Source: an uncultured Gammaproteobacteria bacterium
GTDB taxonomy: Bacteria > Pseudomonadota > Gammaproteobacteria > Chromatiales > Chromatiaceae
Reading direction: 5' to 3'
Assembly (NCBI GenBank): GCA_937926265.1
Contig: CALAZS010000130.1
Span: forward strand, 2,796-66,795
DNA length: 64,000 bases
Both the position numbers and the translations under genes were made by a program. Shown here in pieces: positions 1 to 64,000 of this stretch. The notes beneath the pieces are model-generated. The model worked only from the letters and a program-made list of their open reading frames with translations. It was not told the origin of the DNA and made no database searches. Every line of letters starts with the position of its first letter. Within the stretch, counting starts at the first letter, position 1.

Positions 1-851
1 AACAGCGTCTGACCTTCCGAATTACCAAAAAATTCAAGTTGCGCTTTTACTGGCACACCGAATGTAAAACCACTGGTATCAAAGCCCGGCTCAAATTCAG
101 GCATTGGACGCGCATACTCATCACCAGCATCAAATGCTGCGGCAACATTAAAAACCTTGCTTGCATCGTCAATGCAGACCGTAAAAATTGACACACAGTC
201 GAGTGAACGACATGCCGGCACTACACCCGAATTACTCAGCAAACCACGTGAGGGTTTTAAACCTACCAGGTTATTGAAAGCAGCAGGTACTCTGCCAGAA
301 CCCGCGGTATCAGTACCCAGTGAAAAACTTACCTGGCCCAGGGCAACAGCAATGGCCGAACCTGAACTGGAACCACCTGAAATATAATCGGCATTGATAC
401 TGTTTTTACCCGGACCGTATGGTGATCTGGTGCCCACCAGCCCAGTCGCAAACTGATCCAGATTGGTCTTTCCAATCGGGATTGCTCCTGCCTGTATCAA
501 ACAAGCAACCACATAGGCATGACTGTCAGGCTGGTATGCATAGTCCGGGCAGGCCGCTGTGGTTGGCAGATCAGCAAGATCAATGTTGTCTTTTATAGCA
601 AATGGTATTCCATATAAGGGTTTTGACTGATCATCAAAATCACCTAAATCATCAAGATAGCAATCCAGTTGTTCAGGTGACAGGCGACTGATCCAGGCAT
701 TATGGTCAGGCTGTTCATCAATACGCTGCTGAACCAGTTCAATCACGTCTTTGGGTGTAAACTGTTCATCTCTATAGCCGTTGTGAAGCGTATTGATATC
801 CAGGCTGATATTTTTACTGATGTTATTATTCATTTTAGTATGCGTCGTCAT
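1..851 (-). CDS. Allophanate hydrolase (amidase-signature enzyme), N-terminal ~283 codons; 3' end lies beyond window start
   Basis: Absent from the ORF track because it runs off the edge. Reverse translation from ATG at 849-851 gives MTTHTKMNNNISKN...LYGIPFAIKDNIDL...GGSSSGSAIAVALG...GTDTAGSGRVPAAFNN (amidase Gly/Ser-rich signature). Starts 21 nt after the carboxylase stop. Confidence 0.85.
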   Translation of the reverse strand, partial: MTTHTKMNNNISKNISLDINTLHNGYRDEQFTPKDVIELVQQRIDEQPDHNAWISRLSPEQLDCYLDDLGDFDDQSKPLYGIPFAIKDNIDLADLPTTAACPDYAYQPDSHAYVVACLIQAGAIPIGKTNLDQFATGLVGTRSPYGPGKNSINADYISGGSSSGSAIAVALGQVSFSLGTDTAGSGRVPAAFNNLVGLKPSRGLLSNSGVVPACRSLDCVSIFTVCIDDASKVFNVAAAFDAGDEYARPMPEFEPGFDTSGFTFGVPVKAQLEFFGNSEGQTL

Positions 852-872
852 GGTCTTGTTCCTGCTCCACTC

Positions 873-3800
873 TTATGACTGTTCAAGTCTTAAAACAATC
901 AAAGCCTGACCAGCTGATATGGAAGCTCCCTGCTGACACAAAATTTCTTCCACGACCCCTATCTCATCTGACTCAATTGGAATTTCCATTTTCATTGCTT
1001 CCAGCACCAGCAGTTCCTGGCCAGGCTCAACCCTCTCACCGGGCTTAACCATTAGCTTCCAGACACTGCCTGTTACCGGTGATGCAATGGCAATGCAGCC
1101 AGCAGGAATTTCAAATGGCGCATCACTGCTGGCTACTTCATCCGGTATTTCCTGATCAAAAGAAGCCTGCCCGGTTTCTTCCCAACGTTGTCTTTCGGCT
1201 TCAAAGGCTGATTGTTGAGTTGACTTAAACGCTTCAATTGACGCTGCATTGTCAGCTAAAAATGCCAGGTACTCTTTTAACTTCAGCGTTGTATTTTCTA
1301 TCTTCAGGCTTGCACGGCCCAGAGGGAAATCGCGTCGCCATTGCTGCAGCTCCTCCCGGGAAACTTCGTAAAAATGTATCTGGTCAAAAAAGCGCAACAA
1401 CCATTGACGTCCATCAATAAAGTCTGCGGTTTGCCGGTAGCGATTCCACATCTGTATTGTACGACCAACAAACTGGTAACCTCCCGGCCCCTCCATTCCA
1501 TAGACACACATATAGGCACCACCGATGCCCACGGCGTTCTCAGGTGTCCAGGTTCGTGCAGGGTTATATTTTGTGGTCACCAGGCGATGACGCGGATCTA
1601 CCGGTGTAGCAACCGGCGCTCCAAGATATACATCACCAAGCCCCATAACAAGGTAACTTGCGTTAAAAACAATTTGCTTTACATCCTCAATTGATTCGAG
1701 ACCGTTGATTCTTCGAATAAACTCGATATTACTCGGGCACCAGGGCGCATCCGGCCGGACTGACTGCATATACTTTTCGATTGCCAGCCTGGTTGATGGG
1801 TCGTCCCATGACAATGGTAAATGGACAATACGGCTGGGCACCTCCATATCAGCAATAGCTGGTAATTCACTTTCAGCCTGCAGCAGCAAATCAAGTAATT
1901 GCATCTGACTGATTTGCTGATTATCAAAGTGCACCTGTAAAGAACGAATACCCGGAGTCAGGTCAATCAGGCCCTTAAGCTGCTTGGCATTAATCCATTG
2001 CATCAGGGCATGTACTCGGAATCTAAGATTTAAGTCCAGAACCTGTGGTCCATATTCTATTAAAAGATTTTCATCGCCTGACTGACGATAACAGACATCT
2101 ATTTGCTGTCCGCTTTTACCTGCTGTTTTTCTAAGTAATACAGGATCGGCTGTTTCGCCCGGCACCAGGCCGTTTATGTCAGGTAATTTATCTGTTTTGA
2201 ATTCATTAATTATTGCCTGCTGATGACATGCAAGACTGGCAGCCTCATCAACTGAAACACAATGAAAACGGATTTTATCTCCCGGCTTGAGCTGTCCCAT
2301 TTTCCAAAGATCAGCCTGAATTATCGTTGCCGGACAGACAAACCCTCCCAGGCTTGGGCCATCAGGTCCAAGAATGATTGGCATATCACCGGTAAAATCA
2401 ATGGCACCGATGGCATAGGCATTATCATGAATATTTGATGGATGCAGTCCTGCCTCCCCGCCATCCTCGCGAGCCCAGGCTGGTTTAGGTCCAATTAACC
2501 GAACACCGGTGCGGCTGGAATTATAGTGAACTTCATAATCTGTCGAGAACAGTGTTTTTATATCTTCCTCTGTAAAAAAATCAGGTGCGCCATGCGGGCC
2601 ATACATGACATTGATATCCCAGTGATCGGGATAACTTGGTATTAAGGTCTGAGGGAGTTTTTCATAATCTATGGCACCTTTATTCTGTTTATATAGCCTT
2701 AAAACATCGCCAACCCTTAATGCCCGGCCCGCGTGACCGCCAAACTTGCCCAGCGTAAATGTAGTTCGCGAACCCATATACTGTGGAACATCAAATCCAT
2801 CTTTAACCGCCAGGTAGGTTCGATTACCCTGACCTTCAATGGTCCGTAACTTTAAAATGCTGCCTGCTTTTACAGGTATAGCTTGCCAGTATTCAACTTC
2901 TTTGCCATCAAGTAATGCTTTCATCTTTGCGCCGGTAAGCGCAATGACAGTATCGGCATTAAATTGCAGGCTGGGGCCGGTTACTGTCATCTCAAGACCA
3001 GCAGCGTCATCATTGTTGCCGAGGATTCGATTGGCCAGACGAAATGCATATGTGTCCATCGGGCCGGATGGTGGCACACCAATATCCCAGTAACCAATAC
3101 GCCCGGGATAATCGACAATAAAGCTCTGAGTGCCCGGCGAAACAACGTCAATAGTTAACGGTGCGAAGTTAAATTTATCCAGGTACCTGGTAAAATGACG
3201 GGCTTTAACAAATACCTCATCCTGGATTATGCTGCCAAGGTACTCAAGGTTTGTTTCGATCCCGTATAAATGTGTGGCTTTTATGGCGTTGAAAAGCTTC
3301 CCCCGAACACTATCGCGATTATTGTCATGAGCAATCAGCTTGGCAATCATCGGATCATAAAAAGCAGGTACCTCACTCCCTTGTTCCACCCATGTATCTA
3401 CACGGACATTGTCTGGAAAACAAACATCGGAAAGCAAGCCTGGGCAAGGCTGAAATTTTTTGCCCGGATCCTCGGCATATATTCGGACCTGCATTGCGTG
3501 ACCATTTGGCTGGTGCTTATAATCAGCAAGAGAGGCATTATCATCGGCAGCAGTCCGAATCATCCACTCAACCAGGTCAACACCGGTAACCATCTCGGTA
3601 ACACCGTGCTCTACCTGTAACCGCGTATTAACCTCAAGAAAATAAAACTCATTGCTTAAAGAGTCATAAACATACTCCACCGTACCGGCTGAGCGATAGT
3701 TTACTGCCTTACCCAGATTAACGGCCGCCGTCATCAGGCGCTGACGTAATTCTTCTGATATGTCAGGTGCCGGGGTTTCTTCTATGACTTTCTGGTTTCG

Positions 3801-4496
3801 CCGCTGTACTGAACAGTCACGCTCCCCAAGCGCCACAACATGACCCTTACCATCACCGAATATCTGGACTTCAATGTGCCTTGCTTTTTCAACATACTTT
3901 TCCAGAAAGATACCGCCCTGGCTAAAATTACTTCGCGCAAGGCGTTCCACTGAATGAAACGCATCTGAAAGCTCTTGTTCTGACCAGCATAGTTGCATAC
4001 CTATACCACCGCCACCAGCAGTGCTTTTCAGCATTACAGGATAACCAATGGCCAAAGCTTCTCGCCTGGCATGATCTAAATCATCAAGCAACCCGGTACC
4101 GGGTAATAAAGGTACATTGTTATCTTTAGCTAATGACCTGGCAGTATGCTTCAGACCAAAGTCTCGCATTTGCCTGGGTGTGGGACCTATGAAAGCTATG
4201 TTGTGCTGTTCGCAGGTTTCCGCAAACTCTGCGTTCTCACTTAAGAACCCATAACCGGGATGAACAGCCTCTGCTCCAAAGTCCTTAGCTACCTGCAATA
4301 TTTTTTGAGTATCAAGATAACTTTCGGAAGCGGGACCTGGGCCAATACATACAGCCTCATCTGCTTCAGAAACATGCAGCGAGGCCTCGTCGGCCTCTGA
4401 ATAAACAGCCAGGGACTTAATCCCCATCGACTTCAAGGTTCGAATTATGCGGCAGGCAATTGTACCGCGGTTGGCAATTAATACTTTTTTAAACAT
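873..4496 (-). CDS. Urea/guanidine carboxylase (biotin carboxylase + KipI/KipA-type carboxyltransferase + biotinyl domain)
   Basis: 1207-aa ORF. N-terminal ATP-grasp biotin carboxylase ([27 protein letters not shown]), large central carboxyltransferase region, C-terminal biotinylation motif LEAMKME. The guanidine-II riboswitch candidate directly upstream favours guanidine as substrate. Confidence 0.9.
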
Positions 4497-4507
4497 AGGA
4501 TAATGCC

Positions 4508-4527
4508 GTAATACTTAGTCGTATTAC
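4508..4527 (-). promoter_or_regulatory. GTAATAC-N6-GTATTAC perfect inverted repeat between riboswitch and carboxylase start codon (RNA hairpin and/or operator)
   Basis: Read directly: 7-bp arms at 4508-4514 and 4521-4527. The same heptamer recurs at 11558-11564 and 11579-11585 in the operon leader. Confidence 0.4.
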
Positions 4528-4541
4528 CAGCTAGTATTAAT

Positions 4542-4588
4542 GGCAGGTCGTCCTACCGTTTTACCACATCGTCGGGTCGTCCCGGCGA
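4542..4588 (-). promoter_or_regulatory. Guanidine-II (mini-ykkC) riboswitch candidate
   Basis: Minus-strand RNA has two hairpins. P1 is UCG-C-CGGG[ACGA]CCCG-A-CGA (4588..4569) and P2 is GGUAGG[ACGA]CCUGCC (4557..4542). Both are GC-rich stems capped by ACGR tetraloops closed by GG/CC, with an 11-nt linker. The element lies 23 nt after the DUF1989 stop and 45 nt before the carboxylase ATG. Confidence 0.75.
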
Positions 4589-4610
4589 AGATCAAATTAT
4601 GTGATTTTTG

Positions 4611-5249
4611 TCAGTCCCAGATCAGTACTTCAACAGGTGTAGGGTTATAGGCATTACAGGGATTGTTCAATTGCGGGCAATTGGATATTAAAACGATAAC
4701 ATTCATTGCAGCCTTTAACTCAACATATTTACCGGGTGACGAAATACCATCTTCAAATGTCAAACCACCATCCGGTGTGACTGGCACATTCATAAAAAAA
4801 TTAATATTGTGGGTAATATCTCTTTTGCTCATTCCATACTGTTCATTTTCGGCTATAGCCAGCATCCAGCTATCCCGACAGGCATGCATACACTTTTTAT
4901 CCAATGCATAGCGAACCGTATTACTTTCCGTGGCACATGCCCCACCTATGGTATCGTGTCTCCCACAAGTATCCGCGACAATCTCCAACATAAGATTCAT
5001 TTCATTAGAGAGCAGTTTAGTGCCAGTAGTCAGGTAAACATTACCCTGTTCCCTTATGGTATCGATGGCACTGTAGCGCTCACCCGGATCGTCGGCGTTA
5101 TAAAACAAAGTATCAGCAGCCTGGTTACCTTCAAGATCCAGAATCCTCACCGTCTGACCTGCCTTGACAACCTGCATATAGTAATCGCCGGCAAGCACCA
5201 TCTTTCTATCGCAGGCATCTTCAGGTTTAAGGGTACTCTCTTTAATCAT
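4611..5249 (-). CDS. DUF1989 / urea-carboxylase-associated protein (carboxyguanidine deiminase CgdAB-like subunit)
   Basis: 212-aa ORF, paralogous to the upstream 248-aa ORF with an 8-nt overlap. It occupies the conserved position next to the carboxylase. Confidence 0.75.
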
Positions 5250-5988
5250 GGCAACATCCCTGCCCTAAATGGAAAATTTCATTGTTTTTAAAGCCCCGTT
5301 GATTTTCTGGTCTGAAATTCATACAGAAGTCATCGGGTTGAATTTCAGCTGCCTGGCGTATTTCATATTTAACAGGTTTTTGCGGATATTCAGTGGCCGG
5401 GTTTAAAGGATGCGGACAGGTGTGGAATAACACCAGCGTGTCCATTTCAAAACGCAGCTCTATGTAGTCCCCGGCTTTACTGTTGTTTTCGATATATTTC
5501 AAATTACCCTGTTCATCAACCGTGACGCCGCTGAAAAGATTAAGATTTGAAGCCATGTCTTTACGTCCTAGTCCATGCTTGGCCAATTCAACCAGGAAAC
5601 TGTTGTAACCATTCTGGTTCCAGTCGTTATGATAATCCTGGTAGGTTTTTTCACCCCATTTTTCTTTTACTGTTTTGCTGGTGGTATTACCACAAACGGT
5701 TTCATGCCAACCGACAGTATCTTCAACAATCGAGCAAAATACCCTGCCCATATCTGAATAAAGACAATTCCCCTTGGTTAGCTTGAAGGTATGCTGGCAT
5801 TTCAGGGTATCTGGTGCGTTGTACTTTTCCAGTAAGTTGGTCGGGTTATAGAACAACATACCAACGTTGGCTCCACCTGTTTCATCAATCAGTCTTAAGC
5901 AGGTTCCCTTGCGCATAAGCAAAGACCAGTGGCAACCACCAGCCAGCTGATCTTCATATAAAACTGTTCCGGGCTCTATTGTTTTCAT
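5242..5988 (-). CDS. DUF1989 / urea-carboxylase-associated protein (carboxyguanidine deiminase CgdAB-like subunit)
   Basis: 248-aa ORF, the larger paralog of the pair that typically precedes urea/guanidine carboxylase genes. Confidence 0.75.
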
Positions 5989-6000
5989 ATTTACCCCTTT

Positions 6001-6480
6001 CTATAGCCTTTCTTTATCTTGGATTTCAGGCAGAGGATGTAACGGCGGAATGATAGCTGCTGACATTAGCAACTTACCACTGATAACACCCCTGCAGGTT
6101 TTCATTTTATTAGCGATTAATTTTAATTTTTCTCCCGGCCCCTGAACCAGAATCACCGCCATGGTCTTTTTTTGTTCCAGGTTAACATTCAATACACTAA
6201 TGACTTCATCTATAAATTCATGCATTAAATCTGACAACTTTCTCTGTAACCCTGGTACAGAATAGTCATATATCAGGTTAATTGTACCGGCCATAATTTC
6301 TTCACCTACATCCTGCCTATGTTCAACCAGTTGCTGATGAATCATGTCCGCCATTGCCCGGGAGCGGCTTTCATAACCCTTTTCATCAACCATCTGATCA
6401 AACTCAAGCGCCAGATTCTCGGGTAACGACACACTGATACGACTGACTCTGCGCTGGCTTTTCGGGTTGACCTGCTTCAT
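6001..6480 (-). CDS. NikR-fold (ribbon-helix-helix + ACT-like) transcriptional regulator lacking the canonical Ni ligands
   Basis: 159-aa ORF. The N-terminal RHH (RISVSLPENLALEFDQMVDEKGYESRSRAMADMI) matches the NikR/CopG pattern. The C-terminal domain aligns by eye to the NikR metal-binding domain, but HxH...C is replaced by NVN...T. Confidence 0.65.
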   Translation of the reverse strand: MKQVNPKSQRRVSRISVSLPENLALEFDQMVDEKGYESRSRAMADMIHQQLVEHRQDVGEEIMAGTINLIYDYSVPGLQRKLSDLMHEFIDEVISVLNVNLEQKKTMAVILVQGPGEKLKLIANKMKTCRGVISGKLLMSAAIIPPLHPLPEIQDKERL

Positions 6481-6496
6481 ACCTGCTTCATATATG

Positions 6497-7858
6497 TTAA
6501 AACAAGTGACTGTAACGATCTATTTCCCAGCTTGATATCGTCTGGTGATACTCATTCCATTCCTGGCGTTTATAGCGAATAAACTCATCCCTGAGTGGTT
6601 TGCCAAGCACTTCTGTAACAAGGGGGTCGGCTTCGAACGCATCCACTGCCTCCAGCAGGTTTTTGGGTAAAAACTCTATGCCCCGCTCGGCCCTTTGTTC
6701 CTCGGTTAGTTCGTAAAGGTTATCTTCCTGTGGATTACCCGGATCAATCGATTCTTTAATACCTTCAAGTCCCGCTGCCAATGCCAGCGTTGCAGCAAGA
6801 TAAGGATTAACAGCGCCATCAGCATTACGTGACTCACAACGCCCACCACCCATCGGTACGCGAATCGAATTTGTTCGGTTATTAGAGCCGAAAGAATTGA
6901 ACACCGGTGCCCAGGTAAAATAAGGCATGTCACCCTGGCGTACCAAGCGCTTGTAACTGTTGACGGTAGGAGCAAAGGCCGCACAGAGTGCCTTGCCATG
7001 CTTGATAATGCCGCCAATGAAGTTATAACCCAGCGGGGTTAATCCTAGTCCTTTTGGGTCTTCAGCAGGATCACAGGCAAAAAGGTTTTTACCACTGTTT
7101 ATGTCATATAACGACATATTGAAATGCGCCCCATTACCCGTCTTATCTGCAAAAGGCTTTGGCATAAATGTCGCGATCAGCCCCTCCTGCTTGGCATATT
7201 CTTTCGCCATGAGACGTAAAAATATATAACGGTCACAACTGGTAACTGCATCGGCATACATGAAATCAAATTCGTATTGCCCATTGGCATCTTCATGGTC
7301 GAACGAGTAAAGGTCCCAGCCCAGGGCATTTATTGTCGAGGCCATTTTATCTAGCCAACCAAACTGATCTAGAAAGCCGCGAGCATCGTAACAGGGCTTG
7401 GTTAACTTATCGTCCGGATTTGGAATACTTAATGAGCCATCTTCATTTTGCTTCAATACAAAAACTTCTGCTTCGATACCCAGGTTAAAACCAAAGCCCA
7501 TATCGGCTGCCTGTGATAAAACATTCTTCAAGGCAACACGGGTATTTAATGCATAAGGCTCGCCTTTAAAGGTATTGTCTGCCGGCATCCAGGCCACTTC
7601 AGGCTGCCATGGCAGCTGGATGATATGGTCAAGGTCGGGTAACGATGCAATCTCATCATCGTTAGGTGCCTGGCCAAGACCATCCAGTGCATAGCCGGTA
7701 TACAATTCAGAACCATGCGCCATATGTTCAAGATGTTCAATTGGTACAACTTTACCCTTTGGTACTCCATGAATATCAACATAGGCACCCAGACAATATT
7801 TGACGCCCAATGAAGTAAGCTTATCCTGAATCTCCTTTATTTCCTGCGAACTTTTCAT
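6497..7858 (-). CDS. Glutamine synthetase-like ATP-dependent ligase (GS family, PuuA/GmaS-like size)
   Basis: 453-aa ORF with GS catalytic-domain blocks ([48 protein letters not shown]). ATGA overlap with the upstream creatininase-like gene. Confidence 0.8.
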
Positions 7859-8637
7859 AATTCACTTTCCATGCTGATTGCTTCGGAATAACCAAAGGGT
7901 AATGGCGGGATTTCCTGCATACCTTTTTTGACAGTTTCACTTAAATCTTCAACCATCCATTCAAACAACTGTTGACCTTTATCAGCACTTGCAAGACTTG
8001 GTTTACCTGTTACACCATTTTTGCTGGTTCGGTTTACAGGATGGGAAAATACACAATTTTCAGTTCGGTCTTCATCATCACAATCCTGTATACGATCGGA
8101 ACGGACCATCTTAGGACTCAAGGCCATCATCAACGAGGTTTCAGCGTCATTGGCATGCCAGTCATCAGCATCATGAAAGTGGGCTTGTTTTACACGTTCA
8201 CTGATTGAGGCTGAATTGATCAGGGCGATCATGAAATCATCGTATTCGGCACGCAACATCTCTAAAGCACAACGCAGTGGCGCGAAGTTGGTGACATGCG
8301 TATTAATAATAAACAGACGCTTAAAACCAGATGCATAGACCCAATCGCCAATCTGTTTAACGATATCGATCAGAGTCTTTGGTTGTAAAGCAATCGTTCC
8401 TGGCCAGCGTTTCGAATGACCTATTGAGCAGCCAAAAGATTGAGTTGGCAATAAAGCCGCACCGGTTTTTTCAGCAACAGCTTCACACAAGTGCGATGCA
8501 ATATCGGCATCCATACCGCAACCCATATGTGGACCATGTTGTTCAGTTGCACCCACTGGAAGGATGGCTGTGTCCATACCGTTTGAAATCAATTCACCAA
8601 CCTCTTCCCAGGTCATGGTGTGCCATTTGTTCAGCAT
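7855..8637 (-). CDS. Creatininase-family amidohydrolase
   Basis: 260-aa ORF with family motifs [26 protein letters not shown] and HANDAETS. Its start codon abuts the TAG stop of the ABC ATPase gene. Confidence 0.8.
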
Positions 8638-9561
8638 CTAGAAAACGCTCTCTACCTCATTATCAACGCCCACCATTCGTACCATATTGAGATGATCACT
8701 GTTGACACCCTCCTCTTCTTCAGAAGGTGGATGAATCAATTCTTCAAGGCGTTTTTTGGTGGCTAGAAACTCAGCGGACAGAAGCTGCTCTGGAGATCTT
8801 GGCTGCGGCACGGGCACTTCAATAATCTCATTGACTTCTCCTGGATGGGCTTTTAATACCAGGATACGATCCGCCAGATAAATGGCTTCATCCAAATCAT
8901 GCGTAATAAAGAAAATCGTGATATCAATGTTTTGCCAGATTTCCATGAGATACTGCTGCATCTTGGCACGGGTTTGCGCATCCAGTGCGCCGTAAGGCTC
9001 ATCCATCAATAAGATACGCGGCTGATTGGCCAAAGCCCTGGCTATAGCGACACGTTGTTTCATACCACCCGACAACTCATGTGGGTAGCTATCTTCAAAT
9101 TTACCCAAGCCAACCAGGTCGATCCATTGACGCGCATCTTCCTCTGCCAGCACTTTACTGTGGCCTGATTGTTCTAAACCAAACATGACGTTTCGCTTAA
9201 CGGTCAGCCACGGAAACAAAGTATAACCCTGAAACACCATGCCACGATCAGGGCCAGGACCCTGTACCGGTTTGCCATCAAGTATAATTTCACCGGAAGT
9301 CGGCGTTTCCAAGCCAGCTAGAATCCGAATCAGTGTAGACTTACCACATCCGGAAGGGCCGATCACACAAACGAATTCTCGCTTGTGTACGGTAAAGTTT
9401 ATGTCTTTTAAAGCAGTGACCTTAGCCCCGGTTGGGGTTTCAAACTGCTTGTAAAGATTTTTAATCTCCAATGCTATTGGGCGTTGTTTTATCCGGGCAA
9501 AGCGATCTTTAACGTCTTCGTCTTGATCAAGGTAGCTGGGCAAATCGACTAAATGTTCCAT
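8638..9561 (-). CDS. ABC transporter ATP-binding protein (NitT/TauT family)
   Basis: 307-aa ORF with Walker [10 protein letters not shown], signature LSGGMKQR and Walker B LLMDEP. Confidence 0.9.
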
Positions 9562-9573
9562 AACAATATGTCC

Positions 9574-10539
9574 TTAAGCTTTTGCTTTTCTTTGCCATGG
9601 GAACAAGCGTTTACCCATCTGCGCAAGTATGAGATCGGTCGCCAATCCAATAATGCCAATAATCATGATCGCGGCAAAAACATTATCAAAGTTTTTATAG
9701 CGTGCCTGCTGAGTGATAAACCAGGTAATTCCTGAGCTGGTACCAATCAATTCGGCGACGATCAGATAGGTCCAGGCCCAGCCAAGCAAAATTCGCATAT
9801 CACGATAAAGATCGGGCAATACGCCTGGCACAACTACTCTGAATAACAAGGCTTTATTTTTTGCACCCAGTGTTTGAGCGGCTTCAAGTAATGATGGATC
9901 AAGCTTGCGCGTGGTATTGGAGATGACCAATACCTGTTGGAAAAAAGTACCAATGAAAATAATGGCGATTTTGGGGGCATGATGAATACCCAAAATTGCT
10001 ACTGCCAGCGCACCAAAAGCCGGTGCTGGCAGGTAACGAAAGAATTCAATAAACGGTTCAAACAACCGTGAGAAAAAATCATAGGTGCCAGCCAGAATCC
10101 CTAACGGCACACCAATTAATGAGGAAAGGAAAAATCCCCAGAAAATAACCTGAATACTGTCCCAAAGGCTTTCATGCAGCCATTTTTCAGTTCGTCTCTT
10201 TGGTGGTGTAGTAAAGGCGGTATAAAAAGCTTCAGCCACCTCATGTGGCGCAGGCAGATAGATAGGGTTTGCTGGATCGCCCTGGGGAAGCGTCTTACTG
10301 GCTTCTTTCGCCTTTAAAGACTCTTCATCAAACAGCTCACGATCTACAAGCATTCCTTCTTTGAAATAGGAAACTGCACCGGGTTCGGTTATTTCTACTT
10401 TAGGGTGCCACAACCAGGGCACATAACTGACCAGGCACCAGAGCAGAAGAGGTAATGCAAAGCTCATTACAGTAATCATGACACGAGACCTTGGCCTCAG
10501 TTCTTTTCGAACTGCAAACAGTTGTTTGAATGAACTCAT
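9574..10539 (-). CDS. ABC transporter permease (NitT/TauT family)
   Basis: 321-aa polytopic ORF with an EAA-type loop (LEAAQTLGAKNKALLFRVVVPGVLP). Confidence 0.85.
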   Translation of the reverse strand: MSSFKQLFAVRKELRPRSRVMITVMSFALPLLLWCLVSYVPWLWHPKVEITEPGAVSYFKEGMLVDRELFDEESLKAKEASKTLPQGDPANPIYLPAPHEVAEAFYTAFTTPPKRRTEKWLHESLWDSIQVIFWGFFLSSLIGVPLGILAGTYDFFSRLFEPFIEFFRYLPAPAFGALAVAILGIHHAPKIAIIFIGTFFQQVLVISNTTRKLDPSLLEAAQTLGAKNKALLFRVVVPGVLPDLYRDMRILLGWAWTYLIVAELIGTSSGITWFITQQARYKNFDNVFAAIMIIGIIGLATDLILAQMGKRLFPWQRKAKA

Positions 10540-10567
10540 GTACTTCTCCCGCTCCGGACTACCCGAA

Positions 10568-11545
10568 TTAAAGTTCGGCCATCAATGACATATCGATGTA
10601 AGCATCAACGTCTTCAGGAGATTCATATACTTTGTTGGCTACATTGAAGTCATCTGAGATTTTTGAAGAACCGTAGATTGAGGTGAAACCCTCTGCCTTA
10701 GGTGCAAACTTCATGGCCTCTTCAAGAGTCATGATATTGGTTCCGCTAATCAGTTTTTTGTATTCAGCAGGCTCCAAACCGACGCGAGCCGCCATAATTT
10801 CAACTGCATCAGCGTTAGTGGCCGGGTCTTTAAGGTAAGCAACAGACTTGTACCAGACTTTTAAAACTTTCTTCCAGTCATCACGTCTAGCCGCGAGGCT
10901 TTCAGGAGAAACAGCTAAAACGTCGTAGATCAAACCCGGTTCATCTTTACTGGTGTAGATCGCTTTTGAACCAGGAACGAGTGATAACGCCTGACCAGAG
11001 CTTGGCTGCCATGCAACAACCGCATCCACTTCACCAGAAGCCAAAACCTGAGGTGTTTCATTAGTCGGTACATTGACCAGTTCAACATCAGCCTCTGTAA
11101 GACCAGCACCTTCCAAGGCATTCAACAGCAGCAAATGACCTACAAAGCCAATTTCAACACCAATTTTCTTTCCTTTCAGGTCTTTAACTGAATCGATACC
11201 CGGCAGGGCAACGACCATGTCATTGCCATTACTGTAATCGTTAATCAGGATCATGACGCTTTTCGCACCGGTTGCACCGGTAACCAGGGCGTCACCATTG
11301 GTCATGCTGACCGCATCAAGTTTGCCTGCCGCATAAGCATCCATGGAAGCCACATAGTCAAACCACTCAAAAACAACATCTACACCTTCTTCTTTGAACC
11401 ATTGTTTTTCAATGGCAACTTCCCATGCAACCCACCCGGGCCAATCACTGTAGCCAATCTTCAATGGTTCGGCGGCTTTCGCAGTGGTACTAATGGCTAT
11501 TGCCACTAACAAGGTAGATATAATGCGCTTCATAAAACTTTTCAT
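10568..11545 (-). CDS. ABC transporter periplasmic substrate-binding protein (NMT1/TauA-like)
   Basis: Signal peptide [25 protein letters not shown] prefer the ATG at 11545, 5 nt after a GAGGAG Shine-Dalgarno, over the GTG at 11551 used in the ORF track. Confidence 0.8.
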
Positions 11546-11592
11546 GGACACTCCTCAGTATTACGATTTGATAAAAAAGTATTACCAGGAAT

Positions 11593-11608
11593 CGCAATTA
11601 CCAGGCCA
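11593..11608 (-). promoter_or_regulatory. Sigma54 (-24/-12) promoter candidate for the transporter-to-allophanate-hydrolase operon
   Basis: Minus strand reads TGGCCTGGTAATTGCG, which is TGGC-N7-TTGC with exact consensus spacing, about 50 nt upstream of the SBP start codon. Confidence 0.6.
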
Positions 11609-11762
11609 ACTTAAGTAAGCCACTGTTTTTATTCAATTTAACTTACTTTTGTTGTAGATAAGTTTTTGTAAACGCACCAAAAAGCTTCAATTCATTATCT
11701 TTATCGCGCTAAAAAAGTGCATTAAGTCACTCTTAAATTGAATACTCAGTTAAAATCACGTC

Positions 11763-13685
11763 ATGCTTCAATTCAATAATCTCAGTATCCGTCGCGGTAC
11801 CAGTCTGTTGTTTTCAGATGCGACGTTTAACATTTATCCGGGACACAAAATTGGTATAACCGGCGCCAATGGTTGTGGTAAATCCAGCCTGTTTGCAGTC
11901 ATCAGGAAAGAACTTGCAGCCGATGACGGCAGCTTTTCCATGCCTGCCAACTGGACAATTGCTCATGTAAAGCAGCAGACGCCACAGGATGAAAGATCTG
12001 CTATCGACTATGTGCTTGACGGCGATAGTGAATACCGTGAGCTTGAAGCACAGATAAAAAAAGCCGAACTAAACCATGATGGCAACCGCCTCGCGCACCT
12101 GCACGAGCAGTTTGACCATATTGGTGGATACCGTGCCCCTAGTCGGGCAGCACGTTTACTGCATGGTCTGGGCTTCAGCAATGAACAGGAAAACCTTGCG
12201 GTAAACAGTTTTTCCGGTGGCTGGCGCATGCGCCTTAACCTGGCCCAGGCCTTGATGTGTCGTTCGGATTTATTACTACTTGATGAGCCAACCAATCATT
12301 TGGATCTTGATGCCGTTATCTGGCTGGAACAATGGCTGGCTGAATACCAGGGCACACTGTTACTGATTTCACATGACCGCGATTTTCTCGATAAAGTCTG
12401 TGAACAGATTGGCCATATCGAACAAAACCAGATAAACCTCTATGCCGGCAACTATTCCGCTTTTGAAAAAATACGGGCCGCCAAGCTTGCCAATCAACAG
12501 GCCGAACATGAAAAACAGCAACGTGAAATAGCTCACATCCAACACTACATCGATCGCTTTCGCGCCAAGGCCACCAAGGCCAGGCAGGCACAAAGCCGAA
12601 TCAAGGCGTTACAGAAAATGGAATTAATTGCACCCGCCCATGTTGACTCGCCATTTCATTTTTCTTTTCTGAACGCGGATAAACAACCCAACCCGCTAAT
12701 CAAACTGGATGGCGTTAGCCTTGGCTATGAACTAAACAAACCAATTTTGGATAAGCTGACCATGGTATTAAGCCCGGGTGACCGTCTTGGGTTGCTGGGT
12801 GCCAACGGTGCCGGAAAAAGCACACTGATCAAATCCCTGGCAGAACAATTACAACCACTTAATGGCGATATCCACAAAGCCCAGGACTTAAAGATCGGTT
12901 ACTTTGCACAGCACCAGGTAGAACAGCTACACCCTGAACATACGCCATTGGAACATCTGCAACAATTGGACAGGCATGCAACTGAGCAGCAGTTAAGAAA
13001 CTTTCTCGGTGGCTTTGGTTTTTCCAATGATAAGGCACTGGAAAAAACCGCCCCCTTTTCCGGTGGAGAAAAGGCCCGTCTTGCGCTTGCCCTTATTGTT
13101 TATCAGCGGCCTAACCTGCTGTTACTGGATGAACCGACCAACCATCTCGATATCGAAATGCGCCAGGCTCTTGCTCAGTCATTACAGGATTTTGAAGGTG
13201 CCATGGTCATTGTTTCGCATGATCGTCACCTGTTAAGGGTCAGCTGTGACCAACTGTTAATTGTTGCCAATCATGAAATTGATGAATTTAAAGAAAGCCT
13301 GGATGACTACCCGAAATGGCTGGCCCGACAACAAGCCATGCAGAACCAGTTTGAATCAGACATAAAATCCTCCAGTGACAATTCGGCTGCTGCGAAAAAG
13401 GAACGAAAACGCAAACAAGCTGAGCAACGAAAAAAATTGCAGCCCCTGCAAAAAAAGTTAAAAAGCATAGAAGAAAACATTAAACAGCTCGGTTCTGAGC
13501 AGAAGCAGTTGGAAAAGCAGTTAACTGACAATTCACTGTATGAAAACGAAAACAAGGATCTTCTTCAGGAAATTCTTTTACAAAAACAAAAGATTGATAC
13601 TGAACTGGAAGATAGCGAATATCTTTGGCTGGAAGTTTCTGAAAAAATCGAAATGATTACTGAATCATTTGCTGAAGATGCATAA
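11763..13685 (+). CDS. ABC-F family ATPase (YheS/Uup-like translation factor type)
   Basis: 640 aa with two ABC cassettes (GANGCGKSS/LSGGWRMR and GANGAGKST/FSGGEKAR), no TM domain and a Lys/Glu-rich coiled-coil tail. Confidence 0.85.
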   Translation: MLQFNNLSIRRGTSLLFSDATFNIYPGHKIGITGANGCGKSSLFAVIRKELAADDGSFSMPANWTIAHVKQQTPQDERSAIDYVLDGDSEYRELEAQIKKAELNHDGNRLAHLHEQFDHIGGYRAPSRAARLLHGLGFSNEQENLAVNSFSGGWRMRLNLAQALMCRSDLLLLDEPTNHLDLDAVIWLEQWLAEYQGTLLLISHDRDFLDKVCEQIGHIEQNQINLYAGNYSAFEKIRAAKLANQQAEHEKQQREIAHIQHYIDRFRAKATKARQAQSRIKALQKMELIAPAHVDSPFHFSFLNADKQPNPLIKLDGVSLGYELNKPILDKLTMVLSPGDRLGLLGANGAGKSTLIKSLAEQLQPLNGDIHKAQDLKIGYFAQHQVEQLHPEHTPLEHLQQLDRHATEQQLRNFLGGFGFSNDKALEKTAPFSGGEKARLALALIVYQRPNLLLLDEPTNHLDIEMRQALAQSLQDFEGAMVIVSHDRHLLRVSCDQLLIVANHEIDEFKESLDDYPKWLARQQAMQNQFESDIKSSSDNSAAAKKERKRKQAEQRKKLQPLQKKLKSIEENIKQLGSEQKQLEKQLTDNSLYENENKDLLQEILLQKQKIDTELEDSEYLWLEVSEKIEMITESFAEDA

Positions 13686-13730
13686 CTGTTTTTTATAATT
13701 ATTTGCTTTGATTGAAGCCCTGGTGCTTAT

Positions 13731-14255
13731 TCATTTTTTTTGGTTTGTTTTGTACATTTCACGCAACAATGCAATATTGCGTTCCGGAATAACTTGCGGG
13801 TCAGGATAACTTTGCAGTGCCTTTTCAAGACTTTCCTCCCTGATCAGGTGAAACATGGGAAACGGTGAGCGGTTGGTAAGATTGGCCGGATCATCTTCGG
13901 CTTCACCTTCAAAACAGTAATCCGGATGAAAACTTGCCAACTGGATACTGCCCTCAAGACCTGTCTCTGCTATTACCTTTTCAAGCAGGCCCAGGAAATC
14001 AAGATATTCGTCGAACGTAACCAGGCCATTTTCAATAACAGCCAGGGTTGTTTCAATTTCTTTTGGGTCAGCCTGGTAAAGCTGATCAAGTTCATTTAAA
14101 ACAAAACGGAAAATCTCATCATCATCGGTCGCTTCAGTTGCAACGATACGCACCTGCTTATTTTCATAAGGGTACTTTGCAAACGGGCACAGGTTTAACC
14201 TTATAACCCAGTTCTCAAGCCAGTTATTCGTTTCTTCAATTGCGTTTAAAGTCAT
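13731..14255 (-). CDS. DUF1415 family protein
   Basis: 174-aa ORF whose N-terminal NWLENWVIRLNLCPFAKYP matches my recollection of DUF1415 proteins. Confidence 0.55.
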   Translation of the reverse strand: MTLNAIEETNNWLENWVIRLNLCPFAKYPYENKQVRIVATEATDDDEIFRFVLNELDQLYQADPKEIETTLAVIENGLVTFDEYLDFLGLLEKVIAETGLEGSIQLASFHPDYCFEGEAEDDPANLTNRSPFPMFHLIREESLEKALQSYPDPQVIPERNIALLREMYKTNQKK

Positions 14256-14317
14256 ACCAGTGAATTCATATTATTCAGGTCTTGCCATTTCATTTTTACC
14301 GGGTCATTCTCAGCCCT

Positions 14318-15157
14318 TCATTCAAGGACCATGAGCGGTTCTCCCTGCTTAAGAACACCTTCATTATCATGGATGACATTCTGACCGAAAAACACCTTGT
14401 TACCTTCACGCCGGTACTTGGCCAAGGTTAGCAACGGCTCTGCACCTTTCACTGCAGTTTCAGGATTTACCGTGGTAATCGCACAGCGTGAACAGGGTTT
14501 AACAACACGAAAATGGATATCGCCAATTTTGACAATACGCCATTTATCCTCTGCATATGCATCAACGTCATCGATCACCAGGTTAGGCCTAAAGCGCTTA
14601 ACCGTCATTTGCTGGGTTTTGTCCTTTGTATGATTCTGAATACTATTATGGATCCTATTATGAATTCGGGTATTCAGATCTTCTATTGATGCCTGGCTCA
14701 ATAGCAAAAATGGAAAGCCATCAGAAAAACCGGTCTGGTCATCCGCTTTGGCATATTCCTGGTCAACCTGGCGCTGCGCTTCTTCAGGCATTTTCACCAG
14801 CCTGACAGGCTCATCCAGACAGTCGCTGAACCATTGATCGGCCTTATCACTTACCAGGTCCGCATTAATGCTGTCCTGCCAGACATTTACTTTTAATTTT
14901 TGCCCGGTGGATTGATTCAAACTTATCTGCAGATCTGGTTTGTCCGGGAAACTTGCAATCAAATGATCCTGTTCAAGTTGAACAGAAAATAAAGCCATTT
15001 GCGGCTTTTGTCGTTGCGTGACAAACACGCCATCCGTATCAACCAGCATCCAGTGTCTGTCCCATTGAAAGCCGCGCTGGTCGATAACTGCATTTGGCAA
15101 ACGGATTCCCGGAAGGGATTTAACCGGGTAAATCCAGATTTCGCTGAGTACTGCCAT
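14318..15157 (-). CDS. MOSC domain-containing protein (YcbX-like)
   Basis: MAVLSEIWIYPVKSLPG N-terminal beta-barrel plus the MOSC Cys motif KPCSRCAITTVNPETA. Start moved to the ATG at 15157; the 33-codon upstream extension would overlap pilU. Confidence 0.8.
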   Translation of the reverse strand: MAVLSEIWIYPVKSLPGIRLPNAVIDQRGFQWDRHWMLVDTDGVFVTQRQKPQMALFSVQLEQDHLIASFPDKPDLQISLNQSTGQKLKVNVWQDSINADLVSDKADQWFSDCLDEPVRLVKMPEEAQRQVDQEYAKADDQTGFSDGFPFLLLSQASIEDLNTRIHNRIHNSIQNHTKDKTQQMTVKRFRPNLVIDDVDAYAEDKWRIVKIGDIHFRVVKPCSRCAITTVNPETAVKGAEPLLTLAKYRREGNKVFFGQNVIHDNEGVLKQGEPLMVLE

Positions 15158-15254
15158 GATGATTCCTATAAAAACTCGTTCAACTTCGAGTCGTTTTTCT
15201 CTAAACTGTTTGTGATAATGACCGATGATAGTAGGACAGCCACTCGGAGGAAAC

Positions 15255-16379
15255 ATGGATATCGCACCCTATCTTAAATTAATGGTTCAAAAAAATGGTT
15301 CAGACCTGTTTTTCAGCACAGGGGCCGCGCCTCATCTAAAAGCAGAAGGCCGAACCATGCCCATTGGTGATAAGCGCATGGAACCTGGCAAAGTGCGTGA
15401 ACTGGCCTACTCAATCATGACTGACGAACAGAAAAGCGAGTTTGAACGTACGCTTGAATGTAACCTGGCCATATCAGTTGGCGGTTTGGGGCGTTTTCGC
15501 GTCAATGTATTTCGCCAGCGCGGTGATGTGGCCATGGTACTGCGTTACATCAAGGGAAGTATTCCGAGTATTGAAGAACTTAGCCTGCCGGAAATTTTAA
15601 AAGACCTTATTCAGGAAAAGCGCGGCCTTCTCCTTGTGGTTGGATCAACCGGTTCAGGTAAATCGACTACCCTGGCTTCGATGATCGATCATAGAAACGA
15701 AACAACCCAGGGTCATATTTTGACCATTGAAGATCCCATTGAATTTTTGCACACGCACAAAAAATCCGTGGTCGACCAGCGAGAAGTCGGTCTTGATACC
15801 CTGACATTTGAAAACGCCCTGCATAATGCCCTGCGTGAAGCACCGGATGTCATTCTTATTGGTGAAATTCGTGATTCTAAAACCATGCAGCACGCCACGG
15901 CTTATGCTGAAACCGGTCATCTGTGCCTTGCTACACTGCACGCCAACAATGCTAACCAGGCGATTGACCGTATCATCAACTTTTTCCCGGATTCAGCGCA
16001 CAAACAGCTCTACAATGATTTGTCACTGAACCTGAAAGCGGTTGTTTCCCAACGACTGATCCCAACAATTGATGGAAAACGCGTGCCTGCGGTTGAAATT
16101 CTGTTGGCGACAAGCTTCATTTCGGAATTAATTCAGAAAGGTGATATTCATTCCATCAAGGAAGCGATGGAACAGGGTAAAGGCCAGGGCATGCAGACCT
16201 TTGATGGCGCTCTCTATGAACTATACAAAGATGGCAAGATTACCGTTGAAGAAGCGCTTAAAAATGCAGATTCCAGAAATAACCTGTCATTGAAAATTCG
16301 TCTTGGTGACCACGAAGAAAGCCCGGCAAAATCCGGCGGTGGCATCAATGAAATCCAGTTCGATGATGACGAGATATAG
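15255..16379 (+). CDS. pilU: Type IVa pilus retraction ATPase PilU (PilT/PilU family)
   Basis: MDIAPYLKLMVQKNGSDLFFSTGAAP..., Walker A GSTGSGKST and LATLHANNANQAIDRIINFFP. Strong by-eye similarity to Pseudomonas PilU. Start taken at the internal ATG 15255. Confidence 0.85.
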   Translation: MDIAPYLKLMVQKNGSDLFFSTGAAPHLKAEGRTMPIGDKRMEPGKVRELAYSIMTDEQKSEFERTLECNLAISVGGLGRFRVNVFRQRGDVAMVLRYIKGSIPSIEELSLPEILKDLIQEKRGLLLVVGSTGSGKSTTLASMIDHRNETTQGHILTIEDPIEFLHTHKKSVVDQREVGLDTLTFENALHNALREAPDVILIGEIRDSKTMQHATAYAETGHLCLATLHANNANQAIDRIINFFPDSAHKQLYNDLSLNLKAVVSQRLIPTIDGKRVPAVEILLATSFISELIQKGDIHSIKEAMEQGKGQGMQTFDGALYELYKDGKITVEEALKNADSRNNLSLKIRLGDHEESPAKSGGGINEIQFDDDEI

Positions 16380-16498
16380 TCTGCACTAATCGTTTTAGAC
16401 AAAGGTTTTTTAATGGGAATCTAAGTTCTGGATTACTTGTCCAGCGTCGAAATTTGGACTAATTCTTTGTGTGCAGCCAAATTTCTTCGGAGGACATT

Positions 16499-16732
16499 AT
16501 GAACCAACACCGCACGGATATTTTAATCCACATTGGTGAAAACCTGGATGACAACAATATCCACGAACTCGAAAAGCAGATCAGTTATGAACCCGGCATT
16601 TACAGCGCCTGTGTTAACGAAAAAGCCAGGCACCTGATGCTTGTCGACTATGACCCTGAAACTGTTCACGCTACCGACATCCTTTACCAGGTCAAACAAA
16701 ACGGCCTGCATGCCGAATTAATCGGTCTCTGA
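16499..16732 (+). CDS. Small hypothetical protein (HMA/ferredoxin-like fold guess, no CxxC)
   Basis: 77-aa ORF from the ATG preceded by a GGAGG SD, followed by a terminator hairpin. Confidence 0.5.
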   Translation: MNQHRTDILIHIGENLDDNNIHELEKQISYEPGIYSACVNEKARHLMLVDYDPETVHATDILYQVKQNGLHAELIGL

Positions 16733-16743
16733 TTTATTTCATT

Positions 16744-16765
16744 GCCGGGCTCCATGCCCGGCTTT
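16744..16765 (+). terminator. Intrinsic terminator candidate
   Basis: GCCGGGC-TCCAT-GCCCGGC hairpin followed by a short TTT run. Confidence 0.55.
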
Positions 16766-16862
16766 CTGTAAACTTCTCTCCACTTAAAACTTCTCATCAT
16801 TTTTTTCTATCAAATCATATTCGTATTACAATAAGTTATTTGTTTCATAGTACCTGTAACCC

Positions 16863-17141
16863 ATGAGCAATAATTTCAGGCCCTGCTGGATCTACAAAAG
16901 CAGTAAAAAAGATGAAATGTATCTTTACCTGGCCAGGGAAGATGATTTTGAAGTGGTGCCGGAAGAGCTTATGAAACGTTTTGGACAGGCCCGGTTTGTG
17001 ATGCAGCTTGAACTCTCACCTGAAAAAAAACTCGCACGTGAGAACACGCAAACCGTCATCAACAACCTGCTTGAAAAGGGCTTCCATCTTCAGATGCCGC
17101 CCGTATTAACACCCGAGCTATACCACGGTAACGCAGACTAA
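16863..17141 (+). CDS. YcgL domain-containing protein
   Basis: 92 aa. [16 protein letters not shown]...FEVVPEEL...[12 protein letters not shown] matches the YcgL (DUF709) pattern. Confidence 0.7.
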
Positions 17142-17158
17142 CCTCAAATGGACCGACC

Positions 17159-17833
17159 ATGAATGCAATGCGCTTTCTATTTTTCAGTTTAATTGTTCTT
17201 TTTATTCTGTTTATTCTTGCCATGCCTGAACCCGAAGTCGGTAAAGACATCAAGGCCCAGAAAAATATCGACTTACCCTGGAATATAAAAATTAACGAAG
17301 ACAAAAGCACCGAGGTTTTTAAACTTAAGCCGGGTATTTCAACCTTGACGGATGCCATTGAGCGGTTTCAGGAACCAGAAGAAATTGCTGTTTATGTCGG
17401 CAGGCAGAAACACTCCCTGGAAGCCTATATGGGTAACGTCAGCCTCGGCCCTTTGCAGGCAAAAATGGTTTTAACCCTGGCTGCGACCGAAGAAGAACTG
17501 CAAGGTATGATTGAACGTAATGTCGGCAGATCACTATCCGGAAGTGAAGACAAGAAACTTAAACTGTCGCCTGAAGACATACAACAATCCCTTGATCGCA
17601 TTGTTACCAGTATCACCTTCATTCCCAAGTACTCTGGACTGGATGCTGAGTTTTTCAAAGAACGCCTTGGTGAACCCCATGCCTGGACCCGTTTGGGAGA
17701 ACAGGCAGTCCAGTATTACTATCCGGAGAAGGGACTTAGCATCATAATTGATGCTGATGGCAAGGAGGTCTTTGAATACAACCACCCGAATGATTTTATC
17801 CTGCCCGAAGACGTGAGCTTGACCCAGGAATAA
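17159..17833 (+). CDS. Hypothetical protein with N-terminal TM/signal anchor
   Basis: 224-aa ORF with a hydrophobic N-terminus (FLFFSLIVLFILFILA). No recognisable family. Confidence 0.55.
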   Translation: MNAMRFLFFSLIVLFILFILAMPEPEVGKDIKAQKNIDLPWNIKINEDKSTEVFKLKPGISTLTDAIERFQEPEEIAVYVGRQKHSLEAYMGNVSLGPLQAKMVLTLAATEEELQGMIERNVGRSLSGSEDKKLKLSPEDIQQSLDRIVTSITFIPKYSGLDAEFFKERLGEPHAWTRLGEQAVQYYYPEKGLSIIIDADGKEVFEYNHPNDFILPEDVSLTQE

Positions 17834-17917
17834 TGGAGAGGCGGAGAGGAAATTATCTCCTCAGAAATCCAATTTAATAAAAGCAATTGAATAAATTTTG
17901 AGGGATAACAACCGCTT

Positions 17918-17941
17918 CGACAAATATTGTAATATTTGTCG
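17918..17941. repeat. Perfect 11+11 bp palindrome CGACAAATATT-GT-AATATTTGTCG
   Basis: Read directly in the convergent intergenic region between 17833(+) and 18024(-). Confidence 0.8.
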
Positions 17942-17955
17942 ATCCTGAAAAGTTT

Positions 17956-17979
17956 CGGCAACCCGGTTACGAGTTGCCG
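17956..17979. terminator. Hairpin CGGCAAC-N10-GTTGCCG between convergent genes (weak terminator candidate)
   Basis: 7-bp GC-rich stem with no clear U-tract on either side. Confidence 0.3.
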
Positions 17980-18023
17980 CCAGAATCTATTAAGTCCTGT
18001 TTATTCAGGTCTTGTTACGCTTC

Positions 18024-18335
18024 TTAGGCTGCGTTGGTTTTGAGAATTTCTTTAATTGAGCATGCAGCCGCAAAAACTTTTGGATTATCTTCGAGTGCTT
18101 CGCAGCGAATTACTTCGATTTCAGCCGATAACGGCGGAGTAATGTTTTTACCCGGCAATATGGAAACATTACCAATACTTCCGGAAGGTATTTTGGTTTC
18201 AACCCACATCAGCAACCCGGTAGCACTCAGGTCTTTGACGATTGCCGGTACAGGATCAACTCCTTCCAGTTCAATACGTGCCGCGCAGTCGACGGCCATG
18301 CGAATGTAATCGCGCTTCTCTAAAAATTCCAACAT
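18024..18335 (-). CDS. PilZ domain-containing protein (c-di-GMP receptor type)
   Basis: 103 aa with an RxxxR-like KRDYIRM and DxSxxG (DLSATG) motifs at the expected spacing. Confidence 0.75.
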   Translation of the reverse strand: MLEFLEKRDYIRMAVDCAARIELEGVDPVPAIVKDLSATGLLMWVETKIPSGSIGNVSILPGKNITPPLSAEIEVIRCEALEDNPKVFAAACSIKEILKTNAA

Positions 18336-18354
18336 ATAGCTAGACTCCTCAAAC

Positions 18355-18383
18355 GAATTTAAGCTGAATTTAAACTGAATTTA
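18355..18383. repeat. Three direct GAATTTA repeats with 11-bp phasing upstream of the PilZ gene
   Basis: GAATTTA at 18355, 18366 and 18377. The last copy is part of the palindrome CTGAAT-TT-ATTCAG, followed by GAATAA-N8-TTATTC. Confidence 0.6.
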
Positions 18384-18555
18384 TTCAGCCGAATAAAAAC
18401 AGCGTTATTCGTTAAAAAGTTAAGGGTCTCTCGCTCATTTTTGGTGTCACCCAAGTCAGATTGTGGCAAAAAAAATTTGTTTGTCGAGCTTTTTTTATAA
18501 AAAAACGATTTTTTTTCTTACTAAAATTTCTACTATAATCATTTTGATAGCGTAA

Positions 18556-18894
18556 ATGGTTAAAGTAATCATGCAAGAACATGACCGAAACATACTGGAT
18601 GCAGAACCACCCTTTCTGATTTTATTTGCCGATCAGAAATGGAAGGTGGCTATTGAACTGGTAAAACATCCGCAGGGAATTGCCTTTATCGAGCCATTTC
18701 ATGAAGATGATCCTGAAAGCGCAACCTTGATACCGGGCTCTCCATGGCATGTAGGAGAAAATGTCTGGGAATTTGATTACGCAACCCAGGTGATGACACT
18801 GGACCACCCCAATTATCATAAACATCCAGCATGGCAGCTTTGGCTTTATTGGCGAAAACACCAGGCAGAGAAGACAGAATTGGCCAAACACTAG
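18556..18894 (+). CDS. Hypothetical protein
   Basis: 112-aa ORF (an alternative start MQEHD lies at 18571) followed by a good terminator. No family recognised. Confidence 0.5.
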   Translation: MVKVIMQEHDRNILDAEPPFLILFADQKWKVAIELVKHPQGIAFIEPFHEDDPESATLIPGSPWHVGENVWEFDYATQVMTLDHPNYHKHPAWQLWLYWRKHQAEKTELAKH

Positions 18895-18906
18895 TGTTTT
18901 TTAGGG

Positions 18907-18933
18907 TATCAGAAAAAATTTCTGGTATTTTTT
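18907..18933 (+). terminator. Intrinsic terminator
   Basis: UAUCAGAAA-AAA-UUUCUGGUA stem (one G-U pair) followed by U6. Confidence 0.65.
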
Positions 18934-19014
18934 AACAAAATTCGCGTTAGAATAGGCATCTTAAATTATTAGTAGTTATGGTAATTCTAAATTACCCATT
19001 GTCAGGAGGGGACA

Positions 19015-19662
19015 ATGAGTCATTATTTTCGCATATTCAGTATCTCAATAATCTTCCTATTTCTCATCAATGGCATCCTGATGCAGTCTGTTGCCGACCC
19101 AGCCTCTCCTGTACTGTTCACCGAAGAAGAACAGAAGTTCCATCAGGATAAAATGCAAAACATGACTGATGAGGAAAAACAGAAATACCGCTCTGAGCAG
19201 TATCAAATCCTCAGGAGCAAAGCTGCCGCTATTGGTTACGCCATGCCGGCCACTCCTCCCTGGTCTGAATCAACAACAGCTGAATCAGGCTCGAAAGGGG
19301 CAATAGCCCCAACTCCGGCAGACCGCATGCACCAGAAACAACTGGATAAGTACCGCCTTGAGGCAGCCGAAAAACGTGCCGCAATGCACAAACGCCTGGA
19401 ACAGCAGCGTGAAACCATCAAAAAGCGCATTGCCACCCTGGTTGACCGCCAGGCAGTAAAACCATCGGCACAACAACCTATACCACCGGCTGCACCATAC
19501 AGCCCTCAGCCAGTTGCACCTGTTCAGCCTTATCAACAGCCTCAACCAGGCCCTGCTTATCCTCAGGCACGTGGCTATGCACCCGCGCCCCCAAGCACCC
19601 TCGGGCGTAATTACCCTGGCTTTTACCGCGTACCACCACCGCCTTACGCTTATCCTTACTAA
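19015..19662 (+). CDS. Secreted hypothetical protein with Pro/Gln-rich C-terminus
   Basis: 215 aa with a signal-like N-terminus (IFSISIIFLFLINGILMQSVA) and a low-complexity PQP/PPPPYAYPY tail. Confidence 0.55.
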   Translation: MSHYFRIFSISIIFLFLINGILMQSVADPASPVLFTEEEQKFHQDKMQNMTDEEKQKYRSEQYQILRSKAAAIGYAMPATPPWSESTTAESGSKGAIAPTPADRMHQKQLDKYRLEAAEKRAAMHKRLEQQRETIKKRIATLVDRQAVKPSAQQPIPPAAPYSPQPVAPVQPYQQPQPGPAYPQARGYAPAPPSTLGRNYPGFYRVPPPPYAYPY

Positions 19663-19680
19663 CCTTCTTACAGACCAGGG

Positions 19681-20340
19681 TTAACTGTTAACCTGTTTTT
19701 CCAGCAGGCTTTGAGCCTGCTGTTTGGTCAAAAATTTCCATGGAACAGGGATCAAACCAGGAACCTTCCTGCAGTACTCCCTGTATCTTTGGCCATAAAT
19801 ACAGATTAATTTCTTTTCTTCCAGGTACGAACCAATTACCAGGTACAAGCTAACCAATCCGGTACTTGTCAGCTGGTAAATATCCATATCCCTGCTCCAG
19901 ATAAATAGCAGCCCAAGAAAATACCACGGATGGCGTACATAATGATGAAACCAGCTGATAGTGAACTGTTCCTGATCCAGTAAAGCCTTTTCTTTCTGCT
20001 TAACCTGGGCAATTCCCAGGAAGTGGCCGCCATCATAGATAGAAGCGGTTGCCGCAAAGCCCAGCAAGGCAATCAAAGTCAGCCCCCAGGACACCCACTG
20101 AAAAGGCCCCTGCCAGTCAATTATTAATTCAGACCGCCAGATGAATGTCAGCACGAGCGGAACTATCAATAAGACGATAGCTATCAGATTGTAGCCAAGT
20201 CGATACCAGTGAAAATATTCGGGAAACTGCTTCGAAAACCATTTTTTTATCGTTAACGAGGCGAGCAGTGTATGCACGAAAAAATAAGCCAGCCAACTGC
20301 AAAGCAGCAGCAACAGCTTATTGAAGTCAGGTTCTGCCAT
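19681..20340 (-). CDS. Membrane methyltransferase-family protein (ICMT/PEMT-like)
   Basis: 219-aa polytopic ORF. C-terminal RHPWYFLG...EEKKL...YGQRYREYCRKVPGLIP resembles the isoprenylcysteine/phospholipid methyltransferase motif. Confidence 0.55.
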   Translation of the reverse strand: MAEPDFNKLLLLLCSWLAYFFVHTLLASLTIKKWFSKQFPEYFHWYRLGYNLIAIVLLIVPLVLTFIWRSELIIDWQGPFQWVSWGLTLIALLGFAATASIYDGGHFLGIAQVKQKEKALLDQEQFTISWFHHYVRHPWYFLGLLFIWSRDMDIYQLTSTGLVSLYLVIGSYLEEKKLICIYGQRYREYCRKVPGLIPVPWKFLTKQQAQSLLEKQVNS

Positions 20341-20359
20341 GAAGAAATTCTAGAGCCAC

Positions 20360-20953
20360 TCAGTTAGCTGTTGCCTGCATCAGGTTATTGATCCTTTTTA
20401 CATAAAAACGGGTTTCTCCCGGAGCGAAAGATTTGATCTGTTGCCATTCCTTGACTTTGCCATGCTTTTTGCTGGCCTTTTTATACGCTTTTAACATGGT
20501 TCCAAGGCCGGCATTATAGGATGCAAATGAGAGTGACAAACGTTCCGTGGTGGGTAGGGTCTTTTTCTGTTTCCACTTCCTGTACATCATGCGGTCATAG
20601 AAAATGCCCGCGGCAATATTCCATCTTGGTTCATCTGTTGCAGGAAGATAGGGATTTTTCTTGAGAATCTCTTTATAGGTTGCCGGCATAATCTGCATGA
20701 TACCTTTGGCCCCGACCCGACTTTTAGCCTTGGGATTGAGATTTGATTCGGCTATACCCTGGGCTTTAAACCAGTGCCAGTCAACATGCGGACCGAAATA
20801 GTGCTTGGAATATTTTTTGAAATAAACATCGTATTCATTCGTCCACTGTTCATGTTTTACATGCTTGTCTGCCTTGAGCACATAAGCATAAATCGCAGCG
20901 GGTAATGAAATCAGTAAAAGAAAAAACAGCGCCCTGAAATACAGCGGCATCAA
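20360..20953 (-). CDS. Lytic transglycosylase (SLT domain)
   Basis: 197 aa with catalytic block GIAESNLNP...GAKGIMQIMPATY. Confidence 0.8.
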   Translation of the reverse strand: MMPLYFRALFFLLLISLPAAIYAYVLKADKHVKHEQWTNEYDVYFKKYSKHYFGPHVDWHWFKAQGIAESNLNPKAKSRVGAKGIMQIMPATYKEILKKNPYLPATDEPRWNIAAGIFYDRMMYRKWKQKKTLPTTERLSLSFASYNAGLGTMLKAYKKASKKHGKVKEWQQIKSFAPGETRFYVKRINNLMQATAN

Positions 20954-21180
20954 TTAAGACCCAGACCGATTACCAGTCCAAGTGCCGTCCCTATTCCAAT
21001 AAAGATACCCATCATCATCAGGCCCACAGCCACATTGCCTTCTGCCAGTTTATCCTGGATGGAAAAACTGACAATGTGACCAAAGACGCGGCATCCCATC
21101 CACATGAAGAAAATCGTCATCACCCCGCCAATAAATGCGTAAATGAAATTCAGGACAATAGGATCGAGCATATCGGTCAT
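20950..21180 (-). CDS. DUF350 small membrane protein
   Basis: 76 aa with two or three TM helices. 4-nt overlap with the downstream SLT gene. Confidence 0.6.
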   Translation of the reverse strand: MTDMLDPIVLNFIYAFIGGVMTIFFMWMGCRVFGHIVSFSIQDKLAEGNVAVGLMMMGIFIGIGTALGLVIGLGLN

Positions 21181-21276
21181 TAGAACACCTTTGTTATTGT
21201 ATTTTCATAAACAGTAATAATAGACAATCTGGCATTTTATTTCACATGACTTATTTCATAAGCCTGTCTGATTCCG

Positions 21277-22092
21277 CTATTTCATCCCACGGTGCTGCTT
21301 AATCTTTTCATAGGCCTGCTTGATTTCATGGGTTTTTTGCGAGGCAACTTTCATCATTTCCTCGGGCAAGCCTTTTGCAACCAGCTTATCCGGATGATGC
21401 TGGCTGATTAACCGACGATAGGCTTTTTTAACGGCACGATCATCAGTTTTTGCATCCACATTTAAAATTGCATAAGCATCCTGCAGGCTCATTCCCTGGG
21501 AACCGCCAGCTCCACCGGCACGTCCAGTACCTCCGGCATAATGTCTTTCTGCTTTTATTCGTTGCTCTATCTGGCGAAAAACAAATTCAGAAACCCCCAG
21601 CATCTTGCAAATGTGTTTCAACAGGTCTGACTCAGCCGGATGCAAAGAGCCGTCTGCGTAAGCTGCCTGCAACTGGATTTCGATAAACATTTGAATCAGG
21701 GTACTGCGACGATGACATTCCTGCCGGAACTGCTGCAATACCTCGTCAAGGGGAAAACTCTCCTCCTTGCCTTCTCCAAACAGACGCTTTGCCGTGGCGA
21801 CCATTTCATCATTTAGCCCCATTTCGCGCATGACTGCCTCGGCCAGCCTGATTTCCTCCTGGCTGACTCTGCCATCAGCTTTTGCCACAGCCCCCATGAC
21901 ACTGAAGGTCGCCGTGAAAAAGGCCATCTGTACTCTTTGCTGGTCACCAGGTCCAAGCTCATCATCCGGTAATCCACTTAAACCTTTATCAAAGTTGTGA
22001 CCAAGCGCAGCACCTAAAAGGGCACCAAGCGGCCCACCGACCATGAAGCCAAAGGCTCCTCCTACAAGTTTTCCCCACCAGCTCATAAACAA
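21277..22092 (-). CDS. djlA: Co-chaperone DjlA
   Basis: N-terminal TM (WWGKLVGGAFGFMVGGPLGALLGA), TerB-like middle region and C-terminal J domain (DAYAILNVDAKTDDRAVKKAYRRLISQHHPDK). Confidence 0.85.
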   Translation of the reverse strand: MFMSWWGKLVGGAFGFMVGGPLGALLGAALGHNFDKGLSGLPDDELGPGDQQRVQMAFFTATFSVMGAVAKADGRVSQEEIRLAEAVMREMGLNDEMVATAKRLFGEGKEESFPLDEVLQQFRQECHRRSTLIQMFIEIQLQAAYADGSLHPAESDLLKHICKMLGVSEFVFRQIEQRIKAERHYAGGTGRAGGAGGSQGMSLQDAYAILNVDAKTDDRAVKKAYRRLISQHHPDKLVAKGLPEEMMKVASQKTHEIKQAYEKIKQHRGMK

Positions 22093-22101
22093 AGCTCCAG
22101 C

Positions 22102-22815
22102 TTATTTACCATGTAAATATTCCTTATCTCTAAATGTACTGACCCACTCAGGTCGATAGCATACCAGCAGGGTCATAAACCAGCCGTTTAAAACCGCCTC
22201 CGGAAAAAGCATTAACGGGAAATAGGCCAGGTAGGTATCCCAAAGCTCATTGAAATCTGCATAGCCGACAACACTCATCAATACTGCAGAACTTATCGTT
22301 GCCAACACCACTGAAACACCACCCACCAAAAATGCATTCAGGTAAACGTAGACAAAAAAGTGTTTAGGGAACCAGTGCCTGATAAGGATCAAAAACACGT
22401 AGGTAACACTGACCGGCAAGACGACGGCCGTCAGAAAATTTACCGGAAACCCGGTCCAGGAAGACAAACCTGCCAATGCTGTTCCAAGCAGTATGAAAAA
22501 ACCACCTATTATTGCCAGCGACCAGCTGAACATAAGCGTCAGTGTTGTCATGAACAACAAATGAAACTCTACACCATGAAAGACCTCGGTACGCATACTC
22601 CACAAGATCATCAGCACCACGCAGGCACCGAGAAAACCGTTCAACTGGCTTCTGTCAGTTAAACGCCGCCACGGCGCTTTGCTTACAGCGATTATAGATA
22701 CCAGGAAGGCTATCAGGCCCAATATCAGCAATACACTGTCACTAAAGTTTTCACCCTGAATTTCCACGAAACCAATTCCTGTCAGATATGCTTGAAATTC
22801 ATCGATTGAACCCAA
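22102..22815 (-). CDS. Polytopic inner-membrane protein (possibly ECF/CbiM-like permease family)
   Basis: 237-aa ORF with 6-7 hydrophobic segments. The TTG start is uncertain and the family assignment is only a recollection. Confidence 0.4.
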   Translation of the reverse strand: MGSIDEFQAYLTGIGFVEIQGENFSDSVLLILGLIAFLVSIIAVSKAPWRRLTDRSQLNGFLGACVVLMILWSMRTEVFHGVEFHLLFMTTLTLMFSWSLAIIGGFFILLGTALAGLSSWTGFPVNFLTAVVLPVSVTYVFLILIRHWFPKHFFVYVYLNAFLVGGVSVVLATISSAVLMSVVGYADFNELWDTYLAYFPLMLFPEAVLNGWFMTLLVCYRPEWVSTFRDKEYLHGK

Positions 22816-22955
22816 CTCTCCAAATTAACCCATTAAAAAAAACGAAATAGGTTCTGGTAATAATAAATTTTTTATTTTATTGTAAAGTTATTCGGTATGA
22901 CGCCGATAGAAGTAATGAGACCAAACTGGATTCATTGTTTAACCAGGAGGCTTCA

Positions 22956-23147
22956 ATGAAAAATGTCTACGATATGGTAACCGGTGAGTTCATCGTTGAT
23001 GAACCGAGCCACTCATCAGAATTATATTCTGAGTATGGCTATCGTGAAGATACTCTTCTTCAACTACAGCTTGTAGAGGCTGAAACAGTTGATAAAGATG
23101 CTTCTATGCCTGCCGATCTCGCCTATCGTATCTTTTTCAATGACTAA
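22956..23147 (+). CDS. Small acidic hypothetical protein
   Basis: 63 aa from the ATG preceded by an AGGAGG SD. The TTG extension in the ORF track was rejected. Confidence 0.45.
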   Translation: MKNVYDMVTGEFIVDEPSHSSELYSEYGYREDTLLQLQLVEAETVDKDASMPADLAYRIFFND

Positions 23148-23207
23148 GCGTTAACAAACAGCTACGTCATTCTCAACTTGATTGAGCTCCGGCAACCAGC
23201 CAATGCA

Positions 23208-23579
23208 TCAGTCAGTGTCGCTATCCCCCGGAAAAAAATATATTTTGCCGTTTTCCACTGAAACATCATGCTTTTTCAATGATTTTCCCAGGCATGGCCC
23301 TCTCAGGCATTCTCCTGTTTCTATTTTAAATAACGCCCCATGCAGGGCGCATTGAATAAACGCATTTTCAAAATCGAGATATTGATCAGGTTTCCACTCC
23401 ATTGGTGCACCAGTGTGAGGACAGCTGTTCTTGTAAACAAATAATTCTGCATTTTTTTTCACCAGAAAGTGACTCGGGTAAAAAGTCTCACCGGTTTTAA
23501 TACCTTTACTTGTAGTTTCCTGATCGGTGTTTTCAGATAATTCTTCCAGGTCACAGATATAAAACTTGTTTTCTGTCAT
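23208..23579 (-). CDS. Small Rieske [2Fe-2S] protein
   Basis: 123 aa with CPHTGAPM ... CALHGALF (CxH/CxxH Rieske ligands). ATGA overlap with the upstream kinase gene. Confidence 0.8.
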   Translation of the reverse strand: MTENKFYICDLEELSENTDQETTSKGIKTGETFYPSHFLVKKNAELFVYKNSCPHTGAPMEWKPDQYLDFENAFIQCALHGALFKIETGECLRGPCLGKSLKKHDVSVENGKIYFFPGDSDTD

Positions 23580-24448
23580 GGTTTAAACTTCTCCCCTATG
23601 GAAGTGAAGCCTTCAACGCCACATTTAAAGCCGGCAACCCGACAGGCAAACTCAAGTGTATCCCTGACATTCTGATCATTCAGGCTGGCATGCAGTACAC
23701 CGGCATTAAATACATCCCCGGCACCAAGCGTATCGACAACCTGCTCAGGTTGAAAGGCCGGCTGTTGATAAAGCTGGTTGTTTTTACTCATCGCCCAGCC
23801 ACCGGCTTTACCCCAGGCACAATACAGGTCAGCACTGATGCCTTTATCCCTTAGGGTTTCAAAAAAGGCTTTTACCGATTCATGCGACTCATGAACATAG
23901 GCACGCGAAAACATGATGATTTGTGGATAGCTAAATACATCTTCCAGACCCTCCCGGTGTTTTTCAACTTCAATCGAAAACCGGGTAAATCCACTTGATA
24001 CCAGGTGTTCACACATTTTTTTCAACTCGACCACATTCCTTCCTTCGAAGTGGATCCAGTCAAATGCCTGGTAATCTATGTTGAGAAAGTGCTCGCTGGA
24101 ATATTCCTCCAGGTTGCGGTAGTGAACAATGGTGCGACTGCCATTCTGGGCATTAAGCGTGATATAGGAAACCGGCAACTCGGCATTGGTGGCTGTTATC
24201 GCCAGCTTATGATCGATATGGCTGCTATCCAGTTCTTTTAAAACAAACTTGCTTGAATGGTCATCGGCCAACATACCGGCCCAGGCACAAGCATGACCCA
24301 GTTGGGATAAAACATTGAGAGAATTTGTAACGTTACCGCCCCGAACCATTTTCCTGGAGATGGCCCTGACCTCGTCATCTTCATCTGGATAATTGGCCAC
24401 AGTATTGACAATATCCAGCGTTGCTATGCCAACACCCAGTATTTTCAT
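23576..24448 (-). CDS. PfkB-family sugar kinase, ketohexokinase-like
   Basis: 290 aa. Blocks WIHFEGRN, SIEVEKHREGLEDVF, VVDTLGAGDVFNAGV and ACRVAGFKCGVEGF resemble animal ketohexokinase by eye. Confidence 0.75.
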   Translation of the reverse strand: MKILGVGIATLDIVNTVANYPDEDDEVRAISRKMVRGGNVTNSLNVLSQLGHACAWAGMLADDHSSKFVLKELDSSHIDHKLAITATNAELPVSYITLNAQNGSRTIVHYRNLEEYSSEHFLNIDYQAFDWIHFEGRNVVELKKMCEHLVSSGFTRFSIEVEKHREGLEDVFSYPQIIMFSRAYVHESHESVKAFFETLRDKGISADLYCAWGKAGGWAMSKNNQLYQQPAFQPEQVVDTLGAGDVFNAGVLHASLNDQNVRDTLEFACRVAGFKCGVEGFTSIGEKFKP

Positions 24449-24463
24449 GCCAGAATATCCAGG

Positions 24464-25471
24464 CTAATTGCGAATAATTTGACCACTACTTCCTGGCTTT
24501 GCGGGGGCCCCGGTACTGGCTGGGCGTTCCATTTCAACTGGCCTGGATAAGGTTTCGGTCGAATCACCAGAACCAAACAGGTTGCCAAGTAATTCACCCG
24601 GGCCGGCAACAATGGAGATTGCTTCGAGTACAACAAATAAAATTGCCGCACCGCTTAACATTGACAGTATTTTCTGTTTTTTCTGCAGCCGACCGGCAGA
24701 ATTGATGTCCAGAACCGGTACCGATTTTTCAAACTCCTCTTCCTGCTGAATACTTTCAGCCAGCATTTCAGAAACCGATTCATGCTGCTTTTCAGCCTCT
24801 TCTTTGAACTTCTTCAGTTCTTCTTCCTGTTTTTCAAGCTGACGACGCATTTCATCAATGCTGGTATGTGCATCTTCAAGTTCGTCTTCAAGTAACTGAC
24901 AGGTTTGTTGAGAGGACTGCAATTCCGATTGCCTGTCTTCCAGGGAGCGGGACAGGTTGTCATGTTCCTGTCGTAACATTTCCAGCTCAAGCACACTTTC
25001 ACTGTCACCACCGGCGCTTCTATGACTTTCGTGTCTTTTGGCCTGGCTGTCGAGCTGTTCCTGGAGTTCCTGAAGCTGATGCCTTGAGTGTTCCTTGTAA
25101 TCGGCCAGCTCGTTTTGCAATGCTTCGTATTGCTCTGGCCTTACTTCCGGTTCATTGGCCTCAACAATTTTTTTGTATTGCTCAAGCTCGGCCTCAAGAC
25201 CCGCCACCTGGTTACTGGCCGCATCTCGCGAACGTTCCAACTCCCTTGCTTCAGACCTCAAGTTACTCAGGCGTTCCATAAGCAATGAAGACTCACCTTC
25301 ACGCTTGGCCTTTTTACGCAGGTTTTCTGTCAGCTCATCATTGTCTTTCTGTAATGCTTCGCATTTATTGGAGAGTTGGCGCACCTGGTTTTGGGAAATC
25401 GCCAGGTCTCTTTGTAAAGTGGCCATGGCGGCCTGCTGTTCGGCATCAGCAATTTTGGCTTTATCTATCAC
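24464..25471 (-). CDS. Tail-anchored coiled-coil membrane protein
   Basis: 335 aa, with about 270 aa of heptad-rich E/Q/L/K sequence followed by one TM helix (ILSMLSGAAILFVVLEAISIVAG) near the C-terminus. Confidence 0.6.
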   Translation of the reverse strand: MIDKAKIADAEQQAAMATLQRDLAISQNQVRQLSNKCEALQKDNDELTENLRKKAKREGESSLLMERLSNLRSEARELERSRDAASNQVAGLEAELEQYKKIVEANEPEVRPEQYEALQNELADYKEHSRHQLQELQEQLDSQAKRHESHRSAGGDSESVLELEMLRQEHDNLSRSLEDRQSELQSSQQTCQLLEDELEDAHTSIDEMRRQLEKQEEELKKFKEEAEKQHESVSEMLAESIQQEEEFEKSVPVLDINSAGRLQKKQKILSMLSGAAILFVVLEAISIVAGPGELLGNLFGSGDSTETLSRPVEMERPASTGAPAKPGSSGQIIRN

Positions 25472-25520
25472 GGAATATTGACTCGATTATTGATTCGATT
25501 GGGGATCGTCTATTAAAACG

Positions 25521-27380
25521 CTAGGATTCTGTAAGTTCTGAAATACGGCCTTTTAACTCGGAAATTTCCAGACGTAGTTCACTATTTTCCTGGTTGGCCA
25601 GTGATAACTGGTTCCTGGCTTCTTCAAGGTCATTGCGCAAATCATCACGATCCTGTGAAATGCTGGCATTCAGTGCTTCCAGTTCACTAACCCGGTTCGA
25701 TGCTGATTCACCGGAAGTCTCCTGCATTTGTTTTTCCAGGTCTTCATAATCAGACTCGGCCTGGTCTTTCTCCAGTTGTAATACCGTTAACTCCTCTTTT
25801 AACCTGGCAATATCTGCATCGCGAACCTGGAGATGTTTTTTATGATCGGCGGTTAATGTATCAAACTGCTGTTTGAGTTTATCGTAACCTTCCTCTTCGC
25901 TTTCGAGCTGGCCGGTTAAGGTAATAACTTCCCTTTCGAGTTGCACGATTTCCTTTTTCAGTGCCTCGGTATCACCACTGGAAGAATCGCCTCCGGAACC
26001 ACCGCCTGAATCTGCACTGGTAGGCCTGGCAGCGAGTGCCTCTTCAAGTTCTGAGATTTTGCTGCCGGCCGCTTCCAGCTGCTGGCTTTTTTCCTGCAGC
26101 TGAGCTTCAAGGCTTTGAATTTTTTCGTTAAGGACCTTGAGTTCGCCCGAATCTACTGATGCAGCTGTTGTAGAGGCCGAAGCTGAAGCCTGGGGCGATA
26201 TCTCGGGTGATGACTCGGCAGGTGCAGCTGTTTCCTGCACTGGTTCAGAATTTGGTTCAGAACCTGATTCAGGTTTGTTTTCAGATTCATTTCCCGATTC
26301 ATTTTCAGCCTCATCCGTGGGCATATCGAGGATGCCATCAGGCAGCTTGTCGTATCCACCATCCAGAATGCTGACATGGAACCCCCGCTCTATGAACAGA
26401 AAGCCGGAGGCAATACCCCTGCGACCCGACTGGCTGACAATGACATAATGATGTTCATCGGAAAGACTGGGGATCTGAAAACGCAGGGTCTGGTATGGCA
26501 TATTGATCGCACCCTCGAGGTGGGCCTGCTCGTATTTTTCAGGTGACCTGACGTCAAGCCAGATACCTCCCTGCTCGATAATTGCGGTAGCTTCGTTGTA
26601 ATTGACGGTTTCTGATAATGGATGTTGCACCAACTGGATAAAGTCATCCTTGGCCAGTTTTAGCACTATGCCATCAGAAAGCATCTTGATACTTGAACTT
26701 CTCGGGCTATCCGATAAAAGCGCATCTTCACCAAAAGAGGCCCCGGGACCAAGCTTGGCCACCTCTACCTGCTCGCCGGAAACTTCGTTGTATTTCAAAA
26801 CCAGTGCCTTGCCACGGTGTAACAGGTAATAAAAATCACCTTCGTCACCCTCTGTGATAATCATGTCACCGGTTTTAACTTCCTGTTCCTGCATGCGCAT
26901 CATGACACCCTGCAGATTGGCGGCCGGGATGTTCTGCATGACACGTGACTGCAGCAGCTGACTCATCCAGTCATCATCGCTATCTTCAAACGAAACCTCT
27001 TCAACCTGTTGACCTGATGATTCATGTTCAGCCAGGGCTTCGCTTAAAATACGGCTATCGATTTTGACTATTGTAAGATTCGTCAATGCCTTGGCGGTAA
27101 ACTTTCGCGGCAACTGATGAGCTAATGGGAAACGTGCGGTCGCAGAACCTTCTTCAGCCAGATCAACCTGGGCGGATCCGTTGAAAAGACCAACCTGCCC
27201 TGACAGAAGGTAGACATTAACGTGATCGACATCACCTTCGGAAAAAAGGGTATTGCCCTTGGCAACAGACTCAACATTAACCGAGCCCAGCAACTTCAAT
27301 AAGTTATCCTGTTCCAGCGTATTAAGTGGAATGAGTTTTTTAAGCTGTGCAAATTCCTTGTTTTCAGCAGTTACGGCCAT
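25521..27380 (-). CDS. Tandem cyclic-nucleotide-binding domain / rhodanese-homology / coiled-coil protein
   Basis: 619 aa. Two cNMP-binding domains (second with FGEDALLSDSPRSSSIK), a rhodanese-like domain whose catalytic Cys position is Ser (VIVSQSGRRG), an acidic Ser/Glu/Pro linker and a ~190-aa C-terminal coiled coil. Confidence 0.7.
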   Translation of the reverse strand: MAVTAENKEFAQLKKLIPLNTLEQDNLLKLLGSVNVESVAKGNTLFSEGDVDHVNVYLLSGQVGLFNGSAQVDLAEEGSATARFPLAHQLPRKFTAKALTNLTIVKIDSRILSEALAEHESSGQQVEEVSFEDSDDDWMSQLLQSRVMQNIPAANLQGVMMRMQEQEVKTGDMIITEGDEGDFYYLLHRGKALVLKYNEVSGEQVEVAKLGPGASFGEDALLSDSPRSSSIKMLSDGIVLKLAKDDFIQLVQHPLSETVNYNEATAIIEQGGIWLDVRSPEKYEQAHLEGAINMPYQTLRFQIPSLSDEHHYVIVSQSGRRGIASGFLFIERGFHVSILDGGYDKLPDGILDMPTDEAENESGNESENKPESGSEPNSEPVQETAAPAESSPEISPQASASASTTAASVDSGELKVLNEKIQSLEAQLQEKSQQLEAAGSKISELEEALAARPTSADSGGGSGGDSSSGDTEALKKEIVQLEREVITLTGQLESEEEGYDKLKQQFDTLTADHKKHLQVRDADIARLKEELTVLQLEKDQAESDYEDLEKQMQETSGESASNRVSELEALNASISQDRDDLRNDLEEARNQLSLANQENSELRLEISELKGRISELTES

Positions 27381-27468
27381 CGTGAAGCGTCTCTTCTGGA
27401 AATATTATTTTTAATATTGTCTTGGGCATTTAATCATACAACTAAATAATAGGTGAAAGAAAAAATTA

Positions 27469-27484
27469 TGCTTCGGTGCTGCCA
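27469..27484 (-). promoter_or_regulatory. Weak sigma54 promoter candidate upstream of the cNMP/coiled-coil operon
   Basis: Minus strand TGGCAGCACCGAAGCA has correct GG-N10-GC spacing and a good -24, but the -12 reads AAGC instead of TTGC. About 90 nt upstream of the ATG at 27380. Confidence 0.3.
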
Positions 27485-27693
27485 GATTCATAGCTTTTTC
27501 CATGCCAACCGGTGATTTTTTTCATTTAACCTTGTTTTTATGCTTTTTTTTATAAAAAACAACTTTGCATTTTAAATTTATATGCTATGTTTCGCTTGCA
27601 ATTGCCAGTCAAATATCGCTTTTACTCAGTAATACATGCTTTATTTGATAATAATTATAAATGCTAATGTAACCAACCCTAGGAGCCCGACAT

Positions 27694-28080
27694 ATGGCCG
27701 TTAAGAAAAAAGCCTCAAAAAAAGCTGTTGCTAAAAAAGCTGCGGCTGCACCAAAGCTAAAATCGATTCCAAGCAGACAGACAAAGACTCAGATCATCCA
27801 GGAAATTTCAGACAGCACCGAACTGAGTAAAAAAGATGTTGCCGCAGTATTTTCCAGCCTTGCTGAACTGATCCAGCGTCACATGCAAAAACGTGGATCA
27901 GGAGAATTCCAGATTCCTGATACAGGCGTGAAGATCCGCAGAGTTAAAAAACCGGCGCGTAAAGCACGTATGGGCCGTAACCCTGCGACAGGTGAAGAAA
28001 TTAAAATTGCTGCCAAGCCAGCTCACACTGTCGTCAAAGTAATGGCACTAAAAGCCTTGAAAGAAACTATAAACAACTGA
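27694..28080 (+). CDS. HU-family DNA-binding protein with Lys/Ala-rich N-terminal extension
   Basis: 128 aa. MAVKKKASKKAVAKKAAAAPKLK tail followed by an HU fold (…RMGRNPATGEEIKIAAKP…). Confidence 0.8.
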   Translation: MAVKKKASKKAVAKKAAAAPKLKSIPSRQTKTQIIQEISDSTELSKKDVAAVFSSLAELIQRHMQKRGSGEFQIPDTGVKIRRVKKPARKARMGRNPATGEEIKIAAKPAHTVVKVMALKALKETINN

Positions 28081-28102
28081 TTTTTCGAGTTAACCCCGAT
28101 TC

Positions 28103-28130
28103 AAAAGGCACTGCTGGCAGTGCCTTTTTT
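28103..28130. terminator. Bidirectional intrinsic terminator
   Basis: AAAA-GGCACTG-CTGG-CAGTGCC-TTTTTT between convergent genes. Confidence 0.7.
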
Positions 28131-28196
28131 CATTTATCAAAAATTTATTGCATTCGCTTTTCGCACAGGTCTTTGACCGGACCTGTGTTTGGTTTT

Positions 28197-30656
28197 CTAG
28201 CTTTCTCTTTCCAGCCTGTCCTGTAATAGCCGGCGATCTCTTTCCTGTTCTAAACGCTCAGCAATTTCCGGATACTTTTCTTCAAGACTGGCAACATCTG
28301 AACTTACCAGTCGAATCGTGACAACAGTCGTTTTCGCTTTTACAGTCGCGGTTCGTACCGCATCCTGAAGCAACGCCACTTCACCAAAAAAATCGCCTTC
28401 ATGTAACTCCTGCAGAAACACTTCTGAACCACGACTCTGCTTTGAAACAGTGACTGTGCCTTTTTTGATCAGATACAGCGCATCACCTTTATCACCTTCA
28501 CCAATGATGATGTCATCCGCCAGAAAGGTTATGAGCTTCGCATGATCCGACAAGACCTTTAACGCAGCCTGACTTAAACCACTGAACAGCGGTATATTTG
28601 CCAGGGCCCGATCAAAATCAGGCGGTAATTGGTCCCCGTTATGATAAACCGACATCAGTATTTCACTGATAACAGAAGAAATTTTGTTAAATGCCTTTAT
28701 GCCAATTTCACCATGATGAAATTCTTCTTCTGCTCCGACCTTGGCAGAAATCAATGCCGCCCGGGTAAACATTTCCTTTTCAATGGAAACAAACATATCC
28801 TGGTAATCATCCCGCAATTGCTGAAGGTCTGCTTTCCTTCTTGCCAGTCGTTTTTCATGCAGTTCAACCATTGGCAATTTCTCTTCATCAGAAAAACCTG
28901 TTTCTTTTTTAATTTTTTCCAACGCAAAATATGACATCACGATACCGGCGATTTTTCTTTGAATACGCTGCTTGAGTCTCAGCGACTGGTAATGTGATAA
29001 AAGTGGAATCGCCCAGTTCTTTTCCCGGGTAAACTCAATAATGCCCAGCTCCATCTTTTTAAACAGTGACGTACCCTTGCGGGTGGTTCGATCATCAACT
29101 TCACCATCGCTTGAGTGAAAGTTTTCACGATCTATCTGCAGGTTGTTTTTGATATCAAGCAGCGTGTACTGGTCAATGATACCGATGCCGTACAGCTCAT
29201 TCAGGGCACTCAGTTCAGCTTTCAGTGATATCAGGTAAACACGTTTTTGAACCTGTTCTTCAGAGATGCTGGGGATGGCATTTTCAAATGTCAGCCTGAT
29301 TTGTTTATCCAGTGTCTCACCCAGCTGGCTGGATAAAATTCCCAGTTCACGGTATTGCCTCAGGGTTTCACTGGAGACTTTTTCTACACGCTGTAATTCA
29401 TGTTCGAATTCAGATAGTTCATCATCAGTCAGCACATCCATTTTTAAGCGATGCATTAACGGACGAATGCTCCAGGCATTAACAATCAGGGTAAACAGCA
29501 CCACCCCCAGAGTCAGGTTTATTAACAACTCTCTGCCAGGCATCGTTTCAGGAATTGATAAAACAATCGCTATCGCCAGACCACCCTTCAGGCCTCCCCA
29601 CCACATGATATGTCTTTCGGCCATTGAGACCGCGGGCAACCTGAATAACTTGGTTGTTACCGGCACCAGCGAATAGACACCTGCGGCCCTGGCCAGAAGC
29701 ACGATGACAACGGTGATCATAATCAGGTTGACATCGTTAACCAGGGACTCCAGGTCAATCGACAAGCCTAACATCAGGAACAACAGTGAATTGGCAACCA
29801 GGCCAAAAAACTCCCAGGTTTCCAGCAGTATGGGTTTTACATTCACCGGTATGCGCGTCATACCGTAAATGCTTAATGCCAGGGCCGAGCTGACGGTAGC
29901 GATCACCCCTGAAACATGCAGAAGATGTTCGCCGACAATAAAACTGGCATAAGCCGTAACAACCGACATAGCCAGGATTGCACTGACATTACTTTTCAGG
30001 CGAAACAGCATCTCACTGACAACAAGACCAATAAGCATTCCGACCACGGCGCCACCTAAAAACACAAATACAAACTCGGCAACCGACATGGTTGTTGAAA
30101 CAAACCCGAGCTCTGTACCTTCAACAACCATCGCCAGCAAAATCCCGAAAACCACGATGGCAGTGGCATCGTTAAAAAGCGATTCGCCCTCAACCAGCAC
30201 GTTAAGCCGCAAAGGCGCACCCAGTTCCTTGAACAGGGCCACAACGGCAACCGGATCGGTAGCCGAAATCAATGCTCCGAAAAGCAGTGCCGTGGTCAAC
30301 TCCAGGTCCAGCAAAAACCACAGCGCATAACCAACCAGGGTGGTTGATATCAAGAGTGCAGGTACCGCCAGGGTTAGCACTGGCGCAATGTCCTTAACCA
30401 GTTGACGTGCGTCAAGACTGAGACCTGATTCAAAAATCAATGCCGGCAGGAAAATAAAAAACACCAGCTCAGGGGTTAACCTGAAATCATCCAGAATATG
30501 AAGTGCGGGCCAGGCAAGCTGTAACTCTGAAAGGCCAATGCCAATAACAACCAGCAGGACGGTATATGGAATAGCAACACGTCGAAACAGCCCGGCAGCA
30601 AGAATCGCAACTGTCAGCAGTACCATCGCAATCAGCAAGGTTTCCGAGACCGGCAT
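28197..30656 (-). CDS. CPA1-type Na+(K+)/H+ antiporter fused to a C-terminal cyclic-nucleotide-binding domain
   Basis: 819 aa. ~400-aa polytopic exchanger domain, long helical linker and a C-terminal cNMP domain (GDALYLIKKGTVTV...FFGEVALLQDAVRTATVKA). Confidence 0.8.
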   Translation of the reverse strand: MPVSETLLIAMVLLTVAILAAGLFRRVAIPYTVLLVVIGIGLSELQLAWPALHILDDFRLTPELVFFIFLPALIFESGLSLDARQLVKDIAPVLTLAVPALLISTTLVGYALWFLLDLELTTALLFGALISATDPVAVVALFKELGAPLRLNVLVEGESLFNDATAIVVFGILLAMVVEGTELGFVSTTMSVAEFVFVFLGGAVVGMLIGLVVSEMLFRLKSNVSAILAMSVVTAYASFIVGEHLLHVSGVIATVSSALALSIYGMTRIPVNVKPILLETWEFFGLVANSLLFLMLGLSIDLESLVNDVNLIMITVVIVLLARAAGVYSLVPVTTKLFRLPAVSMAERHIMWWGGLKGGLAIAIVLSIPETMPGRELLINLTLGVVLFTLIVNAWSIRPLMHRLKMDVLTDDELSEFEHELQRVEKVSSETLRQYRELGILSSQLGETLDKQIRLTFENAIPSISEEQVQKRVYLISLKAELSALNELYGIGIIDQYTLLDIKNNLQIDRENFHSSDGEVDDRTTRKGTSLFKKMELGIIEFTREKNWAIPLLSHYQSLRLKQRIQRKIAGIVMSYFALEKIKKETGFSDEEKLPMVELHEKRLARRKADLQQLRDDYQDMFVSIEKEMFTRAALISAKVGAEEEFHHGEIGIKAFNKISSVISEILMSVYHNGDQLPPDFDRALANIPLFSGLSQAALKVLSDHAKLITFLADDIIIGEGDKGDALYLIKKGTVTVSKQSRGSEVFLQELHEGDFFGEVALLQDAVRTATVKAKTTVVTIRLVSSDVASLEEKYPEIAERLEQERDRRLLQDRLERES

Positions 30657-30741
30657 TTAAACTTTATCCCTTGTTTTTGGTCTATCCCATTAATTGGTAT
30701 AGCATATTTCTTTCAAGTTTATTTCAATCACAGGTTCCAGT

Positions 30742-31266
30742 TTGTCCTCACCAAAGCAATTTGAAAACAAAATTGGCAAATCCATGACCATGATTTCATG
30801 GCTCATGGTGCTGGGATTGCTGACCTTGGTGTTTGCTCGTTTTCTAGAATCTGAACAAAATCCAAACCAGTCACCGCAAGCCTTTATTGCAGAAAATGAC
30901 AAAAAGGTAGTTGTGCTAAAAATGAACCGCTCCGGTCACTATGTCGCTTCCGGTAAAATTAACCAGGTCCCGGTGGAATTCCTGCTCGACACTGGTGCCA
31001 CCGATGTCGCCATTTCAGAGCAGCTTGCGCGTAAACTCAACCTGGAAATAACCGGCAGGACCATGAGTCAGACAGCAAATGGCGTTGTGCCGAGTTACCG
31101 CACCATGCTCGACAGTGTCACAATTGGCAATATTACGCTCAATAATATCCGCGCAAGTATTTTCTCCGGCCTGCCAGGCGGGGAAGTGTTACTTGGCATG
31201 AGTTTTTTGAAACAACTTGAGATGGTTCAGAAAGGCAAGACGCTGACCCTGATAAAACGCAGTTAA
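30742..31266 (+). CDS. Retropepsin-like clan AA aspartic protease (TIGR02281-type, membrane anchored)
   Basis: 174 aa with an N-terminal TM and active-site block LLDTGATDVAIS. The TTG start is uncertain (alternative ATG at 30784). Confidence 0.7.
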   Translation: MSSPKQFENKIGKSMTMISWLMVLGLLTLVFARFLESEQNPNQSPQAFIAENDKKVVVLKMNRSGHYVASGKINQVPVEFLLDTGATDVAISEQLARKLNLEITGRTMSQTANGVVPSYRTMLDSVTIGNITLNNIRASIFSGLPGGEVLLGMSFLKQLEMVQKGKTLTLIKRS

Positions 31267-31294
31267 AAAAATCCCCGCATTCGCGGGGATTTTA
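31264..31294. terminator. Bidirectional intrinsic terminator
   Basis: A7-ATCCCCGC-ATTC-GCGGGGAT-TTT between convergent genes. Confidence 0.7.
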
Positions 31295-31306
31295 TTGTAG
31301 TTACGT

Positions 31307-31954
31307 TTATCGGTAACGCACTGGCATTCTTTGTCTTTGCATTTTCTGCCGGAAGTATTGTCGATAATACATCAGGGCACTGCTGCCATTGGCCGAAACA
31401 TCATAGACTTTCCAACCATTTTTATCCTTGTACATACGAAAATCGAGTCTTGCAGGGTAGCCAGCCGGGTTACCGATGGCAATACTCAACTGAACCTGGC
31501 CTTTACCCATAATTTTGGGGGCAAGGTACTTGACTGACTGGTTACTGAAAGATGTCAGCTTCTGTGCCATGGTTGAAAGAAACTGGGTTTTCAACTCGTT
31601 CTCGACGGCCTTGCGCTGTGGCTCAGACATACGCGAATAGTAAGAACCTGAAGCCCACTTCGCCATGTAAGGGAAGTTGAAATACGGGGCAATTTCGCGG
31701 TCAAGAAAAATGGCAATCTGCTGACCGGAAGGCGCCTGGTTCTGTTTGAAAAATGATACCAGCCTGGTGAGACCTTCTTTTAATACCGCACCAGCCTGTT
31801 CAACATCTGTGGGTGGCTTTGGTTTAACTGGAGCTGGCATTGGTCTGTGCTGGTAGCCATAACCGGGCATCGGCATCTGATAGGGTTGGGCTAATAGTGG
31901 CAGGGAGATTAAACCGCATAGCAATGCAGGTATTAACCGGGTTATCTTCATCAT
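31307..31954 (-). CDS. MlaC/Ttg2D-family periplasmic lipid-binding protein (orphan)
   Basis: 215 aa with a signal peptide. C-terminal ...MYKDKNGWKVYDVSANGSSALMYYRQYF resembles the MlaC family. Confidence 0.6.
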   Translation of the reverse strand: MMKITRLIPALLCGLISLPLLAQPYQMPMPGYGYQHRPMPAPVKPKPPTDVEQAGAVLKEGLTRLVSFFKQNQAPSGQQIAIFLDREIAPYFNFPYMAKWASGSYYSRMSEPQRKAVENELKTQFLSTMAQKLTSFSNQSVKYLAPKIMGKGQVQLSIAIGNPAGYPARLDFRMYKDKNGWKVYDVSANGSSALMYYRQYFRQKMQRQRMPVRYR

Positions 31955-32147
31955 GTTATCCTCAATCGGGTGGTGGTGTCAGTTATTATTGTGATGACTA
32001 GACTGCACCTGTCAGACCAGAAAATCAAGCCACCGGTTTTAGATTTTTCTATGCAAGCTGGACGTAATTTTCTTCATTTGCTCCTATACTTAAGTTATAC
32101 ACTCAAGTAGTTATTAACGGATAAAAAATTAAAAGAAGGTGATCGTT

Positions 32148-32939
32148 ATGTCGAATAACCTGTCAATCTCTCAAGACGACAGACACGTAGTGCGAATTTC
32201 ATTCAATCGTCCCGAACAATCCAACGTAATCGATGAGGCCACGGCCAATGAACTGCGTGACAATCTAAGGCAGTTGGCCAAGGACTCAAGCATCAGGGCC
32301 ATCGTGCTTACCGGTGAGGGTGATCACTTTTGCAAAAGTGTCGATCCTGCCTGGATTCAGTCCTACCAGAACAACAACGTTGACCAGGACAACGACCCCG
32401 GCTCAAAGATTTTCACCATTCTTACCGAACTGGATAATTTTCCCACACCGGTTATTGCCAGCATTAAAGGTGACGCGCTTGGGGTTGGTGCTGCCATGGC
32501 CGCTTGCAGTGACATAGTTGTCTGCGAAAAACAAAGCCGCTTCGCTATCAATGAAGTACGTGCCGGCCTGGCTCCTATTGCTTCAGCGCCCTACATCATG
32601 TCCTGTATCGGTGCCCACAATACCCGGCGCTGGCTGCTTAGCGGTGATTACATGTCATCCGAGCAGGCCGTTTCCATGGGGCTGGCTCATATTAACGTGG
32701 ATTCAGATGAACTGGATGCAACCGTTGAAAACCAGGTTGAGACAGTACTCAAGGGCGTTACATCCGCCCAGAAAGAAACCAAGCAGTTCATCAAGGATAT
32801 TTGTATTCATGGTCACCATGAATCCGCTGCATTTCAACGTTCATCCGGCGTCATGTTTAAACGCTGCCTGAATTCCAAGGCTGCAAAAAAAGGTATCAAC
32901 GATTGGATTGAAAATCAGGAGCCCCCCTGGGAAGACTGA
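32148..32939 (+). CDS. Enoyl-CoA hydratase/isomerase (crotonase) family protein
   Basis: 263 aa from the ATG after an AAGGTG SD. Crotonase-type blocks IRAIVLTGEGDHFCKSVD and PVIASIKGDALGVGAAMA. Confidence 0.75.
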   Translation: MSNNLSISQDDRHVVRISFNRPEQSNVIDEATANELRDNLRQLAKDSSIRAIVLTGEGDHFCKSVDPAWIQSYQNNNVDQDNDPGSKIFTILTELDNFPTPVIASIKGDALGVGAAMAACSDIVVCEKQSRFAINEVRAGLAPIASAPYIMSCIGAHNTRRWLLSGDYMSSEQAVSMGLAHINVDSDELDATVENQVETVLKGVTSAQKETKQFIKDICIHGHHESAAFQRSSGVMFKRCLNSKAAKKGINDWIENQEPPWED

Positions 32940-32946
32940 TTCAGAC

Positions 32947-33001
32947 CTGTTTCCAGCGCCAAAATGGAAACAGAAATCTGGAAACTTGAAACAGGTAACA
33001 G
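32947..33001. repeat. Cluster of CTGTTTC/GAAACAG-type repeats (one inverted pair plus three direct copies)
   Basis: CTGTTTCCA (32947-55) pairs with TGGAAACAG (32965-73). These are followed by TGGAAAC (32979-85), TGAAACAGG (32987-95) and GTAACAG (32995-33001). Confidence 0.6.
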
Positions 33002-33104
33002 CCAGATTATCCGGTTTGCCCGGCTAACGGGCTCGCACCTGTCATAAAGTCTTAATATTTATGCTGCACACTGTTTTCGAAATAGAAAAACAAATTGTGT
33101 GACT

Positions 33105-36100
33105 ATGTCTACGCTTCTGGCTTCAGCCTCAGATTTTTCCAGTCTTGAGCAGGCTCTTGACTGGTTTATCAATCAACCCCCATCTTCTATAGACAGCCAC
33201 TCTCAACGGGCACTAGAGCAACTTTTATTTGTTGCCGGTGAACGCGGCATGCTCGGCTTTGTCGAAACCATTCAAAACAAACTCAACATTAATCTGGGAA
33301 AGGTTAAATTACCTCCAATCATATCTTCCCAGGTTGCTGCACCCGGGTTTTCCACGGCCGAGAATGGTCAGGTATTTAACATTCCCAGTGATCTGGGCGA
33401 ATACCAGCAGGAAAGACTGCGTTTAATGGCCAAAGTAATCAGCCACAAGCTGTTTGGCAGAAAGATTATCGTCAATGTTGGTATTGGCTATATCGGCACA
33501 GCCAACATTACTGCAGCTGCGAGTGCCCTTGATGAAAAACATAATCCGCTTTACTGCGTAATCGGCTACCAGCGACCGTCCAGCCACTCAAGCTGGAAAG
33601 TCAATTTCATGAACCAGGGATTGCCGACCATCACAACGGCAGACAACTCTCTGGCAGAAAAAATAGACAGCGCCCATCGCCGCGGCAATTTAACTGCCAC
33701 CTACCTGCAGGAACAGTCACTATCCGTAGCGGACATAATTTTCGTCGAAACCGAACTTCACGTTCGTAAGTACTCACCCAGAGCTATAGAGCGATCCGAA
33801 GCAGATCCTGAAGCAACCTTGAAACTTATCAGGCAAATAGCCTCTGTCATGCCAGCGCATGCTTTGCTGGTTATTGAAAGTACCGTTTATCCCGGCTTTA
33901 CTCTGCATGATGCACTGCCCCTTGTTAATCAAACCCTGATGCAGAGAGGCCTGATCAAGCAGGGCCAGGATAGTAACCTCGCTTATGGCTTTCACCGGGT
34001 AAAACCTGGCACTGGCTTCATGTCATCGTTTTATAAAATTCCTAGGGACGCCGGCGGTGTCACTGAGCAGGCAGCTAAAACACTTAAGTCTTATTACGAT
34101 GCCACCGGTATCCGCTACCAGATGCATCATGACATCACTACATCTGAATTGATGAAGGACATTGAAAACGCTTCGAAGTTTGGCCTGCTTGACCTGATGA
34201 GCGCCTTTATGAAATCAGCAGAAGCTACCGGCATCAACGGTTTCAGGGTAATCCGTGCAATCGCTGAGGCCAGACCCGATGAGCATGGCCGTTACATCCG
34301 GGAAATTGCCGGTTTACAGGTTGGCGGTTATTGCGTACCGAAAGAACTTGGTCTGCTGATCAATGGTTTAAGACGACACTATGATGTTTCCGAGCTTCAG
34401 ATCCGGCAGATGTTTTATTCACGGATTGTCGCTGCTGCCATCAGTGACTATCGTGCAGAAGATGCTGTCTATCATGTGACCGTAGAATTAAGTCATGCTG
34501 GCAAATCAATATCTGAAAGCCAGCTTTACTGGGCCGGTGTTTCATACAAGGAGGGCGTCGGTGACACGCGCATGGCCGGCACCGAAAGAGGACTCAGGTA
34601 CGCCGCCCATCTCGGGGCTGACAACCGAGTAACCGACCCACTGGTAGTCAACTGGCCTGAACTTCAACATCAAAGGCTGGGTGATCCTGAATGCTGGGGG
34701 CATGGCCTGGCCAACCAGGAACAACTGCGTGATATCCAGGTTCACACCCACATCAATTTGCTTGAAAACCTTTCACCTGATGATGATGCCGTAATACTTG
34801 CAGTAAGACACCCGTCTTATCTTGGTGCCGGCAAACCCGAATCAGCCCGCACCGACAATGAAGGCCATGTTCATCCTGGCATTGATGCTATTACTCTGTC
34901 AGTCAAAATGCGCGGGCAAAAAAACAAACTCATCCTGGATACTTTTGATTTCCTTTCAGACTCAGACATAAAAAAATTTCTGGCACTCGGCTGGCAGGTA
35001 CGCGCCTTTGGCAAAGGTCATATAAGCAAACTCAAAAAAGAAATAACCACTGAAGAAGCCGCCCTATGGCAGCAGGAACTTGAGAGTCGCCTTGCGCCGC
35101 CGGCAACAGCAGTAAACGAAAAAGATGAAAAACCATGTGTTTCATTGCCAGACCTGGCCAACCGTCTCAATGAAGAAATACTCAAAGAATCGGTCAACCA
35201 GCTTTTCAGCCGTTTCAGGCAAACCGGTGAACTGCTTATAGCCCTTTCAGACAATCAATCACTGATGTCCCGGCCCGAGTCACCTGCAGAGGTTGTTAAC
35301 CAGCTGCAACTGATACGCTATTTAAAACACGCCGGTCTGGATGGACTTAACCAGGACCTCGACCGGCTTGCCCATGAATTAATGCAAGCAGATGCAAGTC
35401 TCACTGTTGCAGAACATCTGCGCCTACTGCGACATCGTCCTGACCTGGCGATTTCCAACAAATCGGTTGAACATCCACTTTTTGATCAAAGCCTGGCACC
35501 TGATACCCGCCTGTTGCCTGCCACGGTTTTTGTGACTGCAAACAATGGCAAACTGGAAAAGCGCGAAGACCCTGAAGGCTTACCTTATCGCCTGAGCACC
35601 AAGTGGGTACCTGACCTTGCCAACCTGATACAGGATAAACATGCCTTCCCGGTTGAGTGGTCAAAGTTTTCTATCGAGGTACCAATCAACCTGCGCAAGG
35701 TTTCAGACCAGCCTGTAGAGTTCGATCTGTATGAAGATTTTCTATACCTGCCGCTGGATTTTCGTGACTGGCTGGTAAACGATATCTGGAACCGGGGTTA
35801 TGTGCTGACTACACTCGAAGGTGAGCCCCAGAACCGTGTCAGTTACCTGATGGACGTCAACCTGGACCCGAAGACAGTTGCCAGGGGACGTGGCGGCGTG
35901 CTTTTCTGGCAGGACAGTCGCGAACCGGTATTGCTGACCACGCCCGAAGGCCATGAAATTCCGCTTGAATTAAAAGCCATTGGTGACTACCTCGGCGGAT
36001 CAGCAGAAAGTCTCAATGTTAATTACAACCGCACGATTATCAGCGGCCGGGTTGAAGGCGGCGGCACAGCCAAAACCAACCTGGGCCAGGTACCCGGTCA

Positions 36101-37622
36101 TATGTTCTCAGCAGATGATATTAACTGGCAGGAACGATTGAAAACCTGTGGCCCCTACCTGCAGGGATTAACGCCGCGTTCTGTTTTCCGGGTGCGCTGG
36201 AGCTACCCCGAGAAACCGGGTGATACCTTCCAGATGATCGGCAGGGCTTCACCATCAACCATGCGGCTTGGTCATGTGTTTGCAGGTACCGATGCATTTG
36301 ATGTTTCACCCGAACAGACAGCTTACACACTAGGCTGGAACAACGCTGAAGTGCTTGGACATGATATCGCTGCAGTACACATTGCACTGAACCTCGATAA
36401 CGTCATGTCCAACAACTATTACACCGATACCGGCAGTAATATTGATTTGTTCTGTGAACGTGACCCCAAAGGCAGTTTCCGTGACTATGCCGGCTATGGA
36501 CTGCTGATGGTTATTTACACCTACAACCAGATGAAGGCTTTCCAGGAAAGGCAAACTGCGCTCCCACAACCCTGTATTGACTACCTGCAGTTCTGGTTTG
36601 ATGGATTCCTTGAACGCTTTTTCTCACTTGAGCAGGGTAGAAAAGTACCAAATAAAAACTTTTTTGAACGTTTTTACAACGTAAAAGATAATTTTTTAAC
36701 AACTGACGCACCAAACCAGGTCGAGCTGCTCATCGATGAGTGGCTTGATACGCTCTGGTTAAATTATGTGCCCTATCATGTGTTAAGAAACCGCATGACT
36801 CGTGGCTTCAACCCCGGAATAGAAACCGCATTTACAACCGGGCGTGAAGAACGCATGTTTGATGTTCAGGACAAGGAAAAGGCCCGTAGCTTTTTGAAAA
36901 ACCAGCTTGAAGTTATCGATCTTGCCAATGCCATTGGCAGATCAATTGAGCGTCCTTTGAATTTTGATTTTGACCGGGCAATGTCTGAATTAAATCAAAA
37001 GCTTGCCCAACTGGATTCCCCTAACACCATAAATGCTCTTGAGACTCAGGAACAGCCGGATTACCAGGATATCTATGAACTCAGCTTTTACGGCCCATTG
37101 CAGGAGGATGTGTTCACCATTCTCGATCACAATGATCAAAACCGGCTCGTCATAGCCAAGGCCAGACCCACTGTTTTCATTGATAAAATGGACGCCAATA
37201 TCAATCAGCGAATGCGCTTAAGTGGTCTGCGCCTGGTTAAAATGTTTGAAAACTCAGTTACTGGCGAGGTACCTGACATTATCAGGTCTTACCTGGCAGT
37301 ATGGAAAGGCCCGGAAAGCCATGCTCCGGGAGAGTACGATATTCAAAAGCAGGAAAACACCACGGCCTTACTTAAGCTTATCCAGAAAGACTTCCGGATT
37401 GCCCGCATGCTAAACCAGAAGCACCTGGAAAAATTCTCTGATATTGAATGGTTAAGTGTTGAAGCCGGTTCGCAAGATATGCAATCTGGAGAAGAACTGA
37501 CTGGCGATGTTCTGTCAGGAGATATTTTGGCAGGATATATTCTGGATCAGAAGCAGGTTAAGTTCAGACTGACTGAGAATGGAGAGCTGCATCAAACCAG
37601 CAGCAGTAATTTACCTGAATAG
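33105..37622 (+). CDS. Giant multidomain protein: nucleotide-sugar (UDP-glucose/GDP-mannose) dehydrogenase-like N-terminal half + ~850-aa unassigned C-terminal region
   Basis: Rossmann GIGYIG, LVIESTVYPGFT, catalytic-Cys block GGYCVPKE and C-terminal UDP-binding-type block GVSYKEGVGDTRMAG...VTDP. The rest has no family I recognise. ATG at 33105 preferred over GTG at 33099. Confidence 0.7.
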   Translation: MSTLLASASDFSSLEQALDWFINQPPSSIDSHSQRALEQLLFVAGERGMLGFVETIQNKLNINLGKVKLPPIISSQVAAPGFSTAENGQVFNIPSDLGEYQQERLRLMAKVISHKLFGRKIIVNVGIGYIGTANITAAASALDEKHNPLYCVIGYQRPSSHSSWKVNFMNQGLPTITTADNSLAEKIDSAHRRGNLTATYLQEQSLSVADIIFVETELHVRKYSPRAIERSEADPEATLKLIRQIASVMPAHALLVIESTVYPGFTLHDALPLVNQTLMQRGLIKQGQDSNLAYGFHRVKPGTGFMSSFYKIPRDAGGVTEQAAKTLKSYYDATGIRYQMHHDITTSELMKDIENASKFGLLDLMSAFMKSAEATGINGFRVIRAIAEARPDEHGRYIREIAGLQVGGYCVPKELGLLINGLRRHYDVSELQIRQMFYSRIVAAAISDYRAEDAVYHVTVELSHAGKSISESQLYWAGVSYKEGVGDTRMAGTERGLRYAAHLGADNRVTDPLVVNWPELQHQRLGDPECWGHGLANQEQLRDIQVHTHINLLENLSPDDDAVILAVRHPSYLGAGKPESARTDNEGHVHPGIDAITLSVKMRGQKNKLILDTFDFLSDSDIKKFLALGWQVRAFGKGHISKLKKEITTEEAALWQQELESRLAPPATAVNEKDEKPCVSLPDLANRLNEEILKESVNQLFSRFRQTGELLIALSDNQSLMSRPESPAEVVNQLQLIRYLKHAGLDGLNQDLDRLAHELMQADASLTVAEHLRLLRHRPDLAISNKSVEHPLFDQSLAPDTRLLPATVFVTANNGKLEKREDPEGLPYRLSTKWVPDLANLIQDKHAFPVEWSKFSIEVPINLRKVSDQPVEFDLYEDFLYLPLDFRDWLVNDIWNRGYVLTTLEGEPQNRVSYLMDVNLDPKTVARGRGGVLFWQDSREPVLLTTPEGHEIPLELKAIGDYLGGSAESLNVNYNRTIISGRVEGGGTAKTNLGQVPGHMFSADDINWQERLKTCGPYLQGLTPRSVFRVRWSYPEKPGDTFQMIGRASPSTMRLGHVFAGTDAFDVSPEQTAYTLGWNNAEVLGHDIAAVHIALNLDNVMSNNYYTDTGSNIDLFCERDPKGSFRDYAGYGLLMVIYTYNQMKAFQERQTALPQPCIDYLQFWFDGFLERFFSLEQGRKVPNKNFFERFYNVKDNFLTTDAPNQVELLIDEWLDTLWLNYVPYHVLRNRMTRGFNPGIETAFTTGREERMFDVQDKEKARSFLKNQLEVIDLANAIGRSIERPLNFDFDRAMSELNQKLAQLDSPNTINALETQEQPDYQDIYELSFYGPLQEDVFTILDHNDQNRLVIAKARPTVFIDKMDANINQRMRLSGLRLVKMFENSVTGEVPDIIRSYLAVWKGPESHAPGEYDIQKQENTTALLKLIQKDFRIARMLNQKHLEKFSDIEWLSVEAGSQDMQSGEELTGDVLSGDILAGYILDQKQVKFRLTENGELHQTSSSNLPE

Positions 37623-37659
37623 CTGCTTAATCCGGTCAACATTGATAGACTCTTCATCA

Positions 37660-38088
37660 ATGGACACTGACAAATCTCTTTTGCTGCAACGTACCTTCAT
37701 GGCTATTGCAGCCCTTAGTGGTGCTACTGCGGTTGCATTGGGTGCCTACGCAAGCCACGGTCTTAAAAATGTTCTAACAACAGATTCTCTGGCGGTTATT
37801 CAGACCGCAATGGACTACCAGTTTATTCACACGCTGGCACTGCTCTTCGTAAGTCTTGTACCATTTAAAAGGACTCCGGCAAACAGTCGCCTGCTGATGT
37901 TGTCCGGAAGTTTGTTTGTTGCGGGTATCCTTTTATTCAGCGTTAACCTTTACGCTATTCAGATCCTGCATTTCACCGCCCTGAGCAAACTGACACCAGT
38001 CGGCGGTGTTATGTTCATAATCGGTTGGCTAATCCTTTTCATTCTCGCGTTTAAGAAATCCAATGCAGAAAAAAATACTGATCATTGA
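37660..38088 (+). CDS. DUF423 (YgdD-like) small membrane protein
   Basis: 142 aa from the internal ATG with four hydrophobic helices (GATAVALGAYASHGLK motif). The upstream ORF extension overlaps the giant gene and was rejected. Confidence 0.7.
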   Translation: MDTDKSLLLQRTFMAIAALSGATAVALGAYASHGLKNVLTTDSLAVIQTAMDYQFIHTLALLFVSLVPFKRTPANSRLLMLSGSLFVAGILLFSVNLYAIQILHFTALSKLTPVGGVMFIIGWLILFILAFKKSNAEKNTDH

Positions 38089-39466
38089 AGATGATGTAAA
38101 TCTGGGTCAGATGCTGCTGATGCACTTCGAGGATGAAGGCTTCAGGACCCAACATGTTCCTTCCTGCGAGAAAGCCCGGGAAACAATCAAGCATTCCCAT
38201 TTCGACCTGGTGCTACTTGATCAGCAATTACCTGACGGTAACGGCATTGATTTACTTGATGACCTGGTATTACAGAACCCGGATCGACCGGTGATAATGA
38301 TGACCGGACACCATGACCTTGAGCTGGCCATCACCGCCATTAAAAAAGGTGCTGCGGACTTCATTCACAAGCCCGTGGCTACAGCTGACCTTCAACTTGC
38401 GGTCAGCAAGGCACTCAAAAACTACCAGGATGCAACATCTGCAATTTATGAAACAGACCGTGAAGACAGCCTTAATTTATCCCGGGAACTGATTGGCAAA
38501 AGCAGTGCCATGCTGGCTATCAGCAAGGAAATTGCACTGAGTGCGCAAAGCCATGCGAGTGTTTTAGTCACAGGTGAATCCGGCACCGGCAAAGAACTGA
38601 TCGCCAAGCTGATTCACCAGCATAGCAGCCGGGCAGATAATCCGTTTATTGCCGTAAACTGTGCGGCAATAGTTGATAACCTGCTTGAAAGTGAGCTGTT
38701 TGGACATGAAAAAGGTGCTTTTACCGGTGCCTCTGAAAGAAAGCCCGGTAAATTTGAACTGGCTGAGAACGGTACCCTGTTTCTTGATGAGATTGGTGAA
38801 CTGGCAATGCCGCTCCAGGCCAAGCTTCTGCGTGCCCTTCAGGAGCAAACCATTGAACCGGTAGGCTCTACACGTTCATTGAAAATCAATGCCAGGGTGA
38901 TAGCCGCCACCAACCGCGACCTGTTTAGTTTGTCGCGTGATAAACAGTTTCGTGAAGACCTTATCTACCGTTTGAATGTTATCAACATCCAGCTTCCGCC
39001 TCTTAGAAAACGCAAGGAGGACATTCCCCTGCTGGCGAAAGCTTTTATTGAAAAGTACGCCCAGGAAAATGCCTGTTCCATGCCAGTCATCAACCAGGAC
39101 TTCATTGCGCATTTGCAATCGTATGACTGGCCGGGAAATGTGCGTGAACTAAACAATGCAATCACCCATGCAATGCTGCACTGCCGAGGTGGCCAGCTCA
39201 ATATCGAGCTTCTTAACCTGGGCGCTGATCTGGAATCCAATCTTGATAACGACCTGGCATCAAGACAGATTTCTGACAGGCAAACTAACCTGGTTTCGGA
39301 AAATCATGATGAAGAATTACTGACGCTGGATGAACTTGAGGCACGTCACATACAGAAAGTACTGAACCATACCGGTGGCCATAAATCGAACACCTGCAGG
39401 ATACTGGGAATATCCCGCCCCGCCCTTGATCGCAAAATCGAAAAATACCAGCTAATCGTCACATAG
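38063..39466 (+). CDS. Sigma54-dependent response regulator (REC-AAA+-HTH, NtrC family), no adjacent kinase
   Basis: 467 aa. REC (ILIIEDD...LLDQQLPDG), Walker A GESGTGKE, intact GAFTGA and a C-terminal Fis-type HTH ([16 protein letters not shown]). Confidence 0.85.
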
Positions 39467-39480
39467 ACCTGCGTTAAGCC

Positions 39481-39541
39481 TGTAACTAAAAATTACATGC
39501 CCGCTTTTACCTGTAATGAAACATTACAACGTTTCGTTACA
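39481..39541. promoter_or_regulatory. Three TGTAAY-N5/7-RTTACA dyads (enhancer/UAS candidates)
   Basis: TGTAACTAAAAATTACA (39481-97), TGTAATGAAACATTACA (39512-28) and TTACAACGTTTCGTTACA (39524-41), lying 50-110 bp upstream of the sigma54 promoter. Confidence 0.45.
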
Positions 39542-39591
39542 ATTATTTATCCAGCCAAAATAATCTCTATATTATTCAATAAGTTATGTTT

Positions 39592-39607
39592 TGGCACGGT
39601 TCTCGCT
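39592..39607 (+). promoter_or_regulatory. Sigma54 (-24/-12) promoter upstream of the ECF sigma gene
   Basis: TGGCACGGTTCTCGCT has a perfect TGGCACG -24 and a -12 of TCGC at exact spacing. A GAGGAG SD and the ATG follow 20-30 nt downstream. Confidence 0.65.
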
Positions 39608-39638
39608 CTAGATATTTTAACAATAATGAGGAGCAATC

Positions 39639-40160
39639 ATGTCAAGCATCACACTTAGCGGTTTTTTTGAACTCAAATCCCGAAAAAACAAAGAGGAACT
39701 CTTTAGCGAGTATGTTCATCAATATGCTGATGACCTTTACCGCTATGCCTACTGGTTATGCAACAGCAAAGTGGTTGCAGAAGATCTGGTTCAGGAGACA
39801 ATGCTGCGCGCCTGGAAATCCATCCACAAACTTCAGGACAGTAAAGCTGTTAAAAGCTGGCTGTTTACCATTTTAAGGCGTGAAAACGCTCGACGTTTTG
39901 AAAGAAAACAGTTTGACTATTGTGATTTTCCAACGGAAGAAGTGTCCTGTCAGCGCTGTGATTACGACACATCGACCGAAGCGCATGTTCTCAGAAACGC
40001 GCTTAAACAACTGCCAGTTGAGTACCGTGAACCTTTATTACTGCAAATCGAGTTTGGATACAGTCAGAGAGAAATTGCGCAGCATCTGGACATCAGCCTG
40101 GCTGGAGCTGGTACACGTCTATTCCGGGCCCGTCAAAAACTCAAGAAATTGGTAGAGTGA
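39639..40160 (+). CDS. ECF-type sigma-70 family RNA polymerase sigma factor
   Basis: 173 aa. Region 2 (DDLYRYAYWLCNSKVVAEDLVQETMLRAWK) and region 4 (GYSQREIAQHLDISLAGAGTRLFRARQKL). No anti-sigma gene follows. Confidence 0.85.
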   Translation: MSSITLSGFFELKSRKNKEELFSEYVHQYADDLYRYAYWLCNSKVVAEDLVQETMLRAWKSIHKLQDSKAVKSWLFTILRRENARRFERKQFDYCDFPTEEVSCQRCDYDTSTEAHVLRNALKQLPVEYREPLLLQIEFGYSQREIAQHLDISLAGAGTRLFRARQKLKKLVE

Positions 40161-40164
40161 CTGC

Positions 40165-41616
40165 TTATTTTGTCCAGAAGGCTGGTGACAAAATTACCAG
40201 CAGCGTAAAGATTTCCAAACGACCAAGCAGCATGGAAAAACACAATATCCACTTCGCCGGATCATTAAGGTCAGCGTAATGAGCACCCACACCTCCAAGC
40301 CCAGGGCCCAAATTGTTAATGGTTGCCGCCACTGCAGAATATGCCGTCATTAAATCGAGTCCTGTCATTGCAAGTGCCAGGTACATCATGATGAAACTGG
40401 CCACGTAAAGCGCAAAAAAACCCCAGATCGCATCAACCACTCTATAGGGCACCGTGTTGCCGCCAATCCGGATCGGTATCTGCGCCGAAGGATGTATCAG
40501 CCGCAGAATTTCACGCATTCCCTGTTTAATCAACAGCAGAAAACGAATCACCTTGATACCGCCACCCGTGGAACCGGCACAGCCGCCGACAAAACTGGTA
40601 AACAACAGCAAAATGGCTACAAAGCCGGGCCAGTTGTAAAACTCGGCAGTGGTAAACCCGGTCGTAGTACCGATAGAAACCGATTGAAACAGCGCATTGA
40701 AAAATGCCGAACCCCAGTCATCGTAAGTGCTGGTAAAAAACAGGTAAAGTGTGACGATAGCTGTGACAGTCATTAACAGACTGATGTAAAAAATAAACTC
40801 GGAATCCTTGAAATAACTTTTAAATGATTGACTGCGCCAGGCAATGAAATGCAGTGCAAAGTTCACACCGGAGATCAGCATGAATACCACGGCAATCATT
40901 TCTATCCAGGTACTGTTGTAATAACCGATACTGGCATCATGGGTGGAAAAGCCACCTATGGAAACGGTCGAAAACGCATGGCCAATGGCATCAAACAACT
41001 CCATACCTGCAATCCAGTAAGCCAGCGTGCAGGCAATGGTTAAACTGAGGTAGATATACCAGAGCGCTTTTGCGGTTTCGGCAATACGTGGCGTCAGCTT
41101 GGAATCCTTGACCGGCCCTGGCGTTTCAGCCCGGTAAAGCTGCATGCCACCAACACCCAGCAGCGGCAGTACGGCAACCGCGAGCACCACGATACCCATG
41201 CCGCCCAACCACTGCAGCTGTTGGCGGTAATAGAGGATTGACCTGGGCAGTTCATCAATCGACGTAATCACGGTAGCGCCGGTGGTGGTTAAACCTGAAA
41301 TGGCTTCGAACATTGAGTCCGTTAGGGAAAGCTGTGGTTGCAGCGACAACATAAACGGCAAAGCGCCAATGGTGCTTAGTACGAACCAGAACATTACGAC
41401 AACAATAAAGCCATCGCGCATGCGCATATCGCGTTTGTAACTTCTAACCGGTATCCAGCTCAGAAAACCGATACCCAGCGTAATAAAAAATGCTGTCACA
41501 AAAGCCAGGTGGGCGCCGTCGGCATACCAGAGAGAAACCAATACCGGTGGTAACAGCGTTGAGCTGAATACCATCAGTAATAACCCCAGAATTCTTTGTA
41601 TGGCAAAAAGGCGCAT
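40165..41616 (-). CDS. trkH: Trk-type K+ uptake membrane subunit TrkH
   Basis: 483-aa polytopic ORF with repeated GLTTTGA/GTTTGFT/GGCAGSTGGGIK selectivity-filter-like motifs, immediately downstream of trkA. Confidence 0.9.
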   Translation of the reverse strand: MRLFAIQRILGLLLMVFSSTLLPPVLVSLWYADGAHLAFVTAFFITLGIGFLSWIPVRSYKRDMRMRDGFIVVVMFWFVLSTIGALPFMLSLQPQLSLTDSMFEAISGLTTTGATVITSIDELPRSILYYRQQLQWLGGMGIVVLAVAVLPLLGVGGMQLYRAETPGPVKDSKLTPRIAETAKALWYIYLSLTIACTLAYWIAGMELFDAIGHAFSTVSIGGFSTHDASIGYYNSTWIEMIAVVFMLISGVNFALHFIAWRSQSFKSYFKDSEFIFYISLLMTVTAIVTLYLFFTSTYDDWGSAFFNALFQSVSIGTTTGFTTAEFYNWPGFVAILLLFTSFVGGCAGSTGGGIKVIRFLLLIKQGMREILRLIHPSAQIPIRIGGNTVPYRVVDAIWGFFALYVASFIMMYLALAMTGLDLMTAYSAVAATINNLGPGLGGVGAHYADLNDPAKWILCFSMLLGRLEIFTLLVILSPAFWTK

Positions 41617-41623
41617 TTTGACT

Positions 41624-43000
41624 TTAAAGGAACGTAATGCCTACCTGGAAGAGTTTTTCAACATCATGAATTTTATTTTTATCCATGAGGAACATGACCA
41701 CGTGGTCATCACTCTGAATAACCGTGTCATGGTGGGCTATGACCACTTCTTCACCACGCACCAGCGCAGCAATACTGGCCCCCTGCGGTAACTTGATATC
41801 TTCGATTTTCCTGCCAACCACCTTGGATGAGGTTTCATCACCATGGGCAATCGCTTCTATTGCTTCGGCCACGCCGCGACGCAAAGAGTGTACATTTACC
41901 ACGTCCCCCCTCCGCACATAGGTCAGCAGGGTACCGATTGTCGCCTGTTGCGGTGATACAGCGATATCAATCTCGCCAGCCTGCACCAGGTCAACATAAG
42001 CAGGGCGGTTTATAAGTGCCATCACCTTTCTTGCGCCAAGGCGCTTGGCAAGCATGGCGGAAAGCACATTGGCCTCGTCGTCATTAGTCACGGCGCAGAA
42101 AATATCGGTGTCTTCAATACTTTCTTCCAGCAGTAATTCTTCATCTGAGGAATCGCCATGCAAGACAATTGTCTGGCTGAGTTTTTCAGAAACCCGCATT
42201 GAAATTGCCTTGTTTTTTTCAATAATCTTGACCCTGTATTTACTCTCAAGAGCCGATGCAAGGCGTCGACCAATATTGCCACCTCCGGCAAAAATGAGGC
42301 GCTTATAAGGTTTTTCTGCGCGCCGCAGTTCACGCATCACTGCCGATATATTTTCTGCTGCGGCGATAAAAAACACCTCGTCATCCGGTTCTATCACGGT
42401 AATGCCGTCAGGGTGAATCGAGCGGTCTTTACGGTAGATCGCGGCCACCCGGGCTTCGGCATTTCCTAAATGTTCATTGAGTTCCTTCAACTGATGACCG
42501 ACCAGTGGACCACCGTAGTATGCCCTTACGGCCACGAGACGCACACGGCCACCGGCGAAATCCATTACCTGCAATGCCCCCGGGTGTTGGATAAGGCGCA
42601 GAATGTATTCTGTCACCAGCTGCTCAGGACTGATCATCATGTCGATTGGCAGTGCATTCGGTGCGAACAGCTCCGGGTAACTGAGGTAATCCTGTGATCT
42701 GACGCGGGCGATTTTGGCGGGGGTTCTAAACAGTGTATAAGCAACCTGGCAGGCCACCATGTTGACTTCGTCGCTGTTGGTAACTGCCAGAATCATATCG
42801 GCATCTTCGGCACCGGCTTTTCTGAGCACGTCCGGATGTGACGCCAGCCCCTGAATAGTTCCAATGTCGAGACGATCACGTAAATCCCTTAACAGATCAG
42901 CATTTACATCAACGACCGTAATATCGTTATGCTCTTCCTTGACCAGGTTGATTGCCACCGAGCGTCCGACCTGTCCGGCACCGAGGATAATGATCTTCAT
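41624..43000 (-). CDS. trkA: Trk system NAD-binding subunit TrkA
   Basis: 458 aa with two RCK/KTN halves ([16 protein letters not shown] and [14 protein letters not shown]). Confidence 0.9.
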
Positions 43001-43028
43001 CTGTCAGTTCCTAAAATGCCTAACATGC

Positions 43029-44390
43029 CTATCGGCGGTCCTTGATTTCAATACCTACAGAACGCAGTTTTCTGTAAAGATGTGTTCTTTCCATGCCGGC
43101 TTCTTCCGCCATCTGGCTGACATTACCATCATGTTTTTGCAACTGATACTCCAGGTAAGCCCTTTCGAATTCCTCCCTGGCCTGCCTGATCGGCTGGTCA
43201 AATGAAACAGCGCCGCCACTGAGCTTTAATTCCGGTTCTTTGGCGCTGCCCAGTGCAGACTCCACCTCTTCCTGGCTGACCTCTTCGGCATTGTTCAAAA
43301 TCAGCAAACGCTGCACGACGTTTTTCAATTCAAGCACATTTCCAGGCCAGGAATAGTTTCTAAGAAAATTCTGCGCGGCCATGGAAAATTTTCGATAAGG
43401 CAGTTTTTCTTTCTGCACAAAGTATTCAGTAAAAAATGTCAGCAGTTCAGGTACATCTTCATGATGTTCACGTAAGGCGGGAATCTGCAAAGGTACAACA
43501 TTAAGATGAAAGAAAAGGTCTTCACGGAAACGCCCCTGCTGCACAGCTAACTCGAGGTTCTGGTGCGTGGCTGCGATAATACGTACATCCAGTTCTACAG
43601 GTTCCTTGCCTCCGACACGCATAAAATTACCTGTATCCAGTACTCCCAGCAGCTGCGCCTGGGCTTCAAGGTCCATATCAGCCACTTCATCAAGAAACAG
43701 GGTGCCGCCACTGGCCTGCTCCAGCCGGCCATAATAGACACGGTCGTCATCTTCACTGCCAAATAATTCCCTGGCTGAATTGCCGGTGGCTATTGATGAA
43801 ACACTCACGTCAACAAAAGGACTGGCTTTACGTTTACTTTGCTTATGCAGATAGCGGGCAAAAGTTTCGCGGCCTGTACCCGCTTCCCCGGTTATCAACA
43901 CCCAGGTATCATGCTGGGCCAGTCTTTTAATCTGTTCGCGTAAATGCTGGATGGTAACGCTGTGACCGATGGGCTCAATCACATGATCAACCATGCGCTT
44001 AAGTCCCTGGTTTTCCACCTGGAGTTTTTCGGCTTCAAGGGCTCTTTCAACCGTTAACAGCAGCTTGGCAAGTGACAGGGGTTTTTCAAGAAAGTCATAG
44101 GCCCCCAGGCGGGTTGCCTCAACAGCCGTTTCAACAGTGCCATGACCTGACATCATGATCACCGGGCAAGGCAGTCCATCTCCTTCTGCCCATTCCTTTA
44201 AAAGCGAGATGCCATCAAGATCAGGCATCCAGATATCAAGCAGGATAATATGCGGTCTTTTTTCACGTAACAGCTTTCTGGCAGCAACACCGTTTTCTGC
44301 CATTGAAACAGTATGGCCTTCATCTTCCAGAATGTCCTTTACCAGTTCCCTGATATCCGGCTCATCATCGACCACCAGAATGTAACTCAT
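43029..44390 (-). CDS. ntrX: NtrX-type response regulator (REC-AAA+-HTH) with degenerate AAA+ motifs
   Basis: 453 aa downstream of the NtrY-like kinase. Walker A reads GEAGTGRE (Arg for Lys), and the GAFTGA position reads ELFGSEDDDRVYYGRLEQA. Confidence 0.8.
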   Translation of the reverse strand: MSYILVVDDEPDIRELVKDILEDEGHTVSMAENGVAARKLLREKRPHIILLDIWMPDLDGISLLKEWAEGDGLPCPVIMMSGHGTVETAVEATRLGAYDFLEKPLSLAKLLLTVERALEAEKLQVENQGLKRMVDHVIEPIGHSVTIQHLREQIKRLAQHDTWVLITGEAGTGRETFARYLHKQSKRKASPFVDVSVSSIATGNSARELFGSEDDDRVYYGRLEQASGGTLFLDEVADMDLEAQAQLLGVLDTGNFMRVGGKEPVELDVRIIAATHQNLELAVQQGRFREDLFFHLNVVPLQIPALREHHEDVPELLTFFTEYFVQKEKLPYRKFSMAAQNFLRNYSWPGNVLELKNVVQRLLILNNAEEVSQEEVESALGSAKEPELKLSGGAVSFDQPIRQAREEFERAYLEYQLQKHDGNVSQMAEEAGMERTHLYRKLRSVGIEIKDRR

Positions 44391-44452
44391 TAATACCTAC
44401 TCCAGTATTTATTTAGGTTTTGCCAGGCACTTAACCAGTCATTACTCATAAC

Positions 44453-46627
44453 TCATTCAGTTAAGGGCAATCTTACCAACAAGTGGGCGCCACCTTCAGC
44501 GCGATTGGATGCTGCAATCATACCACCATGTTCTTCAATAATTTTCTTCACAACAGCCAGTCCCAGTCCTGTCCCCTTGGTTTTGGTTGTGACATATGGT
44601 TCGAATACCTTTGACAATGTTTCCTCATCGAAACCGTGGCCATTATCCATGACCTCAAGAACCACAGCTGCCGTATCATCATGACCCTGTAACTCGGTTC
44701 GTATGATTATCTCTGCATTGCTTTTATCGTGCACGGCTTCCAATGCATTTTTCACCAGGTTATGAATGACCTGCCTCAATCTTACCGGGTCTGCTTCAAC
44801 CTTTTCGTCAGTCGCATTTAGTGAAAGCGTGATTGCGTCATGCTGACCGGAAGCCTCGTAAAGAGACATTACCTCTGCGACCAGGCTGTCAAACTCCAGC
44901 GGCTGAGTTTCCAGCCTGGATGGTTTGGCGTAATCCGAGAATGCATTGACCATGGACTTCATCGCATCAACCTGCTGCACGATGGTCTGCGTAGCTTTAT
45001 CCAGTACGCGCGAATCCTCTTCGGCCATCTTACCCAAATATTTATGACGCAACCTTTCAGCTGAAAGCTGGATTGGTGTAAGCGGGTTTTTGATTTCATG
45101 GGCAAGACGTCTTGCCACTTCACCCCAGGCAGCATTTCTCTGTGCCTGGATAAAATAGGTCACATCATCAAAAACCACGACTTTGCCTTTTTCAAATCCA
45201 ACCGTATCCAGAAGCGGACTGATACGGGTTAACAAAATCAAACGCCCGCTATCAGTTTCCAGTGCGATTTCTTCCCGCCAGTCACCTTTTTGCTGGGTTA
45301 ACACCAGCTCGATATTTTCTAGCCATTGTTTCATCACTTCTGACAGGCAAGCCAGCTGTTCAGTTGACTGCTGCAGGTGATCATCAAATGAAACATTAAA
45401 AATCGTTTCAGCCGCACGATTGGCTGTCTGCAGTCTTTGCTGGGAATCAAACACCATCACCCCGGAAGAAAGATGCCCCAGTACAGTTTCCAGGTAGGTC
45501 TTCTGTTCTTCAACCATACGCTGGCTTTGCGCTGCCTGATCACGGGCCTGGGCAATACGACGCATCATGGTATTAAAAGAGGCAACCAGGAAACTCAGTT
45601 CATCATGGGAATCCTGCAGCGGCAGTTGTTTTTCATAATCACCTGCAGCAACTGCGCGCGTACCAGCAGCAATATCTGAAATGGGTGCTACCAGTTTCCT
45701 GGCCGAATAAAATGCCGCCCAGACTGCCGCAAACACCGAAAAGGCCAGCACCAGTAATAGCGTCATGGAAAAGTTAAACTTCAGAGACTGGCGTAAAAAC
45801 GATAACTCCTTGTAGCGCACCAGTGCCGACTGAACTGAATCAGTCAGGTCGGAAATTTCTTCTGAAAGAGCATAAACCGCCTGCATCAGCAATGGCCTGA
45901 ATGCATGACGCAAGACAACCAGAACATGCAAAGACTCAGGCTCACCATAAGGCACGATACTGATTACACGGCCACTGTCCCTGGCCTGCTGAAGTACTGA
46001 AATATCGAGCTGTTCGGGCACCAGCTTTTCTGTGTTGATATTGGAGGAAGTGATGATTCTGCCTGATAAATCCATCAATACCAGTTCGATAGCGCCAGAC
46101 TGTTCAAGCAGATCAACAAGTCCAATGGTCATTGCCGCTTCGGAATCATCCTTTATCTGATTTAACATGTACTCTGTGACTCGCAGATACTGCTTCTTGT
46201 TCAGATCCAGCGATGATTTTCCAAGTTCAAGGCTGTCATCGAGTGCATTATCAATTTTTACGTCAAACCAGGAATCAATCCCCTGGTGCAGAAACTGCAG
46301 CGAATAGTAATAAACCACGCCAACCGGCGGCAGTGACAGGCTGATAAACATCAGCACCATCCTGATCGTTAATCGCGAGCCCGGCTCCCGCCTGCGATAG
46401 CTGCCAATCAGTTTCAGCAGGTTGATCATGATCAACACCAAAAGGATGATCAGTCCGGCAATATTGAATATGAGCAAGGGGATGAAATAGCGGCTCATAT
46501 CATCGGTATTTTGAACCGCGTTACTCATAAAATGCAGTGAAATGAGTAACGGAGTAATCACTACCAACAGCAGCAAAAACCCGGATGAACCAATTTTCTT
46601 CAGGGTTTTAAAAGCCATTGGCTCCAC
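44453..46627 (-). CDS. ntrY: NtrY-type sensor histidine kinase (TM-HAMP-PAS-HisKA-HATPase)
   Basis: 724 aa with N-terminal TM helices, H-box HEIKNPLTPI and G-boxes DNGHGF / GTGLGLAV. Confidence 0.85.
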   Translation of the reverse strand: MEPMAFKTLKKIGSSGFLLLLVVITPLLISLHFMSNAVQNTDDMSRYFIPLLIFNIAGLIILLVLIMINLLKLIGSYRRREPGSRLTIRMVLMFISLSLPPVGVVYYYSLQFLHQGIDSWFDVKIDNALDDSLELGKSSLDLNKKQYLRVTEYMLNQIKDDSEAAMTIGLVDLLEQSGAIELVLMDLSGRIITSSNINTEKLVPEQLDISVLQQARDSGRVISIVPYGEPESLHVLVVLRHAFRPLLMQAVYALSEEISDLTDSVQSALVRYKELSFLRQSLKFNFSMTLLLVLAFSVFAAVWAAFYSARKLVAPISDIAAGTRAVAAGDYEKQLPLQDSHDELSFLVASFNTMMRRIAQARDQAAQSQRMVEEQKTYLETVLGHLSSGVMVFDSQQRLQTANRAAETIFNVSFDDHLQQSTEQLACLSEVMKQWLENIELVLTQQKGDWREEIALETDSGRLILLTRISPLLDTVGFEKGKVVVFDDVTYFIQAQRNAAWGEVARRLAHEIKNPLTPIQLSAERLRHKYLGKMAEEDSRVLDKATQTIVQQVDAMKSMVNAFSDYAKPSRLETQPLEFDSLVAEVMSLYEASGQHDAITLSLNATDEKVEADPVRLRQVIHNLVKNALEAVHDKSNAEIIIRTELQGHDDTAAVVLEVMDNGHGFDEETLSKVFEPYVTTKTKGTGLGLAVVKKIIEEHGGMIAASNRAEGGAHLLVRLPLTE

Positions 46628-47172
46628 TCACTTGAGAGTTTCCAGTCCGGTGACATGTAAGCTTTGGGACGCAGTGGAACCGGCAGTGCCTCAATATCGA
46701 GTATCGTTTTTATTTCCATCTCGTAGGTTTCGCCTTTTTCAAGTTGGCTGGCTTTGACAACTGGATATTCATCAATGACGCCAAGTGAGGAGAGCGCTGC
46801 CTGTCGGGAAATAAACTGTGATTTTTCAGCTCCGGCCCGGGTTATTACTTCGTAGGTTGAAGACAGGGGCAAATAACGGATCTGCTTCTGGAAATGCTGG
46901 TCAACGATATCCTTTTCCCATATCCACGCACCTTGCCTTCTAACCTGCACATGCACATCAACCAGCAGGGGAACGCCGTTTTCCAGTGCTTCCAGCGCCA
47001 CTTCGCTGAACTGATAATCAATATTAGCGCTGATGACAAACACATCACCGATCAGCCTGGATGAAGCATCGCGGATAATAAATTCACTTGCAAAAGCGGA
47101 AAAATGCAACAACCAGCTGCCAACAGCGGCGACCAGCATGATTGCAAAAGTTTTTTTACGACTGTTTCTCAT
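46600..47172 (-). CDS. DUF4390 domain-containing protein
   Basis: 190 aa with a signal/anchor, in the conserved position between rsmB and ntrY. Confidence 0.65.
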   Translation of the reverse strand: MRNSRKKTFAIMLVAAVGSWLLHFSAFASEFIIRDASSRLIGDVFVISANIDYQFSEVALEALENGVPLLVDVHVQVRRQGAWIWEKDIVDQHFQKQIRYLPLSSTYEVITRAGAEKSQFISRQAALSSLGVIDEYPVVKASQLEKGETYEMEIKTILDIEALPVPLRPKAYMSPDWKLSSEWSQWLLKP

Positions 47173-48502
47173 CCTTTTTCTTTATTAAAGCGTAATAAAA
47201 ACCGTCCATGTTGTTAACACCTGGTATTGTCTGTATACCATGCGATTTTCGAACATATTCGACCTTTGGTTCTAAAGACAATTCAAGCACATCATCGCGC
47301 TGAAGGAACCATTCAACCTGCTTTTCATTCTCTGCTGATAACAGCGAACAGGTTGCATACAGCAAACGGCCACCCGGCTTAACCAGCGTCCAGATTTGTT
47401 CCAGAATACTGCGCTGCTGGGATACCAGTCCGACTATGTCCTGCTTTTTTCTTAAAATTCTTATGTCCGGATGACGGCGAATCACACCAGTTGCCGAACA
47501 GGGCACATCAAGTAATACTGCATCATACTGGGTTTCTGACCACAAGCCATCCGGGTTTGCCGCATCTCCGCAAAAAACTTTTGCCTTGAGTTTAAGGCGA
47601 TCAAGATTGGAGCGAATTTTTTCAATGCGTGACGCATCGATATCAATAGCGGTTAGATCCAGATCGTGGTTAAGGTCTGAATATCGCTCAAGCAGGTGAC
47701 AGGTTTTCCCTCCGGGTGCTGCACATGCATCCAGCACTTTTGTTTCTGCACCGGGATTTAACAGTTCCGCCGCAAGCTGCGCACCAGCATCCTGAACCGA
47801 CACACAACCATCAAAAAAACCCGGCAGCTTTTCTACTGGCACGGGCTTATCAACCAAAACAGCGGTTTCAACCCCGACTATGCCGCTGGCCGCCAGATTT
47901 TCCTGCCTGAGCTTATCCAGATACTCCTGGACATCCTGTTTTTGAGAGTTAACCCGCAAAACCAGGGGCGGCGACGCTAACAGCGCTTCACAAATGGCCG
48001 GTGTTTTGTCGTTCCAGTCAGTTTGCAGTTGCTGATATAGCCAGCCCGGTAATGCATATGAAGCAGCTTTATTCTGCCTGGCCAGGTCCAACAGGCTGGC
48101 CTGCTCCCTCTGAAAACGTCGCAATACCCCGTTTACCATGCCGGACATCGCGGGCTTGCCTAATTTCCTAGAAGCCTTAACGCTTTCATCAACAACAGCA
48201 TGAGGCTTGGTGCGCATGTATGCGATCTGGTAAAAGCCCGCAATCAGCAATGCCCGGATATCGGTGTCGCGTTTACGCAGGTTTTTTTTCATCATCTTTT
48301 CAAGCACAGCGTCGAACAGATGGTAATAACGGCATGAGCCGTAACAAATTTCTGACAACAGTGATTGGTCGGATGGATTAACCCTGTCCTGGTATTTAGG
48401 AAGCACCCTGGAAAGCGATGCACCAAGAATAACTTCAGTTATCGCTTTAGCTGCTGCAAGCCTGACAGGCTGTACCGGTGAGCTAGTCTGGCTTTCAGCC
48501 AA
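47156..48502 (-). CDS. rsmB: 16S rRNA (cytosine967-C5)-methyltransferase RsmB
   Basis: 448 aa. NusB-like N-terminus plus a SAM MTase (VLDACAAPGGKT, DAVLLDVPCSATGVIRRHPD, LLYATCS). fmt-rsmB synteny. Confidence 0.9.
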   Translation of the reverse strand: MAESQTSSPVQPVRLAAAKAITEVILGASLSRVLPKYQDRVNPSDQSLLSEICYGSCRYYHLFDAVLEKMMKKNLRKRDTDIRALLIAGFYQIAYMRTKPHAVVDESVKASRKLGKPAMSGMVNGVLRRFQREQASLLDLARQNKAASYALPGWLYQQLQTDWNDKTPAICEALLASPPLVLRVNSQKQDVQEYLDKLRQENLAASGIVGVETAVLVDKPVPVEKLPGFFDGCVSVQDAGAQLAAELLNPGAETKVLDACAAPGGKTCHLLERYSDLNHDLDLTAIDIDASRIEKIRSNLDRLKLKAKVFCGDAANPDGLWSETQYDAVLLDVPCSATGVIRRHPDIRILRKKQDIVGLVSQQRSILEQIWTLVKPGGRLLYATCSLLSAENEKQVEWFLQRDDVLELSLEPKVEYVRKSHGIQTIPGVNNMDGFYYALIKKKDEKQS

Positions 48503-49454
48503 ATTGCTTTCCTTTCAGATCATTGGCATTAAGATAGTCACGTGCTGACATGACACGTTTTCCCTGGGGCTGAAGTTGCGTAATTCTCAACATGCCCTCA
48601 CCTGTGGCAACATCAATCCCTTCTGCTGAGGTTTCTACTACGCTGCCAGGTGCGATGCCAGAATCACTTGAATAAGCTTCTGTATTTGAATCAAGTAATT
48701 TTGTCTCCCAGATGCGGATGGTTTTATCCACCAGGCGAGTATAGGAAACCGGCCAGGGATTAAAGGCCCTGACATCGCGACTAATTTTCTCTGCCGGCTG
48801 ATGCCAGTCAATTTCAGCCTCTTTTTTATCCAGTTTGTGTGCATAGACTGCCAGGCTGTCATCCTGTATTTCGGGAGATAATTGATCCTGTTGCAACAAC
48901 CCCAGGGTTTTCATCAGTGCATCGGCGCCTAGTGGCGCCAGCCTGTCATGCAGTTGCCCGCCCGTTTCGTCTGCACCAATATCAATTTTTTCAATGAAAA
49001 GCATTGGCCCGGTATCCAGTCCGGCCTCCATCTGCATAATAGTCACGCCGGATTCAGCGTCACCGGCCTGAATGGCACGCTGAATAGGCGCAGCACCACG
49101 CCATCTCGGCAGAATGGAGGCATGAATATTGAGACAACCAAGCCGGGGAGCATCAAGAACACGCTGAGGAAGAATCAGGCCATAAGCAACAACCACCATA
49201 ATATCCGCCTGCAGGCTTTCAAGCTGTTGCAGATCTTCTTCCTGTTTGAAATTCAGCGGCTGATAGACAGGAATAGCCGCTTTCATTGCGACTTCCTTGA
49301 CCGGACTTGGTTTTAGCTCCCTGCCACGGCCAGCCGGACGATCAGGCTGGGTGTAAACTGCAATAACCTGATGATCTGATTCCAGCAAGGCTTTTAAAGG
49401 AAATACTGAAAAATCCGGTGTACCGGCAAAAATAATTTTTAGAGGCGGTGCCAT
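48495..49454 (-). CDS. fmt: Methionyl-tRNA formyltransferase
   Basis: 319 aa with LKIIFAGTPDFSV and NIHASILPRWRGAAPIQRAI. Confidence 0.95.
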   Translation of the reverse strand: MAPPLKIIFAGTPDFSVFPLKALLESDHQVIAVYTQPDRPAGRGRELKPSPVKEVAMKAAIPVYQPLNFKQEEDLQQLESLQADIMVVVAYGLILPQRVLDAPRLGCLNIHASILPRWRGAAPIQRAIQAGDAESGVTIMQMEAGLDTGPMLFIEKIDIGADETGGQLHDRLAPLGADALMKTLGLLQQDQLSPEIQDDSLAVYAHKLDKKEAEIDWHQPAEKISRDVRAFNPWPVSYTRLVDKTIRIWETKLLDSNTEAYSSDSGIAPGSVVETSAEGIDVATGEGMLRITQLQPQGKRVMSARDYLNANDLKGKQFG

Positions 49455-49969
49455 TACATCGCCTGCCGGGCTTGTTGTTTAGATTCTTTTTCGAGTTTCT
49501 TTTTGATGCGATTGCGTTTCAGGGGTGACAGGTAATCAACAAAAAGCTTGCCATCCAGGTGATCAATTTCGTGCTGGATACAGACCGCAAGAAGCCCGTC
49601 GGCATCCATTTCGAAGACCTCACCTTTCTCATTCAGGGCTTTAACCCGAATTTTCTCGGCACGCTGTACCGTTTCGTAGAAGCCCGGTACCGACAGACAG
49701 CCTTCGTCCATGGTTTCTTCACCCACGGTCTCTATAATCTCGGGATTGATGAAACACAGGGGCTGATCATGATCCTCGGATACATCCACGACAATCACAC
49801 GCCTGGGAACGTTGACCTGGATGGACGCCAGACCAATGCCGGGAGCTGCATACATGGTCTCAAACATGTCTTTGACCAGCTGTTGAATCTCAGCATCAAC
49901 TTCAGTGACCGGCTTGGCTTCATTTCTGAGACGTGGGTCCGGATAATGTAAAATTTCAAGTATCGCCAT
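49454..49969 (-). CDS. def: Peptide deformylase
   Basis: 171 aa with [17 protein letters not shown] and HEIDHLDG motifs. Confidence 0.95.
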
Positions 49970-50104
49970 ATCTAAATTGCATTGTTATAGTACACTTTAA
50001 AAAAAATTCGCTATCATAATGATTATATTACAGGAATTTACAGTAATCTGTGATAGCCTGTTCAAAAAACCGGACATCATAATCACAATTTGAAAGGGAT
50101 CAAT

Positions 50105-51142
50105 ATGTACAAGCTGCGTCAACTGCTTCTATCGAGCCTGGCCGGGCTTATCATTTCAACAGCTGTTATGGCGGAATCCGTTGAACTCAACAGCAATCAT
50201 CCACAAGAATATACCGTCGTCAAAGGCGATACACTCTGGGACATTTCCGCAATGTTTCTGCGTGATCCATGGCGCTGGTCAGACATCTGGTATGTCAACG
50301 ATCAAATTGCCAACCCTCACTTGATTTATCCTGGTGATGTGCTGGTTCTGACCTATGTGAACGGCAAACCAATGCTGACCAAAAAAGGTTGCCCTCCGAA
50401 CAAACTCTGCCCCGAGGTCAAATCCTTACCGCTCGAAGATGCCATTCCGATGATACCTATCGATGCTATTCGTCCATTCCTGACGCGTCCAAGTGTACTC
50501 AATGATGGTGAATATGAAACACTGCCTTATGTAGTGGCTTTCGCAGATGAGCATATTATCGGTGGTGCCGGACAAAACATTTATGTCAGATCCATTGAGG
50601 ATGACAGTGAAATAACCTTCGATATTATCCGTAAAGGCGGTGAATACCGGGATCACGAAACCAATGAACTGCTCGGTATTGAGGCCATTTACGTCGGCAA
50701 CTCGAAGTTAAGACGTCTGGGTGACCCTGCCACCCTGCACATCACCAGTTCAGAACAGCACACCACTAAAGGTGATCGCCTGGTTCCTTCTTCTTTCGAC
50801 AGTCCGTTCAGGGATTTGTATCCAAAAGTTCCGGAAGCCGATATCAATGGTGCGATTATTTCTGTCATGAATGGCGTTACCCAGATCGGACAGTACAATA
50901 TCGTTGTACTTGACCGTGGCGCCTCAAACGGCCTGCAGGTCGGTGACGTATTAAGCATTTTACACCGCGGTCCTGATATTCGTGACACAGTTTCAGACAA
51001 CCCCCGCGAGATGGTAAAACTGCCTGATGAAGAAGCCGGACAACTTGTTATTTTCAGAACATTTGACCGCGTAAGTTTCGGTATTGTTATGTTTGCGACG
51101 CGCGCCATCCACATTCATGACAAAGTTGTTAATCCTGAATAA
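50105..51142 (+). CDS. LysM peptidoglycan-binding domain protein
   Basis: Signal peptide plus LysM (YTVVKGDTLWDISAMFL...NPHLIYPGDVL). Start at the ATG after an AAAGGGA SD. Confidence 0.8.
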   Translation: MYKLRQLLLSSLAGLIISTAVMAESVELNSNHPQEYTVVKGDTLWDISAMFLRDPWRWSDIWYVNDQIANPHLIYPGDVLVLTYVNGKPMLTKKGCPPNKLCPEVKSLPLEDAIPMIPIDAIRPFLTRPSVLNDGEYETLPYVVAFADEHIIGGAGQNIYVRSIEDDSEITFDIIRKGGEYRDHETNELLGIEAIYVGNSKLRRLGDPATLHITSSEQHTTKGDRLVPSSFDSPFRDLYPKVPEADINGAIISVMNGVTQIGQYNIVVLDRGASNGLQVGDVLSILHRGPDIRDTVSDNPREMVKLPDEEAGQLVIFRTFDRVSFGIVMFATRAIHIHDKVVNPE

Positions 51143-51188
51143 CAGTTAATATTATTTCTCACTTCTTTCTGTCAGGGAGGACAGGGCA

Positions 51189-52283
51189 GTGAAATGCACT
51201 CAAAAAGACTGGCTAAAACTCGTCAGGGCACCCGGAATTGGTGCCCGGCGACTTTCCCCGCTAATCAAGCAATCCAATAATGTTGCAGAGTTACTGCAAA
51301 ATTCACCGGACAAGCTTGCAACTCAGCTCGAAATTGCACTAAATACAGAAAGCGAACTGCTTGAACGCGATTTGCAATGGCTCGAGCAGGACAATCATGA
51401 AATTATCACCATTGGTGACAGCAACTACCCGCAACTGCTTTTCCAGATAGAAGACCCACCCATCGTTCTTTTTTGCCAGGGTAATACGGCGTTGCTTGAT
51501 CTGCCTCAGCTGGCCATTGTTGGTAGTAGAAATCCCAGCCGCCAGGGTAACGAAAATGCCCATGCTTTTGCCAGGTACCTGGCTGAATCGGGACTTACAA
51601 TCACCAGCGGCATGGCACTTGGCATTGATACCAGCGCACATCAGGGTGCCTTGTCTGTCTCTGGTAACACCATCGCTGTCATTGCCACCGGCCCGGATCG
51701 TGTCTATCCGGCAAGCAATCACAAGCTTGCCCATGAAATCAGTGAAAATGGTCTGATCATTTCAGAATTTCCGCCCGGAACTGAAGCCAGGCCTGGACAT
51801 TTTCCCAAACGTAACCGGCTGATCAGCGCTATTTCACTCGGTACGCTGGTGGTCGAAGCTACCATTAAAAGCGGTTCATTGATTACAGCCAGGCTTGCGC
51901 TCGAGCAGGGCCGGGAAGTCTTTGCGATACCCGGATCAATTCACAGCCCGCAAAGCCGGGGCTGTCATCATCTGATTAAGCAGGGAGCCAAGCTTGTCGA
52001 AAATGCCCAGGATATCATTGATGAACTCTCTGCCATGTTCTCCAGCCTGCAGAATTATGTTCAACCTCAGGAAGCTGATTCATTAATTTCTCCGCCGGCT
52101 TTGGATGCTGACTATCTGCAACTGCTTGAAATTATTGGCTGGGAACCGGTTTTAGTGGAACAGATTATTGCATTAAGCCCGTTTACTGCAGAGGAAGTTT
52201 CATCCATGCTACTGTTGCTTGAGCTGCAAGGTCATGTATTATCCGCACCCGGAGGCTTCTATTGCCGGGCCAGGCCAACCTGA
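51189..52283 (+). CDS. dprA: DNA-processing protein DprA
   Basis: 364 aa with AIVGSRNPS, GMALGIDTSAHQGAL and FPKRNRLISAISLGTLVVEA. GTG start after a GGGAGG SD. Confidence 0.9.
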   Translation: MKCTQKDWLKLVRAPGIGARRLSPLIKQSNNVAELLQNSPDKLATQLEIALNTESELLERDLQWLEQDNHEIITIGDSNYPQLLFQIEDPPIVLFCQGNTALLDLPQLAIVGSRNPSRQGNENAHAFARYLAESGLTITSGMALGIDTSAHQGALSVSGNTIAVIATGPDRVYPASNHKLAHEISENGLIISEFPPGTEARPGHFPKRNRLISAISLGTLVVEATIKSGSLITARLALEQGREVFAIPGSIHSPQSRGCHHLIKQGAKLVENAQDIIDELSAMFSSLQNYVQPQEADSLISPPALDADYLQLLEIIGWEPVLVEQIIALSPFTAEEVSSMLLLLELQGHVLSAPGGFYCRARPT

Positions 52284-52400
52284 TTCCCTGATCAGCCTGA
52301 TCCCCTGATTTGATATCAAGTCTTGTTAAAACTTTGTCATCGCTGTTATTGTCAACAGCATACTGAATGCAAACACACTCTGCGACTAACTGGAGCAACC

Positions 52401-52877
52401 GTGAACGAAAACGTTATTGACGTCCTCATATATATTTATGAGAACTACATGGGCAGCGAGGAAGAGGTTCCCCATGACCAGATCATGCTTGAAGAAGAGC
52501 TTTCCAAGGCTGGCTTTCCAAATTCGGAAATCAAGAAAGCATTCGACTGGCTGGATGATCTGGCTCGTCACCAGATAATCATGAACCAGAATGAGGCCAG
52601 TAGCCCATCAATGCGTTTGTTAACAACCAAGGAGCAACAGCGCCTTGATCTTGAAACCCGCGGCCTGTTATTAACTCTTGAGCACAATGGCCTGCTGGAC
52701 AAAACCAGTCGGGAACTGGTAATTGAGCGCGCCATGGCGCTTGATGAAGATCAACTTTCCAGTGATGACATAAAATGGATCATTCTTCTTGTGCTGATGA
52801 ATCAGCCTGGCAAGGAATCTGCCTTTGCCCAGATTGAAGAAATGATCTACAACCAACCAACTGAACACCTGCATTAA
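52401..52877 (+). CDS. smg: Smg (DUF494) protein
   Basis: 158 aa from the GTG after a TGGAG SD (VNENVIDVLIYIYENYM...), in the dprA-smg-topA position. The upstream ORF-track extension was rejected. Confidence 0.8.
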   Translation: MNENVIDVLIYIYENYMGSEEEVPHDQIMLEEELSKAGFPNSEIKKAFDWLDDLARHQIIMNQNEASSPSMRLLTTKEQQRLDLETRGLLLTLEHNGLLDKTSRELVIERAMALDEDQLSSDDIKWIILLVLMNQPGKESAFAQIEEMIYNQPTEHLH

Positions 52878-52883
52878 TCTCTT

Positions 52884-55184
52884 ATGAATCTGGTTATTGT
52901 GGAATCGCCCGCAAAGGCGAAAACCATCGAAAAATATCTTGGTAAGGATTTCCAGGTACTGGCATCTTATGGCCACGTACGCGACCTGGTGCCCAAAGAA
53001 GGTGCGGTCGATACCGCAAACCAGTTTGCGATGAAATACCAGACCATCGAGCGCAATGAAAAACATGTTAAAAGCATTGTCAGCAAGCTGAAAAATGCTG
53101 ACAACCTGATGCTCGCAACTGACCCGGACCGCGAAGGTGAAGCGATTTCCTGGCACCTGCTGGAATTACTGCAATCCAGGAAAAAACTCAAAAACAAGGG
53201 AATCTATAGAGTCGTTTTCAACGAAATCACCAAGAAAGCGGTTCAGCATGCCGTTGATAACCCGCGTGAAATCTCCATGGACCTGGTCAATGCCCAACAG
53301 GCCCGTCGCGCGCTTGATTACCTGGTTGGTTTTAACCTGTCTCCACTTTTATGGAAAAAAATCCGCCGTGGACTGTCTGCAGGGCGCGTACAAAGTCCTG
53401 CGCTGCGTATGATTGTTGAGCGCGAAGAGGAAATCGAAGCATTTGTTCCAAGAGAGTACTGGAGCGTAGAAGCCGTTTCCAGCAAGGACAACCAGAAATT
53501 CTCTGCCAAACTGAACACCTTTGCGGGTGAAAAAGTCGAACAGTTCAGCATCACGGATGAAACGCGTGCTGCTGAAGTGGAAAAAGCCCTTTTGGCCGCC
53601 GCCAATGGTCTTCTTGATGTCAACAAGGTAACCCGCAAACAGCGCAAGCGTAATCCCTCGCCACCGTTTACCACGTCGACACTGCAACAGGAAGCGGCTC
53701 GAAAACTGGGTTTTACTGCACAACGAACCATGCGCATTGCCCAGCAATTATATGAAGGCATTGATATAGGGGACGGTACAGTCGGTCTGATTACCTATAT
53801 GCGTACTGACTCGGTCAACCTGTCGGACGATGCCCTCGGCGAATTACGTGAATTTATCGCAAAAAAATATGGCAAGGACCAGTTGCCAGACGCTGTTCGC
53901 AGTTTCAAAACCAAATCAAAAAATGCCCAGGAAGCTCACGAAGCGATTCGCCCTACTTCGGCCAAGCGCGAGCCGGTCAAGGTGGCACAATTTCTTAGCA
54001 AGGATCAGCAAAAACTGTATGACCTGATCTGGAAAAGAACCGTTGCCTGCCAAATGATCCACGCCACCATGCACACCGTATCTGTTGATCTGGGTGCAGG
54101 TGAAGGCAATGTTTTCCGGGCCAATGGCTCAACCATCGCCAACCCGGGCTTTATCCAGGTTTACCAGGAAGGTAAAGACGATGTAAAACCGGATGATGAC
54201 AAAGACGAAAAACTGCTGCCGGAACTGGTCGAAGGTGAAAAAGTTGACTTAATTTCAATCACACCCAATCAGCATTTCACCGAGCCTCCACCCAGGTTCA
54301 GTGAAGCCAGCCTGGTCAAGGCGCTTGAAGAATACGGTATCGGCCGACCTTCAACATACGCATCGATTATTTCAACGCTGCAGGATCGTGAATACGTTGA
54401 ACTTGAGCAAAAACGTTTTTACCCGACTGATGTTGGCCGAATCGTAAAAAAGTTTCTGACCAATTATTTCAACCAGTACGTTGATTACGATTTCACTGCA
54501 CGTCTGGAAGACGAACTTGATGCCGTCTCCAGGGGCGAGGAAGAATGGGTGCCGCTACTGGAAAAATTCTGGCAGCCATTCAAAGACCAGATTGATCATA
54601 CCCAGGAAAATGTTCAACGTTCTGATGTCACCCAGGAAAAAATTGATGAATCCTGCCCTAAATGCAGTGGCCAGCTTTCAATAAGGCTGGGAAGAAATGG
54701 CCGCTTTATAGGTTGCACCAATTACCCTGAATGCGATTACACCCGTAACCTGAATGATGACCAGGGTAGCAACGAGCCACAGGAAGTTGGTCGTGACTGC
54801 CCCAAATGCAGCAAGCCACTGATTTACAAACAGGGGCGTTATGGAAAATTCATCGGCTGTTCCGGTTACCCCGATTGCAAACATATCGAACCACTGGAAA
54901 AACCAACCGATACCGGCGTTGCCTGCCCCAAGTGTAATGACGGCAGCCTGATGAAACGTAAATCCAGGCGCGGCAAAATTTTCTATTCGTGTTCGACCTA
55001 TCCAAAGTGCGATTACGCCATTTGGAACGAACCGGTATCTGAACCCTGCCCACAATGCGGATGGCCTGTTTTGACGATTAAAACAACCAAACGTCGGGGA
55101 ACTGAAAAGGTATGTCCACAACAGGACTGCTCTTTTGCAGAACCTTACGAGGCACCTGAATACGAGAAAGAGGACACCGAATAA
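52884..55184 (+). CDS. topA: DNA topoisomerase I
   Basis: 766 aa. Toprim start MNLVIVESPAKAKTIEKYLG, active-site region GLITYMRTDS and four C-terminal CxxC...C zinc ribbons. Confidence 0.95.
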   Translation: MNLVIVESPAKAKTIEKYLGKDFQVLASYGHVRDLVPKEGAVDTANQFAMKYQTIERNEKHVKSIVSKLKNADNLMLATDPDREGEAISWHLLELLQSRKKLKNKGIYRVVFNEITKKAVQHAVDNPREISMDLVNAQQARRALDYLVGFNLSPLLWKKIRRGLSAGRVQSPALRMIVEREEEIEAFVPREYWSVEAVSSKDNQKFSAKLNTFAGEKVEQFSITDETRAAEVEKALLAAANGLLDVNKVTRKQRKRNPSPPFTTSTLQQEAARKLGFTAQRTMRIAQQLYEGIDIGDGTVGLITYMRTDSVNLSDDALGELREFIAKKYGKDQLPDAVRSFKTKSKNAQEAHEAIRPTSAKREPVKVAQFLSKDQQKLYDLIWKRTVACQMIHATMHTVSVDLGAGEGNVFRANGSTIANPGFIQVYQEGKDDVKPDDDKDEKLLPELVEGEKVDLISITPNQHFTEPPPRFSEASLVKALEEYGIGRPSTYASIISTLQDREYVELEQKRFYPTDVGRIVKKFLTNYFNQYVDYDFTARLEDELDAVSRGEEEWVPLLEKFWQPFKDQIDHTQENVQRSDVTQEKIDESCPKCSGQLSIRLGRNGRFIGCTNYPECDYTRNLNDDQGSNEPQEVGRDCPKCSKPLIYKQGRYGKFIGCSGYPDCKHIEPLEKPTDTGVACPKCNDGSLMKRKSRRGKIFYSCSTYPKCDYAIWNEPVSEPCPQCGWPVLTIKTTKRRGTEKVCPQQDCSFAEPYEAPEYEKEDTE

Positions 55185-55192
55185 ATTCAGCT

Positions 55193-55747
55193 ATGCTGTC
55201 TGCTTTCCAAGCCCGTGTTGCTGCAAAAGCCATTGAAGCCGGCAATGTCATCGCCTATCCAACTGAGGCGGTATTCGGCCTGGGTTGTGATCCTTTAAAT
55301 TTTCAGGCTGTTTCACGTTTACTTGAAATAAAACAGCGTCCGGTTGAAAAAGGACTGATACTGATCGCATCAGATTTTTCGCAGTTACGCCCTTATGTAA
55401 AATCTGTTGATCCTGAGGTCATTCAGCCTGCACTTGAAAGCTGGCCCGGGCCTAACACCTGGATTTTCCCAGCCCGTGAAAACACTCCTTACTGGTTGAC
55501 TGGAAAATTCACTGGTATTGCTGTCAGGATCACGGCTCATCCAGTTGTCAGGCAGCTTTGTGATGCTGTTAACATGCCGCTGGTTTCGACCAGTGCCAAT
55601 CATAGTGGTCAACAGCCTGCGCGGTCTTTGCTTGAATGTCGACTACGCTGTCCCGAGGCTGATCTTTTCATTAATGGACAGGTAAACAGGCAGGCTAAAC
55701 CTTCAACAATTAGGGATTTGCTATCTGGCTCTGTTATTAGAAGCTAA
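55193..55747 (+). CDS. tsaC: L-threonylcarbamoyladenylate synthase TsaC (YrdC type)
   Basis: 184 aa with VIAYPTEAVFGLGCDP and LVSTSANHSGQ. Confidence 0.9.
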   Translation: MLSAFQARVAAKAIEAGNVIAYPTEAVFGLGCDPLNFQAVSRLLEIKQRPVEKGLILIASDFSQLRPYVKSVDPEVIQPALESWPGPNTWIFPARENTPYWLTGKFTGIAVRITAHPVVRQLCDAVNMPLVSTSANHSGQQPARSLLECRLRCPEADLFINGQVNRQAKPSTIRDLLSGSVIRS

Positions 55748-55774
55748 AAGCGTCGTTTTTTACACTTGACCCAT

Positions 55775-55887
55775 AAGCAATTAGTCGATAACTGCTTTTA
55801 AGAGATGTCCACAGCAGGGATGCTGTGGTCAAGCTTACATGGATGTATTAACAGCGATCTCTTAAAAGTAGTTACTACTGATTGCTT
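55775..55887. repeat. ~113-nt extended imperfect inverted repeat (long hairpin) of unknown function
   Basis: The outer arm AAGCAATTAGTCGATAACTG-CTTTTAAGAGAT pairs with ATCTCTTAAAAG-TAGTTACTACTGATTGCTT (12 perfect bp plus ~18 more with one bulge). An internal hairpin CCACAGCA-GGGA-TGCTGTGG sits at 55809-55828. Confidence 0.6.
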
Positions 55888-55934
55888 TTCAGATAATCTT
55901 ATGAACTAACAAAGTAAATCATGTATTTTTTTGA

Positions 55935-56960
<1,026 letters not shown>

Positions 56961-57041
56961 TAACACTGTGTTTTCAATCAGGCGATCATTGTCTATTCTT
57001 AATGGATGTATTCAGACATCATGATTTTTAAATAAGGATAG

Positions 57042-57980
57042 ATGATGGCTCCACACACTGATGAAGACATCATTGAGCTTATAGAAGACGCGGAAACACT
57101 TCCGCAGTCACCTGTGCAGCCCTGGCGTATCTTAATTGTTGATGATGATGAGGATGTTCACCAGGTAACCCGTTTTGCCGTTAATAGCAATATTGAAATC
57201 CTCAACCGCAAAATAGAATTTCTTTCGGCTTATTCTGCAGCCGAAGCGGAATCTGTTCTGACGCGTGAAAATGATATCAGCCTGATATTGCTTGACTGTG
57301 TAATGGAAACTGAAACTGCCGGGCTCGACCTGGTGGGACGTATTCGAAACAACCTTCAGCTCAAAGATATCAGAATAGTGCTGAGGACCGGTCAGCCAGG
57401 CTATGCGCCGGAATCCAAAGTGATTTCAGAATACGACATTAATGACTATCACACCAAGTCCGACCTAACCAGTCAACGTCTTATTACAACGATAACAGCT
57501 GCCCTGAGAAGCTATCAGCAGCTGCGCTTTGTTTACGATAGCGGCATACTTTTTCAGAAAATAATTGCTGCTTCCAATGACCTTATGTCAAAGCATGAGC
57601 CGGATTCATTTTACCGGGCCATTGTTACCCACATGCGCAGTTTTTTTTCCGAAGGTATAGACTGCCTCGTGGCTGTTAAAGAAGAAAACAATGAAGGAAA
57701 ATTTGAACCGGGGGTAAAAGCCGTTTCCAGCAGTTATGAAGAACTGCTAAACAGTGATGTTAAAACCATTACTGACAGTGATATGAATATGATGTTAAAC
57801 CTGGCATTTGAAAACTGGCAAAATGTTTTTATCAAAAATTTTGGCGCAATTTATGTCGATGCCGGTCATCGTAAAATCGCTATTTATCTGCATGCTCCCG
57901 GTGAAATAACATTGTATGAGCAAAACCTGCTTTTTCTTCTGTCCCACAACATCAGTCTGTGCGCGAAAAACCTGGACTGA
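57042..57980 (+). CDS. Orphan response regulator: REC domain + ~170-aa uncharacterised (DUF3369/GAF-like?) domain, no output enzyme
   Basis: 312 aa with REC (ILIVDDDEDVH...LLDCVM...RTGQPG) and the EYDINDYHTKSDLT segment I associate with REC-DUF3369-HD-GYP regulators. No HD-GYP is present here. Confidence 0.6.
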   Translation: MMAPHTDEDIIELIEDAETLPQSPVQPWRILIVDDDEDVHQVTRFAVNSNIEILNRKIEFLSAYSAAEAESVLTRENDISLILLDCVMETETAGLDLVGRIRNNLQLKDIRIVLRTGQPGYAPESKVISEYDINDYHTKSDLTSQRLITTITAALRSYQQLRFVYDSGILFQKIIAASNDLMSKHEPDSFYRAIVTHMRSFFSEGIDCLVAVKEENNEGKFEPGVKAVSSSYEELLNSDVKTITDSDMNMMLNLAFENWQNVFIKNFGAIYVDAGHRKIAIYLHAPGEITLYEQNLLFLLSHNISLCAKNLD

Positions 57981-57992
57981 ACGGCAAATAAC

Positions 57993-58364
57993 ATGATTCT
58001 CAGTAAAAAACTTCATGAAATCATGCCTGATGACTACAAGGAAAAAATCATCGACTATGACCAGCAAAAAGACCTGGCCACTCTGTTTAATATCGAAATT
58101 GCCAGGTATTTTGCGGATAACGACCTAAAACACTCGATCAGCGAAATTAAAATGGACTACCTGAGTTTTCCGGCAGGTTTTCGTTGGCCAATACTCAGTA
58201 ACGACACTTCGTTCGCACTGGTTTACCTGGAAAGTTTTGACAACCCGCAGGCTCTAAAAAACCAGACACTTGAAATCCTGGTGAAACTTTACAATTACAG
58301 CCTGATGCGATTGAACAGTATCTTAATCGAACTGGAATCACTCGAGGAAAACTACAAACGCTGA
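57993..58364 (+). CDS. Hypothetical protein
   Basis: 123-aa ORF 12 nt downstream of the response regulator. No family recognised. Confidence 0.5.
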   Translation: MILSKKLHEIMPDDYKEKIIDYDQQKDLATLFNIEIARYFADNDLKHSISEIKMDYLSFPAGFRWPILSNDTSFALVYLESFDNPQALKNQTLEILVKLYNYSLMRLNSILIELESLEENYKR

Positions 58365-58367
58365 CCC

Positions 58368-58396
58368 AAAAAAAGGCCCATCCAAAAAGATGGGCC
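58368..58396 (-). terminator. Intrinsic terminator oriented for minus-strand transcripts
   Basis: GGCCCATC-N6-GATGGGCC hairpin. The U7 tract is present only on the minus-strand side (plus-strand A7 at 58368-58374). Confidence 0.55.
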
Positions 58397-58434
58397 CAAT
58401 CGAATGCGCCAAACCAAGCGCGGGAGGAGGAAAC

Positions 58435-58497
58435 ATGGATTTATCACTTTATCTGTGTGGTTTAACGGCAAATTTCAGGCTTTCTTTAATCGTTTAG
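58435..58497 (+). CDS. Candidate 20-aa small hydrophobic peptide (MDLSLYLCGLTANFRLSLIV)
   Basis: ATG preceded by GGGAGGAGG with a 4-nt spacer, and followed 22 nt later by a strong terminator. Below the ORF-track length cutoff. Confidence 0.3.
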   Translation: MDLSLYLCGLTANFRLSLIV

Positions 58498-58518
58498 GTC
58501 ATTAACCTTCCCCTAAAA

Positions 58519-58547
58519 CAAAAAAAGCGGCTAATGCCGCTTTTTTT
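58519..58547. terminator. Bidirectional intrinsic terminator
   Basis: A8-GCGGC-TAAT-GCCGC-T7, lying 3' of the minus-strand MlaC-like gene and 3' of the small plus-strand ORF. Confidence 0.7.
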
Positions 58548-58570
58548 AATATTGAAATTAAACGATTTTA

Positions 58571-59233
58571 TTAATTTGAAGCAACCTGGCTAACTTCTTC
58601 ATCCATTGCAGACTGTTTTGATATTTGAGCTTTCTGGTCGTTGTTAGCACGTAAATGGCTCAGCAGACCATCCATACCGGAAGTACGAATCAGGCGGTTA
58701 AAGCTACTGCGATAATTGGTTACCAGGCTCATGCCTTCAATTTTGACATCATAGACTTTCCAGCCTTCACCTTTGTCACGCATGCGATAGTCAACTGCGA
58801 CAGGCGGGCCTTCACGAATGACTTTGGTTCTGATAAGTACATCTCCAGGCTTGTTACCCTGGCTGGATGCAAGATAGGTCATGGTCCAGTCATTCAGTTC
58901 ATTAAAGGCTGTCGCATAAGTACGAACCAGCATACGCTTGAATTCATATTTAAATTCTGCTTTTTGCGTGTCAGTGGCTTTACGCCAGTTTTTACCCAAC
59001 ACCAGAGCAGAAACACGGTCGAGGTCAACATGAGGTATAAGCACTTCATCGACCATTTTATAGACATAGGAAGGATCTGATTCCAGCAGTTGCCTGTCAC
59101 GCTTGAGAATCGTTTTTATTTCATTGGAAGTGTTTTCAATAACCTGTTGAGGCTCTGAAAGATTTGAGGCATGCGCAGACACCAAAAACATAAAAAGTCC
59201 CAGAAACACTGCTGTTAAGCCGAGTTTTTTCAT
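58571..59233 (-). CDS. MlaC-family periplasmic phospholipid-binding protein (orphan)
   Basis: 220 aa with a signal peptide, LIPHVDLDRVSALVLGKNWRKATDTQKAEF and GEGWKVYDVKIEGMSLVTNYRSSF. Confidence 0.75.
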   Translation of the reverse strand: MKKLGLTAVFLGLFMFLVSAHASNLSEPQQVIENTSNEIKTILKRDRQLLESDPSYVYKMVDEVLIPHVDLDRVSALVLGKNWRKATDTQKAEFKYEFKRMLVRTYATAFNELNDWTMTYLASSQGNKPGDVLIRTKVIREGPPVAVDYRMRDKGEGWKVYDVKIEGMSLVTNYRSSFNRLIRTSGMDGLLSHLRANNDQKAQISKQSAMDEEVSQVASN

Positions 59234-59360
59234 TTTCTATCCCTTAATATCCTCAATTATCTGCCAAGTATCTTTCATCTGATTGCAGATTCATCAAAAT
59301 TCTGCGTATTCTAACTTTTTAGTTGCAAATGAAAATAATGAAATTCCCTTATATTTCAGG

Positions 59361-59738
59361 CTAATCCGCTTCATTTTTGTCCAAATTGTGACTGTGTTCA
59401 CAAACCCAGTCCTTGATCCAGTGGGTTGCCCTGATCCCTGCAAACCTGGCCTGCTCCTCCCCGTTTTCAAACAGAATGACGGTGGGAAAACCTCTTAACT
59501 TGTAACGGCCAGCCAGTTTCATATTTTCACCCTCATCTACTTCGACCTTTGCCAGCAAAACTTTACCTTCAAATTCATTAATTGCCCGACCAAGATGGGG
59601 AGTCAAACCATGGCAAGGCGCACACCAGTCTGCCCAGAAATCTACCAGTATGGTTTGTGTTAATGACGCATCAATGACCGTTTCTTTAAAGTCACCCAAA
59701 TCGGCATCAAAAACAAATTCAGTCTTCGTCGGTATCAT
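59361..59738 (-). CDS. Thioredoxin-family protein
   Basis: 125 aa with the active site WADWCAPCH. Confidence 0.85.
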   Translation of the reverse strand: MIPTKTEFVFDADLGDFKETVIDASLTQTILVDFWADWCAPCHGLTPHLGRAINEFEGKVLLAKVEVDEGENMKLAGRYKLRGFPTVILFENGEEQARFAGIRATHWIKDWVCEHSHNLDKNEAD

Positions 59739-59897
59739 AATCTTTGAAATTCTCTGCTGGACAAAAGACGCCTATGTTAGCAAAAACTTCTCATATCTCA
59801 GAAATACTGTTTAATTTTCAGGTTTGTCGTTTGCCTGTTATGAAACTAAACAGTACGATTAACGGTTTACGAAGTAAAAATATCCTGCAGAATCTCA

Positions 59898-60830
59898 ATG
59901 TCCAAAAACTCAATAACCATAGCCACTCGAAAATCCCCCCTTGCCATGTGGCAGGCCGAACATGTTAAAGCCCGGCTGGAGCTTGCCCATCCCGGTATTG
60001 ATGTAATACTGATGGGTATGAGCACCCAGGGCGACAAGATTCTCGATACCCCCCTGGCTAAAATCGGCGGTAAAGGCCTGTTTGTAAAGGAACTGGAACA
60101 GGGCATGCTGGAAGGCAGGGCAGATATCGCGGTACATTCCATGAAGGACGTTCCTGTTGCCTTTCCAGACGGTCTTCATCTTCCTATTATCATGGAACGT
60201 GAAGATCCGCGTGATGCATTTGTTTCCAACAAGTTTGAAAGTATTGATGCTTTACCTGAAGGTGCTGTCGTCGGTACTTCAAGCCTGCGCAGGCAATGCC
60301 AATTGAGCAATAAACGCCCTGACCTGGTAATTCGCCCCCTGCGCGGTAACGTCAATACCCGGCTGGCGAAACTCGATAACGACGATTATGACGCTATCAT
60401 TCTGGCAAGTGCCGGCCTGATTCGTCTGGGGTTTGAATCACGTATACGTAATTTCATCCCGGTTGAGTTCAGCCTGCCTGCGATTGGACAGGGTGCCATT
60501 GGCATTGAATGCAGAATTGATGATGAGACAGTCAACGCCCTGCTAAAGCCACTTCATGATGAAGCCACGGAGATATGCGTTCTGGCTGAGCGTGCTATGA
60601 ACAACCGGCTTGAAGGTGGTTGCCAGGTGCCAATCGGCGGACACGCAATACTGGATGGTGATTCGCTATTTCTACGAGGACTGGTTGGCAGTGTTGATGG
60701 CAAGGAGATTATCCACGCCGACCTGACGGGTAAAAGTTCAGATTCAGAAGCAATAGGCACCCAGGTTGCTGAAACCCTGCTTAGCAAGGGTGCCGATAAA
60801 ATCCTCAAGGCGCTGTACGAGGACAATTAA
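59898..60830 (+). CDS. hemC: Hydroxymethylbilane synthase (porphobilinogen deaminase)
   Basis: 310 aa with [27 protein letters not shown] and GGCQVPIG. Confidence 0.95.
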
Positions 60831-60832
60831 GC

Positions 60833-61594
60833 TTGGCAGAAACAGGCCGCACACCTGGCATACTGGTTACCCGGCCAGAACCACAGGCTCAAAGCACTCT
60901 CCAGGCATTTTCCCGGCTGGGGTGGCAGGTTTACCATTTTCCGACTATTCAGATTGAAAAAATCAACGGCTTTGCATCTGAAAAAACCAGTGAACGTTTG
61001 ATTGCTTCGGACTGGCTTATTTTTATCAGTCAGCCTGCAGTGCGCTACTTTTTTCAAGATTTCTCTGCAGAAGATGTCTCACACCTTAAAATAGCGGCTG
61101 TCGGCCAGGCAACTAAAAACGCTTTAGTTGCAAAAAATATCCGGGTTGATGCCTGTCCAGAATCAGCCACAAATTCGGAAGCACTGCTGGAACTGCCGGC
61201 ATTCAACCAGGTTAACAAACAAAACATTATTATTGTTCGAGGTGTTGGTGGCCGGGAATTACTTCATCAGACCCTTACCAATCGAGGGGCCAATATCTCC
61301 TATCTTGAAGTCTACGAAAGATTACCCGCTTCACCTGACAAAACCCTGATTACACAGCACTGGACTAATGATATCGACATCGTTGTCTGTACATCCAACC
61401 AGCTACTGGAAAACTATCTGGCGCTGGCTGAACCACTTCTCGGCAGTAAAATTTTCAATAAACCTGTGCTGGTAATCAGTTCCCGCATGCAGGCATTCGC
61501 CAAGCAAGCCGGTTTTTCAAAAATCTGGTTGGCAGAGGGTCCCGGTAATGATCAAATGATCAAAACAATAAAAACTCATCTGCAACTGGACTAA
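60833..61594 (+). CDS. hemD: Uroporphyrinogen-III synthase
   Basis: 253-aa ORF (TTG start) immediately after hemC, with an ILVTRPEPQA N-terminus. Confidence 0.8.
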   Translation: MAETGRTPGILVTRPEPQAQSTLQAFSRLGWQVYHFPTIQIEKINGFASEKTSERLIASDWLIFISQPAVRYFFQDFSAEDVSHLKIAAVGQATKNALVAKNIRVDACPESATNSEALLELPAFNQVNKQNIIIVRGVGGRELLHQTLTNRGANISYLEVYERLPASPDKTLITQHWTNDIDIVVCTSNQLLENYLALAEPLLGSKIFNKPVLVISSRMQAFAKQAGFSKIWLAEGPGNDQMIKTIKTHLQLD

Positions 61595-61629
61595 TATATA
61601 TCCTATACCGCCCCTAAAATTAATTATCG

Positions 61630-62787
61630 ATGGAAGACAAGAAAAACAACCAAGAAGAAGATATCAGCGAAGGTCAGATTATTGATGTAGAGCCTGAAGT
61701 CGAAACGCCCCAGGCAAAAGCTGAACCTGAAAAACCGAAACGCGAGTCTAAACTGCCTGGCAATATTCCTGTTCCGTTAATTCTTGCCGTCCTCGCCATT
61801 GTTGCTGTCTCAATCTCCTGGATTGCCGGGTACCGTTACTGGCAGAACATTTTGACAGACCTGTCTGTGATGCAGGACAGAATCAGTGCCACCCTGGCCG
61901 AACAGCAACAACTTAACAGTGAAATCAAAAAAGCCAAGCTGGCACTTCAACAGCAAAAACAGGCTATCGAGGAACAGGCCAGTAATGCCCAAAAGCAGTC
62001 CGAAGAGCTAAAGAACGAGCGTCAGGCCATCAACCGAAAAGCTGACGCCATGCAACTGGCTGTTGACCAGGTCAATTTAAAGATCGGCCGTAACCAGGGT
62101 CAGTGGCAGGTAGCTGAGGCTGAATACCTGATGCGTATTGCCAATCACAGGCTGTCACTGAGCAAAGACGTGCAAACTGCCGTTGCTGCCTTAAAGCAGG
62201 CTGACCAGAAATTACTTGAAAGTGGTAATCCGGCTTTTTACCAGGTTCGCGAAAAAGTCGCCGCTGAAATAAGCCTGCTGGAATCATTACAGCTGCCTGA
62301 CATAAGTGGTATGGCGGCGACACTGCAAAGCCTTGCTAACAACGTTAACCAGTTAAAAATTGCCGGTCTGCCAGAGTCAAAACAGGCGGGCCAGGCTTCT
62401 GATAACCCAGAGCGTTCCGAACGCAATCTCGATACCCTGATTGAAGACAGCTGGCAGGGCTTTAAGGAACTTATGGTTATCCGCAGGCACGATCAACCTG
62501 TTTCTGCAATGCTGCCGCCTTCGCAGCAGTACTTCCTTTATCAAAACCTGCAACTGCAAGTTGAAAGCGCCAGGATTGCATTGCTCAGGCAGGAAAATAT
62601 TCTATTCAGAAGCAGTCTTGAAACCGCCAATGAATGGCTTGGCAGTTTCTTTGACCCGAAAGATGCTGCAACACAAAGCATGCAGCAAACACTTCAGGAA
62701 ATACAGGCCACCAACCTGAACCCGGTATTGCCTGATATCAGTGGTTCCTTGGGCTTATTGATGCAGCTTAAGGCTGGAAACTCATGA
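61630..62787 (+). CDS. hemX: HemX-type membrane protein (annotated uroporphyrin-III C-methyltransferase family)
   Basis: 385 aa with an acidic N-terminus, one TM and a long coiled coil, in the hemD-hemX-hemY position. Confidence 0.75.
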   Translation: MEDKKNNQEEDISEGQIIDVEPEVETPQAKAEPEKPKRESKLPGNIPVPLILAVLAIVAVSISWIAGYRYWQNILTDLSVMQDRISATLAEQQQLNSEIKKAKLALQQQKQAIEEQASNAQKQSEELKNERQAINRKADAMQLAVDQVNLKIGRNQGQWQVAEAEYLMRIANHRLSLSKDVQTAVAALKQADQKLLESGNPAFYQVREKVAAEISLLESLQLPDISGMAATLQSLANNVNQLKIAGLPESKQAGQASDNPERSERNLDTLIEDSWQGFKELMVIRRHDQPVSAMLPPSQQYFLYQNLQLQVESARIALLRQENILFRSSLETANEWLGSFFDPKDAATQSMQQTLQEIQATNLNPVLPDISGSLGLLMQLKAGNS

Positions 62788-64000
62788 TTCGCTGGCTTAT
62801 CGCTGGCCTGGTCGCCATTTTACTTGGCTCTCTGATTGCTGTTGCCGTTCTCAAAGATAATGGATACATCATGATCGGCTATGATGTCTGGACTATAGAA
62901 GGCAGCCTGGCACTGTTTATACTGCTCGACCTGATTGCCTTCGCACTGATTTATTTTGTCATTCGATTTTTCATTCGCCTGTGGCAGACCCCGAACCAGA
63001 TCAAAACCTGGCATCATCACCGTCAACTAAGACTTGCACAACGCGCTTTAACACGTGGTCTGCTGGAAATGGCTGAAGGCGACTGGAAAGGCGCTGAAAA
63101 ACGCCTGGTGAAATACGCGGTAAGAGCAGAAACACCTTTATTGAATTACCTTGCCGCTGCCAGGGCCGCCCAGCTTCAGGGGGCACATGAACGCCGGGAC
63201 CATTACCTGCAATTGGCGCATGAAAGCATGCCGTCTGCTGATATAGCCGTCAGTCTTACCCAGGCAGAACTGCAACTGGCACACCAGCAACTTGAACAGG
63301 CGCTTGCCACGTTACAGCATCTTAAGAACATTGCCCCCAAGCACGTCTATGTTCTTAAGCTGTTAAGCGAACTTTACCAGCAACTGGGTGACTGGCATCA
63401 AATCAGGGAACTGTTACCAGACCTGAAAAAGCGCAAAGCCTGCAGCATCCCTGAACTCAAGGCACTTGAGAAACGTGTTAACCAGTATTCTTTGCAACAG
63501 GCTGCAGGCAAGGACCTGGTTTCACTTGAATCAGCCTGGAAACAAATCCCACGCGCCAGCCGAAACGAAAGCAGCCTGGTTATTGATTACGCGCGCCACC
63601 TGATTAGCCTGAATGAACCAGACAAAGCGATCAAAGCTATCGACACCTGCATGACAAAAACGAAGAATGCTAACTGGGACGATGGAATACTCGAAATGTT
63701 CGGCAACATCAAAGGGCTTGATCCTGCAAAACAGCTGACAATAGCCGAACACTGGCTTGAAATGAAACCTGAGCACCACCCGCTGCTACTTATGCTCGGC
63801 AGGCTTAGCCTGAAAGCTGAACTCTGGGGCAAGGCAAGAAGCTATCTTGAAAGCAGCCTTGCCATTTCACCGACTGCCTCTACATACCAGGAGCTTGGCA
63901 ACCTGCTTGAGCAAATGGGCGAGAAGGACCAGGCCAGGGAATACTACAGGCTTGGGCTAAACACCGGGCTGGAAGCTGAACCTATAGCTTTACCGGACAA
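62784..64000 (+). CDS. hemY: HemY (TPR membrane protein), N-terminal ~405 codons; continues beyond window end
   Basis: Not in the ORF track (runs off the edge). ATGA overlap with hemX. Translation MIRWLIAGLVAILLGSLIAVAVLKDNGYIMIGY... has two TM helices followed by TPR-like repeats. Confidence 0.8.
   Translation, partial: MIRWLIAGLVAILLGSLIAVAVLKDNGYIMIGYDVWTIEGSLALFILLDLIAFALIYFVIRFFIRLWQTPNQIKTWHHHRQLRLAQRALTRGLLEMAEGDWKGAEKRLVKYAVRAETPLLNYLAAARAAQLQGAHERRDHYLQLAHESMPSADIAVSLTQAELQLAHQQLEQALATLQHLKNIAPKHVYVLKLLSELYQQLGDWHQIRELLPDLKKRKACSIPELKALEKRVNQYSLQQAAGKDLVSLESAWKQIPRASRNESSLVIDYARHLISLNEPDKAIKAIDTCMTKTKNANWDDGILEMFGNIKGLDPAKQLTIAEHWLEMKPEHHPLLLMLGRLSLKAELWGKARSYLESSLAISPTASTYQELGNLLEQMGEKDQAREYYRLGLNTGLEAEPIALPD

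Follow-up and report, generated by a model that had tools for sequence, protein, structure and literature searches.

A nucleotide-sugar dehydrogenase fused to a very diverged SelO/YdiU-like domain in an uncultured gammaproteobacterium

The fusion gene and its surroundings

The window, a 64,000-nt stretch of an uncultured gammaproteobacterial contig, contains an uninterrupted open reading frame (33099/33105-37622, forward strand) coding for 1505 amino acids when counted from ATG 33105; a GTG located two codons upstream is the start of the longer form in the program-made ORF list. Features of the gene and its product are collected in Table 1.

Table 1. Coordinates of the fusion gene and of features mapped on its product.
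Feature	Position	Strand	Basis
Whole gene, 1505-aa dehydrogenase and SelO-like fusion protein	33105..37622	+	ORF; stop codon 37620-37622
N-terminal extension, residues 1-114, family-specific, invariant ERLRLM at its end	33105..33446	+	conserved among homologues
Nucleotide-sugar 6-dehydrogenase module, residues ~115-645	33447..35039	+	PF03721, PF00984, PF03720 matched in order
Codon of C410, predicted catalytic nucleophile of the dehydrogenase	34332..34334	+	3g79 has the Cys of its GGHCLTKD at the aligned position
Variable helical linker, residues ~646-778	35040..35438	+	alignment A1, columns 780-900: many gaps, low conservation
SelO/YdiU-like kinase-fold module, residues 779-1377 (part modelled)	35439..37235	+	AlphaFold2 and Foldseek
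SelO-aligned core, residues 935-1233 vs E. coli YdiU 83-369	35907..36803	+	hhalign
Codon of K957 (YdiU K107, P. syringae SelO K113)	35973..35975	+	hhalign-based alignment
GR(1047)ASPSTMR(1054)LGH, SelO-specific arginine pair	36243..36266	+	hhalign aligns to RVAPSHLRFGH
Catalytic-loop motif H1092-IALNLDN1099 and D1108	36378..36428	+	YdiU H240, N244, D246, N247, DFG-like D256
C-terminal tail, residues 1378-1505	37236..37619	+	conserved blocks in A1, kept in close homologues

Six proteins (P0002-P0007) are homologous to the product over its whole length, with 47-66% identity. Since the same architecture is found in at least seven independent assemblies, the possibility that the fusion arose by frameshift or misassembly of two ordinary genes was rejected, and the initial annotation, which treated the frame as one real gene joining a dehydrogenase-like module to a long extra region, is borne out.

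The gene order downstream is also as first described: a DUF423 gene, most plausibly starting at ATG 37660, 37 nt past the fusion-gene stop, overlaps the gene of a σ54 activator (38063-39466), which is followed by an ECF σ factor gene (39639-40160). A σ54-like TGGCAC-N5-TCGCT sequence is located ~30 nt upstream of the latter; the number of σ54 motifs in the window (5 observed vs 4.2 expected) does not exceed chance. No glycosyltransferase, export or LPS genes were found near the fusion gene in the window, in agreement with the earlier view that this is neither a capsule nor an LPS context.

The dehydrogenase half

The three Pfam domains of UDP-glucose/GDP-mannose dehydrogenases were detected in their usual order: the N domain (residues 122-325) with 32.6 bits, exceeding the cut-off, the central domain (346-425) with 23.4 bits, slightly under it, and the C domain (478-573) with 17.8 bits, under it. 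TIGR03026 (E 1.9e-25, 89.5 bits vs a cut-off of 189.8) and NF040825, which describes archaeal UDP-ManNAc dehydrogenase (E 4e-21), matched the same half, and a phmmer search of the PDB returned only 3g79 (E 1.3e-18) and 4r16 (E 6.9e-16), both of the HexNAc type.

The family hallmarks quoted in the initial annotation are present and invariant among homologues. The module contains the Rossmann GIGYIG (126-131), K351/N355, the GGYCVPKE block with the predicted catalytic C410, and D487/R489 of the UDP-binding block. C410 is invariant in the alignment of close homologues, and G126/G128/G131, K351, N355 and C410 are kept in nearly all dehydrogenase-bearing relatives. The module had also been described as interrupted by insertions, but much of the supposed inserted sequence (residues 140-200, for example) has aligned counterparts in the dehydrogenase 3g79 and is therefore no insertion.

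Like UDP-N-acetylhexosamine 6-dehydrogenases (WecC/Cap5O/TviB type; 3g79, 4r16; NF040825, TIGR03026), the fusion protein has a three-domain architecture with a GxGxxG Rossmann motif, a K/N pair in the central domain, the catalytic Cys in GGxCxxK and D-x-R in the UDP-binding domain. We predict the N-terminal half to be a nucleotide-sugar 6-dehydrogenase that is catalytically intact and most similar to the UDP-N-acetylhexosamine enzymes.

The differences from these enzymes are also evident. The score is well under the trusted cut-off, the residue that follows the catalytic Cys-x-x-Lys is Glu and not Asp, the C-terminal domain is enlarged, ~850 further residues follow, and the gene lies outside a polysaccharide gene cluster. 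An N-terminal extension of ~110 aa is also present; residues 1-114 matched no family in Pfam/NCBIfam searches, and from ~residue 40 onwards the extension falls within the block common to giant relatives (A1 HMM positions from ~37).

The C-terminal half

Searches of Pfam, NCBIfam and PDB sequences gave no match to the C-terminal half even at E <= 10; the Pfam SelO profile failed to match at this threshold, and hmmsearch with this half against PDB sequences found nothing. The initial annotation, which could not name the region, is correct as far as sequence-to-profile searches go, but structure search, profile-profile comparison and active-site residues all point to SelO/YdiU, so that the region can in part be assigned to a well-characterised family.

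The linker that precedes the module differs in length among homologues and formed long helices in the first structure model. The module itself (779-1377), which begins with a beta region of its own and ends in a bundle of helices, was modelled by AlphaFold2 on the 16-sequence alignment A3 with pLDDT 87.2 and pTM 0.89. When this model was compared with the PDB by Foldseek, YdiU/SelO structures took the top nine places (E 1.8e-5 to 1.7e-4, probability 0.99-1.0, global TM-scores low at 0.25-0.34), and ordinary kinases ranked after them with E values at least 100-fold worse, which assigns the core to the SelO/YdiU branch among protein-kinase folds. In hhalign, A3 matched a 12-sequence SelO alignment over 248 columns with E 2.7e-4, a score of 42.1 and a probability of 42%; 100 column-shuffled controls scored 16.6 on average (sd 2.4, max 27.4), i.e., ~10 sd below the real score. 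The tail (1378-1505) was modelled moderately or poorly and had no family match in the Pfam search.

Judging by these models and alignments, the C-terminal core (~900-1240) is a very diverged kinase fold of the SelO/YdiU type, the link being a remote one, and most likely represents a SelO-like family that is both new and very divergent, in a fusion that is likewise new.

Conservation of SelO-like active-site residues

K957 is invariant in members aligned across that region; its equivalent in SelO, K113, binds the buried gamma-phosphate (PMC8097203, from which the SelO roles of the arginine pair and of the other mapped active-site residues were also taken). R1047/R1054 correspond to R170/R177 of YdiU and R176/R183 of SelO, and both are invariant in A3. 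In the catalytic loop, H1092 corresponds to YdiU H240, D/E1098 to D246, N1099 to N247 and D1108 to D256. All seven positions are kept in almost every family member, with Asn in place of D1108 in three of the four most distant ones. Position H+2 is a nearly invariant Ala (A1094), and the C-terminal domain therefore lacks the kinase HRD aspartate, as does SelO. Among the YdiU mutants listed (K107A, N244A, D246A, N247A and D256A), D256A is described as inactive (bioRxiv 10.1101/692707).

A counterpart of the SelO alphaC glutamate (YdiU E130) could not be fixed in the alignment, the candidate E1010 being unconserved beyond close homologues. The C-terminal Cys/Sec tail required for SelO NADase activity (PMC13391479) is absent from the fusion protein.

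The best structural match to the core is SelO/YdiU (selenoprotein O; protein adenylyltransferase/UMPylase; PF02696; 6eac, 6k20, 6lna, 9jyn), with which it has motifs in common order: the beta3 Lys, R-x-x-P-S-x-x-R-x-G, H-x-x-x-N-x-D-N without the HRD Asp, and the DFG-like Asp. SelO/YdiU also takes NAD+, a dinucleotide, and has NAD-dependent dehydrogenases as partners (PMC13391479); 9jyn, 9jym and 9l29, PDB entries for the same precedent, were among the Foldseek matches. In contrast to SelO/YdiU, the C-terminal half contains large insertions (the one that separates the Lys strand from the alphaC region has ~45 residues), adds N-terminal beta and C-terminal helical/tail regions, and has no redox tail. 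While SelO stands alone, the SelO-like domain always follows a nucleotide-sugar dehydrogenase or is embedded among sugar enzymes. Legionella SidJ glutamylase and the NMP/RNA transferase NiRAN of coronavirus nsp12 illustrate that the kinase fold is usable for nucleotidyl-transfer-type reactions; neither was among the significant structural matches of the C-terminal model, and no sequence relationship to them was detected.

Distribution and architecture of relatives

The protein, initially considered an orphan, is only nearly so: the full-length homologues are six among 5.8 billion proteins searched, and a profile search revealed the dehydrogenase and SelO-like unit recurring as one block in ~25 protein clusters worldwide. 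The two halves are thus co-inherited, with a rare and patchy distribution across several phyla (Gammaproteobacteria-like contigs, Nitrosomonas, Elusimicrobia and Omnitrophota MAGs).

Many relatives, some from Omnitrophota, are proteins of 2000-5000 residues with added sugar enzymes. The full-length HMM matched P0009, P0010, P0011, P0015, P0018 and P0019 as a single contiguous block (positions ~38-1450), and P0008, P0012, P0014 and P0021 as ordered pieces; domains added in these relatives are GHMP kinase, NTP-transferase/UDPGP/LbH, aldo-keto reductase and GNAT. In distant core-only members the domain lies beside PfkB, ROK, DHQ-synthase-like, SDR-epimerase, HAD and PHP domains.

In the giants P0010 and P0015, an NTP-transferase and then a GHMP kinase directly follow the SelO-like domain, a combination resembling the GHMP kinase and nucleotidyltransferase pair that makes up FKP-like bifunctional sugar-1-kinase/pyrophosphorylases; unlike these, the 1505-aa fusion protein has neither domain. 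The presence of both enzymes in P0010 and P0015 places the dehydrogenase/SelO-like unit in a sugar-activation pathway. Since some giants already hold a conventional nucleotidyltransferase, the SelO-like domain does not simply stand in for a missing pyrophosphorylase.

Possible function of the fusion protein

The protein is probably a bifunctional enzyme in which the oxidation of an NDP-sugar would be coupled to nucleotidyl-transfer chemistry of the SelO type. A single cytoplasmic protein would carry both activities, and we infer that both domains are catalytically active. The N-terminal half, of the WecC/3g79-like branch, would convert NDP-sugar to NDP-uronic acid in an NAD+-dependent reaction via a C410 thioester mechanism, as is usual in its family. 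In the SelO-like domain, K957 and R1047/R1054 would hold the buried distal phosphate of a flipped nucleotide, and N1099 and D1108 the metal; most likely the alpha-phosphate of a nucleotide-pyrophosphate donor would be attacked, resulting in NMP transfer or pyrophosphate cleavage, not phosphorylation. Because the halves invariably occur together and in fixed order, and sit in sugar-activating chains in larger relatives, the SelO-like domain probably works in the dehydrogenase's nucleotide-sugar pathway, on or with its nucleotide ligands.

The matching active-site residues would also suit a conventional SelO-type protein AMPylase/UMPylase that modifies the fused dehydrogenase or other proteins, a stress/redox regulator with no small-molecule sugar role. 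Characterised SelO/YdiU enzymes target proteins on Ser/Thr/Tyr or Tyr/His (PMC8097203; bioRxiv 10.1101/692707) and physically bind NAD-dependent dehydrogenases (PMC13391479). However, sugar and nucleotide-sugar enzymes are the sole recurrent domain partners across the family, as would be expected of a pathway enzyme more than of a general regulator, and the sequence is extremely diverged from SelO; we regard such a role as unlikely, though worth serious consideration. This would be a sub-variant of the bifunctional enzyme in which the acceptor alone differs.

If the domain were instead an ordinary phosphotransferase supplying sugar phosphate to the pathway, a kinase of sugars or small molecules with the protein-kinase-like fold, like maltokinase or those of the APH type, this would agree with the company of sugar-pathway enzymes and with mycobacterial maltokinase 4u94 being the first non-SelO Foldseek match. 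That match is weak (E 8.3e-3, probability 0.14, vs ~2e-5 and 0.99-1.0 for SelO), A1094 stands in place of the HRD catalytic Asp, the SelO-specific arginine pair is invariant, and relatives already contain dedicated GHMP, ROK or PfkB kinases, making this role improbable.

Just as improbable is that the enzymatic domains act on another cell, the protein being exported or injected as an effector or toxin, for which one could cite the patchy distribution, the unconserved gene context, giant relatives adjoining other giant genes, hydrophobic N- and C-terminal extensions of the Elusimicrobia homologue P0007, and bacterial kinase-fold effectors such as SidJ. Yet the fusion protein has no signal peptide, no secretion-system gene is located nearby in the window, NAD-dependent nucleotide-sugar dehydrogenases are a cytoplasmic enzyme type, and the gene lies among housekeeping genes with little difference in GC content. 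The fusion is also present in MAGs of Nitrosomonas, which are free-living nitrifiers.

That one or both halves are dead, acting as scaffold or pseudoenzyme, is very improbable: both domains score far under family thresholds and SelO was long regarded as a pseudokinase (PMC8097203), but every mappable catalytic or ligand-binding residue is kept down to 22-25% identity, which is not expected of dead domains over such sequence distances. Least probable is the self-contained module with DUF423, the σ54 activator and a σ54-driven ECF σ factor proposed initially, because, despite the tight spacing and the σ54-like sequence described above, motif counts are at chance level and none of the three genes adjoins the fusion gene at L001-L006, L009 or L026-L028, the last three being loci of the closest relatives (~66% identical); we conclude that these neighbors are not part of the fusion-protein system. 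The initial annotation therefore holds for gene, dehydrogenase and context, and not for an unassignable C-terminus or a regulatory module.

The pairing of a nucleotide-sugar dehydrogenase with a SelO-like domain was previously unreported, and hints at new chemistry for the "flipped-ATP" fold in sugar-nucleotide metabolism.

The fusion gene and its dehydrogenase half

The fusion gene is an open reading frame without interruption (window 33099/33105-37622, plus strand; 1505 amino acids counted from the ATG), and its GC content of 0.47-0.52 is little different from that of the flanks. Six homologues were retrieved among 5.8 billion proteins; all six are full-length, have the same architecture and share 47-66% identity. 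They come from metagenome-assembled genomes (MAGs) labelled Nitrosomonas, Elusimicrobia and "Enterobacteriaceae" and from several metagenomes. Since the same architecture recurs in these independent assemblies, a frameshift or misassembly, a possibility raised in the initial annotation, is ruled out. One homologue, P0007 (1862 amino acids, Elusimicrobia MAG, locus L005, the same as L010), has ca. 100 extra N-terminal residues starting with a signal-peptide-like hydrophobic stretch, and is longer by ca. 140 residues at the C-terminus, where an HETGH motif and several hydrophobic segments are found. In contrast to the protein of the window, P0007 may be membrane-anchored.

The three Pfam domains of the nucleotide-sugar dehydrogenase family are present in order in the N-terminal half, with one of the three reaching its gathering score (see the table). 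The NCBIfam model TIGR03026 was matched with an E-value of 1.9e-25, yet its 89.5 bits fall short of the cut-off (189.8); the second-best NCBIfam match was an archaeal UDP-ManNAc dehydrogenase model (E 4e-21). With curated thresholds mostly missed, this half is, as judged from sequence scores, a divergent rather than a typical member of the family. In a sequence search of the PDB with the fusion protein, the sole matches were 3g79 and 4r16, both N-acetylhexosamine-type enzymes. The match to 3g79 is a single contiguous stretch (residues 123-521), and the insertions that had been proposed to interrupt the module turned out to be largely an error: residues 140-200, for example, align with 3g79.

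Catalytic residues align with those of 3g79 (G126/G128/G131, K351, N355 and C410). In the alignment of full-length homologues, GIGYIG (126-131), K351/N355, C410 within GGYCVPKE and the UDP-binding D487-x-R489 are invariant; the Asp that follows Lys in GGxCxxK(D) is replaced by Glu, E414, in the fusion protein. The catalytic residues are retained in nearly all relatives possessing this module, which carries a complete catalytic set. The uninterrupted frame, the ordered Pfam domains and the catalytic residues thus bear out the original view of a single genuine gene with a dehydrogenase-like N-terminal module.

The C-terminal half resembles SelO/YdiU

The best-conserved blocks of the C-terminal half, ARGRGG, ELKAIG, GRASPSTMRLGH, VHIALNLDNVM and YYTDTGS, look by eye like SelO motifs in the same order. 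This likeness was taken as a lead only and was then tested. Nothing matched the C-terminal half in Pfam, in NCBIfam or in phmmer and hmmsearch searches of the PDB: the Pfam SelO family gave no match at E <= 10 for six members, NCBIfam gave none either, and hmmsearch with profiles of two alignments of the family, the shallower A2 and A3 (16 sequences, residues 779-1377, assembled from members of a 26-protein profile search), retrieved no YdiU or SelO chain from the PDB.

A first AlphaFold model, built with six close homologues only, had a pLDDT of 54, with values below 50 across the conserved core, and was too poor for a structure search. AlphaFold2 on A3 gave a model with a pLDDT of 87.2 and a pTM of 0.89. 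When this model was compared with the PDB by Foldseek, ranks 1-9 were all YdiU/SelO (E 1.8e-5 to 1.7e-4, probability 0.99-1.0), with low global TM-scores of 0.25-0.34; maltokinase and ordinary protein kinases ranked below SelO (E >= 8e-3). The viral structure library BFVD yielded weak kinase matches only, none of them significant.

Profile-profile comparison pointed to the same relationship. Alignment of A2 with the single E. coli SelO sequence by hhalign recovered only the RASPSTMRLGH motif, at a probability of 1.6%, which is not significant. A3 was then compared with 12 diverse SelO sequences (E. coli and plasmid-borne genes of 11 genera), and hhalign returned an E-value of 2.7e-4 and a score of 42.1 over 248 aligned columns. 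One hundred column-shuffled controls scored 16.6 +/- 2.4 (maximum 27.4) and the reversed alignment 16.2, which places the real score about 10 standard deviations above the shuffled controls; both profiles had to be deepened before the score became significant. The initial annotation had stated that the C-terminal region matches nothing. That holds for sequence-to-profile searches alone; AlphaFold2/Foldseek and hhalign point to SelO/YdiU.

A predicted flipped-nucleotide site

All the residues expected for flipped-nucleotide binding by SelO were found in the sequence, namely the beta3 Lys, the two Arg of R-x-x-P-S-x-x-R-x-G, the loop Asn and the DFG-like Asp, and the HRD-Asp position is a near-invariant Ala (A1094), as in SelO. 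The hhalign correspondence with YdiU, the E. coli SelO, is included in the table. In P. syringae SelO, K113, R176 and R183 grip the buried gamma-phosphate of flipped ATP, and N253 and D262 are metal ligands (PMC8097203). YdiU mutants have been made at exactly these active-site positions, and D256A is described as inactive (bioRxiv 10.1101/692707). Conservation of the mapped residues is all but complete across the family and extends to members at 22-25% identity; position 1108 is Asn in three of the four most distant ones. The alphaC Glu (YdiU E130) falls in a gap of the hhalign alignment; E1010 is kept in close homologues only, and two acidic residues at 1004/1005 are conserved more widely. 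E. coli SelO ends in VSCSS, a redox-active Cys/Sec tail, whereas the protein of the window ends in SSSNLPE and its homologues share no common C-terminal Cys.

Sequence and model together show a putative SelO-like kinase fold with a complete predicted flipped-nucleotide site. The relationship rests on the fold search, the controlled profile-profile score and the active-site mapping, which are concordant and each of moderate strength. Because a SelO profile match, a placement of the alphaC Glu and the Cys/Sec tail are wanting, and D1108 varies in distant members, we place the domain in a new and highly divergent family outside PF02696, SelO-like in its predicted working.

Features of the fusion protein and of its surroundings
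Feature	Position	Strand	Remarks
PF03721, NAD-binding	residues 122-325		32.6 bits, gathering score 27; passes
PF00984, central/dimerisation	residues 346-425		23.4 bits, gathering score 25.4; below
PF03720, UDP-binding	residues 478-573		17.8 bits, gathering score 30; below
YdiU K107 equivalent	K957		hhalign mapping
YdiU R170 equivalent	R1047		hhalign mapping
YdiU R177 equivalent	R1054		hhalign mapping
YdiU H240 equivalent	H1092		hhalign mapping
YdiU N244 equivalent	N1096		hhalign mapping
YdiU D246 equivalent	D1098		hhalign mapping
YdiU N247 equivalent	N1099		hhalign mapping
YdiU D256 equivalent	D1108		hhalign mapping
Enoyl-CoA hydratase (crotonase) gene	window 32139-32939	+	immediately upstream of fusion gene
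Nested inverted repeats on CTGTTTCCA/TGGAAACAG	window 32945-32996	+	between enoyl-CoA hydratase stop and fusion-gene start
DUF423 gene	window 37660-38088	+	most plausible ATG 37 nt past fusion-gene stop
Receiver-domain sigma-54 activator gene	window 38063-39466		directly upstream of sigma-54-type element
Sigma-54-like TGGCAC-N5-TCGCT, TGGCACGGTTCTCGCT	window 39592-39607	+	one mismatch to TGGCAC-N5-TTGCW
ECF sigma factor gene	window 39639-40160

Distribution and giant relatives

The family is rare. A profile of the C-terminal half retrieved only 26 proteins from 1.84 billion representative ones, and a second protein search with the diverse alignment A3 only two. Genome contigs yielded no match with the single fusion protein as query; with an alignment as query, three true loci and one ordinary dehydrogenase were obtained. 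In public databases these proteins are named "UDP-N-acetyl-D-mannosaminuronate/glucosamine dehydrogenase" or "hypothetical", so that half of each is overlooked.

A full-length HMM revealed a single block (positions ~38-1450) made up of the dehydrogenase and the SelO-like domain together with the linker between them. The block is contiguous in six relatives (P0009, P0010, P0011, P0015, P0018 and P0019) and present in ordered pieces in four more (P0008, P0012, P0014 and P0021); the proteins bearing it are 1857-5034 amino acids long. The label Candidatus Omnitrophica/Omnitrophota is attached to two of the relatives, P0012 and P0032. A GHMP kinase lies behind the SelO-like domain in seven giant relatives, and further domains in such proteins include NTP-transferase, UDPGP or LbH, aldo-keto reductase and GNAT. 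The most distant members have the SelO-like core without the dehydrogenase, and its partners there are sugar kinases (PfkB or ROK), an SDR epimerase, a cyclase resembling dehydroquinate synthase, and phosphatases of the HAD and PHP types. The HMM matches show the dehydrogenase and the SelO-like domain as a co-inherited single evolutionary unit, of which the most distant members have the core only. Since the recurring partners are sugar and nucleotide-sugar enzymes, sugar and nucleotide-sugar metabolism is the recurrent company of the SelO-like domain.

At locus L023, the gene for P0010 (2732 amino acids) lies behind a same-strand giant gene (L023 2472-9641, 2389 amino acids, with a faint G1RFP match), and a further gene before it (L023 2-2452, at least 816 amino acids) runs into the contig end. 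Multi-enzyme relatives can thus occur in arrays of giant genes.

Gene neighbourhood

Genes for DUF423, a sigma-54 activator and an ECF sigma factor follow the fusion gene. They had been taken to form a self-contained module with it; such neighbours were found beside the homologue in none of the other loci compared, which speaks against this view. The sigma-54-type element lies ca. 30 nt ahead of the ECF sigma start, a position that is suggestive; across the window, five matches to the motif were found versus 4.2 expected, which is chance level. Nearby window genes are without polysaccharide functions, in agreement with the non-capsule, non-LPS context noted at the outset, and PADLOC defence models matched neither the fusion protein nor its two immediate neighbours.

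In the closest relatives (L026-L028, ca. 66% identical), the fusion gene is flanked by hemF on one side and by a radical-SAM gene and MlaC on the other, and adjoins a LysM-dprA-DUF494-topA-tsaC block. In the window, MlaC (31307-31954) lies 1.2 kb upstream of the fusion gene, on the opposite side compared with L026-L028, and a block of frames similar in size and order to LysM-dprA-DUF494-topA-tsaC (topA was identified, the rest assigned by size and order) is found 13-20 kb downstream (50090-56960). This suggests a local rearrangement between the genomes. The gene content of the window (def-fmt-rsmB, an ntrYX-like pair, trkA, trkH, topA) resembles that of a gammaproteobacterial chromosome. FadB/HADHA, an enoyl-CoA hydratase/dehydrogenase complex, is a reported binding partner of SelO/YdiU (PMC13391479). 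That the crotonase gene adjoins the fusion gene is probably coincidental, since this arrangement is not kept in other loci.

The repeats ahead of the fusion gene include one pair with 9-nt perfect arms, 9 nt apart, and another with 12-nt arms, 28 nt apart; the same stretch holds a direct repeat, AAAATGGAAACAG/AAACTTGAAACAG. The cluster could serve as an operator or form a terminator hairpin that lacks a T-run. At the two Nitrosomonas-type loci whose downstream side is visible, L001 (7216-10179) and L009 (16960-19947), a gene for a 987-995-amino-acid protein lies two genes past the fusion gene; in L001 this protein bears a 2-hydroxyacid dehydrogenase domain. Next comes a 476-amino-acid protein of no known family. 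This arrangement, absent from the window, is lineage-specific.

Elsewhere in the window, the lone NCBIfam match of a 619-amino-acid protein (25521-27380, minus strand) is a partial one to a family 2B encapsulin shell model (residues 153-253, E 5e-12), and may reflect a common inserted domain rather than an encapsulin. At the far left (873-8637, minus strand), a nitrogen-scavenging cluster includes a full-length urea carboxylase (1207 amino acids, TIGR02712, 1925 bits), with a type III glutamine synthetase a few genes away.

Proposed chemistry

The kinase fold of SelO-type pseudokinases can carry out AMPylation and UMPylation. Both halves of the fusion protein are predicted, from sequence and model, to be enzymatically active. 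By analogy, the SelO-like half would direct attack on the alpha-phosphate of a nucleotide-pyrophosphate donor, leading to NMP transfer or cleavage and not to phosphorylation, and would do so in the dehydrogenase's own pathway.

If the domain is catalytic, we tentatively favour a ligand of the nucleotide-sugar pathway, donor or acceptor, as its target. Classical AMPylation or UMPylation of a protein, possibly of the dehydrogenase itself, is a possible alternative in which we place less confidence. Hydrolysis of NAD+ or an NDP-sugar is doubtful. SelO/YdiU was recently reported to bind and cleave NAD+ and to associate with NAD-dependent dehydrogenases (PMC13391479; PDB 9jyn, 9jym, 9l29), which makes a dinucleotide-type ligand plausible for the SelO-like domain. 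NAD+ cleavage by SelO/YdiU is reported to require the C-terminal Cys tail (PMC13391479); this tail is missing in the protein of the window, and a NADase mechanism of the SelO type finds no support. A role as the missing pyrophosphorylase, producing the NDP-sugar for the dehydrogenase, was dropped as the main reading because P0010, P0015, P0009 and P0014 already have conventional nucleotidyltransferase-type domains alongside it.

A further reading, which we consider unlikely, is that the SelO-like domain puts the kinase fold to a new enzymatic use. The product of the dehydrogenase, an NDP-uronic acid, would be bound flipped, its new carboxylate possibly replacing the distal phosphate at K957/R1047/R1054, and NMP or phospho-uronate would be passed to an acceptor. 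Such a channelled two-step enzyme would generate a new protein modification or metabolite, and the scheme would be extended into sugar-activation assembly lines in the giant Omnitrophota proteins.

Significance

The fold and its chemistry are already known. No description of a dehydrogenase-SelO-like fusion or family was found in the full-text literature on SelO with dehydrogenases, kinase-like folds and domain architectures, or in the passages naming SelO of a SelO genomic-context study (PMC10364804). As far as our search went, this is the first SelO-type branch found permanently joined to a metabolic enzyme, and it is a far more diverged branch, invisible to sequence profiles, of a fold noted for unexpected chemistry. 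Judging from the fused dehydrogenase and from the sugar-activating enzymes found in the relatives, nucleotide sugars are possible substrates; if they are, the chemistry of the fold would reach past protein modification. The 1505-amino-acid protein also offers a tractable starting point for work on the giant multi-enzyme proteins of Omnitrophota, which are uncharacterised.
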